Source: Candidatus Levyibacteriota bacterium (GTDB taxonomy: Bacteria > Patescibacteriota > Microgenomatia > Levybacterales > UBA12049). Taken from it: a stretch of 48,387 bases of DNA. Shown here piece after piece: positions 1 through 48,387 of this stretch. The notes below the pieces were generated by a model. It was not told the origin of the DNA and did not search any database. It saw only the letters and a program-made list of their open reading frames with translations. Each line of letters starts with the position of its first letter. Within the stretch, counting starts at the first letter, position 1. The translations under genes and the position numbers were made by a program. The DNA is taken from positions 1 through 48,387 of the forward strand of contig JACQKQ010000036.1 in assembly GCA_016204465.1 (NCBI GenBank). The letters are read 5' to 3'.

Positions 1-1005
1 ACCATCGAACGGCTTTACGGTCAGCTCATTACCGAAAAACTCATCCCCTCACTAGCTCTCAAGCTTTCTGAAGAGAATCGTGTCTTGGCGACGCACTACT
101 CTACAAGCATAGAGGGCAATCCCCTGTCACCTTACGATGTTACGAATATTGTTTTAGGCGACAAGGTTGCAACAACCAAATCAGAACGAGAGGTAAAAAA
201 CTACTTTGCTGCACTCAATCACTTGTTTCTCTTGGTAAAAAAACGTGTTGCGATCACAACAGAGCTCACGGAAGAGCTTCATGCTATTTTGATGAAAGAT
301 ATCGAAAAAGACTCTGTCGGTAAATTTCGTAGTGGCCCTGTGTTTGTCGGACACAAGACAAAGGAAGAGGTTGTTGTCAAGCACAATCCGCCGTTTCACA
401 AAGCAGAAGACATTAAAAAGGCACTGACTGCACTTTATTTGTGGCTTACACAGCAAGACGAAGAGCTGCATCCATTGATTAAAGCAGGCATTTTCCACCA
501 TGAATTTGCCTTTATCCACCCATTTTTTGACGGTAATGGCAGACTCGCTCGTTTACTCACTGCGTATTACCTTTTGCTCAAGCAGTACGAAGTGACAAAG
601 TATTTTATTCTCGACGATTATTATGATATTGACCGACACCAGTATTCTGACATTCTGCATACCGCAGACGAGGGTGATAAAACACAGTGGCTTGAGTATT
701 TTTTAGAAGGTATTAGCTATTCGCTGCAGGCTGCTTTGGCAAGAATAAAAGAATTATCAGGTGCAAAACTCGATGAGGTTACCGGCGAAAAGCGTGTCCT
801 TGTCACAAATCGCGAGGAAGATGTGCTGCAGATAGTTTTAGAGAAAAAAGCAGTGAAGATGACTGATGTTTCGGAAACACTGTCCGTAACTCGCCAGCAA
901 GCCCACGCGCTCTTGGCATCGCTTGTGAAAAAAGGAATTTTGGAAAAGTTTGGCAAAACGAAAACGTCGTACTACAAGCTCGCTACAAACCAAGTTGCTT
1001 CTTAA
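1..1005 (+). CDS. Fic-domain protein with C-terminal winged-HTH; 5' end runs off the window
   Basis: Fic motif HPFFDGNGRLAR; STSIEGN; C-terminal LSVTRQQAHALLASLVKKG helix-turn-helix. Frame is open from base 1, upstream of the TTG at 85. Confidence 0.9.
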   Translation, partial: TIERLYGQLITEKLIPSLALKLSEENRVLATHYSTSIEGNPLSPYDVTNIVLGDKVATTKSEREVKNYFAALNHLFLLVKKRVAITTELTEELHAILMKDIEKDSVGKFRSGPVFVGHKTKEEVVVKHNPPFHKAEDIKKALTALYLWLTQQDEELHPLIKAGIFHHEFAFIHPFFDGNGRLARLLTAYYLLLKQYEVTKYFILDDYYDIDRHQYSDILHTADEGDKTQWLEYFLEGISYSLQAALARIKELSGAKLDEVTGEKRVLVTNREEDVLQIVLEKKAVKMTDVSETLSVTRQQAHALLASLVKKGILEKFGKTKTSYYKLATNQVAS

Positions 1006-1336
1006 GTGTCAACCAAAACTTTCCCCATTCCGATGCCTTCTGGTACTGTTTGAATTGCAGTTGCTCTTTTGCATCTTTTGATCCTTTCATCGGCGGGTCA
1101 ATCCAAGCCGAGAGAATAAGCCATTCCCGACGTTCGTTTTGTTTGGCAATCACAGTCACTCGTGACGGGCCAAATTGCTTGATATGACGGTATGAACCAT
1201 GTTCCCTGCCTTTTTCAACCTCATCTGGCTTTTTAAATGTATCAAGCGCTGTGTCTTGCGGCAAGCCGCGGTCTCGCATACGAATTATAGAATGCTTTGT
1301 CCAAATAAGATTGCCGTAGTATGGCGCATATTTCAT
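983..1336 (-). CDS. DUF4258-like small protein (putative RelE/BrnT-like RNase fold)
   Basis: N-terminal WTKHSIIRMRDRGL pattern and VTVIAK...WLILSAW beta-strands; resemblance recognised by eye. Confidence 0.6.
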   Translation of the reverse strand: MKYAPYYGNLIWTKHSIIRMRDRGLPQDTALDTFKKPDEVEKGREHGSYRHIKQFGPSRVTVIAKQNERREWLILSAWIDPPMKGSKDAKEQLQFKQYQKASEWGKFWLTLKKQLGL

Positions 1337-1382
1337 CTTGTTTGCTACGTTGTGATCAACTACAATAATACCTTATCACACA

Positions 1383-2354
1383 ATGCGAAACAAGCTGTCT
1401 CCTTTCATTTCAGCCTTGGCTGTATTCATTATCGCAGTTTCTTTGATGATGCTTTTTTTAGCGTCAAAACAGCAAGGGTCAAAAAAAATAATTTACTCTC
1501 CTGTTCCAGATTTCTTAAGCCTTTCACAAAACAAACAAGTCGTAACAACTGCAATATTTACTCCAAATATTCCTAAAGAAACGGTATTGGGAGTCTTTAC
1601 AGAGTCGCTTTCTTCTGAAGCAGCGCTCGTGTACGATTTGACTACGCAAAAAACATTTTACGCAAAAAATCAAACAAAACGTTTGCCGATGGCGTCGCTT
1701 ACAAAAGTGATGACAGCAATTATTGCCATAGAAAATCAAGTGCCAGACGATCGTTACCTTGTGACAAAAGAAGCGCTTGTTGGCGAAGACAGTATGGGAG
1801 CAACTCCAGGGGAAACGTATTCGCTTGAGGAACTATTATATGGGCTTATACTTGTTTCCGGAAACGATGCGGCAGAGGTACTGGCAATGCATTTCAAAGG
1901 AGGAAGAAATGCGTTTATCGCTGCTATGAACGAAAAAGCACGCTCGCTTGGAGCGCTTGATACGCATTTTACAAACCCAACAGGTTTACAGGGAGACGGT
2001 GATCAATACACAACGGCGCAAGATTTACTTGTTATAACTGCATATGCAATCGAACGCTTTCCCCTGTTTATAAAAGTAGTAAGTACATACGAGAAAACAC
2101 TTCCTTACAGTCAAAAACATAAAGCATTATTTCTTTACAATGAAACCAATTTACGCACTTCATATCCTGGCATTAAAGGGGTCAAAACTGGTTACACACC
2201 GGAGGCTGGATTGTGTTTGATTACCTATCTTGACTATAAAGGCCACAAAATTATTGGCGTGTTGCTTGGAAGCAGTAATCGGCGTGAAGAAATGCGTGAG
2301 CTTCTTAACTACAGCCTTCGCTCGCAAGGAGTTGAACCACCAATTGCAGATTAG
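1383..2354 (+). CDS. D-alanyl-D-alanine carboxypeptidase (peptidase S11)
   Basis: N-terminal TM anchor; SxxK (ASLTK), SxN (SGN) and KTG motifs. Confidence 0.92.
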   Translation: MRNKLSPFISALAVFIIAVSLMMLFLASKQQGSKKIIYSPVPDFLSLSQNKQVVTTAIFTPNIPKETVLGVFTESLSSEAALVYDLTTQKTFYAKNQTKRLPMASLTKVMTAIIAIENQVPDDRYLVTKEALVGEDSMGATPGETYSLEELLYGLILVSGNDAAEVLAMHFKGGRNAFIAAMNEKARSLGALDTHFTNPTGLQGDGDQYTTAQDLLVITAYAIERFPLFIKVVSTYEKTLPYSQKHKALFLYNETNLRTSYPGIKGVKTGYTPEAGLCLITYLDYKGHKIIGVLLGSSNRREEMRELLNYSLRSQGVEPPIAD

Positions 2355-2397
2355 TTGTTGCTCGCAGCCTCATTATGCGGTAAAATGTGTCTTGCAG

Positions 2398-2481
2398 GCT
2401 GCGGTGGTGGAATGGTAGACACAAGGGCCTTAAGAGCCCTCGTCCGTAAAGGACGTGAGAGTTCGACTCTCTCCCGCAGCA
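2398..2481 (+). tRNA. tRNA-Leu(TAA)
   Basis: Acceptor GCTGCGG/CCGCAGC, anticodon arm AGGGC-CTTAAGA-GCCCT, long variable arm, GTTCGA T-loop; CCA not encoded. Confidence 0.95.
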
Positions 2482-2504
2482 CATCTGCATAGCAGATTTC
2501 GGAT

Positions 2505-2637
2505 ATGTTCAGCGCATACATTCTTCGAAGTCTTAGATAATCCAAGAAAATCATACGTTGGACTAACGATTAAAAAGATTAATGAGCGATTAGCAGAACA
2601 TAACAATGGTTTCTCAAATTTTAAAATCAGGTTTTAG
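2505..2637 (+). pseudogene. Frameshifted, truncated GIY-YIG nuclease remnant
   Basis: ATG at 2505 reads MFSAYILRSL, then stops. Another frame continues NPRKSYVGLT..INERLAEHNNG, giving the YIL..Y.G.T...RL.EHN.G signature. Confidence 0.7.
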
Positions 2638-2703
2638 TTATAAATTAAGAAAGTTAATTTTAGATAATTACGAACAGATAAAATAAAATTCTGCTCTGCA
2701 GAA

Positions 2704-2777
2704 CGGGGAGTAGCTCAGCTGGCTAGAGCGCGCGGTTTGGGACCGTGAGGCCGGAGGTTCGAATCCTCTCTCCCCGA
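2704..2777 (+). tRNA. tRNA-Pro(TGG)
   Basis: Acceptor CGGGGAG/CTCCCCG, anticodon loop TTTGGGA, GGTTCGAATCC. Confidence 0.95.
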
Positions 2778-2905
2778 CTTTTCGCATTATGACATCCGAT
2801 TAGGTTACAAAACTCTACTTTGCCTTGAGTAAATAACCCCATTTTGTTATACTAACATGGCGTTTGCACTAAGGAAGTTTACACTGAGGAGCGAAGTGAC
2901 GAAGC

Positions 2906-2977
2906 GCGGGAGTAGTTCAGTGGTAGAATGTCTCCCTTCCAAGGAGAAGGTCGCCGGTCCGAATCCGGTCTCCCGCT
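2906..2977 (+). tRNA. tRNA-Gly(TCC)
   Basis: Acceptor GCGGGAG/CTCCCGC, anticodon arm TCTCC-CTTCCAA-GGAGA; T-loop reads TCCGAAT. Confidence 0.92.
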
Positions 2978-3168
2978 CACTTGACTTTTTCAAAAGAGTT
3001 AGCATCCTCAATAATTAAATCGCGCTTTGTAAAAGCGGTAGAAGCTTTTCAATAATTTCATCAATCACTTCTCTAGCAAAAACAGAGGATTTTGTAAATG
3101 ATCCTTTCAGTTTATATAATTAGCTAAAATATAGTAAAAAATCATCAGGAATATGTTAAACTCAACTT

Positions 3169-3960
3169 ATGTACTTAATTTTTGATATTGGCGGGACTCA
3201 GATCAAGTTGGCTATTTCTTCTGACGGACAGAATTTAGATAAAACTAAAACAATTCCTACTCAGCAAGACTTTTACCGGGCTATCACTGCTATAAAAGAA
3301 GCTGCTTTTGAATTATCAGGCGGGGAACCATTTCAAGCAGCTGCGGGCGGAGCCAGGGCCTTAGATCAAACTAAAACTAAACTTGTTAACCGATCACACT
3401 TCCCCCTTTGGGTTGATGCACCTTTAAAGGGAAAACTTGAAGAGGTGCTGAATACTCGGGTCAAACTGGAAAATGATGCGGCAGTGGCAGGATTAGGGGA
3501 AACTCTTTTCGGAGCAGGAAAGGACTATCGGATAGTAGTTTATATAACAGTCAGCACGGGTATAGGCGGAGCAAGAATCGTGGAGGGAAAAATTGACCAA
3601 AATACTCTGGGTTTTGAACCTGGGAATCAAATTATTACTTTAGAGGGAGACACTTTGGAATCTTTAATTTCCGGGGTATCCCTGGAAAGAAAATATGGTC
3701 AAAAGCCTCAGGAAATCAATGATCCTGGGATTTGGGATAGTGTCGCCAGAATTTTAGCCATAGGTTTAAACAATTCAGTTGTTCACTGGTCACCCGATAT
3801 AATTATCCTGGGAGGAAGTGTTTCAGAAAGCATACCCCTGGATAAGGTTAACGGTTACCTTAGGCAGTTTCTGACTGTCTTTCCCGAACCTCCCAAAATA
3901 ACCAAATCTGCTTTGGGCAGTCAAGCAGGGCTTTTAGGTGCCTTAAAACTTTTGACCTGA
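3169..3960 (+). CDS. ROK family sugar kinase (glucokinase-like)
   Basis: DIGGT, ENDA, TVSTGIGG and GFEPG motifs; lacks the CxCGxxGC zinc motif. Confidence 0.9.
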   Translation: MYLIFDIGGTQIKLAISSDGQNLDKTKTIPTQQDFYRAITAIKEAAFELSGGEPFQAAAGGARALDQTKTKLVNRSHFPLWVDAPLKGKLEEVLNTRVKLENDAAVAGLGETLFGAGKDYRIVVYITVSTGIGGARIVEGKIDQNTLGFEPGNQIITLEGDTLESLISGVSLERKYGQKPQEINDPGIWDSVARILAIGLNNSVVHWSPDIIILGGSVSESIPLDKVNGYLRQFLTVFPEPPKITKSALGSQAGLLGALKLLT

Positions 3961-4089
3961 CCTACTTTTCATAGAATCCTAATCAAATCTGCCGTAATAT
4001 AACCGCCGCCTATAATTACCAGATGTCTGGCTGTAATTCGTACATAAAATCTGGTAAAATGATTACTAGCCGGATTGGGGGTGATAATA

Positions 4090-4341
4090 ATGGATAAACC
4101 AATAGGCAAAGTCGCCCATTACTACGATAAAATAGGGGTCGCTGTAGTTGACATAACAACCGGCGCAATTAAGATTGGGGATTCGATCAAATTCAAATTA
4201 GGGGACGATGAGTTTTCGCAAGTAGTGGAGTCACTGCAAATGGAGCACAAATCCGTATCGTCTGTAAAAAAAGGCGACTCCTTTGGATTAAAGGTTAGCG
4301 AGCCAACAAAACGGGGAACGCTTGTTTATTTAGTTTCGTAG
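4090..4341 (+). CDS. Small EF-Tu domain-II-like beta-barrel protein (translation-elongation-factor-like)
   Basis: IGKVAHYYDKIGVAV...LQMEHKSV...KGDSFGLKV pattern; ATG at 4090 preferred over TTG at 4075. Confidence 0.7.
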   Translation: MDKPIGKVAHYYDKIGVAVVDITTGAIKIGDSIKFKLGDDEFSQVVESLQMEHKSVSSVKKGDSFGLKVSEPTKRGTLVYLVS

Positions 4342-4392
4342 CGTAATTTAGTATAATATAAGTAAGCTTGCGCTGATGAGCGAAGCGAAGAA

Positions 4393-4466
4393 GCGCCCAT
4401 AGCTCAATTGGATAGAGCAAGTCGGTTCTAACGATTAGGTTGGGGGTTCGAGTCCCTCTGGGCGCG
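4393..4466 (+). tRNA. tRNA-Arg(TCT)
   Basis: Acceptor GCGCCCA/TGGGCGC, anticodon arm AGTCG-GTTCTAA-CGATT (G at position 32), GGTTCGAGTCC. Confidence 0.9.
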
Positions 4467-4501
4467 CAGCGTAATAAATTACTTCGTAATTTAAACGCTG
4501 C
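4466..4501 (+). terminator. Long hairpin directly after tRNA-Arg
   Basis: GCAGCGT-AA-TAAATTAC-TTC-GTAATTTA-AACGCTGC inverted repeat; no clear U-tract. Confidence 0.45.
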
Positions 4502-4552
4502 TGAGACGTAAAAATCTTTGATTTTGTGCGTCTCGCCATTTACACTTTTGTT

Positions 4553-5221
4553 ATGATTCCGATTTCAGACTCAATTCGCGCGCATCGGTTTCCCCTACTT
4601 AATATTTCTCTTATTGCCGCCAACATTTTTGTTTTCTACCTACAATTTAGCGCAGTTAACCCTGATTTATTTATTCTCCAATACGCTCTCATTCCATCGC
4701 AGATAAACATTTCGGATTTTTCAACGTTCTATCCTTTTGTCACGGCGATGTTTCTGCATGGCGGTATTTTGCATATAGCATCTAACATGCTCTTTTTATG
4801 GGTTTTTGGCGACAATGTCGAGACCCACTTTGGGTGGCTCTTTTTCTTGCCTGTATATTTTATTTCAGGAATTGTCGGTAATGCCGTTCAGTATATGTTG
4901 AATCCTACCTCAACAATTCCCATGATTGGGGCGTCTGGCGCAGTTGCCGGCATGCTTGGCGCCTACTACGTACTCTTCCCCCATGCTCGAATAAAAACAT
5001 TGATACCGTTTTTTGGTTTTTTTTCCGTTATTGAAATTCCAGCCGGCTTTATGCTTGGGTATTGGTTTGTCTTGCAGATCCTATCCGGTGCTGTTTCGCT
5101 GCCAATGATGGATTCCCAAACCGGTGGTATTGCGTTTTTTGCGCACATTGGCGGATTTGCTGCAGGTGTCCTTTTTGCACAACTGCATCCAAGAGACAAA
5201 GTTCATTCGCTGTCATCTTGA
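4553..5221 (+). CDS. Rhomboid family intramembrane serine protease
   Basis: HIASNMLFLWVFG, GASG catalytic Ser, AHIGG catalytic His; multiple TM segments. Confidence 0.93.
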   Translation: MIPISDSIRAHRFPLLNISLIAANIFVFYLQFSAVNPDLFILQYALIPSQINISDFSTFYPFVTAMFLHGGILHIASNMLFLWVFGDNVETHFGWLFFLPVYFISGIVGNAVQYMLNPTSTIPMIGASGAVAGMLGAYYVLFPHARIKTLIPFFGFFSVIEIPAGFMLGYWFVLQILSGAVSLPMMDSQTGGIAFFAHIGGFAAGVLFAQLHPRDKVHSLSS

Positions 5222-5229
5222 ACTTGGTT

Positions 5230-5445
5230 ATGAACGAAGTTGGAAGAATAATTATATTCATCGGTGCAATTTTGATTATTCTTGGAATTATACTGACGTT
5301 TGCGCCAAAAGTGCCGCTTATAGGCAAACTTCCGGGAGATATCTTTATCAAACGAGACGGCTTTACCTTCTACTTTCCACTTGCTACATCAATAATCATC
5401 AGCATAATCCTCACGATTCTTTTCAACTTTTTTTCGAGGAAATAA
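5230..5445 (+). CDS. DUF2905-like small membrane protein
   Basis: Two TM helices around the GKLPGDIFIKRDGFTFYFPLATSIIIS signature; real start is the internal ATG of ORF 5062..5445. Confidence 0.85.
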   Translation: MNEVGRIIIFIGAILIILGIILTFAPKVPLIGKLPGDIFIKRDGFTFYFPLATSIIISIILTILFNFFSRK

Positions 5446-5548
5446 TCCAAGATTATAACAGATTCGTATTTGCAATCTTGTAAGCTATGTAAACTAAGAA
5501 GTTTTTGCTCCTTGCATGGATTTCGCATTTAATGTAGTATTTTGAATA

Positions 5549-5911
5549 ATGAACGATAATAAATTGTTAAACCAAATTGGAGATTTGATAGACGAAAAAT
5601 TGAAGCCAATTCAAGACGATCTTGGTGGAGTAAGAGAAGATATTAGTGACGTTAAAAAAGATGTAAATGTCGTTAAGGCTGATATACGTGGAGTTAAGAC
5701 CGAGATGCAGGGTGTTAAGGCTGATATATATGCCGTTAAACAGCAGCTGGAAACCGTTGAGATAAAGGTTGAAGTAGTAAATAAAAGAGTAGAACAGGCG
5801 CAAGAAGAAACAATAAATGCGCTTTCAGAGATTATTCATGAAGGGTACAACATGCATGAGAAAAGAATTAAAAAAATCGAAGACCAACTGAACCCTCCAC
5901 AAGCACAATAA
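5549..5911 (+). CDS. Hypothetical coiled-coil protein with heptad (D-I/V-x-x-V-K) repeats
   Basis: 120 aa; EDISDVK/KDVNVVK/ADIRGVK/ADIYAVK periodicity. Confidence 0.75.
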   Translation: MNDNKLLNQIGDLIDEKLKPIQDDLGGVREDISDVKKDVNVVKADIRGVKTEMQGVKADIYAVKQQLETVEIKVEVVNKRVEQAQEETINALSEIIHEGYNMHEKRIKKIEDQLNPPQAQ

Positions 5912-5949
5912 TACCATTCCGTTAGTTTAGTTTCATAAGGATAATTTTT

Positions 5950-6108
5950 ATCCGCCTTCGCAGAACACCACGGGTTTACCCGTAGATGAATGTACAAGAA
6001 TGCTTCGGCGGATGTCGCCCAAATGCGGTGAGGCGGACCCTTCCGTAGTTCTGCATTGCAGAACGAAGGAGGGTATTATGGGCATCACGGCTTTAGACGT
6101 GGGCTCCA
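5950..6108. repeat. Composite palindromic element (IS200/IS605-end-like and REP-like hairpins)
   Basis: ATCCGCC(5950)/GGCGGAT(6007) inverted repeat enclosing ACGGG-TTTA-CCCGT; TTCTGC-ATT-GCAGAA hairpin; CACG-GCTTTAGA-CGTG; no transposase ORF. Confidence 0.55.
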
Positions 6109-6171
6109 TAAAACCTCTTTCTCTGTGTTGACAAACTTTTATTTACAGTCCGTGATATAATATTACATGTA

Positions 6172-6462
6172 ATGAAAAACGTCCATATTCAATTCTCATT
6201 ACCAGTATCAATTTTAAAAGAAGGCGACACTTTTGTTGCTTATACTCCAGCATTGGATTTATCTACTGCAGGTGAAACTTTTGAAGAAACACAAAAGAAC
6301 TTTGCTGAAGCTGTTAATATTTTTTTTGGTGAACTAGTAGAGATGGGAACGGTTGATGAGGTTCTTATTGGTTTAGGATGGCAAAAGCAAAATAATACAT
6401 TTGTTCCTCCTACTGTAGTGGCTAATCAAACTAAAAGCTTTTCTATTCCACTTGCAAACTAA
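6172..6462 (+). CDS. hicB: HicB-family antitoxin
   Basis: FVAYTPALDLSTAGETFEETQKNFAEAV partial RNase H-fold pattern; adjacent to hicA. Confidence 0.8.
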   Translation: MKNVHIQFSLPVSILKEGDTFVAYTPALDLSTAGETFEETQKNFAEAVNIFFGELVEMGTVDEVLIGLGWQKQNNTFVPPTVVANQTKSFSIPLAN

Positions 6463-6464
6463 TT

Positions 6465-6695
6465 ATGCCTGCAGTAACTCCTGTTAAATGGAAAGAATTT
6501 GAGAAATTTATTTTATTTGTAGGTTGTGAATTCAAAAGACAAAGCGGAGGGCATAGAATATATACAAGAGCAGGATTAAATAGACCATTGGTAGTTCCTG
6601 CGCATGGTACAATACCAATATTTGTTATAAGGAATAATCTAAGATTATTAGGAATTACTCCAGAACAATACTTTGAAATCTTAAAGAAAATATAA
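6465..6695 (+). CDS. hicA: HicA-family toxin (mRNA interferase)
   Basis: 76 aa; RQSGGHRIY..LVVPAH..IRNNLR dsRBD-fold HicA pattern with conserved His. Confidence 0.85.
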   Translation: MPAVTPVKWKEFEKFILFVGCEFKRQSGGHRIYTRAGLNRPLVVPAHGTIPIFVIRNNLRLLGITPEQYFEILKKI

Positions 6696-6751
6696 TTTGC
6701 AGCGGTTCAACAATCCCGTTCAGTGGTATTAAAAATTGAGGCTAAATTTTT

Positions 6752-6827
6752 TGGGGTGACCGAGGGGAATCGAACCCCCAACCCTTAGGACCACAACCTA
6801 ATGCTCTGCCGTTGAGCTACGGCCACC
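6752..6827 (-). tRNA. tRNA-His(GTG) with encoded G-1 and CCA
   Basis: Reverse complement G-GTGGCCG...TTAGG-TTGTGGT-CCTAA...CGGTCAC-C-CCA. Confidence 0.95.
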
Positions 6828-7044
6828 AGGAATATAATGTTCTCCAAAAAAGTATACCATAGAAGGATATATTTTTCTACAACTCATCCGATATTGGATC
6901 GGAATAGCCTTGCGAAGCGGTTAGATTTGCGCCTTCAGGCGTATTTTTTAGACACTTAAGATATTATTTTTATAAGAATCTACTGTCAGAATTACGTTTG
7001 GTGTTTGTCAAGATACGACTTATGTGTTATTGTAATGTTGTTGT

Positions 7045-8280
7045 ATGGACAAGATAGACGTGCTCGTACACAAGGCAGTGTTTGCAGAGTCAGACAAAGA
7101 AAAACAACAAGCACGCAAAAAGATTAGGAAACTTGCAAAAGAACAAAACATACTCCCTGCATCAATCCACAACTTCTATACAGCAATCGGCACTAATACA
7201 ATTTCTCACAATTTTACCGTTCCGGCAATTAATATTCGTGCCCTTACCTACGATACAGCGCGAGTCATTTTTTCACTCATGATTCAGCAGAACATAGGGC
7301 CTGTTATTTTTGAAATAGCACGGTCGGAAATTGGCTATACCGCACAAAGGCCAGATGAGTATGCAATTGTTGTTCTGGCAGCGGCGATTAAAGAGGGATA
7401 TAAGGGCACTGTCTTTTTACAAGGCGACCACATTCAGTTTTCTGCCCGTCGCTACAAGGAAGAACCGCAAGAAGAGACAGAAAAAATTATCGCTCTGGTT
7501 GATGAAGCCATTGACGCGCAATTTTTCAATATTGATATTGATGCGTCAACGCTTGTTGACCTTTCCAAGACTCCGTTTGATTTACAGCAGAAAGCAAATT
7601 ACATCGTAACTGCAGCGCTTACCGACCACATTCGGAAAAAGCAGCCAAAAGATATGGTTATCTCCATTGGCGGTGAAATAGGACACATTGGCGGAAAAAA
7701 TAGCACACCGGAAGACTTGGTTGCGTTTATGGAAGGGTATAAAAAGCTCATTGGCCAAAAAATTGGCATTAGCAAAATAAGCGTCCAAACCGGCACAACA
7801 CACGGCGGTATTCCTTTGTCAGATGGTCACATGGCAGAGGTAAAAATTGACTTTGATGTTATTGCAAAAATTGGCGATCTTGCAAAAACGCGCTACAAAC
7901 TTGGCGGCGTTGTGCAGCACGGTGCATCAACTCTGCCGCCCGAGCTTTTTGGCGAATTTCCAAAACACAATGCGCTTGAAATCCATTTAGCAACCGGGTT
8001 TCAAAATATTGTCTACGATGGTTTGCCAAAAGAGCTGCTTTCGGAAATGTACGCGTGGGTTGAAGAAAACTGCAACAACGAATGGGAAGAGGGCTGGACA
8101 AAGGAACAATTTATCTATAAACTCCGCAAGAAAGCGCTTGGGCCGTTTAAAAAGCGCATGTGGGAACTTCCTAGCGAGCAAAAAGAGCCAATTATTGCAA
8201 GACTGCGCGAACAATTCGTAATGCTATTTGAAAAACTCAACGTGTTTAACACACGTGACTTGCTTACATTATATGTATAA
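7045..8280 (+). CDS. fba: Class II fructose-bisphosphate aldolase family protein (long form)
   Basis: QGDH, DIDAS, GEIGHIGG, GTTHGG and VQHGASTLP metal/phosphate motifs. Confidence 0.8.
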   Translation: MDKIDVLVHKAVFAESDKEKQQARKKIRKLAKEQNILPASIHNFYTAIGTNTISHNFTVPAINIRALTYDTARVIFSLMIQQNIGPVIFEIARSEIGYTAQRPDEYAIVVLAAAIKEGYKGTVFLQGDHIQFSARRYKEEPQEETEKIIALVDEAIDAQFFNIDIDASTLVDLSKTPFDLQQKANYIVTAALTDHIRKKQPKDMVISIGGEIGHIGGKNSTPEDLVAFMEGYKKLIGQKIGISKISVQTGTTHGGIPLSDGHMAEVKIDFDVIAKIGDLAKTRYKLGGVVQHGASTLPPELFGEFPKHNALEIHLATGFQNIVYDGLPKELLSEMYAWVEENCNNEWEEGWTKEQFIYKLRKKALGPFKKRMWELPSEQKEPIIARLREQFVMLFEKLNVFNTRDLLTLYV

Positions 8281-9208
8281 ATCGGTTCCAACACTTACCG
8301 ACTTTATTCTCCAAGAAGAGCGAAAAATTAAAAACGCAACAGGCAGTTTTACCATCTTGCTTACCCAAATTGAAAACGCGGCAAAAATAATTAACAGCCA
8401 TATTCGTGCATCCGGCCTTGCAGACATCTTAGGAAAAACAGGCACAACAAATGTTTACCAGGAAGAAGTGCAAAAACTCGACAAGTTTTGTAATGATTTG
8501 CTTGTGAATACGTTGAGTACAAGCGGGCAGGTCTATGCGATTATTTCAGAAGAGCTGGAAAAACCGCATATGGTAAAAGAGTACAAAGGCGAATACATTG
8601 TGGCTCTGGATCCGCTCGACGGGTCGTCTGGTATTGACAGCAATAGTGTTTTAGGCACTATTTTTTCGATATATCACAAAAAGGGCGGCGTTTTGCAGCA
8701 AGGAAAAAATCAAGTTGCAGCAGGGTACATTGTGTATGGCGCAAGCACCATGTTTGTCTATACGTTTGGCAGGGACGTGAACGGTTTTACCCTTGATCCT
8801 GCAATCGGCAGTTTTCTCTTATCGCATGAAAATATACGTATGCCGGAGTATGCAAAGACATACGCAACAAACGAAGGAAATTCGCTCGAGTTTGATGAAG
8901 AGTTGAACAGCTATTTAAGTAAAATTAAAAAAGAAGGATATAAACTTCGTTACAGCGGCTGTCTTGTTGCAGAAACGCACCGCATTGTTATGCAGGGAGG
9001 TATTTTCCTCTACCCCGCAACCTCAAAACTTCCAAGCGGCAAATTACGCTTACTGCTTGAAGTAAACCCAATTGCGTTTCTCGTTGAACAGGCAGGAGGC
9101 GTGTCATATGCAGTAGATAGTAGTCCTCTCTCAATTGCGCCAAAAAGCATCAGCGACCGCTCGCCCTTTTGCTTCGGCGGGAAAAAGAACATGGAAGAAT
9201 TGATATAA
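8273..9208 (+). CDS. fbp: Fructose-1,6-bisphosphatase class I
   Basis: SEE, DPLDGSS, RYSGCLVAE and GKLRLLLEVNP motifs; ATG overlaps the aldolase stop. Confidence 0.92.
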   Translation: MYKSVPTLTDFILQEERKIKNATGSFTILLTQIENAAKIINSHIRASGLADILGKTGTTNVYQEEVQKLDKFCNDLLVNTLSTSGQVYAIISEELEKPHMVKEYKGEYIVALDPLDGSSGIDSNSVLGTIFSIYHKKGGVLQQGKNQVAAGYIVYGASTMFVYTFGRDVNGFTLDPAIGSFLLSHENIRMPEYAKTYATNEGNSLEFDEELNSYLSKIKKEGYKLRYSGCLVAETHRIVMQGGIFLYPATSKLPSGKLRLLLEVNPIAFLVEQAGGVSYAVDSSPLSIAPKSISDRSPFCFGGKKNMEELI

Positions 9209-9252
9209 AAAGACCGCATTTGTCCTCTTGTAAATTCGTATATTTTAATCGT

Positions 9253-10527
9253 ATGCTAGGAGGCGTGACATCTGATAAAATAATTCTCCACATTGACTTC
9301 GATTCGTTTTTTGCCAGCGTTGAACAGCAGTACAATCCTAGTCTTCGCGGTAAACCGCTTGGCGTTACGGCAACCAATGGCCGAACGTGCATTATTGCTG
9401 CCTCTCGAGAAGCAAAAAATTACGGCATCAAAACAGGCAGTCGGACATTTGAAGCATTTAAACTTTGTCCGAAGTTACAATTAGTTTCTGCAGATTTTGT
9501 AAAGTATTGGGAAATCAGCAAAAAGTTTATCCAAATCTGCAACTACTACTCTCCATACATCGAAGTGTTTTCTATTGACGAGCTTTTTATGAATGTAACG
9601 CATTCGGTACATCTTTTTATAGATGTTCAAACAATGGTTGACCAGATTAAAGAAACTATAAAAAAGGAAATTGGTGAATATATTACTGTTTCTGTAGGTA
9701 TTTCTCATAATAAGCTCTTAGCAAAACTTGCATCAGGGCTCAAGAAACCTAATGGTGTTATGGAAATCACGTCGCACAATATAGATACGGTGTATGCGAG
9801 TGCGCATCTCACTGATATTTGCGGAATTGGAGAGCGGATCAAACGCCGACTCAACATGATGGGTATTTTTACCCTTATGCCGCTTCGCCGCGTTCCTCTC
9901 CCCTACTTAACTGCAGAATTTGGGCCAGCAGAAGCAGCGTTTTTGCACAATGTTGCTTTTGGTATTGACGACACTCCCCTTTCCTGCTACGCACAAGAGC
10001 CGGAGGTAAAGTCAGTCGGACGGAATTACTGTTTACCAAAAAATGAGCATAATCGAATGATTATTTTCCAAAACCTCTATGAACTCTGCGAAGAAGTCGC
10101 CATAAAACTTCGACGTTTAGGTAAAAAAGCCAAGACTATCGGGCTTTACATTGGAGGAAGCGAGACAATTCATGGACAACGCACATTTAGCTACTATTTT
10201 GACACAGGAAAGGAGCTTTTTCATGCATGTTCTGTGTTTTGGAACCAACATTTTTTGGAAAACGACACAGACTATGTTCGGCAAATGAGCATTTGGGCAT
10301 CACACTTGCATGATGTACAGACTGTTCCTGATTTTCTGTTTGACGTTGGTAAAAGAAATGATCGGCTTTGGAAAACGGTGGATGCAATTAACGAAAAATT
10401 CGGCGACCACACCATCCGCAATGGCTTTTTGCTCTATGCAGACAAGCTCACCACAGTACCAAACGGCTACATGGCAGATAAATATGAACGTATGAAACTA
10501 ACGCAATTATTTCCAGATCGTCAATAG
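9253..10527 (+). CDS. dinB: Y-family DNA polymerase IV (DinB/PolY)
   Basis: HIDFDSFFASVEQ, SIDE, SHNKLLAKLAS, GIG HhH, C-terminal VDAINEKFG; start uncertain (9253 or 9265). Confidence 0.9.
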   Translation: MLGGVTSDKIILHIDFDSFFASVEQQYNPSLRGKPLGVTATNGRTCIIAASREAKNYGIKTGSRTFEAFKLCPKLQLVSADFVKYWEISKKFIQICNYYSPYIEVFSIDELFMNVTHSVHLFIDVQTMVDQIKETIKKEIGEYITVSVGISHNKLLAKLASGLKKPNGVMEITSHNIDTVYASAHLTDICGIGERIKRRLNMMGIFTLMPLRRVPLPYLTAEFGPAEAAFLHNVAFGIDDTPLSCYAQEPEVKSVGRNYCLPKNEHNRMIIFQNLYELCEEVAIKLRRLGKKAKTIGLYIGGSETIHGQRTFSYYFDTGKELFHACSVFWNQHFLENDTDYVRQMSIWASHLHDVQTVPDFLFDVGKRNDRLWKTVDAINEKFGDHTIRNGFLLYADKLTTVPNGYMADKYERMKLTQLFPDRQ

Positions 10528-11369
10528 GAAACCGATACGGGATCGGAATAATGTCTCGGTTGTGTTTGGCAGACGAAGGCTGCTTCTTCTAAAACGCGCA
10601 GATGTTTATCTTCGGGAAGATTCAAAATAGCAAGAATGCTTGGATTTTTGCAAATATCTTTGCACAAAACAACATGGTCAGTTAAAAGCATTTGTTTTTG
10701 TGAGAGAGAAAGCGTAGTAAGCGCAGTTATGGGAATAAGCGATGCCCTTTCGATAAGCTCGCGAAGACTTTCTCCGTCCGGATAGTTCCAGCTTGTTACT
10801 TTCATGCCCATGCACACACAATATCCAATGACGTCAGATGTCATTTTTGTGTTGGTAAAAAGCCACGCTTGGTTTAGGTTATTGCGCTCCAGCACGTCGT
10901 CAAACCGCGCTTTTGTGTATAGAGCCACATGAACGTTAGTTTTTATACCTGGCATGTTGTGGAATTTTGCCTCTATCATGACACGGTGAGCGTTTTTTTG
11001 CGCGACGACGTCCACTTCGTGCGTAATGCACTTTCCAGACAGTGTTTGTCGAACTAAAGTCTTATAGCCGTTTGCTTTCAATACTTCTGCAAGAAAATCC
11101 TCGAACGGATACCCTGTTGGACCTAATTCCATAATAGACTGTTTGAGGCTGTAGCGTGCGCGGTGGTACGGCTGTGGAGAGTTTCCTAAAAATTCAGTAA
11201 TGTGTTTATAGAGCTCTGATGTTGGAATACCATCGTATAGTTTTGTCAAAACATGTGTTAAGACTTGATTTTCAAGCTGTGGTTCTATACCAGCGCGCGC
11301 AATAGAGTGGCGAACCTTGTCTTCGCTAAACGCTTCTTTCTCGCCCGTTGCCTTGGTAACATATACCAT
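10521..11369 (-). CDS. ATP-cone plus Mrr-like PD-(D/E)XK nuclease-domain protein
   Basis: N-terminal VTKATGEKEAFSEDKVRHSIARAG (ATP cone); GYPFEDFLAEVL, EVDVVA and IEAKF (PD-(D/E)XK). Confidence 0.8.
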   Translation of the reverse strand: MVYVTKATGEKEAFSEDKVRHSIARAGIEPQLENQVLTHVLTKLYDGIPTSELYKHITEFLGNSPQPYHRARYSLKQSIMELGPTGYPFEDFLAEVLKANGYKTLVRQTLSGKCITHEVDVVAQKNAHRVMIEAKFHNMPGIKTNVHVALYTKARFDDVLERNNLNQAWLFTNTKMTSDVIGYCVCMGMKVTSWNYPDGESLRELIERASLIPITALTTLSLSQKQMLLTDHVVLCKDICKNPSILAILNLPEDKHLRVLEEAAFVCQTQPRHYSDPVSVSY

Positions 11370-11415
11370 ATTATCTATGATAAGATATTCTTTGTGTTTT
11401 CCGCAATAGCAATAA

Positions 11416-12633
11416 ATGATTATCAAAGCATTTCCTGCATTTAAATACCATAATTACAGACTTTATTTTTTTGGCCAGATTATTTCAATGACTGGCACGT
11501 GGATGCAGCAGGTGGCGCTTGCGTGGCTTGTGTGGACGCTTACCCACTCTGCTTTTTTTGTTGGACTTTCAGCAACAATGCAAAACTTGCCAGTGCTTCT
11601 CTTTTCACTCTTAGGAGGCGCATTTGTTGATCGACTTAACAAAAAAAATATACTCATCGCAACGCAGGCAAGCTCAATGGTTATAGCTTTTGTTTTAGGA
11701 CTTTTGACGCTATTTCGCATTATTGAAGTGTGGCACATTCTCTCTTTAGCTTTTGTGTTGGGGACAATTGATGCTTTGGACAAACCCGCGAGGCAAGCGT
11801 TTGTCGTTGACATAGTTGATAAACAGCACCTTTCGTCTGCAATTGCTCTAAACTCTGGCATTTTCAACACAGCCCGATTAATCGGCCCTTCCATTGCGGG
11901 ACTTCTTATCGCATTTGTTGATATTTCTGGTGCCTTTTTAGTTAATACTGCAAGTTATATTCCCGTTATCGCTGTAATGTTTCTAATTCGAATTACACCA
12001 AGTAAATTAAGAAAGCATAGCCACCCATTCAGAGCAGTGCAACAAGGTTTACAATACGCTTTTACACATAAAACGATGCGGATACTTCTTATTTTTGCAA
12101 CAGTTAGCTCAATATTCGGTTGGTCGTATGCAACGATGATTCCTGTAGTTGTCGCAAAGGTTTTTAACAAAGGAGCACTCGATCTTGGGTATTTTTACGC
12201 AGCTGGAAGTATTGGCGGCATCTTAGCAATTGCAGCGATTTCTGCTTTTAGCAAGCTTATTAGTAAAAAAATATTTATTGTTGGTGGAAGCATCATGTTT
12301 GCACTTTCTATAATTCTTTTTAGTTTTTCAAACACCATTCCCTTGGCAATTTTCTTTTTGTTTTTTTCTGGCTTTGGGATTATTTCGCAGTACGTGACAA
12401 TGAATAGCACAATCCAGCATATTGTCCCAGATGACATGCGAGGAAGAATCATGAGTTTGTATGTACTTATGTTTATTGGCATGATGCCTATTGGAAGTTT
12501 TCAGGTAGGGCTTGTTGCCGAGCATTTAGGCCCTCTTTTTGCTATTCGTCTTGGTGCTATATTTGTGTTAATCTATAGCGTTTACTTCTTTTTCAAAACA
12601 AGAAAATCGTCTTTCTCAAAAACAATTTCATAG
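11416..12633 (+). CDS. MFS transporter (H+ antiporter / MFS_3 type)
   Basis: About 12 TM; GGAFVDRLNKK motif A; PDDMRGRIMS. Confidence 0.9.
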   Translation: MIIKAFPAFKYHNYRLYFFGQIISMTGTWMQQVALAWLVWTLTHSAFFVGLSATMQNLPVLLFSLLGGAFVDRLNKKNILIATQASSMVIAFVLGLLTLFRIIEVWHILSLAFVLGTIDALDKPARQAFVVDIVDKQHLSSAIALNSGIFNTARLIGPSIAGLLIAFVDISGAFLVNTASYIPVIAVMFLIRITPSKLRKHSHPFRAVQQGLQYAFTHKTMRILLIFATVSSIFGWSYATMIPVVVAKVFNKGALDLGYFYAAGSIGGILAIAAISAFSKLISKKIFIVGGSIMFALSIILFSFSNTIPLAIFFLFFSGFGIISQYVTMNSTIQHIVPDDMRGRIMSLYVLMFIGMMPIGSFQVGLVAEHLGPLFAIRLGAIFVLIYSVYFFFKTRKSSFSKTIS

Positions 12634-14009
12634 TTGTTATTGTTTTTTAGTTTAGCTACCATTTTTTTTTGCGCATCAAGAGATGGCTTCGCAAATACAT
12701 CATTGAGCAAAAATACAACGTAGTCTGATTTATCAATACCCACCGGAATGGTATAGAGAGTTTGGCGATGAGCAAGGTGCGCGCCTAGGTTATTTGTTGC
12801 TGCCACGGATGCCGTTTGCGAAATCTTATCAAGCTCTTTTTTAATGATATTTTTCTTTGCCTGCGGTTTTATAAACATATCAACGCTTGGTTTTTTGGCA
12901 AATGGCAAAGGCCCATACATGTACGCGGTATTAATTGCCATCCAAATAATATAAATAGCAAAAAAAGGCGTTGCATTATAGCGAAGCAATTTTCTTATGT
13001 TTGCTACACTATATATTGCGCTAATGAAAAGAAAAGGCGTTATCACTGCTGTGTATTGATAGTATATTTGACGAAAAAGGTTATTAGCGCTAAGCAGATT
13101 TATTAAAAGATCAGGTATTACAAAAATAAGCTGTAACGGAGAAAAAAGCGAAATATATCCTAGTGGCGAAAATAGCCGCTGCAGGTAGGTTATCTTTTCT
13201 TTCTCAACAAGCATATCTACTGTTTGTGCAGGATGAACGAGAATATTTTTCACAACATCAGAAGGTGAAGAGCCAAAATCTTGATAATACTCTATGGCGA
13301 AATGCTGACTGCCACGGACTTCTGGTATTGCATACCAAATGAGCATATAAAGCATTGCAATACCGGCTACAGTGAGCACAATTCCCTCTTTTAGTTTTTT
13401 CTGAAACATTGTGAAATATACACCAAAGAGAGCAACAAGCAGCCATAACTGCTCTTTCGTTATGGCCGCCAGAAATAAACTTATGTAAAAAAGACGACTT
13501 TTTGAGGAGATAAGATAGTTCCACGCTGCTAGCAAAAACGTTGTTGAAAGTGTGACAGCATGAAAATCGTACAGATTGATGAAATTTATGCTTGGGTTAA
13601 TAATATAGGCAAAGGAAAAAACTAATGCGAGATTTTTGTTCGTAAGCACTTTTTCAGCAATCGCAAAGACAAAATACGCGCCGAGAGCAAGCACGATAGT
13701 CTGTAAAGCCAAAAGCATTTTTGGGTCGTTCCATAGAAGGTAAAACGGAGCAAGTAAAACGAGGATAAAATCAGCGTGCGAAGAAAGCCTTGAGACGATA
13801 TTTCCTTTGTCGTCGTTGAGCGAGAAGAAATCTCCATATACTGTGTTCCATACTGTTTGATCCATGTTCCCAAGGTCATAGCGGCCTGTGTAGAAGTTAT
13901 CATGGCGCAAGAAACTTGCGGTGGTAAAGTATCCGATATAAAGGGCTATTAAAATTACGAGGATAACCTCATGGAAATGGGTGCGGATGTAATGTAGGAA
14001 TGTTTGCAT
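12582..14009 (-). CDS. DUF2079-like polytopic membrane protein (putative GT-C glycosyltransferase)
   Basis: YDLGNMDQTVWN, SHADFIL, DFHAVT, KE motifs; many TM segments. Confidence 0.75.
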   Translation of the reverse strand: MQTFLHYIRTHFHEVILVILIALYIGYFTTASFLRHDNFYTGRYDLGNMDQTVWNTVYGDFFSLNDDKGNIVSRLSSHADFILVLLAPFYLLWNDPKMLLALQTIVLALGAYFVFAIAEKVLTNKNLALVFSFAYIINPSINFINLYDFHAVTLSTTFLLAAWNYLISSKSRLFYISLFLAAITKEQLWLLVALFGVYFTMFQKKLKEGIVLTVAGIAMLYMLIWYAIPEVRGSQHFAIEYYQDFGSSPSDVVKNILVHPAQTVDMLVEKEKITYLQRLFSPLGYISLFSPLQLIFVIPDLLINLLSANNLFRQIYYQYTAVITPFLFISAIYSVANIRKLLRYNATPFFAIYIIWMAINTAYMYGPLPFAKKPSVDMFIKPQAKKNIIKKELDKISQTASVAATNNLGAHLAHRQTLYTIPVGIDKSDYVVFLLNDVFAKPSLDAQKKMVAKLKNNNNYEIVFEKDDFLVLKKK

Positions 14010-14042
14010 TAAGGAGATATATACGCTGCACAGCCACGTTTG

Positions 14043-14059
14043 ACCGCGTCTGACGCGGT
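14043..14059. terminator. Hairpin downstream of tRNA-Arg(TCG)
   Basis: ACCGCGT-CTG-ACGCGGT. Confidence 0.4.
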
Positions 14060-14068
14060 TTGACTTTG

Positions 14069-14141
14069 CGCGCTCGGAGAGAATCGAACTCTCAACCCCT
14101 AGTTCCGAAGACTAGTGCTCTATCCGTTAAGCTACGAGCGC
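14069..14141 (-). tRNA. tRNA-Arg(TCG)
   Basis: Reverse complement GCGCTCG...CTAGT-CTTCGGA-ACTAG...CGAGCGC-G. Confidence 0.93.
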
Positions 14142-14184
14142 TTTTTATCTTGCCCCTTTCAGGCAAGTATAGTATACTAAACTC

Positions 14185-14260
14185 GGGCCGCTAGCTCAAC
14201 TGGCAGAGCAATTCCCTCTTAAGGAATAGGTTACAGGTTCGACTCCTGTGCGGCTCACCA
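14185..14260 (+). tRNA. tRNA-Lys(CTT) with encoded CCA
   Basis: GGGCCGC/GCGGCTC acceptor, ATTCC-CTCTTAA-GGAAT anticodon arm. Confidence 0.96.
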
Positions 14261-14302
14261 AATGGTTGTAAAACAGAGTGGGGATTAGGTTGATATAACG
14301 TG

Positions 14303-15256
14303 CTAAATGGAACTTTCCATTTTAGGATGGTGGTTATTTATCATTAACCTCAATCCTTTCAGATGGGAAGCTTGTGGAAGCATTGATAGTTCGGTGTGTT
14401 TGCTTCCTATATGTTCTTTGAAATCTTTATTCCTCATTGTTCTAACTACATTTAGGTATACAGAAACATAATAGCCATCTACTTTTGTTTCTTCAGTCTG
14501 TTTTAAATTCTTCTCAGAAATTATTACATATTGTGAATCGATATCTACTCCAATATATTTTCTACCTAAGCGCTTGGCTGCGACAGCAGTTGTACCGGTT
14601 CCAACAAAAGGGTCAAAAACGATATCGCCTTCGTCTGTACTCATCAAAATTAATCTTTCTAACAGGGGTACTGGTAACTGACAAGGATGTTCATCTCTTC
14701 GTTTTTTGTGACGTATTCGATGAATATCAGACCAAACATCAGAAAGAAGCGGACCAAAGCCGTGTGCTTGATCCTTTTTGCCACCATAGTCTTTTAAAAA
14801 TTCTTTGCAGATTCGGCAACGAGGATGGGGGTATCTAATATCATAGAATTTAAAATCTTTATACGTTTTTGATTTCGTGTAATATAAAATCCCGTAGTGG
14901 TTTGGTAAAAGTGTTTTACCCATTGGTGCACCGCCAGAGTCCCAAGAAATCCAATGCCTGAAATAAGCAATTTTATTTAAGTGTTCAGCAAAATGAGTTA
15001 ACCACCGAGGAATGTTATGAACGAAAATTGAACCGCTTGGCTTCGTGATTCTTACCATCTCACTTAACCATTTATTGCACCAATTAAGATATTCTGTTTT
15101 TTCCTTTGTATCTTCGTAATTATTATACTTTTTCTTTAGATTAAAAGGTGGATCAGCAAAAACGATATCCACTGAATTATCAGGGATATTTTCCATAATT
15201 TTTAGACAATCACCTAAAATTATTTTATTTTGAAGGCTCTTAATATTTTTAGTCAT
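14303..15256 (-). CDS. N4/N6 DNA methyltransferase (beta class)
   Basis: DPPF motif IV precedes FDPFVGTGTT motif I; HPCQLP. Confidence 0.92.
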   Translation of the reverse strand: MTKNIKSLQNKIILGDCLKIMENIPDNSVDIVFADPPFNLKKKYNNYEDTKEKTEYLNWCNKWLSEMVRITKPSGSIFVHNIPRWLTHFAEHLNKIAYFRHWISWDSGGAPMGKTLLPNHYGILYYTKSKTYKDFKFYDIRYPHPRCRICKEFLKDYGGKKDQAHGFGPLLSDVWSDIHRIRHKKRRDEHPCQLPVPLLERLILMSTDEGDIVFDPFVGTGTTAVAAKRLGRKYIGVDIDSQYVIISEKNLKQTEETKVDGYYVSVYLNVVRTMRNKDFKEHIGSKHTELSMLPQASHLKGLRLMINNHHPKMESSI

Positions 15257-15258
15257 AG

Positions 15259-16275
15259 TTATTTTAAAAGTATACTTGAAATTAGTTCTTTGAAACGGTT
15301 TAGTTCCTCTTTATGAAAAGTAAAAACATCATCATATGCGCCAACCATTCTTTTAAGATCATTTTTCCTAACATACCAACCAATACCATCTACAAAACCG
15401 ATAAATAAAGCTTTGGGGTAATATTTTTTAATCAATCGAGCAATATTAATTTCAGTTTTGGCCTTATCACCCTGTCCAGAAGAGGTAGTTACAACATAGG
15501 ATGATTCGATAATAAGAATAGGTTTTCTTTGATCAGGAATAATAAAATCCATTGTACGTTTTTCTTCGTCGAGCACACCGACAAGTTTTTTAAGATCGCC
15601 GGAAACAAAGGGTATTTTCAATTCTTCCAAACCTTTTCTTACAAGCTCTGCTGGATTTCTTTCACTTTTACCAGAATACGAACCCTTTTCTTTATACCGG
15701 ATTAAAGTATCAACTAAGGATTCTATTTTAAATTCTAGTTTTTCAACACTAAGTTTTTTGAGTTCAAATAATGGTAATGCTTCTGTTAAAGAAGGCACTG
15801 TGGATCCTTCGAAGAATATATTTACAAGCCCCTTAGCAAAATTTTCATTCGATTTTATCAATCCTGCTATTTTGTTATCGCCCCATTCGCTTACTCCTCG
15901 TTCGCTAATTTCTTCCACTTCTGTTGGCCATTTATTTTTTAAAGTTAATTTGTTTAACTCTTTATCATCAATAACTCTAACAAGGGTTATTAAGCGTTTT
16001 AAGTATTCATTTGAAATACCAGTTAAAGCCAATAACGCTCTAAGCCCGTTCTCTTTATTTCTAATAAGCTCAACGAGAAAATCTCTTTTAAGACCATCCG
16101 TAGTAACCTTGTTTCTTAAAACCAATAAGGTTTCTTTGATTGATGATATATAACCTTCGTATTTTTCCTCAAAATCTCGATCATAGAGATAAAAAGTATT
16201 TTTATTTATCACCCGTTTAAACTTTAATTCTGTTGCGGGTTTTGAAATGTTAAGCATATTATTTTGCATTCTCAA
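15259..16275 (-). CDS. Type II restriction endonuclease, DpnII-like
   Basis: Lies between two MTases; MDFIIPD...IESSY PD-(D/E)XK-like core and FIGFVDGIGW; start may be 16257. Confidence 0.7.
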   Translation of the reverse strand: MRMQNNMLNISKPATELKFKRVINKNTFYLYDRDFEEKYEGYISSIKETLLVLRNKVTTDGLKRDFLVELIRNKENGLRALLALTGISNEYLKRLITLVRVIDDKELNKLTLKNKWPTEVEEISERGVSEWGDNKIAGLIKSNENFAKGLVNIFFEGSTVPSLTEALPLFELKKLSVEKLEFKIESLVDTLIRYKEKGSYSGKSERNPAELVRKGLEELKIPFVSGDLKKLVGVLDEEKRTMDFIIPDQRKPILIIESSYVVTTSSGQGDKAKTEINIARLIKKYYPKALFIGFVDGIGWYVRKNDLKRMVGAYDDVFTFHKEELNRFKELISSILLK

Positions 16276-17509
16276 AAATTAAAATATATTCTTCTTTCAT
16301 TGTATTTTGTAAGCCTTTTATTGGCTTCAAAATCTCCCATAGGAATTTAAACCCTTGTATCTTAGCTAATTCTTTAATTTTTGATTCTAGTCTTACTCCC
16401 TTCGTTTGTATGTCGTTAGTTCCAACAATAAAAATGATTTTAGCACTCTTTTTAGTAACCCTTTTTAGTTCATCTAAGACTTTATCTAGCATCTTAAAAT
16501 AAAGTTCTAATTTTTCACTAATTTCTCTACCATTTAATCCTATCATATTTTCTTTTAGTTTGGTTAGTTCGTAGCCGAGATATTCCAACTGCGGTTTATC
16601 GTTATCAACATAATCAATTGCGAAAGAGTATGGTGGCGAGGTTATCACTCCGTCAACACTATCATTCTCCAAAGGCAATGATAACGCACTACCTTTAATG
16701 ATTTGACTCTCTCCTAATTTTAAACCGAGTTTTTCTTTAGCAGATTGAAAATTCTTAATGGTGGAAATGTATCTATTTAATACAATAGGAAAGAGAATAT
16801 TTAACGATTTTGCGCTTCTGCGAGCAAAACCCATTGCGTCAAGATAGGCCAATAAAGCGATTTCATAATAGGGTCTATTTGTATCTTTACTATCTTTTAT
16901 GAAATAATCAGGTACTATTCGCTTATTTAGTTTTTCAAAAATCTTCTTACGGTCTTTAATTATCCGATCAAGTTTCTTGTTATCGAGGTTTAGCGCAAAA
17001 GTCTTAACTTTTCCCATTAAACAGCAAAATGGGCTTACGTCTACAGCAATTGAATCAATACCTAATAAATTAGCCTCTACCGATAGAGTTGCGCTACCGG
17101 ACATGGGATCAAGTACTACATTACCAGGATGAATGCCTATTATATTTAGCAATGCCCTGATCACCTGTGGGTGAAATTTACCTCTATATGGAAAAAGACT
17201 GTGTGTAGCGTATCCGGTAGAATACTTGCCGTTTAAGAAAAATGCCTTCGTGCGTAGTGAACTATTTTGGTGTATTTCTTCTAAATTTTGGAGATTACAT
17301 GTTTGATAATGAATAGTTTGAATTCCATCTACTGATTTAAAATAGGCGCTACGTCTAATCAAATCCTGTTTCTTGAGATTTTCATATTCCCAAAGAGCCA
17401 AATTTAACTCAAAAATTTCATCGGTTCCATCGATCAACTGATAGTTTGCTGGAAAGAATTTCTCGTTTATTGATTTAAAGTTCTGCATTATTTTTTTATC
17501 AAATTTCAA
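16259..17509 (-). CDS. DNA methyltransferase, likely N4-cytosine
   Basis: YRGKFHPQ, DPMSGSAT (motif I) then TSPPY (motif IV). Confidence 0.88.
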   Translation of the reverse strand: MKFDKKIMQNFKSINEKFFPANYQLIDGTDEIFELNLALWEYENLKKQDLIRRSAYFKSVDGIQTIHYQTCNLQNLEEIHQNSSLRTKAFFLNGKYSTGYATHSLFPYRGKFHPQVIRALLNIIGIHPGNVVLDPMSGSATLSVEANLLGIDSIAVDVSPFCCLMGKVKTFALNLDNKKLDRIIKDRKKIFEKLNKRIVPDYFIKDSKDTNRPYYEIALLAYLDAMGFARRSAKSLNILFPIVLNRYISTIKNFQSAKEKLGLKLGESQIIKGSALSLPLENDSVDGVITSPPYSFAIDYVDNDKPQLEYLGYELTKLKENMIGLNGREISEKLELYFKMLDKVLDELKRVTKKSAKIIFIVGTNDIQTKGVRLESKIKELAKIQGFKFLWEILKPIKGLQNTMKEEYILIFENAK

Positions 17510-17561
17510 TGCCTTTTTTTATATAAAATTAATTTTAGTTGGAGATTGTAGCTGTACTTTA

Positions 17562-17669
17562 TTATACATCTTTCAAACCAAACAAATAAGCAAATTCAGA
17601 GTTTAGACCTTCAGATAGGAATAAATTGATAAATTCTCGCAGTCTGTTTAAGATACTAAGCGGATTACA
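17562..17669 (-). repeat. Dispersed cassette-boundary repeat, copy A
   Basis: Reverse complement encodes CNPLSILNRLREFINLFLSEGLNSEFAYLFGLKDV*; 68/84 nt identical to copy D over the core (manual count). Confidence 0.9.
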
Positions 17670-17677
17670 CTAGGCTT

Positions 17678-18622
17678 TCAATCTCCTCGAGTAAATTTAC
17701 TCATAAACCTATTTTTTCCTCTATCAATGACAATGTGATCGAATAGAAGTTGACTTGCAAAATAAATAGCGCGTTCAACATCCGGAGAAACTGCTCGTAA
17801 ATCACTTAGCGCGGCGTTTGCTACTGACGTTAAAAAATGTGTAGAGTAAGGAGCAGTATTTGCTAATAATCCAAAGAGATTAGTTCCATCAGGAGAATTT
17901 TGTGCTGCGTTAAAGAAATTTTCAAATTCCCCATGATCATGTAAAGTCGCATGTACTAAGTTCCCGTCTGTAATTTTGTCATCAAGAACATCCTGCAAGT
18001 CATCAGGGAGTTGAAGCGCTACAATGCCAATCGCTTCAAATCCATCTTCTACTCGAGTTCGTACACTTTGATTTGTACTAGCTAAAATATTCCCCATAGC
18101 AGCTACTTTTCGCATCAGTAACAAACTTGAATCCTTTCTGTAGGCGAATGCGTCAGCAAAAGATGCAGTCTCTGTCCATCCATGTTGTCTTTCAAAAGCA
18201 GCATATGAGCGCCTTCTCAAATCAGCAAGTTCATAAAGAACCTCTCTTTTTTGCTCTGGACTAATTCGAAAGTCTGAAACAGCTTTTACCAAACGACTTT
18301 GCGATGGGCCAATTGCTTGTTTTGTTTCGCTCCAATTAGGAAAACTATTTGCGTTATCAATCAAATCATCAAAAAATCGTGCATATTCCCATAAATAGGA
18401 AATAGCTGGATATGCGTAGGCCGGGATAGACTTATCGGACAATTTACCAAAAAGCGGTACGAGAAGAGAGCCAACCATATACCATCTTACTCCTTTTTTT
18501 GCCAGTGCTTCTCTTGACTGAATATGTAACGATCCTACTTCACCAACATATCGTAGGAAGGAAATTCCTGTGCTAAATTTTCCGTCGGGATTGAATAAGC
18601 CTATTCTTTCGCCTTTTTTCAT
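17678..18622 (-). CDS. Isoprenoid-synthase-fold protein (polyprenyl synthase / class I terpene synthase-like)
   Basis: Two Asp-rich motifs, FFDDLID and LQLPDDLQD; all-alpha character. Confidence 0.6.
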   Translation of the reverse strand: MKKGERIGLFNPDGKFSTGISFLRYVGEVGSLHIQSREALAKKGVRWYMVGSLLVPLFGKLSDKSIPAYAYPAISYLWEYARFFDDLIDNANSFPNWSETKQAIGPSQSRLVKAVSDFRISPEQKREVLYELADLRRRSYAAFERQHGWTETASFADAFAYRKDSSLLLMRKVAAMGNILASTNQSVRTRVEDGFEAIGIVALQLPDDLQDVLDDKITDGNLVHATLHDHGEFENFFNAAQNSPDGTNLFGLLANTAPYSTHFLTSVANAALSDLRAVSPDVERAIYFASQLLFDHIVIDRGKNRFMSKFTRGD

Positions 18623-18678
18623 AGAATGAATTTTAGCACAAATGGCGGGTATCTTCTTATTCTGATAGAATAAACCTT

Positions 18679-19692
18679 ATGAATCGGAAAACGAAGATTA
18701 TTTGTACTATTGGACCGGCATGTGAGTCGGAAGACATGCTTGATCAACTAATATCAGTCGGCATGGATATTGCGAGGTTTAATTTTTCGCACGCTTCGTA
18801 TGATGGTTTTGTTAAGACGCATGACCTTATCAAGATGCTAGGTCAGAAGTATAAGAAAAACATTGAGATTCTTGTTGATTTGCAGGGCCCGCGAATTCGC
18901 GTTGGGCAAATGCCAAAGGAAGGCCAAGAGCTTAAAGAAGGTACAACGGTAGTATTTACATCAGATAAAGAAAACAAAAGCGCAATCTATATTGATGATC
19001 CATACATTTCGCAAAACATTCAAATAGGCCATCCCATTTATTTATCAAACGGTGAAATCGAGCTAATGGTTATACGTAAAAAAAATGAAGAAATTGAGGC
19101 AAAAGTCATAAGAGGCGGCATCCTCTATTCGAGAAAAGCAGTGAACGTGCCGGAAACCGTACTCACAACAACAGGACTTACACAAAAAGATGTCAAAGAT
19201 ATATGGTTTGTGCTTCCGTTTGGCATTGACTACATTGGCCAATCATTTATTAAAAATGCGCACGATATTTTTAAGCTTAGGCAACTTTTGGGCAACGCGA
19301 AGGCAAAAATCATTGCAAAAATCGAGACAAAACAGTCGGTACACAATATTGACTGGATTGTCCAAGTTGCTGATTTAATAATGATTGCCAGAGGCGATTT
19401 AGGCATTGAACTGCCGCTTGAAGATTTGCCGCTTATTCAAAAGGATATTATTAACAGGGCAAATATAGAAGGAAAACCTGCTATTGTAGCTACGCAAATG
19501 CTGTCAAGCATGGTAAATCACCACAGACCAACAAGAGCAGAAATTTCAGATGTAGCAAACGCAGTGTTAGACGGCGCTTGGGGAGTTATGCTATCGGAAG
19601 AAACTGCGTTTGGAAAATATCCCGTAGAGGCCGTATGTTACCTGCATAAAACAATTTCAAAAATAGAAGAATTTCAGGCTCGTATTACTTAA
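18679..19692 (+). CDS. pyk: Pyruvate kinase (A+B domains only)
   Basis: KIICTIGPA, RFNFSH, DLQGPRIR, IARGDLGIE, ATQML, RAEISDVANAV. Confidence 0.95.
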   Translation: MNRKTKIICTIGPACESEDMLDQLISVGMDIARFNFSHASYDGFVKTHDLIKMLGQKYKKNIEILVDLQGPRIRVGQMPKEGQELKEGTTVVFTSDKENKSAIYIDDPYISQNIQIGHPIYLSNGEIELMVIRKKNEEIEAKVIRGGILYSRKAVNVPETVLTTTGLTQKDVKDIWFVLPFGIDYIGQSFIKNAHDIFKLRQLLGNAKAKIIAKIETKQSVHNIDWIVQVADLIMIARGDLGIELPLEDLPLIQKDIINRANIEGKPAIVATQMLSSMVNHHRPTRAEISDVANAVLDGAWGVMLSEETAFGKYPVEAVCYLHKTISKIEEFQARIT

Positions 19693-20365
19693 TATCTGTA
19701 AAGTACAGTACCTTTGCATCCTGCTGTAGCTTTGCGATGAATGTTTGAAATTTTTCTTGGATTTTTTGCTGTTTTAACTGCTCTTTAATACGCTTCTTAT
19801 CTTCTTCAGACCCGTTTTGATTTGCCGCATCGGGATTTTGCGCAAGATAGTCTTCAACTTCTTTATCGGTCACTTCAGCGTCCTTTCCTATCATTTTTTC
19901 AACTAGTTTTTGTGTACGGATTTGATCTTGAAGATCTTTTCTTGTCATAGCTTGAGCAGAAAGCGCGTCGTCAAGTTTTTGCCCTTGCGTATTTAATTGA
20001 TCCTCAATTTTTTTGATCTCTGCACTAATTTCGTCATCTCTTACAGAAACGTTTTGCTTTTTTGCCTCCTGCAAAATAAGTGTCTTTGTTACCAGCTGAT
20101 TTAAAATTTGCGCTCCTGCAGCTTTTTCTAATTCTTTGGTGAATGATATTCTGTCAATAGGCTTGCCGTTAACTATTGCTACAATAAAGAGTCCTCGGAA
20201 ATAGTATAACAATCCGGCAATTACGATGATTGCCAAGGGAATTATGATAATTTTATTTCGAATAGCTTTAGCTGTCCAATTTTCCTTAATTTCTGAATAT
20301 ATATGAGTCTCAGACTTTTTATTTTTTATTTGCGATTTTGTTACTGCTTTTTTATTTACTGGCAT
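19685..20365 (-). CDS. SurA N-terminal-domain / PrsA-like chaperone without PPIase domain
   Basis: TM anchor then VAIVNGKPI; LILQEAKKQNVSV; no rotamase domain. Confidence 0.8.
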   Translation of the reverse strand: MPVNKKAVTKSQIKNKKSETHIYSEIKENWTAKAIRNKIIIIPLAIIVIAGLLYYFRGLFIVAIVNGKPIDRISFTKELEKAAGAQILNQLVTKTLILQEAKKQNVSVRDDEISAEIKKIEDQLNTQGQKLDDALSAQAMTRKDLQDQIRTQKLVEKMIGKDAEVTDKEVEDYLAQNPDAANQNGSEEDKKRIKEQLKQQKIQEKFQTFIAKLQQDAKVLYFTDIK

Positions 20366-20425
20366 TGTCGCAGTATATCATACTACAGGAGAAAAACAAG
20401 ATATCATTGAAAAAAGGAAGAAAGG

Positions 20426-21583
20426 TTAAGAAATATCGGCTTTTTGTCCATCTGGTAGCGAAGGTTCTGATTCAAGACCTTTAATCTGTGCAAGGCCGCT
20501 GCCGATTATTCCCTTCAAATCACCATGCATGCCATAGGTATTGTCAATAACTTGGCGAATGTTTTTTTCGTCCCTTGCCCATTTGTTGGTAAAGTAGCGT
20601 TTCTCCTTTTCAATCTCTTGTTGCATATTGGAAAACGCATCCACAATTGCTTCAACTCTATGTTTAAACTCCGTGCCGGAAAGGTACGAATAGAGAATCT
20701 CCATTTTTTCTTTTTTTCCTTCTGCCGCTCGTTTTGCCATAGTTACCTGAATCAAATTTAATCGCAGTGAACATGCTAAAGCTATCATAAAGTTTTGCTT
20801 CGTTACCCAAATCTGTTTGTAAAACTTAGCGCTGTCAATTCCCTGCGGAACAACTTCTGAAATAATTACCGCATATTCAGCTGTTATTGCCCTCTGATCT
20901 ATTTTTAGTTTATTAATCCACTGTTCATTCCACGCTTTCGTATTTTTTAGCTCCCATAAGATTTTACCGCAATAATTACCATTCCTATCCCATACTTCTT
21001 GAATAATGTCGCCGCCTTTTACGCCTTTTCCAACCGGAACAATTTTATCGTTAGAAAACTCTTTTTGCAAAATAGTCTCGAATGCCAACTCAAACGCCTC
21101 GCCCTGCAGTTGCTGCGAACCTTGTGTCAGCTTTCGGTGCAAATCTTCGTTTGCCTTAAGCGCATCCTGCAGCTGTTTTTCTTTCTCGGCAAGCTTTAAT
21201 GCTTGGGCTTCCTCCGCTTTTTTTGCGGCATCGGCTCTAATTTTTTCTTCTTCCTCCGAAAGCTTTTTTTCCATCTCAAGCTTTGCTTCGTCTCTTTCTC
21301 GCTTTGACTGTCGAACACTTTTGGTAAGCTCTGTTATCTGTTCTATAAGGTCATTAATACGCTCGTCTTTTTCTTTCGCGTCTTCCTGCGCATTTTTAAG
21401 TTGGAGACTAAACTGTTCCTGAAGTTTTTTGGCGGATTTTTCTAATGCTTCTTTTTTTACAGTTTCCAATTCTTTTGCGAAACGCTCTTTTTGCCGAAGT
21501 ATTACGTCTTGCTCAATTTGCTTTGTTAATGCAAGGCTTATCTCTACGTCTTTACCGCAATTTGGACAGACAACAGTATTCAT
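20426..21583 (-). CDS. DUF2130-like protein (coiled coil plus nuclease-like domain)
   Basis: CPNCG, coiled coil, GSQQLQGEAFE, GDIIQ..ILWELK..KLKIDQR. Confidence 0.8.
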   Translation of the reverse strand: MNTVVCPNCGKDVEISLALTKQIEQDVILRQKERFAKELETVKKEALEKSAKKLQEQFSLQLKNAQEDAKEKDERINDLIEQITELTKSVRQSKRERDEAKLEMEKKLSEEEEKIRADAAKKAEEAQALKLAEKEKQLQDALKANEDLHRKLTQGSQQLQGEAFELAFETILQKEFSNDKIVPVGKGVKGGDIIQEVWDRNGNYCGKILWELKNTKAWNEQWINKLKIDQRAITAEYAVIISEVVPQGIDSAKFYKQIWVTKQNFMIALACSLRLNLIQVTMAKRAAEGKKEKMEILYSYLSGTEFKHRVEAIVDAFSNMQQEIEKEKRYFTNKWARDEKNIRQVIDNTYGMHGDLKGIIGSGLAQIKGLESEPSLPDGQKADIS

Positions 21584-21671
21584 TTTTTAGACGAGCAATG
21601 CGCAACTTATCATAGTGCGATTCCAAACAATTTGCAACAATGAAAGTTATTTATCACAGCAAGACTACGTA

Positions 21672-21718
21672 GTAGCCGTGGCGATCTCACGAGATTGTTT
21701 CGCTACGCTCGCAATGAC
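21672..21718. repeat. REP-like element
   Basis: Reverse complement GTCATTGCGAGCGTAGCGAAACAATCTC-GTGAGATCGCCACGGCTAC, with the GTCATTGCGAG...CAATCT architecture typical of RAYT-associated REPs. Confidence 0.7.
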
Positions 21719-21803
21719 AAAACTGTGTCAGAAGTGTGAACTGTTACAAAAAGGTAATTTTCGTTGACACATGCTTACCGCTCTGATAGCATGGAGAAGC
21801 TCT

Positions 21804-22208
21804 ATGAAAGGCTTGCTGCGCAGAACGCTCTTTAATGCCTTTGCACTCTTTGCATTGTCAATCCTCTTAGGAGGCGTTACGATTCACGGCGGATTGCAAA
21901 CGCTTTTGTTTGGCGGCCTTATCTTAACATTTTTAACGATATTTCTTGAACCAATCCTCAATCTCCTAAGCCTTCCTGTAACCTTTGTCACTATGGGGCT
22001 TTTTTCGTTAATTACTCATGCAATACTCTTTTATGTCCTCACCGTGCTTATGCCGCAAATTGAAGTTCGCGCTTTTGTCTTTCCGGGCACGACATTAGGC
22101 GGATTTGTCATCCCTCGCATGATGCTAAATACTTTTTTTGCTTATATACTTGCAGCCAGTCTTCATTCTGTTATAATCTCAACACTCAACTGGTTGCTTA
22201 GGGATTAA
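21804..22208 (+). CDS. YvlD-like 4TM 'phage holin' family membrane protein
   Basis: LEPILNLLSLPVTFVTMGLFSLI signature; upstream of yvcK. Confidence 0.8.
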   Translation: MKGLLRRTLFNAFALFALSILLGGVTIHGGLQTLLFGGLILTFLTIFLEPILNLLSLPVTFVTMGLFSLITHAILFYVLTVLMPQIEVRAFVFPGTTLGGFVIPRMMLNTFFAYILAASLHSVIISTLNWLLRD

Positions 22209-22211
22209 GGC

Positions 22212-23171
22212 ATGAATAAGCAAAATCAACAAATTGTCTGTCTTGGCGGAGGTATTGGCACGGTAAACCTTATCAAAGGACTTAGAGCATATACAAAAAA
22301 TATCACAGTTGTTGTTTCTATGGCCGATGACGGCGGATCGGCAGGAAGGCTCCGCAGATACTACCGCATACCGCCTCCTGGCGATTTGGTAAGCTGTATT
22401 GCGGCAATGTCCAATGCAGACGAGCTTCTTAAACAACTACTTACGTTTCGTTTCTCAGGAGATCGCTACGGCGAGGATCATTCTTTGCCTGGGCAAAAAT
22501 TTGGCAACCTCATGTTGGTTGCTCTAGCGTCAATAACAGGCGACTTTGGCAAAGCAGTTGCTGAAATGGAGCGAATTTTTAAAACAAGCGGTCGTATTCT
22601 CCCCTCCACAACGGAAAACATAAGTATTTGGGCAGAAACGTCTGTTGGAGAGGTTGTGGAACGAGAAGAAAACATTGACCTTGGGAGATTTACCGGTACT
22701 ATCGAAACGCTGCATCTTAAACCAGAAAATCCTTCAACGTCAAAAGAAGTAATCAGCGCCATTGAACATGCAGACGTTATTATTGCCGGGCCGGGCGACT
22801 TCTACACGACAATTCTCCCCGTGCTGCTTGTTCCCGATATTCTTGATGCAATACAAAAGTCAAAAGCAAAGAAACTTTTTGTCGTGAATGTTGCAAATAA
22901 AATTTTTGAAACGCCAAAGTACGAAATTAACGATTTTGTCAGCGCCATAGAAAAACATTGCGGGTCGCACGTTTTTGACTTATTTTTAGTCAACAATAAC
23001 ACATCTGCGAAAATTCCTTCAGAATTTACCCGTCAATACGAATTTGTACTGTCGGATGGGATTGAGAAAAACGGGTTATACACAATAATTGCAAAAGACC
23101 TTATTAATCAATCATTTCCCCTTTACCACGATTCGCAAAAACTTGCAAAAGCAGTGTACGAAACTCTATAA
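22212..23171 (+). CDS. yvcK: YvcK/CofD-family protein (UDP-GlcNAc-binding gluconeogenesis factor)
   Basis: LGGGIG, MADDGGSAGRLR, PPGD, GPGDFYTT. Confidence 0.92.
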   Translation: MNKQNQQIVCLGGGIGTVNLIKGLRAYTKNITVVVSMADDGGSAGRLRRYYRIPPPGDLVSCIAAMSNADELLKQLLTFRFSGDRYGEDHSLPGQKFGNLMLVALASITGDFGKAVAEMERIFKTSGRILPSTTENISIWAETSVGEVVEREENIDLGRFTGTIETLHLKPENPSTSKEVISAIEHADVIIAGPGDFYTTILPVLLVPDILDAIQKSKAKKLFVVNVANKIFETPKYEINDFVSAIEKHCGSHVFDLFLVNNNTSAKIPSEFTRQYEFVLSDGIEKNGLYTIIAKDLINQSFPLYHDSQKLAKAVYETL

Positions 23172-23180
23172 TATGTAGGC

Positions 23181-23393
23181 ATGATTATAACCTTCTTGCA
23201 AATTATCGTTTCGGTTTTGCTTATTATTGTAATACTCCTGCAAATGCAGGGAAGCGGATTATCAACGGCATTTGGAGGCGGAGGAGAGTTCTACCGAAGC
23301 CGCCGAAGTCTTGAACGTATATTGGTATTTGTAACTATTGTTTTGAGCATATTATTTGCGGTTTTATCAATCATTCTTCTTATTCCACGATAA
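23181..23393 (+). CDS. secG: Preprotein translocase subunit SecG
   Basis: Two TM; LQMQGSGLSTAFGGG..RSRRSLER. Confidence 0.92.
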   Translation: MIITFLQIIVSVLLIIVILLQMQGSGLSTAFGGGGEFYRSRRSLERILVFVTIVLSILFAVLSIILLIPR

Positions 23394-23403
23394 GTTTTGG
23401 GTT

Positions 23404-24765
23404 ATGATTATTTTTCGAAGAAGACTTTTGTACTGGCTTATTAAAGCGTATATCAAAAAATGGGGTAAAACCATCTTTCTTTTTTTTCTTTTTGGACTGT
23501 TTCTTTTTTTTGGATTGCGATACTCGTACGGAACTATCCTGCCTTTGTTGCCTATAGAACAGAGGGTAACAATTGGTATTGTGGGAGCATACAGGCTCGA
23601 TTCGCTACCTGACGATCTTTTATCCTACATTGCTTTGGGATTAACATCACTTGACGCCAACGGAACAGTAAAACCTGGGATTGCCCACTCTTGGAAAATA
23701 CAAGACAAAGGAAAAAAATATGTTTTTTCTTTACGCAAAGATTTGTATTTTAGTGATGGAGACAAAGTAACGGCGCAGACTATTTCTTATAATTTCGCCG
23801 ATACTAAAAAGACAAATAAAGATCCCTATACTATTGTTTTTGAAATAAAGGAAACTTACAACCCATTTCTTGTTCGTTTGTCGCAGCCGATTGTACGCCA
23901 AAATCTAACGGGCGTTGGGGAATATAGGGTAAAAAGATTCAAATTAAATGGAGAATACGTTGAGCATATTACCCTTGTTTCGACCATTGATCCCCGAAAA
24001 GTGCGCTCCTACCAGTTTTACAGTAATGAAGACGCGCTAAAAACAGCTTATGCACTTGGAGAGATAAGAAATGCTATTGGTCTCTCAAGCATAACATTTA
24101 ATAATAAATCATTCGACTTATTTGCCAATACTACCGTTCAAAAAGAAGTCAATACACGAAGACTTATAACAATGTTTTATAACACACAAGACGCAATGCT
24201 TTCAAGCCGAGAATTGCGAAGCGCTTTAACTTACGCCCTGCCAGATAAATTTGAACAAGGAGAGAGAAACCGGTTACCATATCCATCATCCTTATGGGCA
24301 GTTGCGCCGCAACACTCGTATGCGCAAGATATAGAATCGTCAAAAATACTTCTAAAGACAAGTGGTGTTGCTACGCAGTCAGGAGAATTAGTTTTTACCA
24401 TTAAAACCTTAGCAAAATATGAAAAAACTGCAAAGATAATTCAAGAAACATGGCAATCACTTGACATCGCAGCAAAAATAGAGGTTGTTGACAAAGTTCC
24501 TAATGATTTCCAAATTTTTTTAGGTGATTTTTTAGTGCCGCAAGATCCAGATCAGTACTCGCTTTGGCACTCTGATCAACCCAACAATATTGCTAGATAT
24601 CGCAATCAACGAATAGATAAACTGCTTGAAGACGGAAGACAAATGGAAAATCCAAGTATTGCACAACGTAAGAAAATTTACGCCGATTTCCAAAAATATC
24701 TCTTAGCCGACGCCCCCGCAGCATTTCTCTATTTTCCATATGAGTACACATTGACTAGAAAATAG
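23404..24765 (+). CDS. Membrane-anchored ABC substrate-binding protein (family 5, OppA-like)
   Basis: YVFSLRKDLYFSDG, TGVGEY, DPDQYSLWHS, NQRIDKLLEDGR; no permease or ATPase genes adjacent. Confidence 0.85.
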   Translation: MIIFRRRLLYWLIKAYIKKWGKTIFLFFLFGLFLFFGLRYSYGTILPLLPIEQRVTIGIVGAYRLDSLPDDLLSYIALGLTSLDANGTVKPGIAHSWKIQDKGKKYVFSLRKDLYFSDGDKVTAQTISYNFADTKKTNKDPYTIVFEIKETYNPFLVRLSQPIVRQNLTGVGEYRVKRFKLNGEYVEHITLVSTIDPRKVRSYQFYSNEDALKTAYALGEIRNAIGLSSITFNNKSFDLFANTTVQKEVNTRRLITMFYNTQDAMLSSRELRSALTYALPDKFEQGERNRLPYPSSLWAVAPQHSYAQDIESSKILLKTSGVATQSGELVFTIKTLAKYEKTAKIIQETWQSLDIAAKIEVVDKVPNDFQIFLGDFLVPQDPDQYSLWHSDQPNNIARYRNQRIDKLLEDGRQMENPSIAQRKKIYADFQKYLLADAPAAFLYFPYEYTLTRK

Positions 24766-24771
24766 ATTTTA

Positions 24772-24792
24772 GCTTCGCAAGGCGAGGCCTTG
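24772..24792. repeat. Short REP-like hairpin between convergent genes
   Basis: CAAGGC-GAG-GCCTTG; its first 12 nt are the reverse complement of 6907..6918. Confidence 0.45.
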
Positions 24793-24802
24793 GAACTCAT
24801 TA

Positions 24803-26086
24803 TCACCCTAAAAGAAAGGTTTTTGAGCGGAGGTTTTTGTGGTAATTTGTGGCAAAGCGGTGTGCTTCATTTCGGATGCGTTGAACAAGATGCAATGCAG
24901 GTTCTGACTTTAGTAACCGAACTTCTTTAAGATCTGGCGTCACAATAATCTCCTCTCGTTTGGCCAAACCGACATACAGAATTTTTTTGCCACTCTTACC
25001 GATTGCCTTTGCAGCAGCTCCAACTTGCGCTTTTCCGCCGTCAACAATAATCAAATCCGGCATTGGCCATTCTGTATGTTTTAACCTTCGAAAAATAATA
25101 TGCTGCATCATCAAAACGTCATTTGGTCCTTTTATTATTCTGATCTTAAACTTTCTGTACCACTTGCTGTCCTTTTCGCCGTTTGTGAACACGACGAGCG
25201 ACCCAACAGGATTTGATCCCTGAATATTTGCAATATCGTAGCATTCTATTCTTTGTAGTGTTTGAGCAGGAACGCCAGCACTCCTTAAAATCTTCACCAG
25301 CGAACGTAGTTCTTGTTCACGTTTGTCCGAAACAAGATTGGGGTTTACTTCGTACTCAAACGGAAGTGTTACCGGCTGGGTAACAAGTTCTATTGCGTTG
25401 AGCGCATTTTGAATTTTTGCGGAATTTTCAAAATCTTCTTTTTTGCTATACTCGTTACGCTCTTTTTCCAAATCTTTCTTTACTTTTGCAACTTTCCCGT
25501 CCAGAAACTGCGTAATTTTATAAATATTTTTCCGATATTCTCTTTTTTCCTTTTCTGAACCGTTAACGTTTGCGCACGGACAGAGGCCTAAGTGATGATA
25601 AAGACAATACGCTTTCGGATGATTAAACGTTGAATGAAACGGAAAGATTCGACGCAAGCTCCGAAGGACTAACCGCATTGCCGATATGTTTGGATATGGT
25701 CCAAAATACGTGCTTTTGGCGTCATCGGTTCGCCGTGCGGTAAGTACTGCCGGATATGCTTGTTTAACCGTTATACGAATAAAAGGGTAAGATTTACCGT
25801 CTGTCCAACGCACATTGTATGGTGGAATATGTTTTTTAATTATCTTTGCCTCTAAAAGGAGCGCTTCGATTTCTGATTCGACAATTGTGTGTTCAATGCG
25901 TGCAATCTTTGTGATTAGTTTTTTTGTTTTTACTCCAAAGACTTTGATGTTTTGAAAGTATGAGGCGACTCTAGCTTTAAGGTTTTTTGCCTTGCCCACG
26001 TACAGAAGCTTGCCCTTCTTGTCGTAAAATTGGTATACGCCGGGTTTTTCTGGCAATGATTGATAATATTGTGATTGTTGTTCCAA
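24803..26086 (-). CDS. uvrC: Excinuclease ABC subunit C (short form)
   Basis: GIY-YIG (PGVYQF..LYVGKAKNL), Cys cluster, UVR domain, RNase H-like IECYDIAN and DGGKAQ; ends at HRFA with no HhH2. Confidence 0.93.
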   Translation of the reverse strand: MEQQSQYYQSLPEKPGVYQFYDKKGKLLYVGKAKNLKARVASYFQNIKVFGVKTKKLITKIARIEHTIVESEIEALLLEAKIIKKHIPPYNVRWTDGKSYPFIRITVKQAYPAVLTARRTDDAKSTYFGPYPNISAMRLVLRSLRRIFPFHSTFNHPKAYCLYHHLGLCPCANVNGSEKEKREYRKNIYKITQFLDGKVAKVKKDLEKERNEYSKKEDFENSAKIQNALNAIELVTQPVTLPFEYEVNPNLVSDKREQELRSLVKILRSAGVPAQTLQRIECYDIANIQGSNPVGSLVVFTNGEKDSKWYRKFKIRIIKGPNDVLMMQHIIFRRLKHTEWPMPDLIIVDGGKAQVGAAAKAIGKSGKKILYVGLAKREEIIVTPDLKEVRLLKSEPALHLVQRIRNEAHRFATNYHKNLRSKTFLLG

Positions 26087-27830
26087 GTATGACTACACCT
26101 CCGCCTAAGCCCCAAACTGTCAGATACACTGGGAGAATTCGTATTTGTTGAGGGATAAGACTATCGCTGAAACGTATTGTAGCGATTATAGTCGTGTTTG
26201 TCAAAATTGGTGTTTTTTCAAACAGCACAGGTATCTCTCTTTTCCCATACGGAGGTATTAGTGTTACTGCTTTTTTATTCTCCTTAGGCATAAGCTTGTC
26301 ATTTCTGACAACTACCATATCCTTCGGATATGGCGTTTTTGATTTGTTGAATACAGTAACAGACCCCTTTACTGGAAAGCCGGCAATTACTGTTTTTGGC
26401 AGATCAACGAGTAGATCAACTTCTGCAGCTTCAAATGAAAAATCTTTTGTAAAGGCAACAGAAACGTCTTTTTTTTCTTCGTCACCTGGTAATTTATACC
26501 CCCCGGCCGGTATTGGATAATCACTTTGTTCGCCTTTGATAACAAACGTAAAATGGTCGAAATCAAGAGTATCAAAATAGTTAACGCCGCCAGTTGTGTT
26601 GCCCCATGTTGGGTCAACCATTATCCACGTTTGCCGATTATAGTCGTAATATTCAGGCCATGCGTGTAAAATGTCTTGCACCAAAGCAAGCGGTCGCTGT
26701 CGTGTGTTTTGCGTGTAGGCAAAACCATTGAGTTCCCGCGCAGGAATGCCGGCTGCTCGGGAAAGCGCAACAAAAAGGTCCGTAAACTCAAGACAAACTG
26801 CAGAAGACGGATCGTCAAACACGCCTTTTGCACCAACCCTGCCCTTGCTACTGGTTACTCTTGAAAAATCGTACGTTAGCTTATTGACAACGTAATTGTA
26901 AATTGCACGGGGGGTTTTTAATTCTTTTGCTAGTTTTTTCATTTCGTCTGTTGTTTCCCAATATTTACGTTGTTTTAAATATTTACTAAGCTGTATTTCA
27001 CTTAAGGGCTCTTTCTTTGGATAAAGATAAAGCTTTACTTTTCCGCTGACAGTTACATCAATTTTTTTTGATGGTAAAAGCGAATACTGCGCCAACCAGT
27101 TACCATCACTATCAACCGTTACATCAAGCGGCGGAGGACTTATGTCTTCAATTGATACATCTTGGTAATTGGTCTGTGGTGGAAGAGCTATTTCGGTGCG
27201 GATCGGAAACAAATTTTCATTTTTGAGGTGGTAATCAAGGGAAAAGGCGTATGACTGTTTATCGCCAAATCCAAGTGAAATACCCGACTTTCCAAGCTGT
27301 TCTTTGCTAAAGTCTAGTTTTAGTCCGGCACTTTCTGGCTTGACAAACGTTGGAGTGCCAAGTTTCTGTGGAACACGAACGTGAACATTAAATGACGTAA
27401 ATGCGTTTTGATCAAAAACGCCCGGAATATTTACTTCCCAAATAGACCCCTGTTTTTGCACAACATCCGGCGTATCAAAGCTAATATTGAAAAAAAGCGT
27501 ATTGTTAATACCAACCACTTCATCGTTAAACACAACGCCAACCGTATATCCGGTGGCGGATTTGTTTACTTCTGGCGCGATACTTCCACTGCCGTCTTTG
27601 GCTGTTACATTTTCTATGCGGGAAAACCCAACGTTTACTTTATAAGAAGCTACGTAATACTGGCTGTCTTTGTTGGTTAAGCTAATGTCGTACGACGCGT
27701 GCGTTGAACCGTTTTCCGATACAGTATATGTAACCTCATATGACGTTGCAAAATTTTCGGAAGCATGACTTTTTAATGGTAGAGTAAGGAGGAGAAAAAA
27801 GAATACTATAAAAAGCTTAAATATCCGCAT
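25977..27830 (-). CDS. Exported transglutaminase-like protein with C-terminal TM anchor
   Basis: Signal peptide; AVCLEFTDLF..RAAGIPARE, HAWPEY and VDPTW Cys-His-Asp triad. Confidence 0.88.
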   Translation of the reverse strand: MRIFKLFIVFFFLLLTLPLKSHASENFATSYEVTYTVSENGSTHASYDISLTNKDSQYYVASYKVNVGFSRIENVTAKDGSGSIAPEVNKSATGYTVGVVFNDEVVGINNTLFFNISFDTPDVVQKQGSIWEVNIPGVFDQNAFTSFNVHVRVPQKLGTPTFVKPESAGLKLDFSKEQLGKSGISLGFGDKQSYAFSLDYHLKNENLFPIRTEIALPPQTNYQDVSIEDISPPPLDVTVDSDGNWLAQYSLLPSKKIDVTVSGKVKLYLYPKKEPLSEIQLSKYLKQRKYWETTDEMKKLAKELKTPRAIYNYVVNKLTYDFSRVTSSKGRVGAKGVFDDPSSAVCLEFTDLFVALSRAAGIPARELNGFAYTQNTRQRPLALVQDILHAWPEYYDYNRQTWIMVDPTWGNTTGGVNYFDTLDFDHFTFVIKGEQSDYPIPAGGYKLPGDEEKKDVSVAFTKDFSFEAAEVDLLVDLPKTVIAGFPVKGSVTVFNKSKTPYPKDMVVVRNDKLMPKENKKAVTLIPPYGKREIPVLFEKTPILTNTTIIATIRFSDSLIPQQIRILPVYLTVWGLGGGVVILGTTITILSIIARKTRRIPILRQEGQASVRGQGKKP

Positions 27831-27837
27831 ATGTCTA

Positions 27838-30765
27838 TCATAGCACGTTTGCAAGGTAAAACCCTGTATATGATGCTTTTATTTTTACAATATCTTTTGG
27901 CATACCCTGTGCAACAATGCTGCCACCGTTATCGCCGCCTTCCGGACCTAGGTCAATAATCCAGTCGGCGTTTTTGATAACGTCTAAATTATGCTCTATA
28001 ACAATTACGGTATTGCCTTGTGTAACGAGCCGCCGTAACACAAAGACTAGTTTTTCTAAATCGGCAAAATGCAAACCGGTTGTTGGTTCATCTAAAAGAT
28101 ACAACGCATCTTTGCCGCGTTTGGAAAGTTCGGCAGCCAATTTTACCCGCTGCGCTTCGCCACCTGAAAGCGTTGGCGCTGGCTGGCCAAGTTTCATGTA
28201 CGAGAGTCCCACGTCTGCAAGCGTTTGCAGTTTATGCGCAAGGTTTGGTACAAACGAGAAAAAGTGAAGCGCTTGTTCAATACTCATGTCGAGTACGTCT
28301 GATATATTTTCTCCATTAAATTGAACAGACAAAGCTTCAGCATTATATTGCTTTCCCTGGCATACCTCGCAAGTCACATAGACATCCGGCAAAAATTGCA
28401 TTTCAATTTTGATTTGCCCTTCGCCTTCACACGCTTCGCAACGGCCGCCTTTCACATTAAACGAAAATCTGCCAGGGCCATATCCTTTAATCTTTGCATC
28501 TTTAGTACTTGCAAAAAGATCTCTTATGTATGTAAACGCTCCAGTGTAGGTTGCAGCATTGCTGCGGGGCGTGCGACCGATTGGCGACTGATCAATCAAA
28601 AAAACATTCCTAACATATTCTGCTCCTTGTATATCCTTAAATTTTCCAGGCTTTTCACGATGATATGTATAAATTTTTTGCATAAGCGCATGGTAAAGGA
28701 TGTCGTTGACCAATGTTGACTTGCCGCTTCCCGAAACACCTGTAACTACAATAAACTTTTTTAATGGAAACGAAACAGTAATATCTTTAAGATTATGTTC
28801 TGATGCCTTATAAATGGTTATTATTTCTGAATCTTCCGATGTGTCAACAGCATTCCACCTCGGAGGCGTACTCATCTTTACGCCTTGGGATTGTTTCGCA
28901 ATTCGCACTATCTTTTTTCCTGATAGATATTGTCCTGTTAATGAACTTGGATTACGTTTTATCTCTCCAACCGTTCCTTTTGCAACAACGTATCCTCCTT
29001 GAATGCCGGCCTTTGGTCCAAAATCAATAATATAGTCTGCTTGCTCCATTGTTTCTTTATCATGTTCGACAACGAGAATTGAATTGCCTAAGTCCCGAAG
29101 TTTTTTTAGCGTTTCAATAAGCTTGCCATTGTCTCGTTGATGAAGACCTATTGAGGGCTCATCAAGAACATACAAAACGCCTGTTAAACCGCTTCCTATT
29201 TGTGATGCTAATCGAATCCTCTGTGCCTCTCCGCCAGAAAGCGTGTGGGCACCCCGCGAAAGCGTAAGATATGAAAGCCCAACATCAATTAAAAACTGCA
29301 GCCTGTTTTCGATCTCTCGCAAAATAATTTTACCAATTTCTTGTTCCTTTTTAGAGAGTTGAATTCTTACGTCTTTTATAAATGTGCTAGCTTCGCCAAT
29401 TGCCATGTCTGTGACTTCAGCGATTGACTTTTTAAGAAGCGTCACAGAGAGTGCTTCTTTCTTTAATCGGGCACCAAGACAGGCGTCGCAGGTCTTGTAA
29501 CGCATGAATTTTTCAACTTGGGATCGGATGAAATCCGAATCAGACTCGTTGTGCCGCCGCTTTAATTCAAAAAAAAATCCCCTGAATGGTTCGTAAATAA
29601 CCGTACTTTTTCCCCACCTATTCTGGCCATGTACCTTGTACTCTTTGTCCCCTGTCCCTGAAAGCAACAGTTCTTTATCTTTTTCTGACATTTCAGAAAA
29701 CCTTTTATTTGCTGGAATATTATTTTCTTCGCAAAATGTTTTAAATGTTCTTGAAAACCATGTGTCTTGTTCCATAATATTTGGAAATGGCAGTATTCCG
29801 CCTTCATTTATAGAAAGATATTTGTTAAAAACAAGATCTTTATCGATACTAAGCACAGTACCTAAGCCATTACATGTTGGACATGCTCCGTGCGGCGTGT
29901 TAAACGAAAAAATTCGCGGTTCAATTTGCGGCAGAGAAATACTACAAAAAGGACAGGCGAATTTTTCCGAATACAAGTGATCTGTCATTTTTTTTGGCTT
30001 TTCAGGGATGTCAAACCCTTTGTCATTAATTACCGAAACAATAAGCTCGCCGTTGCCAAACCTAAGTGCATGTTCTACATCAGTAGCGATTCTATCTCTA
30101 TCGGTTTTTTTTGTAATCGTAACAGCGTCAATAACAAGCTCTATGCTGTGCTTGTTTGTCTTAATCAAAACAAACTGGTCTGTAAGGTAAAAAATTTGCC
30201 CATCAATGCGTACTTTTTTGTAGCCCCTTTTTTTTAGATCGGAAAATAAGTCTATATACTCTCCTTTTCTGTCTTTTACCAGAGGCGCGAGTACAAGCAC
30301 ATTTAAAGGTATTGCGGTTGATTCTCCCAATTTGTTATGAAAATCCATAATAAGGTTTGTAATCTGCTCTTTTGAAAGCCTTGCAATCTCCCTGCCGCAA
30401 TTTGGGCAGTGCGGACAGCCGAGTCTTGCAAAAAGCAAGCGAAGATAGTCGTAAATTTCAGTAACTGTGCCAACGGTTGAGCGGGGATTGTGCGACGCAC
30501 CTTTTTGGTCAATTGAGATTGCCGGAGACAAGCCTTCGATAACATCAACGTCCGGTTTTTTCATAACGCCTAAAAATTGTCTGGCATAGGAGGAAAGCGA
30601 CTCAACATAGCGGCGCTGGCCTTCAGCATAAATCGTGTCGAAGGCAAGAGAAGACTTCCCGCTGCCTGAAAGCCCTGTAAACACAACGAGCTTGTTTTTG
30701 GGGATTGTAAGATCAACATTTTTAAGATTGTGTTCTCTGGCACCTTTGATTGTAATTTTATCCAT
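27838..30765 (-). CDS. uvrA: Excinuclease ABC subunit A
   Basis: Two ABC ATPase domains ([28 protein letters not shown]) and zinc fingers. Confidence 0.99.
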
Positions 30766-30827
30766 AAATTTGAACTTATTAGTTTATCAGATTTGCGTTA
30801 CTTTGTAAACTCCGATAGAATTCGTTT

Positions 30828-31223
30828 ATGGATGGTTTGTTTGTCATTTACGGAGTAGTTAAAAGAGGCAAGAATCGAGGCAAAGCCTTGGGATTTCCAA
30901 CAGCCAACATTGAAGTGTCAACTGGCATTCAAGAAGGAGTGTATTTATCAGTTACGAAACTGAAAAAACTGGAGTTCCCCTCGCTTACGTTTGTAGGCAA
31001 AGCAAAAACATTTGGCGAAGATTTATTTCAAGCAGAATCGTACATTCTAAATTTTGATAGGGATATATACGGAGAAAAAATTGCGATACGATTGCTTAAA
31101 AAAATACGCGATAACTTAGTTTTTTCCTCGGCAGAAGCGCTTAAAGAACAAATGGAAAAAGATAAAAAAACTGCCGTAATCTTTTTTTCCGGGTACAAAA
31201 AGGTGTATAATAAATCAGTATGA
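30828..31223 (+). CDS. Stand-alone riboflavin kinase domain
   Basis: GKALGFPTAN, E.YILNFDRDIYG, IRDNLVF; no FAD-synthetase domain. Confidence 0.88.
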   Translation: MDGLFVIYGVVKRGKNRGKALGFPTANIEVSTGIQEGVYLSVTKLKKLEFPSLTFVGKAKTFGEDLFQAESYILNFDRDIYGEKIAIRLLKKIRDNLVFSSAEALKEQMEKDKKTAVIFFSGYKKVYNKSV

Positions 31224-32209
31224 TAAGTCCTATTGTGAAATATTTTTCGGGTAATCAATTTTTCTCCGCTATAGTTTTTTTGCTCTTTTTGTGGTTTCTT
31301 TTTGAAATCCGAGGTATCCTTATAGCGCTTTTTATTGCCTATATTATAACAGCAGCTTTAGCTCCTTTTGCTGATTTCTTGCGTAAAAAACGAGTTCCTA
31401 AAAGTTTAGCAGTGCTTATCCCCTACTTAACGACTATCGTACTGCTTTTAGCGCTTATCATACCATTAATTCCGTTTTTCCTTGCGCAATTACAATCGCT
31501 TTTCTCTAGTTTCCCTAGCTACTTAGACAGTGCTGCGCGTATTTTTGGCGTAAGTGTTAACGCTTCGCAAGTTCGTGGTTTTTTTGAGCAGGAACTTGCA
31601 AGCATTAGTAGAAATGCCGTTTTACTTACAACAAGCGTGTTTGGTGGACTTTTTTCTGTTCTGACAGTTCTTATAATTAGTCTTTATCTTCTTGGGGATC
31701 ACGAAAAAATAAAAGATGACATTGTTAGGTTATTTGCAAAACAAAGACAAGCAAAAATTTACAAGATATTTTCGCAAGTAGAGGAAAAATTAGGAGCTTG
31801 GCTTAGAGGTCAGGTAATCCTTTCGCTTTTTATCGGGTTTATAACATGGATTGCTCTTACAGTTATTGATCTTGATTTTGCGCTTCCACTGGCGCTTTTG
31901 GCAGGAATGCTTGAGATTATTCCAACAATGGGACCGATTATTGCCGCAGTGCCTGCAGTTATTGTTGCTCTAACCGTATCGCCGACCACAGCATTAGTTG
32001 TTGTGGTGATTTACATGCTTATCCAAGCAGTTGAGAATAATATTTTAGTCCCACGCATTATGGAAAAGGCTGTTGGCTTACACCCAGTTGCAGTAATTTT
32101 GGGCGTTATTATTGGAAGCAAGCTTCTGGGCGTTGCCGGCGCACTCCTCTCTATTCCCTTTATTTCACTTGTTGTGGTTGTTTACCGCAACCTTACGACA
32201 GACGTTTAA
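31220..32209 (+). CDS. AI-2E family transporter
   Basis: LEIIPTMGP, QAVENNILVPRIM, GLHPV, GALLSIP. Confidence 0.92.
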   Translation: MISPIVKYFSGNQFFSAIVFLLFLWFLFEIRGILIALFIAYIITAALAPFADFLRKKRVPKSLAVLIPYLTTIVLLLALIIPLIPFFLAQLQSLFSSFPSYLDSAARIFGVSVNASQVRGFFEQELASISRNAVLLTTSVFGGLFSVLTVLIISLYLLGDHEKIKDDIVRLFAKQRQAKIYKIFSQVEEKLGAWLRGQVILSLFIGFITWIALTVIDLDFALPLALLAGMLEIIPTMGPIIAAVPAVIVALTVSPTTALVVVVIYMLIQAVENNILVPRIMEKAVGLHPVAVILGVIIGSKLLGVAGALLSIPFISLVVVVYRNLTTDV

Positions 32210-33444
32210 TGAAACGCATTGCAATGCTATCCATGCATACGTGTCCGCTTGCCTCAAAAGAAGGTAAAGAAACCGGCGGTATGAATGTATATGTGCTGGA
32301 ACTTTCCAAAGAGTTGTCGAAGCGGGGTTTTGTGGTTGATGTATATACACGAGTACAGAATTCTAAAGAAAAACGAATTGTTCAGGTAGATAAAAATTTT
32401 CGAGTAATTCACCTCACTGCCGGTCCCGAGTCACCCATTAGCAAAAAAAAGCTAATACCCTATGCTGCCGAATTTGCCAATAATTTTCTGGAATTTGCAA
32501 AGAAAGAAGGAGTTGAGTACGACATAATGCACTGTCATTACTACCTTTCGGGACTAACCGGAACAATAATCCAAAAAAAACTTGCAGTAAAAATTCCCCG
32601 TGTTATGATGTTTCATACATTGGCGCTTATGAAAAATCTTGTTGCCCGCGACGAACTCGAGAACGAGGGAAAAGATCGTATTAAAACAGAATTACAGCTT
32701 ACAAGAGAAGTAAACGCGATTATTGCCGCAAGCGACAGCGACCGCGCATACCTCACGCATTTGTATGACGTTCCAAGTGAAAAAATAACTGTTATAAATC
32801 CCGGAGTAAATAACCATCTTTTTCGTCCGATTCCAATGGTGAAAGCAAAAAAGCGCGTGAAAGCGGCAGCATCTGATAAAATAGTACTTTTTGTCGGTCG
32901 GATCGAACCGCTTAAGGGCATTGACATGATTTTATACGCGCTTAAAATTATGCTTAAAAAAAACCAAAATCTTCGCGTTTGTCTGTGGATTATTGGCGGA
33001 GACGTGTCGCAAAAAAGAGGTTGGACAAGAGAAGTTAAGAAACTTGAAGAGCTTCGAAAAACGCTAAATATCGAAGCAGTCGTAAAATTTTTGGGCAGAA
33101 AAAAACAGTACGAACTTCCCTATTTCTACAACGCGTCGGAGTTTGTTGTTATGCCCTCGCACTACGAATCGTTTGGTATGGCAGCGCTTGAGGCAATGGC
33201 GTGCGGCGTGCCGGTTATCACCACTAATGTTGCCGGCATTGCAAGTTTGTTTGATGAAAAACACGATGCGCTTCTTACATCGGTAAATAATCCACTAGAT
33301 CTTGCTTCAAAAATGGAGTTTTTACTCACAAATCAAAAAGAGCGCGAAAAATTAACAGTCGAATTACAAGAAAAAGTACAAGATTTAACATGGGGAAAAG
33401 TAACGGACAAGATTATAAAGGTCTACTCTCGTGCGTCAACTTAA
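32209..33444 (+). CDS. GT4 glycosyltransferase, MshA-like
   Basis: HTCPL..GGMNVYV, VGRIEPLKG, PSHYESFGMAALEAMACG. Confidence 0.88.
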   Translation: MKRIAMLSMHTCPLASKEGKETGGMNVYVLELSKELSKRGFVVDVYTRVQNSKEKRIVQVDKNFRVIHLTAGPESPISKKKLIPYAAEFANNFLEFAKKEGVEYDIMHCHYYLSGLTGTIIQKKLAVKIPRVMMFHTLALMKNLVARDELENEGKDRIKTELQLTREVNAIIAASDSDRAYLTHLYDVPSEKITVINPGVNNHLFRPIPMVKAKKRVKAAASDKIVLFVGRIEPLKGIDMILYALKIMLKKNQNLRVCLWIIGGDVSQKRGWTREVKKLEELRKTLNIEAVVKFLGRKKQYELPYFYNASEFVVMPSHYESFGMAALEAMACGVPVITTNVAGIASLFDEKHDALLTSVNNPLDLASKMEFLLTNQKEREKLTVELQEKVQDLTWGKVTDKIIKVYSRAST

Positions 33445-33886
33445 AATTATTTTCGAGCATCATTAGAGCAGTATCAATTCTGTCAGCGCCTTCTTGTTCT
33501 CTAACAGGATTGGTATGATTATTATCGGGAAAAAAATTTATAAATGATTTTCCTTTTTTTGCCATAATTGATAATCCTGCTTTTTCAGTGGGGGTTGTAA
33601 AATTAAAATCTAAAGCAAAAATTGGGTTCGGGATGTCGTTTACTGTCGGCATGTACCTGACGAAGAATGTGTAAGGCTTTCCGTTGTCATCTGTTTCGGT
33701 ATAAGTAAATCCTTGCGTTCGGGCATCATAATCTTCGTTTTTGAATAAATCAACCCATCTTTCAACGAACGCAGGCGACGAACTAATAAAACTAAGTACT
33801 CTTTTTACTATTGCATCAGCACGATCATCTAAAACTTCTTGTTCACTTTGGTGTGCAATTCCTTTTGCCTCAACGGGGATTGTCAT
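33413..33886 (-). CDS. Hypothetical protein
   Basis: 157 aa ORF filling the gap between two plus-strand genes; no recognisable motif. Confidence 0.55.
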   Translation of the reverse strand: MTIPVEAKGIAHQSEQEVLDDRADAIVKRVLSFISSSPAFVERWVDLFKNEDYDARTQGFTYTETDDNGKPYTFFVRYMPTVNDIPNPIFALDFNFTTPTEKAGLSIMAKKGKSFINFFPDNNHTNPVREQEGADRIDTALMMLENNFKLTHESRPL

Positions 33887-33926
33887 GCAAACATACTAGA
33901 CCACGTTTTGCAAAAAAGCAAATCTA

Positions 33927-33955
33927 TTGACTAATAAATAAATATTAGTTACGCT
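33927..33955 (+). promoter_or_regulatory. Sigma70-like promoter with an operator-like palindrome in its spacer
   Basis: TTGACT(33927)-17-TACGCT(33950); ACTAATA-N6-TATTAGT at 33930..33949. Confidence 0.45.
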
Positions 33956-33964
33956 AGATTATAG

Positions 33965-34687
33965 GTGAAAAAATATTTATTACCTCTTATCTTATTGCTG
34001 GTGATTGGCGCAATTTTACTTAAATCAAACTCTTTGAAAAATACTCCAAATTGGGGTGACGGTACGGACGCGTTTTACAAAGAGTTAATAGCAAGTAAGG
34101 GAGATTTCGCAGAAAATGCCGATGAAGCGGTATTTGACAATCAAGTTGTACGTAGCATTACAAAAGAAGAAACAGAAAATATACTTGCTCAAGCACAAAA
34201 CATACAAAAACAAGTTTTAGGCTTGCATACTGTCTATGACGGAGCGGAAAAATGGATAGAGGTGGATTTATCCGACCTTAAACTTTATGCCTGGGAGGGA
34301 AAAAGCAAGGTTTATGAATTTTCTGTTTCTACAGGCAGACCAGGCTACGAAACCCCAACAGGAGAGTTTAGAGTCTGGAGAAAAGTTCTTTCCCAGCGGT
34401 ATAAGGGAGGTATTTTTGGAACCTCAAGCTATTACAACTTGCCCAATGTGCCCTACTCTCTTTTTTTTGGAGGAGAAAATGTTCCTAACTGGAAGGGGTT
34501 TGCAATACACGGGGCATACTGGCATAATGACTTTGGTGTAAAAAACAGAAGCAGCGGTTGTGTGAATCTCAAACCGGAAGAGGTTGGGCTTTTATACAAC
34601 TGGGCTGGCCCAACTATTCCTGCTGGCGCAAATGCCTTAACTGCCACAGAAGATAACCCGGGAACAAAAGTAGTAATACATGATTAG
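33965..34687 (+). CDS. L,D-transpeptidase (YkuD domain)
   Basis: IEVDLS, VSTG, TPTGEF, IHGAYWH..SSGCVNL; N-terminal anchor. Confidence 0.9.
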   Translation: MKKYLLPLILLLVIGAILLKSNSLKNTPNWGDGTDAFYKELIASKGDFAENADEAVFDNQVVRSITKEETENILAQAQNIQKQVLGLHTVYDGAEKWIEVDLSDLKLYAWEGKSKVYEFSVSTGRPGYETPTGEFRVWRKVLSQRYKGGIFGTSSYYNLPNVPYSLFFGGENVPNWKGFAIHGAYWHNDFGVKNRSSGCVNLKPEEVGLLYNWAGPTIPAGANALTATEDNPGTKVVIHD

Positions 34688-34753
34688 AAGATGGTTTTTT
34701 TCAAACTCTTTGACAATTACCTTAAAAACCATGTATATTAGAATATAAACGTT

Positions 34754-36223
34754 ATGAACGGCTCAGTCTTTTTTAGCGCTCTTGCCAAGGTATTTTCTAA
34801 ATCCTCATCCTGGGTTATAACCATAACCGTTACCTTAAATGTGTTGCTTTTGTACTATCTTATTCTGGCGCAAAAAACCACCTGGGACGCTTTTTGGCAG
34901 TCTAATGCTACCTGGTATACTTTGTCTCAAGTAATTTTAAGCGTGATTAACGCTCTTATTGTAGGTGTATCTATAACGTTTTTAATTTATCTGCTGGACG
35001 AACAAAAACGAGCCCAAAAAGCAACCTTTTTAAATACCCTAGGCTCGTTCTTCTTCTCGGCTGTTGCTACCGGCTGCTCTGTTTGCAGCGCTTATCTTTT
35101 ACCTCTGCTGGGCATTGCTGCCTCACTAACCGCCTTCCCTTTTGGAGGGCTTGAAGTTAAGACTCTGGCAGCTCTGATTGGTTTTTATGCGCTTTGGCAG
35201 TTTGCTGCCGGTGTTGCAGGAGTTTGTAGGGTCTACAAAGAAAACGTAATCTCTTTTGAGAACAAAAATTTACAACTCAATTTAAACCGGGAAACCCTTC
35301 CCCAGCTTAAACCGCTTCTCCTTTTAGTTGCCTTTATTTTTACAATTTATGCTATCCCAAGGCTTCCTATAAAATATAAAGCAAAAACGCAAAGAGAAAT
35401 AGCAGTTGCAGCTTCTAATGGTACGCAAGCTGCCAAAGCAAACTCAGCCGAAACTTTTGCAAAGATCAATCCTGCTGATGGTTATGAAATCAATGCTACT
35501 TACGGAGAGATTGGTCCTAAAATGCTTGATATGGGAGTAATTGATTTTGATAAATTTAAGCAGGTTTATCAACAATCCGGGCAGCCTTTAACAGCAGAAC
35601 AGGAGGAGATTCTAACACGAGGTTCTGATAAAAAAATTAAAATTTCCCAGGAAAATTCATACTTTCTGTTAAATTTCTTCTGGGCTTTTGGACTGGGCAA
35701 CAAAACTAAAATTCTGACAGAAGGCGATATGGTCAAATACGGAGAGGGGCAGGTCGGCAATTTTGCCTCAACAGGAGGGTGGTCATTGGCTAAAGGAGAT
35801 GCGGTGGATTATTACTCTAAGAGAGCTTTAGTTCCATTATCGGTTGAGCAAGAAGACCTGGTAAATAAAGTTGCTTCCAATATTTACAGGCCTTGTTGCG
35901 GCAACTCCACAGCGTTTCCGGACTGCAATCATGGCATGGCTCTTTTAGGCATTTTGGAGCTGATGGCAGCAAAGGGAGCTACAGAGGATGAGATGTACAA
36001 CGCTGCCAAATATTTTAATGCCTTTTGGTTCCCAAGCAATTACTATGACATAGCCCTATATTTTAAAAACAAAGAAGGAAAGGATTACAAGGATGTGGAT
36101 GCGAGGTTAATATTAGGCAAAGATATATCTTCGGCTTTTGGGGCACAAGCTGTCAAAAAATGGTTGACGGAAAACGGCATTGTGGAGCCACCCCCAAAAC
36201 AAGGGGGAGGTTGCGGAGTATAA
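34754..36223 (+). CDS. Uncharacterised Cys-rich membrane protein
   Basis: N-terminal TM bundle with GCSVC; soluble domain with RPCCGNSTAFPDCNHGM; C-terminal GGGCGV. Confidence 0.8.
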   Translation: MNGSVFFSALAKVFSKSSSWVITITVTLNVLLLYYLILAQKTTWDAFWQSNATWYTLSQVILSVINALIVGVSITFLIYLLDEQKRAQKATFLNTLGSFFFSAVATGCSVCSAYLLPLLGIAASLTAFPFGGLEVKTLAALIGFYALWQFAAGVAGVCRVYKENVISFENKNLQLNLNRETLPQLKPLLLLVAFIFTIYAIPRLPIKYKAKTQREIAVAASNGTQAAKANSAETFAKINPADGYEINATYGEIGPKMLDMGVIDFDKFKQVYQQSGQPLTAEQEEILTRGSDKKIKISQENSYFLLNFFWAFGLGNKTKILTEGDMVKYGEGQVGNFASTGGWSLAKGDAVDYYSKRALVPLSVEQEDLVNKVASNIYRPCCGNSTAFPDCNHGMALLGILELMAAKGATEDEMYNAAKYFNAFWFPSNYYDIALYFKNKEGKDYKDVDARLILGKDISSAFGAQAVKKWLTENGIVEPPPKQGGGCGV

Positions 36224-36231
36224 TAAGTCAA

Positions 36232-36266
36232 TCTTAATTATTTCTTAATCTCCTTTTCTTTAGAAT
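36232..36266 (+). promoter_or_regulatory. Direct-repeat regulator site plus -10, upstream of ccdA
   Basis: TCTTAAT-N4-TCTTAAT, then TAGAAT at 36261. Confidence 0.6.
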
Positions 36267-36277
36267 ATATCTTCAGT

Positions 36278-37159
36278 ATGGAACTTTTGATCAGCGCTTC
36301 GTTTATTGCAGCTTATTTTGCCGGTATAGCAGCGCTTTTTGCTCCATGTTGTATTTCGGTTTTACTCCCTACCTATTTTGCTTCGATTTTTAAGCAAAAA
36401 ACTTTAATCTTTTTGATGACTTTTATATACTTCTTAGGGCTTTTGACCATCTTTTTACCAATAGGTCTTGGTGTAACATTTTTAACCCAACTATTTTCAC
36501 AGTACCATAACCAGATATTTCTTATCGGGTCTATCTTTTTGATCTTTTTGGGAACAGTTTTAATTTTAGGAAAACAATTTTCGCTTCCTTTTAAGGTTTA
36601 TCCCAAGCTTAAAAACTATGATGTTTTATCAGTTTATGTCTTGGGGATATTTTCAGCAATTGCCACAACTTGTTGTGCCCCGGTTTTGGCAGGAGTTTTG
36701 GCTATCTCTGCTATTCCCGGATCTTTAGCTTTAGGAGGGATATATACCTTAGCTTATGTTTTAGGCATTGTCACACCGCTTTTTGTCATTGCCACCTGTC
36801 TTGACAAATCAAAAATCACCCAAAAGTTTTTAACCTTCAAAAAAACCTTAACCTACAATTTTTTTGGCCAAAAAATTTTGGTGACTGTTTCAAATTTAAT
36901 ATCCGGGCTAATGTTTCTAATTTTAGGCAGTTATATCTTCTACCTGGCGCAAACTAACCAAATCGCTGTCCATGACTCTTTGCAAGTTGCCATAAATATT
37001 TACTTAACAAACTTTATTAAATCCATAAGCCTAGTAACAAACCTTATCCCAGAATTCGTCTGGGCATTACTATTTGTGGGTATTTTTCTGGTAGCATTAA
37101 AAATAGCCGCTAGCCAGTTTTTGAGTCTTTTAAAGAAAGTGGGAATAAATGAGAAATAA
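36278..37159 (+). CDS. ccdA: CcdA/DsbD-type thiol-disulfide membrane transporter
   Basis: FAPCCISVLLP and TTCCAPVLAG motifs; multiple TM. Confidence 0.85.
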   Translation: MELLISASFIAAYFAGIAALFAPCCISVLLPTYFASIFKQKTLIFLMTFIYFLGLLTIFLPIGLGVTFLTQLFSQYHNQIFLIGSIFLIFLGTVLILGKQFSLPFKVYPKLKNYDVLSVYVLGIFSAIATTCCAPVLAGVLAISAIPGSLALGGIYTLAYVLGIVTPLFVIATCLDKSKITQKFLTFKKTLTYNFFGQKILVTVSNLISGLMFLILGSYIFYLAQTNQIAVHDSLQVAINIYLTNFIKSISLVTNLIPEFVWALLFVGIFLVALKIAASQFLSLLKKVGINEK

Positions 37160-37811
37160 AGAGTGGCTTTTTATTACACTAGCTACATTTGCTACAGTCG
37201 GGGTTATATTTGTGGTAACTTTTTTCTTAGCAAAAGACACTCCTAAACCAAACACATCCACATCGGATGTAAAACAGCAATCAGTTTTGTCAAACGATGA
37301 TATGTCTTCACATCATGCTCCTGCATCTCCTTCGGACTCTACAGCATTTAACAGCTTAGTGGGCAAAACAGCCCCTGATTTTACGCTAGAAGATTACACT
37401 GGTAAGGCAGTTACTTTAAGCAGTCTTAAGGGAAAAAAGGTATTGCTATTTTTTAATGAAGGGATTATGTGCTATCCATCCTGCTGGAACCAAATTGCGG
37501 CTTTCGGAAGTGCAACTGAATTTGATAATGAGACAATAATTTTAAATATAGTAGTTGACCCAAAAAAAGACTGGCAGCAGGCCATAAGCAAGATGCCGCA
37601 GCTTGCTAAAGCCACTGTTTTATTTGATAGTAATGCTACCGTTTCCAACCAATACGGAGTATTGAACCTACCATCATCCATGCACAGAGGCCAATACCCA
37701 GGCCATAGTTATGTCATTATAGACAAAGAAGGAATAATCAGATTCACCATGGATGATGAAAAGATGGCGGTCAGAAACAAAGAGCTAGCTGAAGAGATGA
37801 ATAAATTGTAA
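37149..37811 (+). CDS. Membrane-anchored thioredoxin-fold protein (redoxin; Sco-like CxxxC/His)
   Basis: APDFTL..VTLSSLKGKKVLLFF, CYPSC, GHSYVIIDKEG. Confidence 0.8.
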   Translation: MRNKEWLFITLATFATVGVIFVVTFFLAKDTPKPNTSTSDVKQQSVLSNDDMSSHHAPASPSDSTAFNSLVGKTAPDFTLEDYTGKAVTLSSLKGKKVLLFFNEGIMCYPSCWNQIAAFGSATEFDNETIILNIVVDPKKDWQQAISKMPQLAKATVLFDSNATVSNQYGVLNLPSSMHRGQYPGHSYVIIDKEGIIRFTMDDEKMAVRNKELAEEMNKL

Positions 37812-37869
37812 TGCAATTCTAGCAACCCTGCACCAGACGTGGGGGGTCGAAAAATGAAAGGAGGTAAAA

Positions 37870-38052
37870 GTGGAAGATCCGGTTTGTAAAATGAAGATTA
37901 GGAAAGAGACTGCGCTTTCTCAAAATTATAAGGGGAAGACATATTATTTTTGTTCCGAGAATTGTAAAAACAGTTTTAATGCCAAACCCGAGCAATATTT
38001 ACAAAAAGGTAAAGCCAGTGTTCATGGCTGCAGCTGCTGCCATAAATCTTAA
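37870..38052 (+). CDS. YHS-domain protein
   Basis: DPVCKM, KTYYFCSENCK; AGGAGG RBS; C-terminal HGCSCCH. Confidence 0.9.
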   Translation: MEDPVCKMKIRKETALSQNYKGKTYYFCSENCKNSFNAKPEQYLQKGKASVHGCSCCHKS

Positions 38053-38076
38053 TGAAGATGGTGTATACTTCAAGTC

Positions 38077-38751
38077 ATGAGAGTGATAATAATAGAGGAC
38101 GAGCAGCGGCTTTCCAATACAGTCAAAAATGGTCTTTCTGAAGAAGGTTTTGCCGTTGACCAGGCTTTTGATGGTAAGGAAGGACAATATTTAGCACAAT
38201 CAGAAACCTATGACCTGATTATCCTTGACCTGATGCTGCCAAAAGTTGACGGGGTTACAGTCTGCAAAAATCTGCGTGCCAAAAATATTAAAACCCCGAT
38301 TATCATGCTGACAGCCAAATCAAGGTTGGAAGAGAAAGTTGAAGGTTTGGATGCAGGGGCTGATGATTACTTAACAAAACCCTTTGCCTTTGAGGAGCTA
38401 CGCTCAAGAATCCAGGCACTCCTTCGGAGAAGCCACAACCAAGCTGAAAATGTGTTAAATGCAGCTGATTTAACTGTTAATCCTATTAAACACACCGTTC
38501 AAAGATCCGGTAAAAAGATTATCTTAACCCCAAAAGAATTTTCCATTTTAGAATACCTTTTAAGGCATAAAGATGAGCTTGTCACCAGGACACAAATAAT
38601 AGAACACGCTTGGGATTACAATTTTGACAACATGTCCAATGTGGTGGATGTTTTTATTAATACTTTGCGTAAAAAGGTCGATGGCGGTTCTAAAACTAAA
38701 CTAATACACACAATCCACGGTGTTGGGTATAAGCTCGGGGTTGAAGGATAA
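38077..38751 (+). CDS. OmpR-family response regulator (CusR/CopR-like)
   Basis: IEDE, ILDLMLP, LTA, GADDYLTKPF, wHTH with TIHGVGY. Confidence 0.95.
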   Translation: MRVIIIEDEQRLSNTVKNGLSEEGFAVDQAFDGKEGQYLAQSETYDLIILDLMLPKVDGVTVCKNLRAKNIKTPIIMLTAKSRLEEKVEGLDAGADDYLTKPFAFEELRSRIQALLRRSHNQAENVLNAADLTVNPIKHTVQRSGKKIILTPKEFSILEYLLRHKDELVTRTQIIEHAWDYNFDNMSNVVDVFINTLRKKVDGGSKTKLIHTIHGVGYKLGVEG

Positions 38752-38767
38752 TAATCAAAAAAAGTTA

Positions 38768-39769
38768 ATGGGAAATTTGTTTAAAAGTATCAAAGCAAAG
38801 TTATTTTTCTGGTTTTTTACAAGCTTAATCTCCATTGCGGCTTATTTTTACCTGGCCATCCATATTTTTTCTTTGCCTTTCGGAAATCTTATCTTTTTAC
38901 TGCTTCTTTTAATACTTGCACTAGATGGTTTTTATATCATCTACAAAATTACCCGCAACCTCACCCAGCTTTCGGATAAGATGAAGACAATCAGCAGTAA
39001 AAACTTAAACGCACGAGTTGAAAATATTGATAGTGATGATGAGATTGGAAACTTAGCAAAAACATTTAACGGGCTCTTGGATAGGATCCAGCAGTCCTTT
39101 AAGAGGGAACAGCAGTTTATAGGTGATGTTGCCCATGAACTAAAGACACCCCTTGCCACACTGCAAACCAGCATAGAGATTGCCCTTAAAAAGAAGCGCA
39201 GCAGTCAGGAATACAAAGAAGTGCTCAAGGAAAGTTTAATTGACGTAAGTAAACTCTCCTCCACCCTAAAGAATGTATTGGATTTGGCTTGGTCTGAAGC
39301 GGAGTTTACCAAAAATGCAATGCAGAAGTTTAATCTGTCCCAAACCTTGGAAGAACTAAGAGAGATTGCAGAAAAGTTGGGTGCTTACAAAAATATTCAA
39401 CTTGACTCAAGCATTGATCCTGGTATAGAAATTTACGGGGACAGGGGAAAAATATCCCAGGTTTTATTAAACCTTTTGGATAATGCGGTTAAATATACAA
39501 AACCGGATGGAAAAATTTCGATCTCTCTTCGTGCAAAAGGCACAGCGGCTGAGGTTGAGATTAAAGATACCGGTTTGGGCATAGATCCCAGGGATTTAGA
39601 GCATATTTTTGACCGCTTTTACAGGGGTTCAAAGACCTCCAAAACCTTTGGCTCAGGGTTAGGATTGGCAATTGCCCAGGCTATTATTAAAGCCCACAGA
39701 GGAGCAATTAAGGTTAAAAGCAGAGTTAACCAGGGAACAACCTTCAAGATCATTTTACCCCTTAATTAA
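38768..39769 (+). CDS. Sensor histidine kinase (2 TM, HAMP, HisKA, HATPase)
   Basis: DEIGNLA HAMP, VAHELKTP H-box, NLLDNAVKY, DTGLGI, GSGLGLAI. Confidence 0.95.
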   Translation: MGNLFKSIKAKLFFWFFTSLISIAAYFYLAIHIFSLPFGNLIFLLLLLILALDGFYIIYKITRNLTQLSDKMKTISSKNLNARVENIDSDDEIGNLAKTFNGLLDRIQQSFKREQQFIGDVAHELKTPLATLQTSIEIALKKKRSSQEYKEVLKESLIDVSKLSSTLKNVLDLAWSEAEFTKNAMQKFNLSQTLEELREIAEKLGAYKNIQLDSSIDPGIEIYGDRGKISQVLLNLLDNAVKYTKPDGKISISLRAKGTAAEVEIKDTGLGIDPRDLEHIFDRFYRGSKTSKTFGSGLGLAIAQAIIKAHRGAIKVKSRVNQGTTFKIILPLN

Positions 39770-39774
39770 AGAAA

Positions 39775-39809
39775 TCTTAATCTTATCTTAATCCTTTTTT
39801 AAGTATCTT
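39775..39809 (+). promoter_or_regulatory. Direct-repeat regulator site plus -10, upstream of the DUF2933-like gene
   Basis: TCTTAAT-N4-TCTTAAT, then TATCTT at 39804. Confidence 0.55.
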
Positions 39810-39831
39810 CCATATATAATCTTTTAAGAAG

Positions 39832-39996
39832 GTGAAAATTTTTGCAGTAGTTTTTTGTTTAGCTTTGGTAGCATTGGTTTTTGTTGCAGTCAGAATTTTT
39901 AATCTCTCTTTGGGGACAGTTCTTTTATGGGGAGTGTTTTTAGCATGCCCTTTATTACATCTTTGGATGATGAAAGACGGCGGAAACAAACATTAA
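39832..39996 (+). CDS. DUF2933-like small membrane protein (54 aa, absent from the ORF track)
   Basis: Manual translation MKIFAVVFCLALVALVFVAVRIFNLSLGTVLLWGVFLACPLLHLWMMKDGGNKH*; the CPLxH motif is typical of DUF2933. Confidence 0.8.
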   Translation: MKIFAVVFCLALVALVFVAVRIFNLSLGTVLLWGVFLACPLLHLWMMKDGGNKH

Positions 39997-40007
39997 GCTT
40001 ACAATAT

Positions 40008-40042
40008 TCTTCATACTTTCTTAATCTTTAATGTTGTATTAT
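40008..40042 (+). promoter_or_regulatory. Direct-repeat regulator site plus -10, upstream of csoR-copA
   Basis: TCTTCAT-N4-TCTTAAT, then TATTAT at 40037. Confidence 0.55.
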
Positions 40043-40043
40043 A

Positions 40044-40058
40044 TCCCCTATAGGGGGA
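40044..40058. promoter_or_regulatory. CsoR-type operator
   Basis: CCCCTATAGGGG perfect palindrome (C-tract/G-tract) between the -10 and the csoR start. Confidence 0.7.
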
Positions 40059-40064
40059 CTTGAT

Positions 40065-40337
40065 ATGTATAAACCGAAAGATACTCATGAACACATAGTA
40101 CATAGGCTTAAAATCAGCCAGGGACATCTTGCAAAGGTGGTTAAAATGGTGAACAATAAAAGTTACTGTATAGATATTATTCACCAATCAAAAGCAGTAC
40201 AAAACGCTTTAAAAGAGGTTGACAGCTTAATTTTGGATAACCATTTAAGAACTTGTGTTGGTGAATATTTTAAAAGCGGAAAGCAGGAAAAAGCTATTTC
40301 AGAGTTGATGAACGTATTTGAAAAAGGAGCAAAGTAA
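40065..40337 (+). CDS. csoR: CsoR-family copper-sensing repressor
   Basis: RLKISQGHL, YCIDIIHQ..AV, HLRTCV (Cys-His-Cys ligands). Confidence 0.93.
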   Translation: MYKPKDTHEHIVHRLKISQGHLAKVVKMVNNKSYCIDIIHQSKAVQNALKEVDSLILDNHLRTCVGEYFKSGKQEKAISELMNVFEKGAK

Positions 40338-40339
40338 AT

Positions 40340-42568
40340 ATGGAACATAACATTTGTTACACCTGCCCGATGCACCCTAATGTAAAGCAGGAAAAGATAG
40401 GCAGTTGCTCTAAATGTGGCATGGAATTAGTTAAAAGTGCAAAGTTAAAAGTGCAAAGTGAAAAAGGACATGGAAAGCACGCAGGGCATGTTATGAAACC
40501 CACTGCTGAAATGTCCTTTTGGGAAAAGCTGAAGATGAGCATGGGTATGACGATGGGTATGGAGCATGGAGGCTTAGCGGGAAGGGAGATGGCCAGACTG
40601 ATGGAAGAGGATATCCGTAACAAATTCCTCTTTGCCTTAATTTTATCAATTCCAATTATTGCCTACTCTCCTTTCGGAATTGAATTTTTAAAACTTAAAC
40701 TGCCATCCCCAATTCCTATTCCCTGGCTTCTTTTCGTTTTAACTACCCCTGTCTTTTTCTATTCAGGCTGGATCTTTTTATACTCCACTTACAAAGCATT
40801 ACAGGCAAAAACTTTAAACATGGCTGTGCTTATTGCTGTTGGAATTACAGCAGCTTACGCCTTCAGTGTGATTTTAAGTCTTTTAGGAAGCAGTGATTCA
40901 TATTATGAAGCAGCAGCGCTTCTTATAACATTTGTCCTCTTTGGCCATTGGATGGAGATGAAATCCCGTCGTGGAACTACGGATGCACTTCAAGCTCTAT
41001 TTGCGCTTGTCCCACCTCAAGCCAGAGTTTTAAGAAATGGTAAAGAAGAATTGATCCCAACTACAGAGGTAAAACTGGGAGGTATTTTAGTCTTAAAACC
41101 CGGTGATAAAGTACCGGTTGATGGGCAAATTTTAGAAGGTGAAACAGCCATTGATGAGTCTTTAGTCACTGGTGAGTCTATTCCTGTGGCTAAAAAAACT
41201 GGAGACAGTGTAATTGGCGGTTCTATCAATACTACGGGATCTGTCCAGTTTAAGGCTACTAAAGTAGGTGAAGATACGGCTTTGGCTCAAATTGTCAAAA
41301 TGGTTGAGATTGCCCAAAATTCCAAAGCTCCGGGACAAAAGCTGGCCGACAGGTTTGCAAAATACCTGGTTATTGTGGCTGTTGGAGGAGGGCTTTTAAC
41401 ATTTGCTGTCTGGTTTTTTATTATTGGCCAGCCTCTTTTATTTGCTTTAACTTTTGCGATTTCAACCGTAGTTATTGCCTGTCCTGATGCTTTAGGCTTG
41501 GCGACTCCTACAGCTGTGGCTGTTGGTACAGGACTGGGGGCAAAGCACAATATTTTAATCAAAGATGCTCCAACTTTAGAGCAGGTTTCCAAAATCCAGG
41601 CTGTAGTTTTGGATAAAACAGGCACTTTAACAGAGGGCAAACCTGCCATTTCAAAAATAGTTGCTAAAAATGGCTTTTCTGAGTTTGATGTTTTAAAGCT
41701 GGTTGGAGCTGCAGAAGCCAAATCTTCCCATCCTCTGTCTAAAGCAATCCTTGATGAGCTGGAAAATAGAAAATTAGAATTACCTAAAAAGGTTGAACAG
41801 TTTAAGAACCTGGCAGGATTGGGTGTGCAGGCAATAGTTGAGGGTAGAAAGGTTTTGGTAGGGACAGTCAAACTAATGCAGCAAAATAATGTTGATCTTA
41901 ATGAGCTGGAAGCTGATGTTAATTCATTAGTTGCAGACGGCAACACCATTATGGTTTTAGCAGTTGACGGAAAAGCTGCAGGGGTAGTTGGCGCTGCAGA
42001 CCCTATAAAGCCTACTGCCAATAAGGCTGTCGAAAGACTTAATGAACTAGGAATAGAGGTTGCGATGATTACCGGTGACAACCAGAAAACTGCGGAGGCT
42101 GTGGCCAAAAAGATAGGTATAAATCGGGTGTTTGCAGATGTTATGCCAGAGCAAAAAGCAAATTATGTCAAAAAATTACAAGAAGAAGGAAAATTTACGG
42201 CCATGGTGGGAGACGGGGTCAATGATGCCCCTGCTCTGGCGCAGGCCGATATTGGAATTGCCATTGGGGCAGGAACAGATGTGGCTATCGAAACTGCTAA
42301 TGTGGTTCTGATGAAATCAGACCCGGCTGATGTTTTAAGGGCTATCAAGCTTTCTAAGGCTACTGTCAAGAAAATGAAGCAGAACCTGTTTTGGGCTTCC
42401 ATTTATAACTTATTGGCAATTCCGGTTGCCGCCGGAGTATTATATCCTAACTTCGGCATCTCGCTGCGTCCGGAGGTATCAGCACTTTTAATGAGCCTTT
42501 CATCAATTATCGTCGCAACTAATGCAGTACTTTTAAACAGAACAGAAAAAGACCTTATATCTATTTAA
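40340..42568 (+). CDS. copA: Copper-translocating P1B-type ATPase
   Basis: YTCPMHP..CSKCGM N-terminal domain, His/Met-rich linker, TGES, CPDALGLATP, DKTGT, HP, GDGVND, YN, MSLSS. Confidence 0.95.
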   Translation: MEHNICYTCPMHPNVKQEKIGSCSKCGMELVKSAKLKVQSEKGHGKHAGHVMKPTAEMSFWEKLKMSMGMTMGMEHGGLAGREMARLMEEDIRNKFLFALILSIPIIAYSPFGIEFLKLKLPSPIPIPWLLFVLTTPVFFYSGWIFLYSTYKALQAKTLNMAVLIAVGITAAYAFSVILSLLGSSDSYYEAAALLITFVLFGHWMEMKSRRGTTDALQALFALVPPQARVLRNGKEELIPTTEVKLGGILVLKPGDKVPVDGQILEGETAIDESLVTGESIPVAKKTGDSVIGGSINTTGSVQFKATKVGEDTALAQIVKMVEIAQNSKAPGQKLADRFAKYLVIVAVGGGLLTFAVWFFIIGQPLLFALTFAISTVVIACPDALGLATPTAVAVGTGLGAKHNILIKDAPTLEQVSKIQAVVLDKTGTLTEGKPAISKIVAKNGFSEFDVLKLVGAAEAKSSHPLSKAILDELENRKLELPKKVEQFKNLAGLGVQAIVEGRKVLVGTVKLMQQNNVDLNELEADVNSLVADGNTIMVLAVDGKAAGVVGAADPIKPTANKAVERLNELGIEVAMITGDNQKTAEAVAKKIGINRVFADVMPEQKANYVKKLQEEGKFTAMVGDGVNDAPALAQADIGIAIGAGTDVAIETANVVLMKSDPADVLRAIKLSKATVKKMKQNLFWASIYNLLAIPVAAGVLYPNFGISLRPEVSALLMSLSSIIVATNAVLLNRTEKDLISI

Positions 42569-42586
42569 AGAAAGAGGATTAAACAG

Positions 42587-43024
42587 ATGTTTAAAAAAGC
42601 TTCATATGAGGTCTTAAAAGGGATTATTGCCGCAATAATACTGTTAGCAGTGTATTTTACTGCTTTGATTTTGATTTCTGGATGGGTGTTTGCCCAAAGT
42701 CAGTTTAGGCAGTTTTGGTATTATGTGGTGACTTTGGCAATTGGTTTTGGTATTCAGGTAGGCTTGTATAGTTACTTAAGAAGTGCTGTTTCCCAAAAAG
42801 TTTCTCCCAGGGTTGTTGCTACAACAGGCGCTACCTCAACTGCAGCCATGATATCCTGCTGTGCTCACTACCTGGTAAATATATTACCCATTTTGGGAAT
42901 CACAGGGATTATCACTTTCATCAGTCAATATCAGGTGGAGCTTTTTTGGGTTGGTTTAGCTTTTAACTTTGCAGGTATTGTTTACATGACAAATAGGGTA
43001 TATAAGTTTAAAAAAAGAACATAA
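42587..43024 (+). CDS. Uncharacterised membrane protein with SCCAH motif
   Basis: About 4 TM; AMISCCAHYL; directly after copA. Confidence 0.8.
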   Translation: MFKKASYEVLKGIIAAIILLAVYFTALILISGWVFAQSQFRQFWYYVVTLAIGFGIQVGLYSYLRSAVSQKVSPRVVATTGATSTAAMISCCAHYLVNILPILGITGIITFISQYQVELFWVGLAFNFAGIVYMTNRVYKFKKRT

Positions 43025-43026
43025 AT

Positions 43027-43497
43027 ATGAAAATACAAATAAATCTCATTGTTTTTGGTTTGGTAATACTATTTATTTCAGTAGCTATATTATATTTTAC
43101 ACAAGGAAAAAGTAGTGAAAAGGCGCTACAGCAAGTTCCTCAAGTACAAACTGCAAATCAAAATGAATTAGAGACCCAGACATCTCAAGTTGAAAATATA
43201 ACGATCAAGGTAACACCACAGGATATTTCCAAGTCTTCCAGTGAGTGGAAATTTGAAGTTACCCTGGACACTCACTCCGGGTCCTTGGATCAGGATCTGC
43301 AAAAAACTTCAGTTCTTTTGGATAATAAGGGAAATCAATATAAACCTACTGCATGGGAAGGCAGCCCCGCTGGTGGACATCATCGAGAAGGGGTATTAAA
43401 GTTTAGACCAATCAGCTCAACTACCATTGAGTTAAAGATTATTGATTTTGTGGGTTCTCAATCCCAAATTTTCAAATGGACACTTAAAACTGACTAA
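43027..43497 (+). CDS. Uncharacterised exported His-motif protein
   Basis: N-terminal TM; LDTHSGSL and GGHHREG motifs. Confidence 0.8.
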   Translation: MKIQINLIVFGLVILFISVAILYFTQGKSSEKALQQVPQVQTANQNELETQTSQVENITIKVTPQDISKSSSEWKFEVTLDTHSGSLDQDLQKTSVLLDNKGNQYKPTAWEGSPAGGHHREGVLKFRPISSTTIELKIIDFVGSQSQIFKWTLKTD

Positions 43498-43574
43498 GTG
43501 AATTTTTCAAATTATTCCTGTCTGACGGTCTAAACTCCGAATTTGCATATTTATTTGGCTTAAAAAATGTCCAA
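43491..43574 (+). repeat. Dispersed cassette-boundary repeat, copy B
   Basis: Encodes LSEFFKLFLSDGLNSEFAYLFGLKNV; the stop of the last copper-cluster gene lies inside it. Confidence 0.88.
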
Positions 43575-43608
43575 GTAAGTACATCAGGAATAAAGATCAT
43601 TTGCGGAA

Positions 43609-46392
43609 TTATTGTTTGAGTCTGCTCAGGATTTCTCCCAGCTTTTTTATTTCCTCTCCGTATCTTCCCCAGTTTCCTTCACGTTGTGCATTGATGGCGG
43701 ATTGATAGGCTTGGTTTGCCTCACGAAGCAGGTTTTCTCCGGTTATGTCAGCGGACTTTTCTGCTCTTTGGAGAGGCACTCCTCCTGAAAGTCCAGTTTG
43801 GCCTTCGGCAATGCCGAAGATTTTAGCCAAACCTGCGTCCAATGTTTCTTCCATTGCGATTTTGTTTCCATACGCGACAATTACCCGTTTAAGTTCCGGA
43901 ATTTTCCCCGTCGTTGCTTTTAGGTAAAGCGGGCGGACATAGACCAAAGATTCTTCAATTGGAATAACCAGAAGCGGACCCTGAATTACCTGGGAACCCG
44001 TTTGATCCCATAGGGATATTTGCTGGCTGATTTGTGCGTCCTGACTGATCCGGCCGATTATTTGCTTAGGTCCAAACACTAATTTGTCTTTGGGGAAGCG
44101 ATAAACGACAAGCTTACCATACTGTTCTTCGTCGTTTCTAGCTACCATCCACGCGGAGAGGTTGTCCTTAGCTTTTGGAGTAAACGGCAGCATCAGGATA
44201 AACTCTTCTTCATCTTCATTCGGAAGCTTCATGATCATGTGGCGCGGGTCCATGGTTTGAGTTTCACCTTCTTCGGTAATGGCCGGAATTTCCCATTGGT
44301 CTTCTTTGTTGTAAAATACTTGCGGATCTTCCATGTGATAGGTAGTATAAATTGCAGTTTGTAAAGTAAAAATGTCTTCGGGATAACGAATATGCTCAAT
44401 CAGACTTTTGGGCATATCGGAAAGTTTATGAAAAGTATTTGGGAAAATGTTAGCATAAGTTTTGATAATCGGGTCTTCGGGATCGCTTTGATAAAAATCG
44501 ATCGACCCGTCGTAAGCGTCTACAACTACCTTGACTGAATTCCTAATATAGTTTACTCTGCTTCCGCTAATTAGCAATGGCTGAGAATAGGGATAGCGGT
44601 CAGTTGACGTGTAAGCGTCAAGAATCCAACGCAATCTGCCGTCGCTTATCACAAGGTACGGGTCGCGGTCATAGGTAAGAAATGGAGCAATCTTATTAAC
44701 CCTTTCCTTTATATTTCGATTATAAATAATACGGCTTTTATCCGTAACATCGCCGGATAAAAGCAATTTGAGGGATGCAAATCGCAGGGCGTAGAAGATT
44801 CGGCGCAACGGAGAATTAATTTCAACTCCGCCGTGTCCAGCGTATGTCGTATAGACGTTTTCTTCCCCCTTGGGGTAATCGAATTCCCGAGAGTTGGTCT
44901 TGACGATGACATAATCATTAAGAATTTCCCCATAGTAAACTTCCGGCCTATTAATTTCAAGCTCATTGACTTCGGATTTTGGAGGCAAATCTTTAACAAA
45001 CAACACCGGCAGTCCTTCTGGAGTGACTTGATTTACAGGTCCTGCGGCAACTCCATACCCATGTGTAAAAGTAAGCTTTTCATTAATCCAATTTTTGTTG
45101 GGTAGGCTATTTGAAGCCAGTTCTCTTGGCGAAAGCATAATTTGGCGTATCTCATCGTTAATCTTGTAACGGTCATTGTCAACAGACGCGAATTCATAAT
45201 AGGTTCTAATTTCCTGGATTTGCGAAAAAGTCGAGAGAAGCGGATCCCTGTCCCAAAGCCTAACATTCTTAATTGTTAAGTTGTTAGCAGTTATGTCGGA
45301 TGCGGTAATTGGTTTATCCGCTGTTATTTCCCTCTCTTCCACTTTGTCCAAACCGTAAGCCATGCGGCTGGCATTAATATTGTTTTTGATAAAAAGAGTT
45401 TCTTTAACGAGTTCGTTGGGAGCAACAACAAATTTCTGGAAAATCGAGGGCATGGTCGATGACACAATCCCCATTATTATAGTCAGAAAAATTGCGCCTA
45501 AAAGTGGGGCTATTCTTCCGAAAATACCGTAAAATAGAGCTAAAATTGCGGATAAACCATAAATAAAAATAGATACGCGTAAGATAGGCATTATTACATT
45601 GACATCCGTGAAAACAGCGCCGAATACTACGCCTGTTTGACTGGTTAGCAAATCGTAAAGAGATAGGCGCGTTCCAATGGCAGTTGTCGTAAGAAAAAGA
45701 AATAATAGAATTCCGACGTGTAATCGGGCTTTCCTACCAGTCTGTATTGAGATAGCCGAATGGTGTTCGTTAAACCTTTTTGATTTTACGATTAATCGCG
45801 ACAGTTCATATTTACCAAAAATGCTTGAAAAATTTAGACTGCCTCTCAAGATATAGGTGATGCTGCAACCAATAAGCGATAGTATGATAAGAATTTTTAT
45901 AATTCCAAGTCCAAAAGAGTAAACGGGAAGAGAAAATACATAAAATGATATATCGAGACCGAATAACGAGTCTTTTTGGCCAAAAGGCACGCTTGAAAAA
46001 AACTTTAATATATCACTCCAGTTGCTCGCGGCAATAAAACCGAAAAAGATAGAAACAATAAGGTTAATAACAATACCAATTTTTCTGAATAGACGATTAT
46101 TTAAGCTTACCGGTTGACTCGTACCGATTATGGATTCGGGAATGTTTACGAACCATGGAATTTTGGATCGCAGGGCGATAAAGAAGTTAGACAAAAGAAA
46201 AACCGCCGCGAAAACTCCCGTTGCCGTTCCTATAATAATTTTCGCACTTATGGATTTGATGAAGATTCCGGTAAATCCTACTTCTTGGTACCACCACCAA
46301 TCCGTAATCAGGGAAACAATGTTTAATAGGAAAACAAAAAAAACAGCTATTATGCTTAAAATTGCCCAAGAAAAAATCTTAGTAATGCTCAA
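43609..46392 (-). CDS. UPF0182 family membrane protein
   Basis: DWWWYQEVGF, NVRLWD, DNDRY, YTHGYG-like FTHGYG, NYIRNSVK, YVRPLYL; start uncertain (TTG 46392; ORF open to 46467). Confidence 0.92.
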   Translation of the reverse strand: MSITKIFSWAILSIIAVFFVFLLNIVSLITDWWWYQEVGFTGIFIKSISAKIIIGTATGVFAAVFLLSNFFIALRSKIPWFVNIPESIIGTSQPVSLNNRLFRKIGIVINLIVSIFFGFIAASNWSDILKFFSSVPFGQKDSLFGLDISFYVFSLPVYSFGLGIIKILIILSLIGCSITYILRGSLNFSSIFGKYELSRLIVKSKRFNEHHSAISIQTGRKARLHVGILLFLFLTTTAIGTRLSLYDLLTSQTGVVFGAVFTDVNVIMPILRVSIFIYGLSAILALFYGIFGRIAPLLGAIFLTIIMGIVSSTMPSIFQKFVVAPNELVKETLFIKNNINASRMAYGLDKVEEREITADKPITASDITANNLTIKNVRLWDRDPLLSTFSQIQEIRTYYEFASVDNDRYKINDEIRQIMLSPRELASNSLPNKNWINEKLTFTHGYGVAAGPVNQVTPEGLPVLFVKDLPPKSEVNELEINRPEVYYGEILNDYVIVKTNSREFDYPKGEENVYTTYAGHGGVEINSPLRRIFYALRFASLKLLLSGDVTDKSRIIYNRNIKERVNKIAPFLTYDRDPYLVISDGRLRWILDAYTSTDRYPYSQPLLISGSRVNYIRNSVKVVVDAYDGSIDFYQSDPEDPIIKTYANIFPNTFHKLSDMPKSLIEHIRYPEDIFTLQTAIYTTYHMEDPQVFYNKEDQWEIPAITEEGETQTMDPRHMIMKLPNEDEEEFILMLPFTPKAKDNLSAWMVARNDEEQYGKLVVYRFPKDKLVFGPKQIIGRISQDAQISQQISLWDQTGSQVIQGPLLVIPIEESLVYVRPLYLKATTGKIPELKRVIVAYGNKIAMEETLDAGLAKIFGIAEGQTGLSGGVPLQRAEKSADITGENLLREANQAYQSAINAQREGNWGRYGEEIKKLGEILSRLKQ

Positions 46393-46443
46393 CTTGCGCT
46401 TAGTATAGCAGTGGGTATAATCTTGCGTCAAGCTGAATTTCTG

Positions 46444-46551
46444 TGTGAGCCCAACGATACATTGCACAGACTTCGAGAATTCTTCAAATTATTCCTTTCT
46501 AATGGCCTAAACTCTGAATTTGCTTATCAGTTTGGCCTAAAAGATGTATAG
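46444..46551 (+). repeat. Dispersed cassette-boundary repeat, copy C
   Basis: Encodes CEPNDTLHRLREFFKLFLSNGLNSEFAYQFGLKDV*; 71/84 nt identical to copy D (manual count). Confidence 0.9.
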
Positions 46552-46627
46552 CAAAGTACAATAGCTTTCTTTAACTAATTTTAACTATAAGGCATTGACA
46601 AATGGTCTTATTTTTGGTTAAATACAC

Positions 46628-47236
46628 TTACTTACCCCGTATGTTTACCATACGGGGCTTTTTTATGCTTATAATCTTCAACTGCCTCGGCAATTTTCTA
46701 TCTGACTTAAATTTATTTGAGAAATTAAGTACAAAGGCTTTATCTGCTTTATATGCCATTTCCAACGAAAATCTGTTAGGAAGAAAAATAGCATGAGTTG
46801 GGATTTTAAGCATTTTGACTATTTCTAAAGGATAAATAAGATCAGCATCACCAGTCATAATTACAATCTGATTACAGTTGCCAAAGAAAATATCTTTTAC
46901 GATATCCACTGATAAATGCACATCTACACCTTTTTCTTTTCCAGAAGTAGGTGAGCGATGACCTCGATAAAAAGTAACACCTTTAGTATTTCTTACTTCC
47001 CGATACAATAAAGCTTCAGCAGCAATTAGCTTTTTCCTGTCCTCAGTTAATTTTGTTCTGTTTTTCTGATTCATGTAGGAGGCGTAGAAAAGGATACTAT
47101 CCACCGCAACTAACTTTTTGATTTCTTGGATAAGAAAACTAAATGAAAGGTGTTTATTTGGGCCAAACAATTCATTCTGTCCTGCAAATAAATTTGTTCC
47201 ATCAATGTAGAGATGAGTTTTCTTTTTAGCGGACAT
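46628..47236 (-). CDS. NYN-domain (LabA/DUF88, PIN-like) nuclease
   Basis: YIDGTNL, EKGVDVHLSVD, TGDADL. Confidence 0.9.
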   Translation of the reverse strand: MSAKKKTHLYIDGTNLFAGQNELFGPNKHLSFSFLIQEIKKLVAVDSILFYASYMNQKNRTKLTEDRKKLIAAEALLYREVRNTKGVTFYRGHRSPTSGKEKGVDVHLSVDIVKDIFFGNCNQIVIMTGDADLIYPLEIVKMLKIPTHAIFLPNRFSLEMAYKADKAFVLNFSNKFKSDRKLPRQLKIISIKKPRMVNIRGK

Positions 47237-47339
47237 GAATTAATTGTAGCACTTAAGGGGAGAAAATATATTTTCGATCCTTGCGGCCAAGATGAATCAC
47301 CAAATCTGATGTCAACATTCGCCCCCTAACAGTAAGGCT

Positions 47340-47369
47340 TGTCCCGCCGAAGCCATCAGGCGAAGGAGG
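47340..47369. repeat. REP-like palindromic motif
   Basis: GTCCCGCCGAAGCCATCAGGCGAAGGAGG; shares the CGAAGGAGG tail with 6064..6072. Confidence 0.45.
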
Positions 47370-47467
47370 ATACTTTCACCACAAGAATCATTCGGTAGAA
47401 ATATTATACATCAACCACAATCCAAATGTTTGTCTTTACATATAGGTTTTGCTAAAATGCTGTTTAA

Positions 47468-48099
47468 ATGAAAGAACAACTAAGCCAAAAGGCTCGTGTT
47501 TTTGATTTAGAGATACTCTGATAGGTCGTGAAACTGTTACCCGCGTATCGGGATTAGTTATAGGTAGTATACATTCACATCGTTTACCTAATCTAACAAT
47601 AGCTGATTTGTCTCAACTTAATCTTAATCACAGTCGTGTTGATATTCCCATTAATGGGCTTAAAGAAAGAATATCTTTTGAATTTCATGCAAGAAGAAAA
47701 GTTTATTCGGGTGTGGAGCATGAATTTAAGAAATTAGTTGCCGAGGGAACAGATATTTATGGAAATACTGGACGATCACATAAAGGTCAATGGGTTGACA
47801 TGACGGAGCAAACACTACACAGAGGAGGTGTTGCTGAATATTTCAAAGAAATTTTTTATACACCCGATGGAGTTATAACTGCTGTAAGTAAGGCACACGC
47901 GTTACTAAAGCTAACAGAATTGTATAAAGATGTTGAATTTGACGATGACGACCCACGCACCGCGCGTTTTATAGCTAAGATGTTTCCTTACATTACAGTC
48001 AACTTAGTCCAACATGGACCTGCGGGATTACTTGTATCAAGAAGTGAGTTGGATGAACTTCCAAATCTTAGAAGAGTGGCAGTTTTTAGTAGCAGATAG
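47468..48099 (+). pseudogene. HAD-superfamily phosphatase with a 1-nt deletion in motif I (or an assembly error)
   Basis: ATG 47468 reads MKEQLSQKARVFDL; GAT TTA GA GAT ACT CTG becomes DLDDTL if one base is restored. Downstream frame carries NTGR (motif II), SK (III) and FDDDD (IV). Confidence 0.7.
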
Positions 48100-48158
48100 T
48101 TGCAAAGTCAATAAATCTTCTTTTAACTTCTTTCATTTATTTTTAACAATTATTAACT

Positions 48159-48266
48159 GGTTATCCGGACGATACTCTCCACAGACTGCGAGAATTCGTT
48201 GAATTATTCCTATCTGATAGCCTAAACTCTGAATTTGCTTATACATTTGGCCTAAAAAATGCATAA
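48159..48266 (+). repeat. Dispersed cassette-boundary repeat, copy D
   Basis: Encodes GYPDDTLHRLREFVELFLSDSLNSEFAYTFGLKNA*. Confidence 0.9.
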
Positions 48267-48387
48267 TAAAGTGCATTAACCTCTTTTTATTTTTACAAAT
48301 TTGTTATGATGATTACATTGATTGACTATACTATTTTGGGGTATGGCAAAATATATGGCAATATGGTAATATATTTATGAATATATC

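Follow-up and report, generated by a model that had tools for sequence, protein, structure and literature searches.

Gene content of the tRNA-Lys locus

In the window (the whole stretch of DNA analysed, 48,387 nt), three restriction-modification (R-M) genes begin directly behind a tRNA-Lys gene and are closed on the far side by one copy of a repeat, three further copies of which lie near the other end of the window. The features on which the analysis draws are the following.

14068-14141, minus strand: tRNA-Arg(tcg), divergent partner of tRNA-Lys
14185-14260, plus strand: tRNA-Lys(ctt), intact, CCA encoded, 66 bits to RF00005; cassette anchor, its last ~10 nt (GCGGCTCACCA) being the putative att core on the tRNA side
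14261-14309, no strand: P2-type tRNA-proximal cassette end, ~49 nt, AATGGTTGTAAAACAGAGTGGGGATTAGGTTGATATAACGTGCTAAATG
14303-15256, minus strand: M1, N6/N4 DNA methyltransferase (MTase), 317 aa; PF01555, E 7.8e-51
15259-16275, minus strand: DpnII-family type II restriction endonuclease (REase), 336-338 aa; PF04556, 29.5 bits (cut-off 23)
16259-17509, minus strand: M2, second DNA methyltransferase, 409-416 aa; UPF0020 and N6_N4
17524-17669, minus strand: repeat copy A, the distal end module, which closes the operon and reads toward tRNA-Lys
17669 to 17565, minus strand: start-less 35-codon frame of copy A, CNPLSILNRLREFINLFLSEGLNSEFAYLFGLKDV; stop at 17564-17562
17553-17568: short hairpin of copy A (TGTA/TACA)
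17640-17649: arm of copy A, CAGTCTGTTT
17660-17669: tRNA-like outer edge of copy A, GCGGATTACA
17678-18622, minus strand: lineage-specific ORF, 314 aa, in the distal flank between the repeat edge and pyk
18679-19692, plus strand: pyruvate kinase (pyk; barrel domain only), conserved flank with orthologues in relatives; PF00224, E 1e-102
43468-43595, plus strand: repeat copy B, its 5' part decayed and its frame broken by two stops
46445-46572, plus strand: repeat copy C, adjoining the 5' end of a UPF0182 gene
48115-48157, no strand: P3-type tRNA-proximal end motif (…CTTTCATTTATTTTTAACAATTATTAAC), directly upstream of copy D
48160-48287, plus strand: repeat copy D, 100 nt short of the contig end

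The Arg(tcg)/Lys(ctt) tRNA pair is a conserved landmark of the locus and is present in many genomes that carry the cassette family described below. The tRNA-Lys gene is intact and regenerated, and foreign DNA of low GC content starts at 14261 (GC 0.31-0.32 at positions 15-17 kb, ~0.40 in the flanks), which places the islet directly at a tRNA 3' end, as Islander islands are; the integrase gene that Islander looks for inside an island is absent. The stop codon of M1 (14303-14305) falls within the P2 end module, so that the first R-M stop begins 43 nt past the tRNA-Lys end. Between the tRNA and copy A there are three ORFs, all of them R-M genes, with room for no other and no match to a recombinase family, and PF00589 has no match anywhere in the 48,387-nt window. 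The sequence-only reading had described an MTase-REase-MTase set 43 bp from the tRNA, closed by copy A reading toward it and free of any integrase, and the coordinates and ORF content confirm that description.

The operon combines a PF04556 endonuclease with cognate MTases, as DpnII-family systems do, and the closest named REase homologues are annotated as DpnII-family endonucleases. It differs from DpnII-type R-M in its M-R-M order and in its MTases, which are both of the N6_N4 type, with no Dam-like D12 enzyme; the M2 call on Logan contig L122 has 409 aa. Planctomycetota, Bacteroidota, Ignavibacteria and other MAGs have REase homologues that are 80-88% identical, and within the order just one other genome among 245 has the REase. 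The relative G112 carries the same M-R-M module, at 77% nucleotide identity over 14414-17504, inside an island with a large serine recombinase (LSR) at tRNA-Pro; as the homology begins only at 14414, the last ~37 codons of M1 are specific to the islet cassette. Because of the low GC content, the cross-phylum REase identity and the G112 copy, the module is best read as horizontally acquired foreign cargo, and its genes would work as ordinary defence cargo in this genome. The sequence-only reading had expected the R-M genes of relatives to accompany copy A and to lie at tRNAs. The first expectation fails in G112, which has the genes without the repeat, but the second holds, since they are there the cargo of another tRNA-integrated element; the case shows exchangeable cargo and does not refute the islet's membership of a cassette family.

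On the distal side, the 314-aa ORF has no Pfam or NCBIfam match, was not found in 40 relatives and is possibly older accessory DNA. In the relative G009, the corresponding interval from a repeat copy to pyk holds an unrelated MTase-like gene.

The repeat and its 35-codon frame

Copy A is 78-84% identical to copies B, C and D, and with a fifth copy (E) on contig C19 the 881-kb assembly holds five. The conserved unit spans ~120 nt, of which the inner part comprises the 35-codon frame, its stop and the short hairpin. The frame bears the coding signature of purifying selection. Its start codon is not conserved, a stop usually stands just upstream, and its carriers among 1.84 billion proteins are only short ORFs with unrelated N-termini. 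The repeat matches no Rfam family, folds weakly (-5.8 kcal/mol consensus, one compensatory pair) and has no consensus fold. A gene on the same strand often ends directly before it (as at copies A, B and D and in G009), and the juxtaposition of copy C with a UPF0182 gene is seen again in G038:C26.

Selection on the frame, the hairpin at its end and the frequent position behind a same-strand gene would suit an independent small gene, or a terminator or regulatory element, that lies near tRNAs by chance, with the R-M cluster as an unrelated insertion. We consider this very improbable indeed: the start codon is not conserved and the frame is usually stopped just upstream, carriers share no N-terminus, there is neither an Rfam match nor a consensus fold, and the tRNA linkage and orientation in 28 of 28 loci and the stacking of proximal ends, both given below, are unexpected for a free-standing gene.

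Two further repeat classes were ruled out. A MITE- or RPE-like peptide-coding repeat does not fit copies that lack terminal inverted repeats and are intergenic, stop-bounded and oriented to tRNAs, with a conserved terminal stop. An integron attC cassette does not fit a weakly folding repeat whose arrays are headed by a tRNA and whose genomes keep their tyrosine recombinases far from it.

Repeat-capped cassettes behind tRNA genes

Within the order, the repeat occurs in 39 of 245 genomes and 31 of 103 genera, and GTDB-wide at 69 loci in Levy-, Davies-, Gottesman- and Blackburnbacteria. All repeats of a locus share one orientation at ~100 loci of these four groups, and arrays, which reach 5 copies, are always of a single orientation. 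At ~26 loci of the order, a tRNA 3' end faces a co-oriented repeat or array 0.8-8 kb away; among the GTDB-wide loci that hold a downstream tRNA, the first such tRNA lies on the opposite strand with its 3' end to the repeat in 28 of 28 (25 are tRNA-Lys). tRNA-Lys(ctt) itself anchors repeat-capped cassettes in G023, G188, G194, G124 and several Daviesbacteria. The same Arg/Lys-ctt locus carries unrelated cargo in five genera: the R-M genes in this genome, a 435-aa exported protein in G023, a phosphatase in G188, MTase, NTase and HisRS-like genes in G124, and TA, LigT and GIY-YIG genes in G194. A census of 116 cargo ORFs counted NYN (11), Fic (10), XRE antitoxins (7), BrnT (4) and Gp49 (4), with no recombinase family among the 25 commonest cargo families listed, and no LSR lies inside any of 45 repeat-bounded segments surveyed. 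Relatives have no DNA similarity at the locus outside the tRNAs, and no empty-site allele was obtained from them; Logan contigs break at both cassette ends.

The tRNA-proximal ends recur as well. The ~49-nt P2 end is also found 3' of tRNA-Lys in G124, G092 and locus L170, in all cases with unrelated cargo, and just outside a repeat edge in G165; the P3 motif lies 3' of tRNA-Lys, Val and Glu in Daviesbacteria loci. Conserved proximal ends outside repeat edges are what junctions between stacked units would produce, and in stacked units repeat, core and proximal end do meet in precise junctions. The P3 motif at 48115-48157 reads as the junction of two stacked cassettes. The tRNA expected to anchor copy D would lie on the minus strand past the contig end and is unassembled, and tRNA-Lys(ttt) is missing from the assembly. 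The common layout, the P3 motif upstream of copy D and the variable cargo support the earlier proposal that the islet is an integrase-less member of the system that forms the 43-48 kb array.

Once the two ends of the islet are joined, AAACAGAGTG (14271-14280) is an inverted copy of CAGTCTGTTT (17640-17649) around the core. The joined ends read CAGTCTGTTT..GCGGATCACCA..AAACAGACTG, an apparent dyad around a tRNA-like core, and are candidates for the two arms of an attachment site. The same dyad stands at a natural junction in G165 and is missing from the other proximal-end types.

The sequence-only reading had taken the outer edge of the repeat for a decayed tRNA-derived att core, citing strings that were all found (tRNA-Lys complement TGGTGAGCC, copy C GTGTGAGCC, copy D TGGTTATCC). 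As a chance test within the genome, every repeat edge was scored against all 37 of its tRNAs. tRNA-Lys ties for best with copy A (7/10) and is best for copies D and E (8/10); copy C fits Val and Glu better (9/10) than tRNA-Lys, and copy B is decayed. At 7/10, GCGGATTACA matches GCGGCTCACCA no better than it matches other tRNAs of the genome, so the 7-nt match is at chance when taken by itself and significance comes from cross-genome data only. There, the alignment of many repeat edges to tRNA 3' ends, which the same reading had proposed, gave 282 matches for edges paired with their own tRNA against 250.6 ± 7.4 for permuted pairs (0/5000), and p ~0.016 within Lys alone. The edge co-varies with the type of the anchoring tRNA (Lys versus Gly). 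Edge and tRNA share a short identity of ~5-11 nt, which is 11/11 in G162 (AGCCGGCTCAC), and in G038 25/30 positions agree across the tRNA end and its flank. These comparisons support assigning the outer edge to the att-core side, where the repeat matches the tRNA 3' end; the edge does track its own tRNA, and is better named a tRNA-matching attachment core than a "decayed tRNA".

Both cassette ends keep 80-90% nucleotide identity across genera while the cargo differs. Such conservation might mean that no site-specific step operates at present. The 120-nt repeat and, opposite it, the tRNA with its proximal end would then be portable homology arms, homologous recombination with DNA taken up would exchange the cargo between strains, and the att-like edge would be a relic. 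Many repeat-bearing genomes are without any serine recombinase, as this would allow, and selection on the repeat frame would preserve an arm. However, 50-120 nt at 80% identity make poor substrates for homologous recombination, and the precise stacked junctions and the covariation of edge and tRNA type need site-specific insertion at least at the origin; we regard cargo swapping of this kind as unlikely.

Serine recombinases at the same tRNA genes

An LSR of the type found in G012 is present in 112 of the 245 genomes of the order. The LSR ORF runs a median of 60 nt into an antisense tRNA in 18 of 19 loci, and the tRNAs entered include Lys-ctt, Lys-ttt, Glu-ttc, Glu-ctc, Val and Ile. At G012:C3, the core GTGACCC lies between the LSR 3' end and the repeat and abuts both; at G019:C36 the LSR enters tRNA-Lys(ttt) and has a repeat copy 10.8 kb upstream. 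The link between LSR and repeat comes from this one contiguous junction, the one 12-kb element of G019 and the shared tRNA targets. The islet encodes no LSR (Resolvase + Recombinase + Zn_ribbon_recom) and the genome has no match to the G012 type at E<=1e-30; its only serine recombinase (C11:12836-14404) is 23% identical to that type. Among 20 repeat-bearing genomes tested, 7 are wholly without a serine recombinase, three of them 94-99% complete, so that many cassettes are stranded or else served by another enzyme.

Every genome tested has 1-3 tyrosine recombinases, even those without a serine recombinase, and most have one or two at recurring scores (~1e-44, ~1e-29), which we take to be Xer-like. 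The cassettes could then be integrase-less derivatives of tyrosine-integrase islands, similar to tycheposons or CIMEs, moved in trans by a host tyrosine recombinase as IMEX elements exploit XerCD. tRNA-anchored islands are classically made by tyrosine integrases, which leave a displaced tRNA 3' fragment (PMC4383910), and stacking at a tRNA is the tycheposon model (bioRxiv 10.1101/2020.12.28.424599). Yet no tyrosine recombinase lies in or near any repeat locus, the same two score classes appear in most genomes, repeat-bearing or not, and an edge identity of ~5-11 nt is unlike typical tyrosine-integrase cores. The enzyme seen joined to core and repeat, and entering the same tRNAs, is a serine recombinase. 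A tyrosine origin seems to us quite improbable; the relatives point to a large serine recombinase and not to a classical tyrosine integrase.

The stretch 14261-17669 is probably one recombinase-less cassette at the 3' end of tRNA-Lys(ctt), inserted by an LSR in trans. The islet can be placed as a unit of a widespread repeat-capped family whose most likely mover is a serine recombinase encoded elsewhere, and we infer that the G012-type LSR uses these ends as its sites and that the cassette arrived whole. It would consist of the ~49-nt proximal end (14261-14309), the M-R-M cargo and the ~120-nt distal end (copy A), the two ends corresponding to the two attachment-site arms. Members of the family lie behind tRNA-Lys, -Gly, -Glu, -Val and -Ile across the whole of Microgenomates and would stack by repeated insertion at the tRNA, each newcomer displacing older units outward; the 43-48 kb array of the window is probably such a stack. 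In autonomous elements, the family LSR gene would lie at the tRNA-proximal end and run across the attachment core; in a cassette, the proximal end would stand where the site has the recombinase gene, and the repeat would be the opposite side. Because the assembly is without a family LSR, the islet is probably fixed in this genome unless a helper element arrives.

The 35-codon frame is one base out of the recombinase frame, and the reason for its conservation is therefore unexplained. One conceivable answer, which we hold to be decidedly unlikely, is that it acts as a recombination-state sensor for the LSR. Only a junction of the LSR 3' end with the repeat, as in the excised circle or where a cassette lands before an LSR element (the case in G012), would place the frame downstream of the LSR gene, and its expression could then depend on a -1 slip (GAAAAAAC stands immediately upstream in G012) or on coupled re-initiation. 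The resulting LSR isoform, or small partner, would set directionality and make a separate RDF gene unnecessary, and recombinase-less cassettes, the R-M islet included, would keep the repeat as binding arm and switch.

Comparison with known integrating elements

CPR bacteria (Patescibacteria) have tiny genomes with few recognised mobile elements, and how they acquire defence genes is poorly understood. The islet would be an R-M system that reached a tRNA gene of an ultra-small (Microgenomates/CPR) bacterium in a standard plug-in format. Its cassette family spans several Microgenomates candidate phyla, carries defence and toxin-antitoxin cargo (NYN, Fic, BrnT, HigB-like) and appears dependent on tRNA-3'-targeting serine recombinases with the attachment site in their own gene. 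If this is true, the family amounts to a compact CPR gene-accretion platform, of which we found no earlier description, and could supply serine integrases that target tRNAs and have defined sites of ~50 bp, with a start-less 35-codon frame, itself unexplained, kept by selection within an attachment arm.

tRNA 3' ends are normally the domain of tyrosine integrases. The LSR of the relatives (Resolvase + Recombinase + Zn-ribbon) resembles those of phiC31, Bxb1, A118 and SPbeta (SprA), and the candidate att site, at ~50 bp with a possible partial dyad and a short target identity, would likewise be in keeping with such elements; Bxb1 substrates measure <50 bp (PMC1470463). Unlike in those elements, the targets here are tRNA 3' ends, the attachment core lies in the recombinase gene's own 3' end, so that the protein tail changes on integration, and a conserved 35-codon frame occupies the far arm, a module of 120 nt; the majority of copies are stacking cassettes of 1-4 kb with no recombinase. 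Mx8 intP/intX and the SSV1-type integrases have attP within the integrase gene, whose 3' end is rewritten or split by integration. LSR genes here also span the attachment site, as seen in the ORFs that enter tRNAs, but the enzymes of Mx8 and SSV1 are tyrosine recombinases, whereas here they are serine recombinases and the far-arm frame is out of register with them.

With CIMEs and Islander islands the cassettes share att-type bounds at a regenerated tRNA, a lack of recombination genes of their own and, apparently, site-specific accretion beside the target (PMC4383910 for the island logic). The islet has the att-type ends of an autonomous family without its recombination genes, as a CIME does, because its P2 end and repeat are common to other cassettes and the repeat shares an element with an LSR in G012 and G019. 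What would be the displaced tRNA fragment measures only ~5-11 nt here, however, the parents are presumably serine-recombinase elements, and both ends are long conserved modules common to several CPR orders. The tycheposons of Prochlorococcus likewise stack next to a tRNA, carry defence or niche cargo and inhabit streamlined genomes; a new unit enters their islands on the side nearest the tRNA and displaces older ones outward (bioRxiv 10.1101/2020.12.28.424599). Tycheposons bring tyrosine (or other) recombinases, replication modules and partial-tRNA flanks; the islet has no recombinase and no replication or packaging hallmark module, and the cassettes in general, without a recombinase or replication gene, carry a peptide-coding end module instead.

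An R-M islet between tRNA-Lys and a repeat

The restriction-modification (R-M) islet consists of three ORFs set between tRNA-Lys(ctt) and copy A of a short repeat. The sequence-only reading had proposed this layout, and the coordinates obtained through ARAGORN, Rfam and ORF calling bear it out; every tRNA and repeat string quoted in that reading was found in the window.

Features of the islet and repeat copies in the window
14068-14141, minus strand: tRNA-Arg(tcg) (ARAGORN and Rfam)
14185-14260, plus strand: tRNA-Lys(ctt) (ARAGORN and Rfam)
14303-15256, minus strand: N6_N4 methyltransferase (E 8e-51)
15259-16275, minus strand: DpnII-family endonuclease
16259-17509, minus strand: UPF0020 + N6_N4 methyltransferase
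17524-17669, minus strand: copy A of the ~125-nt repeat
43468-43595, 46445-46572 and 48160-48287, plus strand: further repeat copies B, C and D (78-84% identity)

The islet is real, with precise boundaries at 14261-17669. Only 43 nt separate the tRNA-Lys end from the first stop codon of the R-M operon, and GC content is 0.31-0.32 in the R-M region versus ~0.40 in its surroundings. No recombinase ORF lies between tRNA-Lys and copy A, in keeping with the earlier description of the islet as integrase-less. A fifth repeat copy, E, is found on contig C19 of the same genome, and the 881-kb, 50-contig assembly holds no others. Beyond copy A, a 314-aa ORF at 17678-18622 has no family match and is missing from 40 relatives; in G009, a genome of the order, an unrelated SAM-MTase-like gene occupies the corresponding position between a repeat copy and pyk. 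This position is a second variable slot, whose boundary is not recognisable. ARAGORN detected 37 tRNAs in the whole assembly, and neither tRNA-Lys(ttt) nor tmRNA was found, though smpB is present; the assembly probably has gaps over both genes, which may be breaks caused by repeats, as at the end of the window contig.

A tRNA-facing repeat with a conserved frame

Rfam returned nothing at gathering thresholds across the window, nor at E<=10 for copy A, and RNAalifold gave -5.8 kcal/mol on five repeat copies and no consensus on 16; these blanks and the lack of a convincing fold rule out a structured RNA. A template/variable repeat pair of a diversity-generating retroelement (DGR) was ruled out on inspection, as mismatches are not adenine-specific and copies are kept across genera. 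Instead, the repeat contains a start-less 35-codon frame, (C/G)(E/D)PxxxLxRLxEFFxLFLSDGLNSEFAYxFGLK(D/N)(V/A)*, which an upstream stop closes in most copies; it is open in A, C and D and disrupted in B and E. Among 58 distinct copies, this is the only open frame of the six, variability at codon positions 1/2/3 is 0.159/0.136/0.267, and codon differences of a single base are synonymous in 54% of cases, compared with 17-23% in the other forward frames. By these substitution patterns, the frame is under selection.

A profile of the window copies yielded 34 matches among 1.84 billion proteins. Those with the peptide as a C-terminal tail are all short ORFs (39-167 aa), and their N-termini are unrelated; neither Pfam nor NCBIfam has a family for the peptide. 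Since these carriers are all short and their N-termini unrelated, a full-length parent gene is absent, and we rejected the idea that the repeat is the C-terminus of a long parent protein. Population variants of the repeat also occur: in Logan contig L122 (SRR12113422; positions 1-14, aligned to window 17614-17630), copy A carries a small palindromic insert, CCCCGATTTAATCGGGG, with CTGA duplicated. The insert occupies the same point in the G009 copy (contig C18, 1-160) and in protein P0024, and looks like a mini hairpin element entering the repeat and adding residues such as 'DPDLIGA' to the frame.

The peptide profile matched 39 of the 245 order genomes, covering 31 of 103 genera, and 69 loci in a one-genome-per-species GTDB set that partly overlaps the order set. 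Record names there include Levy-, Davies-, Gottesman- and Blackburnbacteria and 'Microgenomates', with several labels evidently wrong. Many repeat-bearing MAG records are titled 'uncultured Gammaproteobacteria' or 'Woesearchaeota', and their content is the same contigs as those of G009, G041 and G038, all of the Levybacteria order; by this identity, the mistitled records are assigned to Microgenomates.

We fetched the flanks of these loci and annotated tRNAs and repeats. All repeats within a locus share one orientation, in arrays of up to five copies. Reading along the repeats, the first tRNA met is encoded on the other strand and presents its 3' end to the array in all 28 GTDB loci with a downstream tRNA; 25 of these tRNAs are Lys(ctt or ttt), and the rest Val, Ile and Glu. 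Approximately 26 loci of the order set have the same tRNA-facing layout, among them loci where a variant repeat lies behind tRNA-Gly(tcc/ccc/gcc) and others where the tRNA is tRNA-Glu. Exceptions are G161, G087 (contig C5) and G006, with no tRNA within 8-12 kb downstream.

The outer edge of the repeat, read in the tRNA direction, resembles the end of the tRNA it faces: Lys-type edges end …GCGGATCACC or …GGGCTCACA against tRNA …CGGCTCACC(A), and Gly-type edges …CAGGAGCTC(C/A) against …CCCGCTCCA. The proposal that this edge is tRNA-derived had rested on a 7-nt match in the window genome, and that part did not hold. Scored against all 37 tRNAs, copy A reaches 7/10 with Lys, a tie, and copy C 8/10 with Lys versus 9/10 with Val and Glu; because other tRNAs match as well as Lys, the short match alone proves nothing. 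What stands is the pairing of edges with their own tRNAs across loci, seen on aligning many edges to tRNA 3' ends: 282 matches in 26 pairs versus 250.6 +/- 7.4 when permuted (0/5000), and 162 versus 152.3 +/- 4.1 for Lys loci alone (p ~0.016), both tests being inflated by kinship of the loci. Individual edges match further, with 11/11 identity in G162 and 25/30 in G038 over the tRNA end and the next 20 nt. The direction is clear: the repeat edge appears to be the tRNA-matching core of an attachment site.

Exchangeable cargo and serine recombinases

At the Arg(tcg)/Lys(ctt) locus, unrelated genes lie between tRNA and repeat in five genera, and in two of the five the next gene encodes a conserved DUF2079 protein. 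Across 45 repeat-bounded segments, the 116 ORFs gave Pfam counts led by NYN (11), Fic (10), XRE-type HTH (7), and BrnT, Gp49/HigB-like and GIY-YIG (4 each), with no recombinase family among the 25 commonest. The R-M cargo of the window is unusual within the cassette family. For its endonuclease, of a family expected to recognise GATC, homologues at 80-88% identity are known from Planctomycetota, Bacteroidota, Ignavibacteria and others; within the order, it occurs besides the window only in G112 (84% aa; module 77% nt over window 14414-17504). The sequence-only reading had named R-M genes without copy A, or away from tRNAs, as refuting it. G112 fits the first case literally, as the repeat is absent there; the module sits at a tRNA, inside an 11-kb island that splits a Leu-Pro-Gly tRNA cluster (locus L197, contig C1 558000-576000). 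This island also holds a 554-aa ATPase-like gene and a large serine recombinase (LSR; GC 0.48 vs 0.33) with Resolvase, Recombinase and Zn ribbon domains, the ORF of which extends into the antisense strand of tRNA-Pro; no tRNA-Pro mimic was found at the far end. The comparison shows the R-M module to be cargo that tRNA-integrating elements can exchange.

In three genomes, from two families, a repeat copy adjoins the UPF0182 gene at its 5' region (window 46420-46467; G038 contig C26 4540-4580; G008 contig C10), and an identical 23-nt stretch, ATAATCTTGCGTCAAGCTGAAT, is common to the window genome and G038; this 952-aa gene may itself be cassette cargo.

No tyrosine recombinase or integrase was found near any repeat; genomes most often carry two, in two recurring score classes that we take to be Xer-like. 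To test for serine recombinases with the attachment site inside their own gene, we used the G112 LSR as a tblastn query against all fetched loci. In G012 (contig C3), the 3' end of an LSR homologue is followed directly by the core GTGACCC and then a repeat copy; in G029, the homologue extends into the antisense of tRNA-Lys(ctt); and in G019, an LSR of this kind is sited at tRNA-Lys(ttt), with a repeat copy 10.8 kb upstream. Of the 24 best LSR loci, 19 place the 3' end of the gene at a tRNA (Lys-ctt, Lys-ttt, Glu-ttc, Glu-ctc, Val, Arg, Pro, Gln, Ser and Ile), and in 18 of the 19 the ORF extends into the antisense tRNA (median 60 nt). The G012-type family is present in 112 of 245 order genomes; the window genome has no member at E<=1e-30, and 7 of 20 repeat-bearing genomes lack a serine recombinase. 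A separate element of the window genome, beside smpB (C11:7300-15300), carries MazF-like and HTH genes, duplicated tRNA-Ser(tga), and a 522-aa LSR that shares 23% identity with the G012 type. P0007 (166 aa), considered as an LSR C-terminal fragment, was rejected, having only a weak match to the C11 LSR (E 0.06) and no Pfam hit.

We considered whether the repeat encodes an in-frame LSR tail. The core is read by the LSRs of G012, G029 and G019 as GTG-AGC-C and by the conserved repeat frame as (N)GT-GAG-CC, an offset of -1, so that an LSR joined to the repeat would run on in a non-conserved frame and stop after 7-22 repeat codons. Slipping by one base at GAAAAAAC, just ahead of the core in G012, would bring the two frames together; this run is missing from the other LSRs. 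Upstream of the core, openness of the -1 frame (median 20 codons) does not exceed that of the +1 frame (26), and a query of 5.8 billion clusters with a hand-joined G012 LSR, G012 partial tail and window tail recovered no LSR-length protein with a repeat tail. The in-frame tail is therefore unsupported.

Conserved ends and the cassette model

Right after the anchoring tRNAs, a small number of conserved proximal-end types can be told apart. G124, G092 and locus L170 also have the P2 type (window 14261-14309) behind tRNA-Lys, with unrelated cargo, and in G165 its motif lies immediately outside a repeat edge. Within P2, AAACAGAGTG (14271-14280) repeats in inverted form the CAGTCTGTTT of copy A (17640-17649), so joined ends would form a ~50-bp dyad around GCGG(A/C)TCACCA; a dyad with the repeat was seen only for P2 ends. 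A P3-type end lies directly upstream of copy D (~48115-48157), as a stack of proximal end-cargo-repeat units predicts. Elsewhere in the window genome, tRNA-Gly(ccc) is followed by a P1-type end (C30:300-444), and copy E is of the Gly type (C19:444-567, on a 2.9-kb contig); a second cassette site in this genome, Gly-anchored and fragmented by assembly, is probable. Some tRNA-Lys genes (L089/L066 of G194, L037, L061, L060) are followed by one or two perfect palindromes including the tRNA end, and then by another GGCTCAC copy, …GGCTCACCGAGCTCAGCTCGGTGAATAGCCAGCTCAGCTGGCTCAC…; they could represent footprints without cargo, or a fourth proximal-end type.

The simplest available model is one of elements and derived cassettes. 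An autonomous element would run from the tRNA through the LSR 3' end and cargo to the repeat, and islet-type cassettes would have lost the recombinase, retaining the two arms alone. Excision would leave an empty site joining …GGCTCACCA to CTAGGCTTTC… and a circle joining …GCGGATTACA to AATGGTTGTAAAAC…. Neither an empty-site allele nor an excision product was found in relatives or Logan contigs, and DNA similarity in the same-genus pair G023/G236 is limited to tRNAs. Exact-protein look-ups gave contigs terminating at 14297, at 17614/17636 and within the tRNA; contigs L119-L125 came from SRR121133xx/121134xx runs. Every Logan contig that covers the R-M cassette stops at 14297, implying a k-mer branch ~6 nt past the tRNA end, and pyk-side contigs stop at 17636, inside the repeat. 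Such stops fit repeated or polymorphic junctions and are no proof of excision.

We conclude that the islet is a recombinase-less, R-M-carrying member of a repeat-capped cassette family, of which we found no description in the searchable literature. It is neither a classical tyrosine-integrase island nor an integron cassette nor a MITE; it would work like a CIME, a cis-mobilizable element without a recombinase of its own, belonging to a serine-recombinase element with tRNA 3' ends as its targets.

Follow-up and report, generated by a model that had tools for sequence, protein, structure and literature searches.

The window analysed here is the whole 48,387-nt stretch of DNA. Between positions 34754 and 43497 it carries eleven co-oriented open reading frames on the + strand, with intergenic gaps of -32 to 68 nt (Table 1). 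They encode a CcdA-like protein, a redoxin, a YHS protein, an OmpR-type response regulator and a histidine kinase, a DUF2933 protein, CsoR and a P1B copper ATPase, together with three proteins (g1, g10 and g11) for which neither Pfam nor NCBIfam has a model. An earlier note on this DNA had counted ten co-oriented genes plus an uncalled small gene, and this is borne out. The small gene is real whether the YHS or the DUF2933 gene is taken to be the uncalled one, because Pfam supports both.

Table 1. Genes and regulatory features of the cluster, in positions of the window.
Feature	Position	Strand	Basis
g1 promoter, near-consensus sigma-70-type (TTGACA-18-TATATT, 11/12)	34710..34739	+	ends 14 nt ahead of g1 start
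g1, 489 aa, undescribed family	34754..36223	+	no Pfam/NCBIfam match; alignment; AF2
RR box 1, TCTTAATTATTTCTTAAT, direct repeats 11 bp apart	36232..36249	+	upstream of ccdA
g2, CcdA/DsbD_TM-like membrane protein, 293 aa	36278..37159	+	Pfam DsbD_TM
g3, membrane-anchored thioredoxin-fold redoxin, 220 aa	37149..37811	+	Pfam AhpC-TSA, Redoxin
g4, YHS-domain protein, 60 aa, HGCSCCH tail	37870..38052	+	Pfam; AAAGGAGGT just upstream
g5, OmpR/PhoB-type response regulator (Response_reg + Trans_reg_C)	38077..38751	+	Pfam
g6, histidine kinase: 2 TM, HAMP, HisKA, HATPase_c	38720..39769	+	Pfam
RR box 2, TCTTAATCTTATCTTAAT	39775..39792	+	upstream of g7
g7, DUF2933 small membrane protein, 54 aa, CPLLHLWMM...GGNKH	39832..39996	+	Pfam
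RR box 3, TCTTCATACTTTCTTAAT	40008..40025	+	upstream of csoR
CsoR-operator-type G/C-tract perfect palindrome, CCCCTATAGGGG	40045..40056	.	candidate operator, csoR promoter
g8, CsoR, 90 aa, Cu(I) ligand fingerprint C35-H60-C64	40065..40337	+	Pfam, NCBIfam, motif
g9, P1B copper ATPase, 742 aa	40340..42568	+	NCBIfam, Pfam, PDB matches
g10, 4-TM protein, 145 aa, undescribed family	42587..43024	+	no Pfam/NCBIfam family
g11, N-terminally anchored Ig-like beta-sandwich, 156 aa	43027..43497	+	homologue alignment, Foldseek

The g1 protein begins with a 4-TM domain (g1N), in which GC108SVC111 lies within TM3. A fifth TM segment follows, and then an extracytoplasmic "PCC domain" (residues ~225-489). In the homologue alignment C381, C382, D390, C391, N392, H393, G394 and M395 are invariant, and these residues lie in the motifs P380-C381-C382 and D390-C-N-H-G-M395. 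A FASTGGW loop and C487, which sits in a flexible GGGCGV C-terminal tail, are also invariant. The family has more than 4300 homologues in 633 clusters at 50% identity, every one named "hypothetical", and neither g1 nor 66 relatives gave a match in Pfam or NCBIfam. The AF2 model has a mean pLDDT of 86, and the best Foldseek match in the PDB reaches an E-value of only 1.6. The C-terminal domain is thus confidently predicted to have a fold with no PDB counterpart.

The g10 protein has an invariant motif in TM3, GxTSTxAMxSC91C92xH94YL..LPxLG, which reads S90-C-C-A-H94 in this copy. In g11 the invariant residues are H83, H118 and H119, with the motifs T82-H-S and G116-G-H-H119, and three tryptophans (W74, W110, W151). 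Its Pfam match to DUF5643 is sub-threshold. Foldseek finds for it only generic Ig-like matches with E-values of 1.6e-3 or worse, and the resemblance to copper-protein folds is weak (CrdA, E 5e-3, TM 0.42-0.57). Neither g1N, g10 nor g11 matches MerT, CopD, CopC, PCuAC or CusF in Pfam or NCBIfam, and PDB sequence and profile searches with the three were empty. For g1N and g10, Pfam gives no MerC match either.

The Cys/His motifs listed in the earlier note were all found in the cluster and are conserved among homologues. They are invariant or nearly so in g1 (n=67), g10 (n=25) and g11 (n=62), and in 14/14 DUF2933 neighbours. Judged by these alignments, the motifs of g1, g7, g10 and g11 are not there by chance. 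The cluster holds three conserved Cys/His families of surface or membrane proteins, none characterised by anyone and one of them without a known fold.

The copper sensor and pump are more familiar. CsoR scores 75.9 bits against Trns_repr_metal (PF02583; cut-off 22.8), and by spacing its C35, H60 and C64 correspond to Cys36, His61 and Cys65 of the M. tuberculosis protein. Between the -10 box and the csoR ATG lies the palindrome CCCCTATAGGGG, 3 nt from the former and 8 nt from the latter. G/C-tract palindromes are an established CsoR operator type (PMC3902906). The ATPase scores 589 bits against TIGR01511 (cut-off 397) and 539 bits in its match to 3rfu, and it keeps the YN(x)4P and M(x)2SS signatures (WASIYNLLAIP, LMSLSS). 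Its N-terminus is an HMBD (PF19335, 41 bits; CxxC..CxxC) followed by a His/Met-rich stretch, and Pfam finds no HMA domain in it. By sequence it appears closest to the copper subfamily, since the best model is of the Cu type and the closest solved relatives are CopA proteins.

The transmembrane metal site of the pump is VVIACPDALGLATP, with CPD in place of CPC. This variant has been reported only as "novel", in three rhizobial pumps (PMC5552934). That the pump carries this variant counts against the reading preferred below.

Two small proteins accompany the sensor and pump. The YHS protein scores 67.9 bits (cut-off 30.3), and the strong Shine-Dalgarno site claimed earlier is indeed found ahead of its start. 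The DUF2933 protein lies just above its cut-off (22 bits against 21).

CsoR-family members also sense persulfide, nickel and formaldehyde. The cluster might therefore answer another thiophilic stress (Ag, Hg, Cd, Zn, reactive sulfur or chlorine, or general thiol oxidation), with copper only incidental. Such a role would suit the weak FrmR match that NCBIfam gives for CsoR, the CPD site of the ATPase, and the occurrence of YHS, DUF2933 and DUF305 in mixed heavy-metal islands elsewhere. It is nevertheless quite improbable. CsoR carries the C-H-C fingerprint for Cu(I), and the ATPase keeps its YN(x)4P and MxxSS signatures and has its best scores with the model of the Cu subfamily and with structures of CopA. 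Among the neighbours in other genomes are cupredoxins, CopG/DUF411, HMA chaperones and Met-rich proteins.

The promoters tie these genes together. Across the 881-kb genome the sequence TCTTAAT-N4-TCTTAAT (RR box) has just three occurrences, which precede ccdA, DUF2933 and csoR. Within the window there are three matches at up to one mismatch, with 0.06 expected, and the rest of the genome has no further match of this quality. The first box ends 11 nt ahead of the TAGAAT -10 box of ccdA, and the third ends 11 nt ahead of the TATTAT -10 box of csoR. From the second, degenerate half-sites continue in 11-bp phase to the TATAAT -10 box of g7. Direct repeats about 11 bp apart over the -35 region, together with g5 and g6, fit an OmpR/PhoB two-component regulon. 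In 16 related loci there are 29 box matches, all on the gene strand, and among related loci the presence of the box goes with that of the response regulator orthologue (odds ratio 13, p 6e-5). Orthologues of g5 (62-71% identity) adjoin g1 homologues in 27-29 loci. It is inferred that g5 binds the boxes. The kinase g6 exposes only ~5 residues outside.

At the g1 promoter neither an RR box nor a Shine-Dalgarno site was found, so the g1 transcript looks leaderless. That g1 has its own promoter here, and no RR box, is a point against the preferred reading.

Evidence that these genes belong together comes from other genomes. Genes within 7 kb of g1 homologues were surveyed at 80 loci. CcdA-like genes were present at 43 (median offset -809 nt, same strand), DUF1573 at 37 and P1B ATPases at 36, followed by response regulators (27), histidine kinases (24), Cupredoxin_1 (21), CsoR (19), DUF5676 (15), DUF2933 (14), DsbA-like proteins (10) and DUF411/CopG (5). 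Across the class, CopA is encoded in 66/67 genomes with g1 and in 84/134 without it (odds ratio 39, Fisher p 1e-9). In independently fetched loci the g10-g11 pair adjoins HMBD-type ATPases, CsoR, YHS, and DsbD_TM with Redoxin, and one such locus repeats the order csoR-copA-g10-g11. Close relatives differ in gene order (g1-g10-g11-ccdA-redoxin in loci L002 and L003). The earlier note would have been weakened had its unknown genes not been found with copA and csoR elsewhere; they are found with both, in many genomes and in shuffled orders. Linkage that is kept while the order is shuffled argues for functional coupling.

The same note had called the system mobile. A mobile, recently acquired copper-resistance island bounded by a dispersed repeat could account for the shuffled modules and for the patchy distribution of g1, which is found in 67/201 genomes of the class and has relatives in Chloroflexota. 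The 3' end of g11 is also where a copy of a ~95-nt repeat begins. The 5' edge, however, has no copy; the nearest lies 17 kb upstream and is inverted, so that the cluster is not flanked by a repeat pair. No ORF within the cluster or next to it encodes an integrase, transposase or relaxase, its G+C (0.36-0.42) is like that of the remaining window, and its flanks are housekeeping genes for a YkuD L,D-transpeptidase and a UPF0182 protein. An origin as a mobile island is very unlikely, and the claim of mobility is not upheld. The related claim that the cluster ends inside repeat copy B is right in that BLAST similarity begins at 43489, but the overlap is marginal and takes in only the last three codons of g11.

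The membrane thiol pair requires closer attention. In CcdA/DsbD_TM proteins there is one essential cysteine in each of two symmetry-related helices (PC motifs). The g2 protein scores 28.8 bits against DsbD_TM, marginally above the cut-off of 27.1, and has vicinal pairs (APC24C25IS and TTC132C133AP) where canonical CcdA has a single cysteine at each place. The pairs are kept in ~40/45 neighbouring homologues. Given the marginal score and the pairs that classical CcdA lacks, g2 may be something other than a plain conduit for electrons.

Its neighbour g3, whose gene overlaps ccdA by 11 nt, scores 68.6 bits against AhpC-TSA and 55.7 bits against Redoxin. In the PDB it best matches Etrx1/2 of S. 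pneumoniae (4hqz, 2yp6; E 2e-9), peroxiredoxins and ResA. No Sco chain is among its 26 PDB matches, and its score with the SCO1-SenC profile (17.9 bits) is below the cut-off of 22.8. In sequence it is nearer to Etrx, TlpA and peroxiredoxin proteins than to Sco, and its thioredoxin-fold profile and N-terminal anchor fit the TlpA/ResA/Etrx type.

The active site of g3 is C108-YPS-C112 (CxxxC, not CxxC), with a conserved PGH186; CYP[AS]C is kept in 7/8 homologues. A CxxxC with a conserved histidine is a metal-binding, Sco-like pattern rather than that of a CxxC reductase, and counts against an electron relay.

The clients of this pair are not those known from textbooks. In the genome (88.8% complete) COX1, COX2 and proteins of the CcsA/CcmC/CcmF family for cytochrome c assembly are all missing. 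The CcdA/redoxin pair is therefore without a cytochrome or CuA client and not at its textbook job. One small cupredoxin-like protein is encoded on another contig, and Trx and TrxB on contig C50. The redoxin is present in only 7/80 related loci and a DUF1573 CxC protein takes its place, so the relay partners are uncertain.

The cysteines could serve instead to carry the metal. The CcdA-like protein and the 4-TM Cys proteins (GCxVC in g1N, SCCxH in g10) might pass Cu(I) itself through the membrane or along it in the manner of MerT/MerP, exchanging it with the PCC domain and the His-bearing sandwich of g11, for P-type-independent export or for cuproprotein supply. Several features speak for such thiolate hand-over: the vicinal pairs of g2 in place of single cysteines, the invariance of the intramembrane Cys motifs of g1N and g10, and an outer metal-ligand domain for every 4-TM unit, fused in g1 and adjacent in g10-g11. 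Related loci carry HMA-DsbD_2-cupredoxin fusions in 14 cases, and the genome has its cupredoxin-like gene. The likeness to MerT/MerP and CopC/CopD, where an outer metal-binding domain is likewise paired with a small polytopic protein that has cysteines within the membrane, is only formal, as the cluster proteins show no sequence or profile similarity to them. The homology between g1N and g10 is weak (hhalign probability 13%), and the overlap of ccdA with a thioredoxin-fold gene resembles classical electron relays. We know of no DsbD-superfamily protein that carries metal. Both this route and either use of it are rather unlikely.

The cluster is genuine and serves copper defence in an uncultured Patescibacteria bacterium of ultra-small size. 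Through common promoter boxes its copper sensor and pump, both of an ordinary kind, are joined with a thiol-reducing pair in the membrane and with three Cys/His families. The best reading is a module that recurs in Patescibacteria, functionally Scs-like and made of new families. Probably it is the chromosomal copper-stress regulon of a Microgenomates-type cell, in which efflux is coupled to a thiol relay outside the cytoplasm. That efflux is linked with an extracytoplasmic reducing pair was part of the earlier interpretation and is supported by the common boxes and the lack of textbook CcdA/ResA/Sco clients in the genome; the co-occurrence is supported as well. The chaperoning that the earlier note proposed, and copper binding, are putative roles of the unknown proteins.

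In this regulon four transcription units would answer to two sensors. CsoR would sit on CCCCTATAGGGG at its own promoter until Cu(I) binding releases transcription of csoR-copA-g10-g11. The sensor-less kinase g6 would phosphorylate g5, which would bind the box at -35 and activate ccdA-redoxin-YHS-RR-HK (and so its own gene), DUF2933 and csoR-copA-g10-g11. The pump operon, under both CsoR and g5, would thus be dually controlled. CopA, of the CPD type with an HMBD N-terminus, would export Cu(I), with the YHS protein as the likely cytoplasmic metal donor to the HMBD.

The CcdA-like protein would take up reducing equivalents from thioredoxin in the cytoplasm and deliver them to the CYPSC redoxin, which is anchored on the outer face. 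The pair would keep surface cysteines reduced under copper stress, chiefly the four invariant cysteines of the PCC domain. Once reduced, these may bind and buffer Cu(I), or they may be undergoing repair after copper-catalysed oxidation. The fixed pair behind copA, membrane CCxH protein g10 and His-triad beta-sandwich g11, would most likely accept the metal on the outer face after export or buffer it there, and g7 may bind copper as well.

Copper-induced thiol reduction in the envelope has a precedent in the Scs system (PMC10907172). ScsABCD of Salmonella, Proteus and Caulobacter, with CueP, is an envelope thiol system with a genetic tie to copper homeostasis (PMC10907172, PMC8900818, PMC5524982). 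In it, as is proposed for the cluster, a membrane protein of the DsbD superfamily supplies reducing power to Cys proteins, anchored or periplasmic, which bind Cu(I) or mend thiols oxidised by copper. The relation appears to be one of functional analogy only. ScsB has periplasmic domains, whereas g2 is no more than a CcdA-like core, with CC pairs in vicinal position. The window has only an AhpC/TSA-type redoxin and no DsbA/DsbC-like ScsC, the presumed client is a PCC domain without a known fold, and regulation would be by CsoR together with a two-component system of the OmpR type. The host, a monoderm-like CPR cell, also lacks a classical periplasm.

The S. pneumoniae pathway CcdA-Etrx1/Etrx2-MsrAB2 (PMC3914529) likewise pairs CcdA with a membrane-anchored extracellular thioredoxin-fold protein. 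Etrx has CxxC, while the cluster has CYPSC with a conserved histidine, no MsrAB client and a context of copper genes.

In P. aeruginosa, dsbDEG is induced by a copper-sensing two-component system (bioRxiv 10.1101/2020.08.17.255257). The dsbDEG and CopRS/CusRS regulons share with the cluster a two-component switch on envelope disulfide-reducing genes, the copper signal being a proposal here. The kinase of the cluster has no outer sensor domain, and box and targets differ.

Finally, csoR-copZ-copA of Bacillus and csoR-rv0968-ctpV-rv0970 of Mycobacterium resemble the pump operon in their C-H-C CsoR, in their G/C-tract operator and, as is proposed here, in autoregulation, and in combining a P1B ATPase with small membrane proteins. 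In contrast to them, the cluster has YHS and HMBD in place of an HMA chaperone or domain, CPD for CPC, a proposed two-component input at the same promoter, and g10-g11 from undescribed families. New here are the direct-repeat box, the candidate operator at the csoR promoter, the g1 C-terminal domain without a PDB match and the CPD pump.

The genome of the window spans 881 kb and is 88.8% complete. Its copper-related cluster consists of eleven ORFs on one strand, separated by intergenic gaps of -32 to 68 nt (Table). Profile searches place g2 to g9 in known families. No Pfam or NCBIfam model matched g1, g10 or g11, the last of which shows a sub-threshold match to DUF5643. The Cys/His motifs listed in the earlier note were all found at the genes it named, and AAAGGAGGT, the strong Shine-Dalgarno site it reported, lies upstream of the YHS start. 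The closest relatives of the studied genes are found in Daviesbacteria, Levybacteria and Roizmanbacteria MAGs (Microgenomates within Patescibacteria).

Table. Positions and assignments of the cluster genes, promoter boxes, repeat copies and related genes elsewhere in the genome.
Feature	Contig	Position	Strand	Assignment
Whole cluster	window	34754-43497	+	
g1	window	from 34754	+	PCC-domain protein, 489 aa
g2	window		+	DsbD_TM/CcdA-like, 28.8 bits (marginal)
g3	window		+	AhpC-TSA/Redoxin
g4	window		+	YHS
g5	window		+	OmpR-type regulator
g6	window	38720-39769	+	HAMP-HisKA-HATPase kinase, 349 aa
g7	window		+	DUF2933
g8	window		+	CsoR family
g9	window	40340-42568	+	copper P1B ATPase, N-terminal HMBD (TIGR01511, 589 bits)
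g10	window		+	4-TM SCCxH protein, 145 aa
g11	window		+	Ig-like His protein, 156 aa
RR box	window	starts 36232		upstream of ccdA
RR box	window	starts 39775		upstream of DUF2933
RR box	window	starts 40008		upstream of csoR
Repeat copy	window	17553-17647	-	
Repeat copy	window	43489-43583	+	
Repeat copy	window	46466-46560	+	
Repeat copy	window	48181-48275	+	
Repeat copy	C19	444-532		
Second metal/thiol cluster	C29	~3889..755	-	
Cupredoxin-like gene	C23	~3530-3968	+	Cu-oxidase_3, 23 bits
Ferric-reductase-like ORF	C23	3977-4627	+	polytopic, 216 aa

The company kept by g1 relatives was surveyed in 80 loci from Patescibacteria and Anaerolineae/Chloroflexota by clustering all ORFs within 7 kb. A CcdA-like protein is encoded in 43 of these loci, at a median of 809 nt upstream and on the same strand. 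Other neighbours are a DUF1573 CxC protein (37 loci), a P1B ATPase (36), the orthologous regulator (27) and kinase (24), Cupredoxin_1 (21), CsoR (19), DUF5676 (15), HMA-DsbD_2-cupredoxin fusions (14), DUF2933 (14), DUF3105 (13), a Met-rich protein (12), g11 (10), DsbA-like proteins (10), g10 (9), an HMA chaperone (8), a CYPxC redoxin (7) and DUF411/CopG (5). Across 201 genomes of the class, 67 encode g1 and 150 encode CopA; CopA is present in 66 of the 67 g1-positive genomes, compared with 84 of the 134 g1-negative ones (odds ratio 39, p 1e-9).

In loci fetched independently via g10 and via g11, this pair, whose genes overlap by 4 nt, adjoins HMBD-type ATPases, CsoR, YHS, DUF5676, DsbD_TM with Redoxin, and DUF2933. 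One such locus has the exact order csoR-copA-g10-g11. Module order varies among close relatives, two loci (L002, L003) reading g1-g10-g11-ccdA-redoxin. Linkage without fixed order is a classical sign of functional coupling. The unassigned genes thus occur beside copA and csoR elsewhere, a point on which the earlier note had staked its copper assignment, and the coupling of copper and thiol chemistry that it claimed holds. Because the module recurs widely in Patescibacteria, the window is one good, regulation-rich example and not a unique one. Searches of the literature on DUF2933, DUF1573, DUF5676 or CcdA with copper in Patescibacteria turned up no account of the module.

The g1 family has more than 4300 detectable homologues, every one unnamed. 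At 50% identity its C-terminal domain (about residues 225-489) falls into 633 clusters, drawn from 1.84 billion representatives. Invariant in an alignment of 67 sequences are C381, C382, D390, C391, N392, H393, G394, M395, a FASTGGW loop and, in the terminal GGxCGV tail, C487; such invariance argues that the motifs are not due to chance. The family occurs in two forms. In the long form, seen here, a 4-TM domain whose TM3 contains GCxVC precedes a fifth TM helix and the PCC domain; the short form has one anchor followed by the PCC domain. The positive-inside pattern predicts that this domain is extracellular.

An AlphaFold2 model of g1, built from the family alignment, has a mean pLDDT of 86, with most of the C-terminal domain above 90 and the Cys-bearing TM3 and C-terminal tail below 50. 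Foldseek found no relative of the model in the PDB (best E 1.6), and neither did a sequence search with g1 or a profile search with its C-terminal domain. A Pfam scan of all 67 relatives gave nothing relevant. Ten atypically long PCC-domain relatives yielded no informative fusions in the same kind of scan, the BNR and AAA_14 domains in them being probably gene-call joins.

At L027, L029 and three other loci, a separate gene encodes a 4-TM protein (about 180 aa, GVGCASCG...LP.KGEE) that resembles the N-terminal domain of the long form. This resemblance suggests that the long form may have arisen by gene fusion. The signs of homology between the g1 4-TM domain and g10 are no more than suggestive: BLASTP gives E 0.007 over 21 residues, and hhalign a probability of 13%. 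Short-form proteins with 40-55% identity are present in Anaerolineae/Chloroflexota (L064-L080), so the family is not confined to Patescibacteria. Some of them carry an N-terminal zinc-ribbon, and they adjoin YHS, cupredoxin and P1B ATPase genes.

Homologues of g10 number more than 2800, at 65-80% identity, with GxTSTxAMxSCCxHYL..LPxLG invariant. Those of g11 keep H83, H118, H119 and three Trp residues, and CP(L/M)xHxxMM is kept in every DUF2933 neighbour. The g11 model is a confident Ig-like beta-sandwich (pLDDT 84) that matches generic Ig-like sandwiches in Foldseek: DUF4426, YjhA and, weakly, the H. pylori copper protein CrdA. Sequence searches of the PDB with g10 and g11, a profile search with g11, and a Pfam scan of 25 g10 relatives returned nothing relevant. 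The unassigned components of the cluster are undescribed families, one of them without a known fold, and all three are likely to be copper handlers of the outer face.

The CcdA-like protein and the redoxin g3 raise the question of clients. The genome, within its 88.8% completeness, encodes no COX1, COX2 or CcsA/CcmC/CcmF-type cytochrome c assembly protein, and a role of the pair in cytochrome c or CuA maturation is therefore rejected. Thioredoxin and thioredoxin reductase are encoded, so a source of reductant exists. The nearest solved relatives of g3 are the pneumococcal surface thioredoxins Etrx1/2, whose partner in pneumococcus is CcdA (PMC3914529). A Sco identity for g3 is rejected at family level, the Sco profile being sub-threshold and no Sco appearing among the structure matches.

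The pair also has features of its own. The CcdA-like protein carries vicinal Cys pairs (APCC, CCAP), kept in about 40 of 45 neighbours, and g3 has CYP[AS]C with a conserved PGH; judged as motifs, these look like departures from a classical electron relay. Under the main rival to thiol reduction, which is rather unlikely, the cargo of the Cys-pair membrane proteins would be Cu(I) itself, passed along a Mer-like relay. A wider reading, unlikely when taken as a whole, would make the PCC domain the founding member of a new fold and an extracytoplasmic Cu(I)-thiolate protein or enzyme. Its hallmarks would be a CC-x8-C-x-H-x-M site that is rigid, a FASTGGW loop that moves, and a C-terminal Cys (GGxCGV) that swings. 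A subfamily of CcdA proteins would service this domain, their vicinal Cys pairs transporting Cu(I) as well as electrons. Joined by the 4-TM Cys proteins (the g1 N-terminal domain and g10), these would form a Mer-like copper thiolate relay that works independently of the P-type pump and is peculiar to Patescibacteria and part of the Chloroflexota.

Two further contigs of the genome carry related genes. A second metal/thiol cluster, on C29, encodes CsoR (109 aa), DUF1573 (164 aa, SCACT), a CcdA-like protein (269 aa, APCCIT/SACCAPV), DUF5676 (87 aa) and a histidine kinase (388 aa), with no PCC-domain gene alongside. On C23, a small cupredoxin-like protein (H...C-x4-H-x4-M), its gene followed by the ferric-reductase-like ORF, is the only candidate cuproprotein seen in the genome.

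Regulation is the main addition to what had been observed before. A direct repeat, TCTTAAT-N4-TCTTAAT, here called the RR box, occurs three times in the window at up to one mismatch (0.06 expected), and nowhere else in the 881-kb genome at that threshold. At two sites 11 nt separate the box end from the -10 box, and the remaining site has extra half-sites in 11-bp phase. In 16 related loci there are 29 copies, all on the gene strand, preceding ccdA/DUF1573, g10, DUF2933, redoxin and the regulator gene itself. The box and the regulator orthologue tend to occur together (odds ratio 13, p 6e-5). To judge from its layout, the box has the shape expected of an OmpR/PhoB-type site, which makes g5 its likely binder.

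Between its -10 box and the ATG, the csoR promoter also has a putative operator, CCCCTATAGGGG, a G/C-tract palindrome of the kind seen in CsoR operators. With both elements at this promoter, the pump operon appears to be under dual control: cytoplasmic via CsoR, and from the envelope or membrane via the two-component system. The boxes and the operator yield directly testable regulatory predictions. The gene g1 has its own near-consensus promoter (TTGACA-18-TATATT), with no RR box. Its recorded gene call (460 aa) begins 29 codons too late, as homologues align from the upstream ATG; this lies 14 nt after the -10 box, so the transcript looks leaderless. The ccdA start follows its -10 box by 11 nt, with no Shine-Dalgarno site.

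In the kinase g6 the two TM helices are only about 5 residues apart, which leaves almost no outer loop. Most orthologues beside g1 homologues are about 465 aa long, with an outer domain of about 150 aa. A link between the sensor-less kinase and the long, 5-TM form of g1 was rejected, short kinases being seen with both forms.

The CsoR protein g8 has the Cu(I) fingerprint C35-H60-C64. The TM metal site of the pump g9, at about codon 386, is CPD and not the canonical CPC or CPH. P1B ATPases near g1 homologues have CPC in 17 cases, CPD in 13 and CPH in 9, the CPD pumps being those that follow the regulator, kinase and DUF2933 genes. The literature mentions CPD solely for three rhizobial pumps, where it is termed a 'novel' variant (PMC5552934). 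This pump type, which departs naturally from the canonical metal site, is of interest for selectivity. An answer to another metal or stress, in place of copper, is improbable, less likely than the Cu(I) relay.

In the preferred mechanism, CsoR would sense copper that enters the cytoplasm, and the CPD-type CopA would export it. YHS probably acts as donor to the HMBD of the pump, as CopZ does to the HMA domain. The two-component system would respond to copper or thiol stress at the membrane by raising the CcdA-like protein with its redoxin, DUF2933 and the pump operon. The reducing pair would maintain the invariant PCC-domain cysteines in the reduced state, perhaps along with other thiols at the surface, making Cu(I) binding or repair possible. 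The g10-g11 pair may act as a membrane and ectodomain receiver or buffer beside the pump.

In its working the cluster would resemble the Scs/CueP system (PMC10907172) and copper-induced dsbDEG (bioRxiv 10.1101/2020.08.17.255257). It lacks all of the defining Scs proteins and is therefore an analogue of Scs and not a member.

The candidate phyla radiation accounts for a sizeable part of bacterial diversity, and its redox metabolism is minimal. To our knowledge, copper defence is well mapped in model bacteria and not in this radiation. Because the CcdA/redoxin pair has no cytochrome or CuA client, the cluster lets the part played by envelope thiol reduction in copper stress be viewed in isolation, and in a very simple cell. 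Three conserved, unstudied protein families are highlighted as well; one of them comprises hundreds of sequence clusters and has a confidently predicted structure without a relative in the PDB.

The earlier note had called the system mobile and placed its end inside a repeat copy. The latter stands in part: the repeat overlaps the 3' end of g11, but only by its last three codons. Mobility does not stand. The cluster has no mobility genes, its G+C is unremarkable, no repeat copy lies at its 5' edge to form a flanking pair, and its flanks are YkuD and UPF0182. A mobile island is accordingly very improbable, again less likely than the Cu(I) relay. The repeat itself is about 95 nt long and intergenic, with five copies dispersed over the genome and no match in Rfam. 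The copies are 78-84% identical, and their consensus folds weakly (-5.5 kcal/mol).

Follow-up and report, generated by a model that had tools for sequence, protein, structure and literature searches.

What is the repeat of about 120 bp that stands between the gene modules of this contig, and how did the modules come to lie between its copies? The window, that is the stretch of 48,387 nt analysed here, is the whole of contig C16. An earlier note had placed four copies of the repeat in it and had proposed that each was split off from the 3' end of one gene family, most plausibly a site-specific recombinase with its att site inside the ORF, and left as a scar at every integration.

Repeat copies and islands of the window

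All four copies (A to D) were recovered with nhmmer where the earlier note had placed them, and a 35-nt core pattern of the repeat (ELEM) matched four times in the window compared with no match in 100 shuffles (Table 1). A fifth copy of the assembly, at G000:C19:445-568, exhibits a 1-bp frameshift. At least 124 distinct copies were found in Microgenomates genomes and metagenomes, and the repeat is present in 38 of the 245 genomes of the order. The reading frame proposed for the repeat stood in copies A, C and D, the first of these with an in-frame TAG immediately 5' of its first codon, and failed in copy B, which is decayed, with a TGA in frame at 43491 and the stop codon gone.

Table 1 Repeat copies, tRNA and cargo genes of the window
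Feature	Position	Strand	Basis and remarks
tRNA-Lys(CTT), anchor of island 1	14185..14260	+	ARAGORN and Rfam; 3' end faces island
Island 1 cargo, type II restriction-modification set	14303..17509	-	Pfam
N6/N4 methylase	14303-15256	-	Pfam; island 1
DpnII-like endonuclease	15259-16275	-	Pfam; island 1
Second methylase	16259-17509	-	Pfam; island 1
Repeat copy A	17541-17680	-	nhmmer; ORF 17562-17669 including stop; far end of island 1
Repeat copy B	43469-43592	+	nhmmer; outermost copy of stack 2
UPF0182 membrane-protein gene, cargo of unit B	43609..46467	-	Pfam, E = 8e-288
Repeat copy C	46435-46570	+	nhmmer; ORF 46444-46551 including stop; left end of NYN/HAD unit
NYN-domain gene, cargo of unit C	46628..47236	-	Pfam; 92% amino acid identity to L032:10185-10793
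HAD-like gene, cargo of unit C	47469..48099	+	Frameshifted
Motif 1, TTAACTTCTTTCATTTATTTTTAACAATTATTAAC, conserved right end of unit C	48123..48157	+	Elsewhere also before reverse-complement tRNA-Lys genes
Repeat copy D	48152-48283	+	nhmmer; ORF 48159-48266 including stop; left end of next unit

Copy A closes a restriction-modification island at tRNA-Lys(CTT), the sole tRNA-Lys of the assembly, with repeat and tRNA 3.3 kb apart on opposite strands, and this layout matches 44 of 50 related loci. Copies B, C and D form a second stack, interrupted by the contig end, which lies 121 bp from copy D and cuts off the following unit. The order that had been read here, copper cluster, B, UPF0182, C, NYN and HAD, D, was correct, and copy B is the oldest of the stack. 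A promoter scan gave a promoter-like site for UPF0182 at 46431-46402, inside the right end of unit B; the HAD-like gene carries a 1-nt deletion in its DxDxT motif near 47510 and is open only at 47608-48099. No tRNA-Lys(TTT) was found in the assembly, and we predict one just past the contig end, beyond the stack B-C-D.

Reading frame of the repeat

Column entropy over 61 distinct copies was 19.3, 16.1 and 31.8 at the three codon positions, and pN/pS over 112 distinct intact copies was 0.375 in the peptide frame compared with 0.94 and 0.85 in the two alternative frames, so that the synonymous bias noticed earlier persists in a larger alignment. The frame is unbroken in about 92% of 124 copies. 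This 35-codon frame is truly coding and is held by purifying selection. An AlphaFold model of the peptide showed two helices, with a mean pLDDT of 80. An in-frame ATG, GTG or TTG is absent from 48 of 108 intact copies (44%), and the start codon, where a copy has one, is supplied by the right end of the neighbouring unit; the conserved start codon and ribosome-binding site of a conventional small protein gene were not found. Given these startless copies, and as no Shine-Dalgarno sequence was noted, translation of the peptide is putative.

Constraint at the DNA level was also found. Third codon positions are conserved at ACAGACTG and in the last four codons, a small covarying hairpin (ATGYA-N8-TRCAT) spans the stop codon, and low column entropy extends about 9 nt past the stop, confirming the conserved AAGTRCA described in the earlier note. 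The first two of these features, together with the unfixed start codon and the likeness of the 5' end to the acceptor end of an opposite-strand tRNA (common edge GTGAGCC, ~9 nt), could indicate a non-coding element, whether a structured RNA, pseudo-tRNA, terminator/insulator or REP/MITE-like repeat, in which the open frame is incidental. However, RNAalifold gave no consensus fold for the 61 copies (-1.2 kcal/mol on one strand and -0.6 kcal/mol on the other), Rfam returned nothing at the repeat and ARAGORN called no tRNA at the copies. Moreover, pN/pS is low in the peptide frame only, variation tracks codon degeneracy, and the subfamilies differ by conservative replacements such as GLNSEFAY, GLLPDLVY and ALTADFIY. 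A non-coding element is largely refuted by these data and we consider it extremely improbable.

When 1.84 billion representative proteins were searched with a profile, all hits were ORFs of 39-167 aa whose N-termini are unrelated, and no protein longer than 167 aa had the peptide; a length-matched search of 5.8 billion clusters returned no protein of 295-940 aa with it, and IMG/VR no full-length protein carrying it. On these searches, no full-length parent gene of the peptide seems to exist. The result bears on the recombinase origin proposed in the earlier note. SSV1-type integrases split their own gene on integration, the recombinase ORF crossing the attachment site, and the serine recombinases of this order resemble them in this crossing: a large-serine-recombinase ORF runs directly into the reverse-complement tRNA 3' end in 25 of 30 loci, so its C-terminal codons change with the integration state. 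ELEM could likewise be the last ~35 codons of a recombinase gene with attP inside its own ORF, detached as a scar, and its coding signature would then stem from the excised element, in which the gene is whole. The startless copies fit this origin, as does the (G/S/C)(D/E)P that about half of the order's recombinases read from the reverse-complement tRNA end, in the frame of ELEM's first codons, and the serine-recombinase tail of P0004 (L146) continues in frame into ELEM. P0004 is, however, a truncated stub and the only in-frame case, one in three, which is the chance expectation; the two full-length recombinases beside ELEM read it in another frame, stopping after 6-9 codons, and the G019 recombinase uses this same non-peptide frame. 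The peptide profile showed no similarity to 27 large serine recombinases (E > 0.3), and a recombinase-tail HMM found nothing upstream of 163 of 165 ELEMs. We rejected the detached recombinase tail as stated in the earlier note, since no full-length recombinase ORF ends in the peptide, neither in the database searches nor among the adjacent enzymes, which are out of frame; the broader SSV1-like origin is weakened, and we regard it as improbable. ELEM also differs from the SSV1 case in that its peptide is not a recombinase C-terminus and the enzyme is of the serine, not the tyrosine, type.

tRNA-anchored arrays and their cargo

Copies of the repeat lie on the same strand in 152 of 153 loci, 43 loci holding 2-5 copies, with a median spacing of 1657 bp (~1.7 kb). 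Past the last copy, a tRNA-Lys is the first tRNA encountered in 44 of 50 loci, arrays which, like island 1, are inserted at a specific tRNA 3' end; in all 50 this tRNA is on the opposite strand, 0.5-7 kb off, with its 3' end towards the array. On the other side, 135 of 152 loci had no tRNA. Of 140 ELEMs, 27 are preceded by motif 1 and 20 by motif 2; for 36 tRNA-Lys genes, read in reverse complement, the counts are 11 and 8. Neither motif follows the tRNA-Lys of the window. Preceded by the same right-end motifs, the ELEM edge and the tRNA end appear to be equivalent.

Inter-locus similarity breaks at the repeat, with 574 HSP starts within the first 40 nt of ELEM compared with ~100 HSP ends at its 3' edge. 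A distant genome likewise has the C-D unit of the window enclosed by two repeats, in surroundings unrelated to those of the window: in the alignment with L032 the upstream sequences are unrelated, similarity begins at copy C, and it extends across that ELEM, both cargo genes (NYN and HAD) and motif 1 up to the following ELEM. The NYN, HAD and XRE proteins are 92%, 81% and 87% identical between genomes with core proteins 27-57% identical, the NYN value being reached in a genome whose core proteins are only about 30% identical. UPF0182 is patchy, present in 11 of 61 relatives (7 of the 11 also with the repeat); it adjoins the repeat in G000 and G038 and lies about 1.3 kb from it in G008. Other cargo types are Fic, HigB/HigA-like, BrnT/A, restriction-modification and GIY-YIG. 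Such comparisons indicate that the cassettes are exchanged horizontally, and the single orientation, the tRNA-Lys anchor and the similarity break bear out the earlier view of the copies as junction markers of serially accreted cargo.

Like integrons, the arrays consist of one-directional small cassettes rich in toxin-antitoxin genes, with one repeat each and a fixed insertion end. Their layout, comparable also to pdif module arrays, the short inverted repeat at the 3' end of ELEM and two tyrosine recombinases encoded in the genome (on C35 and C39, contigs other than the window) could suggest that mobility of the units depends on a tyrosine recombinase, whether an IntI of the integron kind or Xer at dif-like sites (IMEX/pdif modules). 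However, no recombinase, tyrosine type included, was found among the recurrent neighbour clusters in the 10-kb flanks of 58 loci, and those touching ELEM are of the serine type. Unlike integrons, the arrays have a tRNA anchor and a repeat conserved in sequence, and they lack both IntI and a folded single-strand site of the attC type, as the earlier note had expected. Promoterless co-oriented cassettes were not found either, the cargo genes lying on both strands, mostly convergent on the repeat, with their own promoters. Mobilisation by a tyrosine recombinase is very unlikely on these grounds.

Within one unit type (window C-D compared with L032) ELEM is about 80% identical and the cargo 95%, with more changes per column in ELEM, which suggests crossovers or gene conversion inside ELEM, beyond its edge alone. 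An independent micro-gene or homology patch, with arrays assembled and shuffled after DNA uptake through homologous recombination or gene conversion that pairs ELEM copies with the conserved tRNA-Lys flank, and with no site-specific recombinase dedicated to the task, would account for this divergence, and also for the HSP ends at the 3' edge, the truncated copies that begin at many different positions, the lack of a recombinase in most arrays and the purifying selection on the frame. Copies only about 80-85% identical over 110 bp are, however, a poor substrate for homologous recombination; the single orientation, the precise 5' edge GTGA and the motifs common to ELEM and tRNA-Lys point to site-specific joining, and recombinase genes terminate exactly at the ELEM 5' edge. 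We consider this reading unlikely. Neither an excised circle (no contig with identical ends) nor an empty-site polymorphism (no clean indels between related loci) was seen.

Serine recombinases and the far-end module

The genes of one large-serine-recombinase family, LSR-K, abut the ELEM 5' edge exactly as they do at tRNA 3' ends. The full LSR-K genes of L121 and G012:C3 reach ELEM at one and the same position, as does the stub in L146; no ELEM was found in the 20 kb upstream of the G012 LSR-K gene. A gene with Resolvase, Recombinase and Zn-ribbon domains stands at the element edge in G019 (Pfam), L121 and G012:C3, with the stub in L146; no recombinase gene lies in the islands of the window, and of about 165 ELEM junctions all but 3 (~162) lack one. 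In two islands the enzyme is at the tRNA-proximal end and the repeat at the far end, the order being SurA-like host gene, ELEM variant, 10.8 kb of cargo, LSR-K and reverse-complement tRNA-Lys(TTT) in G019, and ELEM variant, 12.7 kb, LSR-K relative and reverse-complement tRNA-Gly in G006. By a hand count from lists, 29 genomes encode an LSR-K relative (at least 42% identity), 10 of them together with ELEM; of the 216 genomes without such a relative, 28 have ELEM. A recombinase is thus implicated as the enzyme acting at the 5' edge of ELEM.

The reading we favour, and hold to be fairly probable, is that ELEM is the conserved far-end attachment module of small tRNA-anchored cassettes, likely moved by LSR-K, and that its selected peptide frame is not that of a recombinase. 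Cassettes of roughly 0.7-3 kb are stacked one after another at the tRNA-Lys 3' end in Microgenomates, ultra-small bacteria of the CPR, a sister subfamily appearing to use tRNA-Gly. In the peptide direction the layout is host / ELEM-cargo1-right end / ELEM-cargo2-right end / reverse-complement tRNA-Lys; a new unit would insert between the tRNA 3' end and the preceding unit, and older units would shift outward and decay, as copy B and the broken HAD gene may exemplify. The first ~9 nt of ELEM are a copy of the tRNA acceptor 3' end that marks the junction, and the other ~100 nt are a selected 35-codon frame for a putative helical micropeptide, with no fixed start and separate from the recombinase. 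The likeliest enzyme, the tRNA-targeting LSR-K at the tRNA-proximal end of full elements, would catalyse the insertions, acting in trans on the recombinase-less cassettes. The cassettes may move as circles, and the peptide might be translated and act in recombination or cassette maintenance. Stacking requires an additional, putative property, since a site that is already a hybrid of right end and tRNA would not be expected to serve a serine integrase for a further insertion.

SCC/SCCmec composite islands lie at the 3' end of rlmH (orfX) and use Ccr large serine recombinases, and ccr-less pseudo-SCC elements exist. Like ELEM stacks, they hold cargo elements in tandem at one chromosomal site, with recombinase-less members presumably moved in trans and short direct repeats at the junctions. 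Unlike ELEM cassettes, which have a tRNA target and a 120-bp coding module, they target the end of a protein gene and their repeats are ~15-bp attachment cores; host lineage and recombinase family also differ. The tycheposons of Prochlorococcus mostly bear their own integrase, a tyrosine recombinase in 910 of 937, together with replication genes, and a minority use a large serine recombinase (bioRxiv 10.1101/2020.12.28.424599), whereas ELEM units are mostly of 1-3 kb and without integrase. In the islands of tycheposons the punctuation consists of partial tRNA copies, whereas ELEM has just ~9 nt in common with the tRNA and the rest is peptide-coding. As with ELEM cassettes and their stacks, tycheposons target tRNA 3' ends, newer arrivals push older ones inward to the island, degenerate remnants pile up, and the cargo serves niche or defence functions (bioRxiv 10.1101/2020.12.28.424599).

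Distribution and reading frame of the repeat

ELEM, a repeat of about 120 bp with a 35-codon frame, occurs in the window in four copies at the positions that the earlier note had claimed, and a 35-nt core pattern gave four matches in the window and none in 100 shuffles. A fifth copy, of the APDE subtype, lies on contig C19 of the same genome (G000). Copy B has decayed, with in-frame stops present and its own stop lost. In the order, 38 of 245 genomes carry ELEM, spread over 30 of 103 genera, and every occurrence is within a short open frame. The loci fetched, 58 from genomes and 80 from metagenomes, carried almost without exception the label of a Microgenomates group such as Daviesbacteria, Levybacteria or Blackburnbacteria.

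Positions of the ELEM copies in genome G000 and of the tRNA gene anchoring island 1
Feature	Position	Strand	Remark
Copy A	17541-17680	-	nhmmer envelope
Copy B	43469-43592	+	nhmmer envelope
Copy C	46435-46570	+	nhmmer envelope
Copy D	48152-48283	+	nhmmer envelope
Fifth copy	G000:C19:445-568		nhmmer envelope; 1-bp deletion, frame broken
tRNA-Lys(CTT)	14185-14260		anchors island 1

The synonymous bias reported earlier from the window copies holds in a larger sample, with a pN/pS of 0.375 in the peptide frame compared to 0.94 and 0.85 for the two alternative frames (112 distinct intact copies). For 61 distinct copies taken from related genomes, column entropy by codon position was 19.3, 16.1 and 31.8, position 3 of four-fold codons being freely variable, and a stop or frameshift was present in only about 10 of 124 distinct near-full copies. 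Replacements between the subfamilies are conservative (...FLSDGLNSEFAYxFGLKNV, ...FLSDGLLPDLVYVLGLKNV and ...FLSMKILPDLIWWLQPELASKMP), and AlphaFold, run on 50 sequences, predicted a two-helix peptide with a mean pLDDT of 80. RNAalifold found no consensus RNA structure on the 61 copies (-1.2 and -0.6 kcal/mol for the two strands), and an Rfam scan of the window returned tRNAs only and nothing at ELEM. These patterns argue that the frame is coding and not an RNA. On top of the coding signal, DNA-level constraint was seen at ACAGACTG, at the last four codons and at AAGTRCA past the stop. In 48 of 108 intact copies, the stretch from the preceding stop to the conserved part has no in-frame ATG, GTG or TTG; where a TTG is present, it derives from the sequence joined at the left of ELEM. 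In our reading, ELEM encodes a putative micropeptide whose expression would be set by the joined left partner. The selection test within same-cargo groups is confounded, the history of ELEM differing from that of the cargo.

Palindromic GC-rich insertions of 21 and 30 nt were observed inside the peptide frame at five loci (L021, L083, L060, L063 and L074; DPDLIGADG, PASPELQRGE), bordered by 5-nt duplications (CTGAC). They look like tiny hairpin elements landed in frame; a 19-nt relative disrupts the frame at L022.

Parent gene and recombinases

The earlier note had proposed that each copy is the detached 3' end of one gene family, most plausibly a site-specific recombinase, and that full-length homologues should be sought. 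The peptide profile gave 36 matches in 1.84 billion representative proteins, with no full-length parent protein among these representatives. The peptide-bearing matches are 39-167 aa long with unrelated N-terminal parts, and the peptide is at the C-terminus in nearly all of them, about five reading on beyond the usual stop; these are chance ORF calls. Three longer matches (1132, 1816 and 2112 aa) align only over short repeated stretches. With a 537-aa chimeric query scored over the peptide region, no protein of 295-940 aa carrying the peptide was found among 5.8 billion clusters; IMG/VR yielded no parent, and Pfam and PDB gave nothing.

One longer peptide-carrying ORF, P0004, is a truncated large-serine-recombinase tail entering ELEM, and 46 of 245 genomes encode relatives of it, which are 500-560 aa long. 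Two full-length genes of LSR-K, a large-serine-recombinase family, terminate at the identical ELEM position (L121:1795-3315 and G012:C3, L200:18259-19905). The origin as a recombinase tail did not survive this comparison: both genes read ELEM in another frame, stopping after 6-9 codons, and the G019 enzyme shares this non-peptide frame, so that the in-frame P0004, one case of three, is what chance would give. The peptide profile was moreover unlike any of 27 recombinases (E > 0.3), the sole resemblance being an isolated LNSEF match in one tRNA-Lys recombinase, and of 165 copies, only 2 had recombinase remnants on their upstream side by a tail HMM.

The recombinase ORF reads directly into a reverse-complement tRNA 3' end (Leu, Glu, Lys, Arg or Pro) in 25 of 30 loci with such relatives (L090-L119), which indicates that serine-recombinase genes of this order terminate where the att junction meets the tRNA, and the last 10-25 residues of the enzyme would thus vary with the integration state. 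The tripeptide (G/S/C)(D/E)P is the reading of the tRNA end in about half of the recombinase loci. The order in G019 is SurA-like host gene, ELEM variant, cargo of 10.8 kb (including AAA_21/RloB), LSR-K and reverse-complement tRNA-Lys(TTT); this LSR-K is bona fide (Resolvase, Recombinase and Zn ribbon) and reads into the tRNA. In G006, 12.7 kb separate an APDE-type ELEM from a downstream LSR-K relative entering a reverse-complement tRNA-Gly(TCC), and in G008 an ELEM of that subtype lies 1.4 kb from a tRNA-Gly. No ELEM was found within 20 kb at the far end of the G012 recombinase island. By hand count, 10 of the 29 genomes that encode an LSR-K relative (at least 42% identity) contain ELEM, versus 28 of the 216 lacking such a relative (p ~0.005, a rough normal approximation). 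No recombinase recurs inside the arrays; serine recombinases of any kind are common, being present in 47 of 61 relatives, and a helper would therefore usually be available. The sole intact large serine recombinase of G000 (C11:12812-14404, about 520 aa) adjoins neither a detected tRNA nor ELEM, and its tail is unlike those of P0004 and LSR-K.

Cassettes, arrays and the tRNA-Lys site

Between loci, 574 long similarities start in the first 40 nt of ELEM and extend downstream into cargo, and about 100 stop at its 3' edge. When the window segment from C to D was compared with L032, a locus of another genome, the upstream flanks were unrelated and the alignment began at the ELEM edge, spanning the NYN gene, a HAD-like gene and the conserved right-end sequence motif 1, up to the next ELEM. 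The NYN genes are about 95% identical in nucleotides and 92% in amino acids and the HAD-like proteins 81% in amino acids, compared to just 27-31% for the core proteins of the two genomes. A second ELEM-bearing genome (L070) has HAD-like cargo 79% identical and core proteins 32-57% identical. In the segment G000:C19:141-568, a converging XRE/HigA-like gene comes after the fifth copy, and this XRE is 87% identical to an L032 gene; this contig of only 2.9 kb is probably another broken array. These comparisons argue that the cassette units are real and mobile. Divergence within one unit type is greater in ELEM than in the cargo, which suggests crossovers or gene conversion inside ELEM too. Comparison of related loci revealed no empty-site or indel polymorphism, and no circular contigs were found.

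Recurrent cargo comprises Fic, Gp49/HigB with XRE/HigA, BrnT/BrnA, NYN and GIY-YIG genes, together with a Bro/KilA-N-like gene named from sequence alone. UPF0182 is patchy (11 of 61 relatives, 7 of these with ELEM); it adjoins ELEM in G000 and G038, and in G008 about 1.3 kb separate the two. The window HAD-like gene carries a 1-nt deletion in its DxDxT motif (47469-47525; GATTTAGA-GATACT versus GATTTTGATGACACT in relatives), so either the gene is a pseudogene or the assembly is wrong here; its intact homologue in L070 has 210 aa. With the broken copy B, this frameshift points to decay of older units. Hairpin repeats CTGAGCGA...GAGTCGAAG were seen as cargo or junction material (L035, 7315-7500 and 9950-9994; L058, 3600-3646 and 7102-7300), as was a small GIY-YIG gene (L058:3305-3580). 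On the + strand of the window, a strong intrinsic-terminator-like hairpin (CCCCGTATGTTTACCATACGGGG and a T-run; 46635-46665) lies 85 nt past the stop of copy C, is 100% conserved in L032 and would terminate any transcript crossing copy C.

Two to five copies are present in 43 loci, with one orientation in 152 of 153 loci and a median spacing of 1657 bp. Past the last copy, the nearest tRNA is tRNA-Lys (TTT or CTT) in 44 of 50 loci, and in all 50 the tRNA is on the opposite strand, 0.5-7 kb away, so that its 3' end faces the array; on the other side of the array, 135 of 152 loci have no tRNA. The array often lies between tRNA-Lys and a conserved core block of transglutaminase-like, UvrC, membrane and substrate-binding proteins. 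Motif 1 (35 nt, conserved, including the palindrome GTTAACAATTGTTAAC) is directly 5' of many copies, D included (48123-48157), and equally precedes reverse-complement tRNA-Lys genes; motif 2, a second right-end type, likewise precedes both. The first bases of ELEM, GTGAGCC, match the acceptor 3' end of the tRNA in reverse complement. These shared right ends and the acceptor-like start give the array order host / ELEM-cargo-right end / ELEM-cargo-right end / reverse-complement tRNA-Lys. Motif 1 was also considered as a decayed recombinase stub; the tail HMM was negative there. The minus-strand 'MKEV' ORF beginning in it is not a gene, the ORFs being short and unrelated.

Proposed integration at tRNA-Lys and the end of the contig

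We read ELEM as the attachment module at the far end both of LSR-K-type elements and of cassettes derived from these that lack a recombinase, and the triplet of LSR-K, ELEM and tRNA-Lys as a candidate new site-specific integration system. The integron-like array proposed in the earlier note stands in part: the array logic of ELEM stacks is similar to that of integrons, but every integron-defining feature tested fails. To our knowledge, hybrid-site reuse, which stacking would need, is not known for serine integrases. SCC composite islands are among the nearest systems. So, in print, are the tRNA-anchored tycheposons (bioRxiv 10.1101/2020.12.28.424599). Our literature search found no paper on serine-recombinase tRNA islands of CPR bacteria.

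A more extended reading, which we regard as unlikely, is a serine-recombinase integron analogue of Microgenomates at tRNA-Lys (and tRNA-Gly), in which recombinase-less cassettes of 1-3 genes would be captured, stacked and exchanged across distant genera. The attachment module would double as the gene for a helical peptide of about 35 aa, expressed according to its 5'-joined partner and acting as a state-dependent recombination accessory or directionality factor. This partner would be the cassette's own right end in an excised circle and the 3' end of the recombinase gene in the full element. ELEM raises the questions of whether the peptide is translated and whether it steers recombination; protein-level selection on an attachment module with neither a parent gene nor a fixed start codon is unusual for an att-site flank.

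The genomes of CPR bacteria are tiny, and, as far as we know, few routes of gene exchange are recognised in them. ELEM cassettes are one concrete, widespread route in a CPR order, by which defence, toxin-antitoxin and membrane genes travel across genera in small cassettes that enter at a fixed hotspot, tRNA-Lys. They also lend themselves to tests of how units without a recombinase are mobilised, probably in trans by a large serine recombinase.

ELEM also accounts for contig breaks in Microgenomates metagenome-assembled genomes and predicts sequence past the end of the window contig. The G000 assembly has 881 kb in 50 contigs, and the window is the entire contig C16, with copy D 121 bp from its end; no contig continuing C16 past copy D was found within the assembly. 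The genome has 37 tRNAs and lacks tRNA-Lys(TTT), which is probably in the unassembled stretch just beyond copy D; at least one more cassette, with a BrnT/BrnA-type flank, is predicted to come first, and the reverse-complement tRNA gene would have an end of the motif 1 or motif 2 type before it. In island 1, the 3.3 kb between tRNA-Lys(CTT) and copy A encode two methylases and, between them, a DpnII-like endonuclease. The core block (21800-30800; a 770-aa protein, transglutaminase-like, UvrC and substrate-binding protein) adjoins neither this island nor the B-C-D stack, which indicates that the hotspot context is rearranged in G000. At L040, L069 and L071, the tRNA-end motif GTGAGCC recurs in short tandem pieces (for example GGTGATCGAGCTGAGCTCGATAATCACCAAGCTGAGCTTGGTGAGCC) just 5' of the reverse-complement tRNA-Lys; these pieces may be minimal junction scars.
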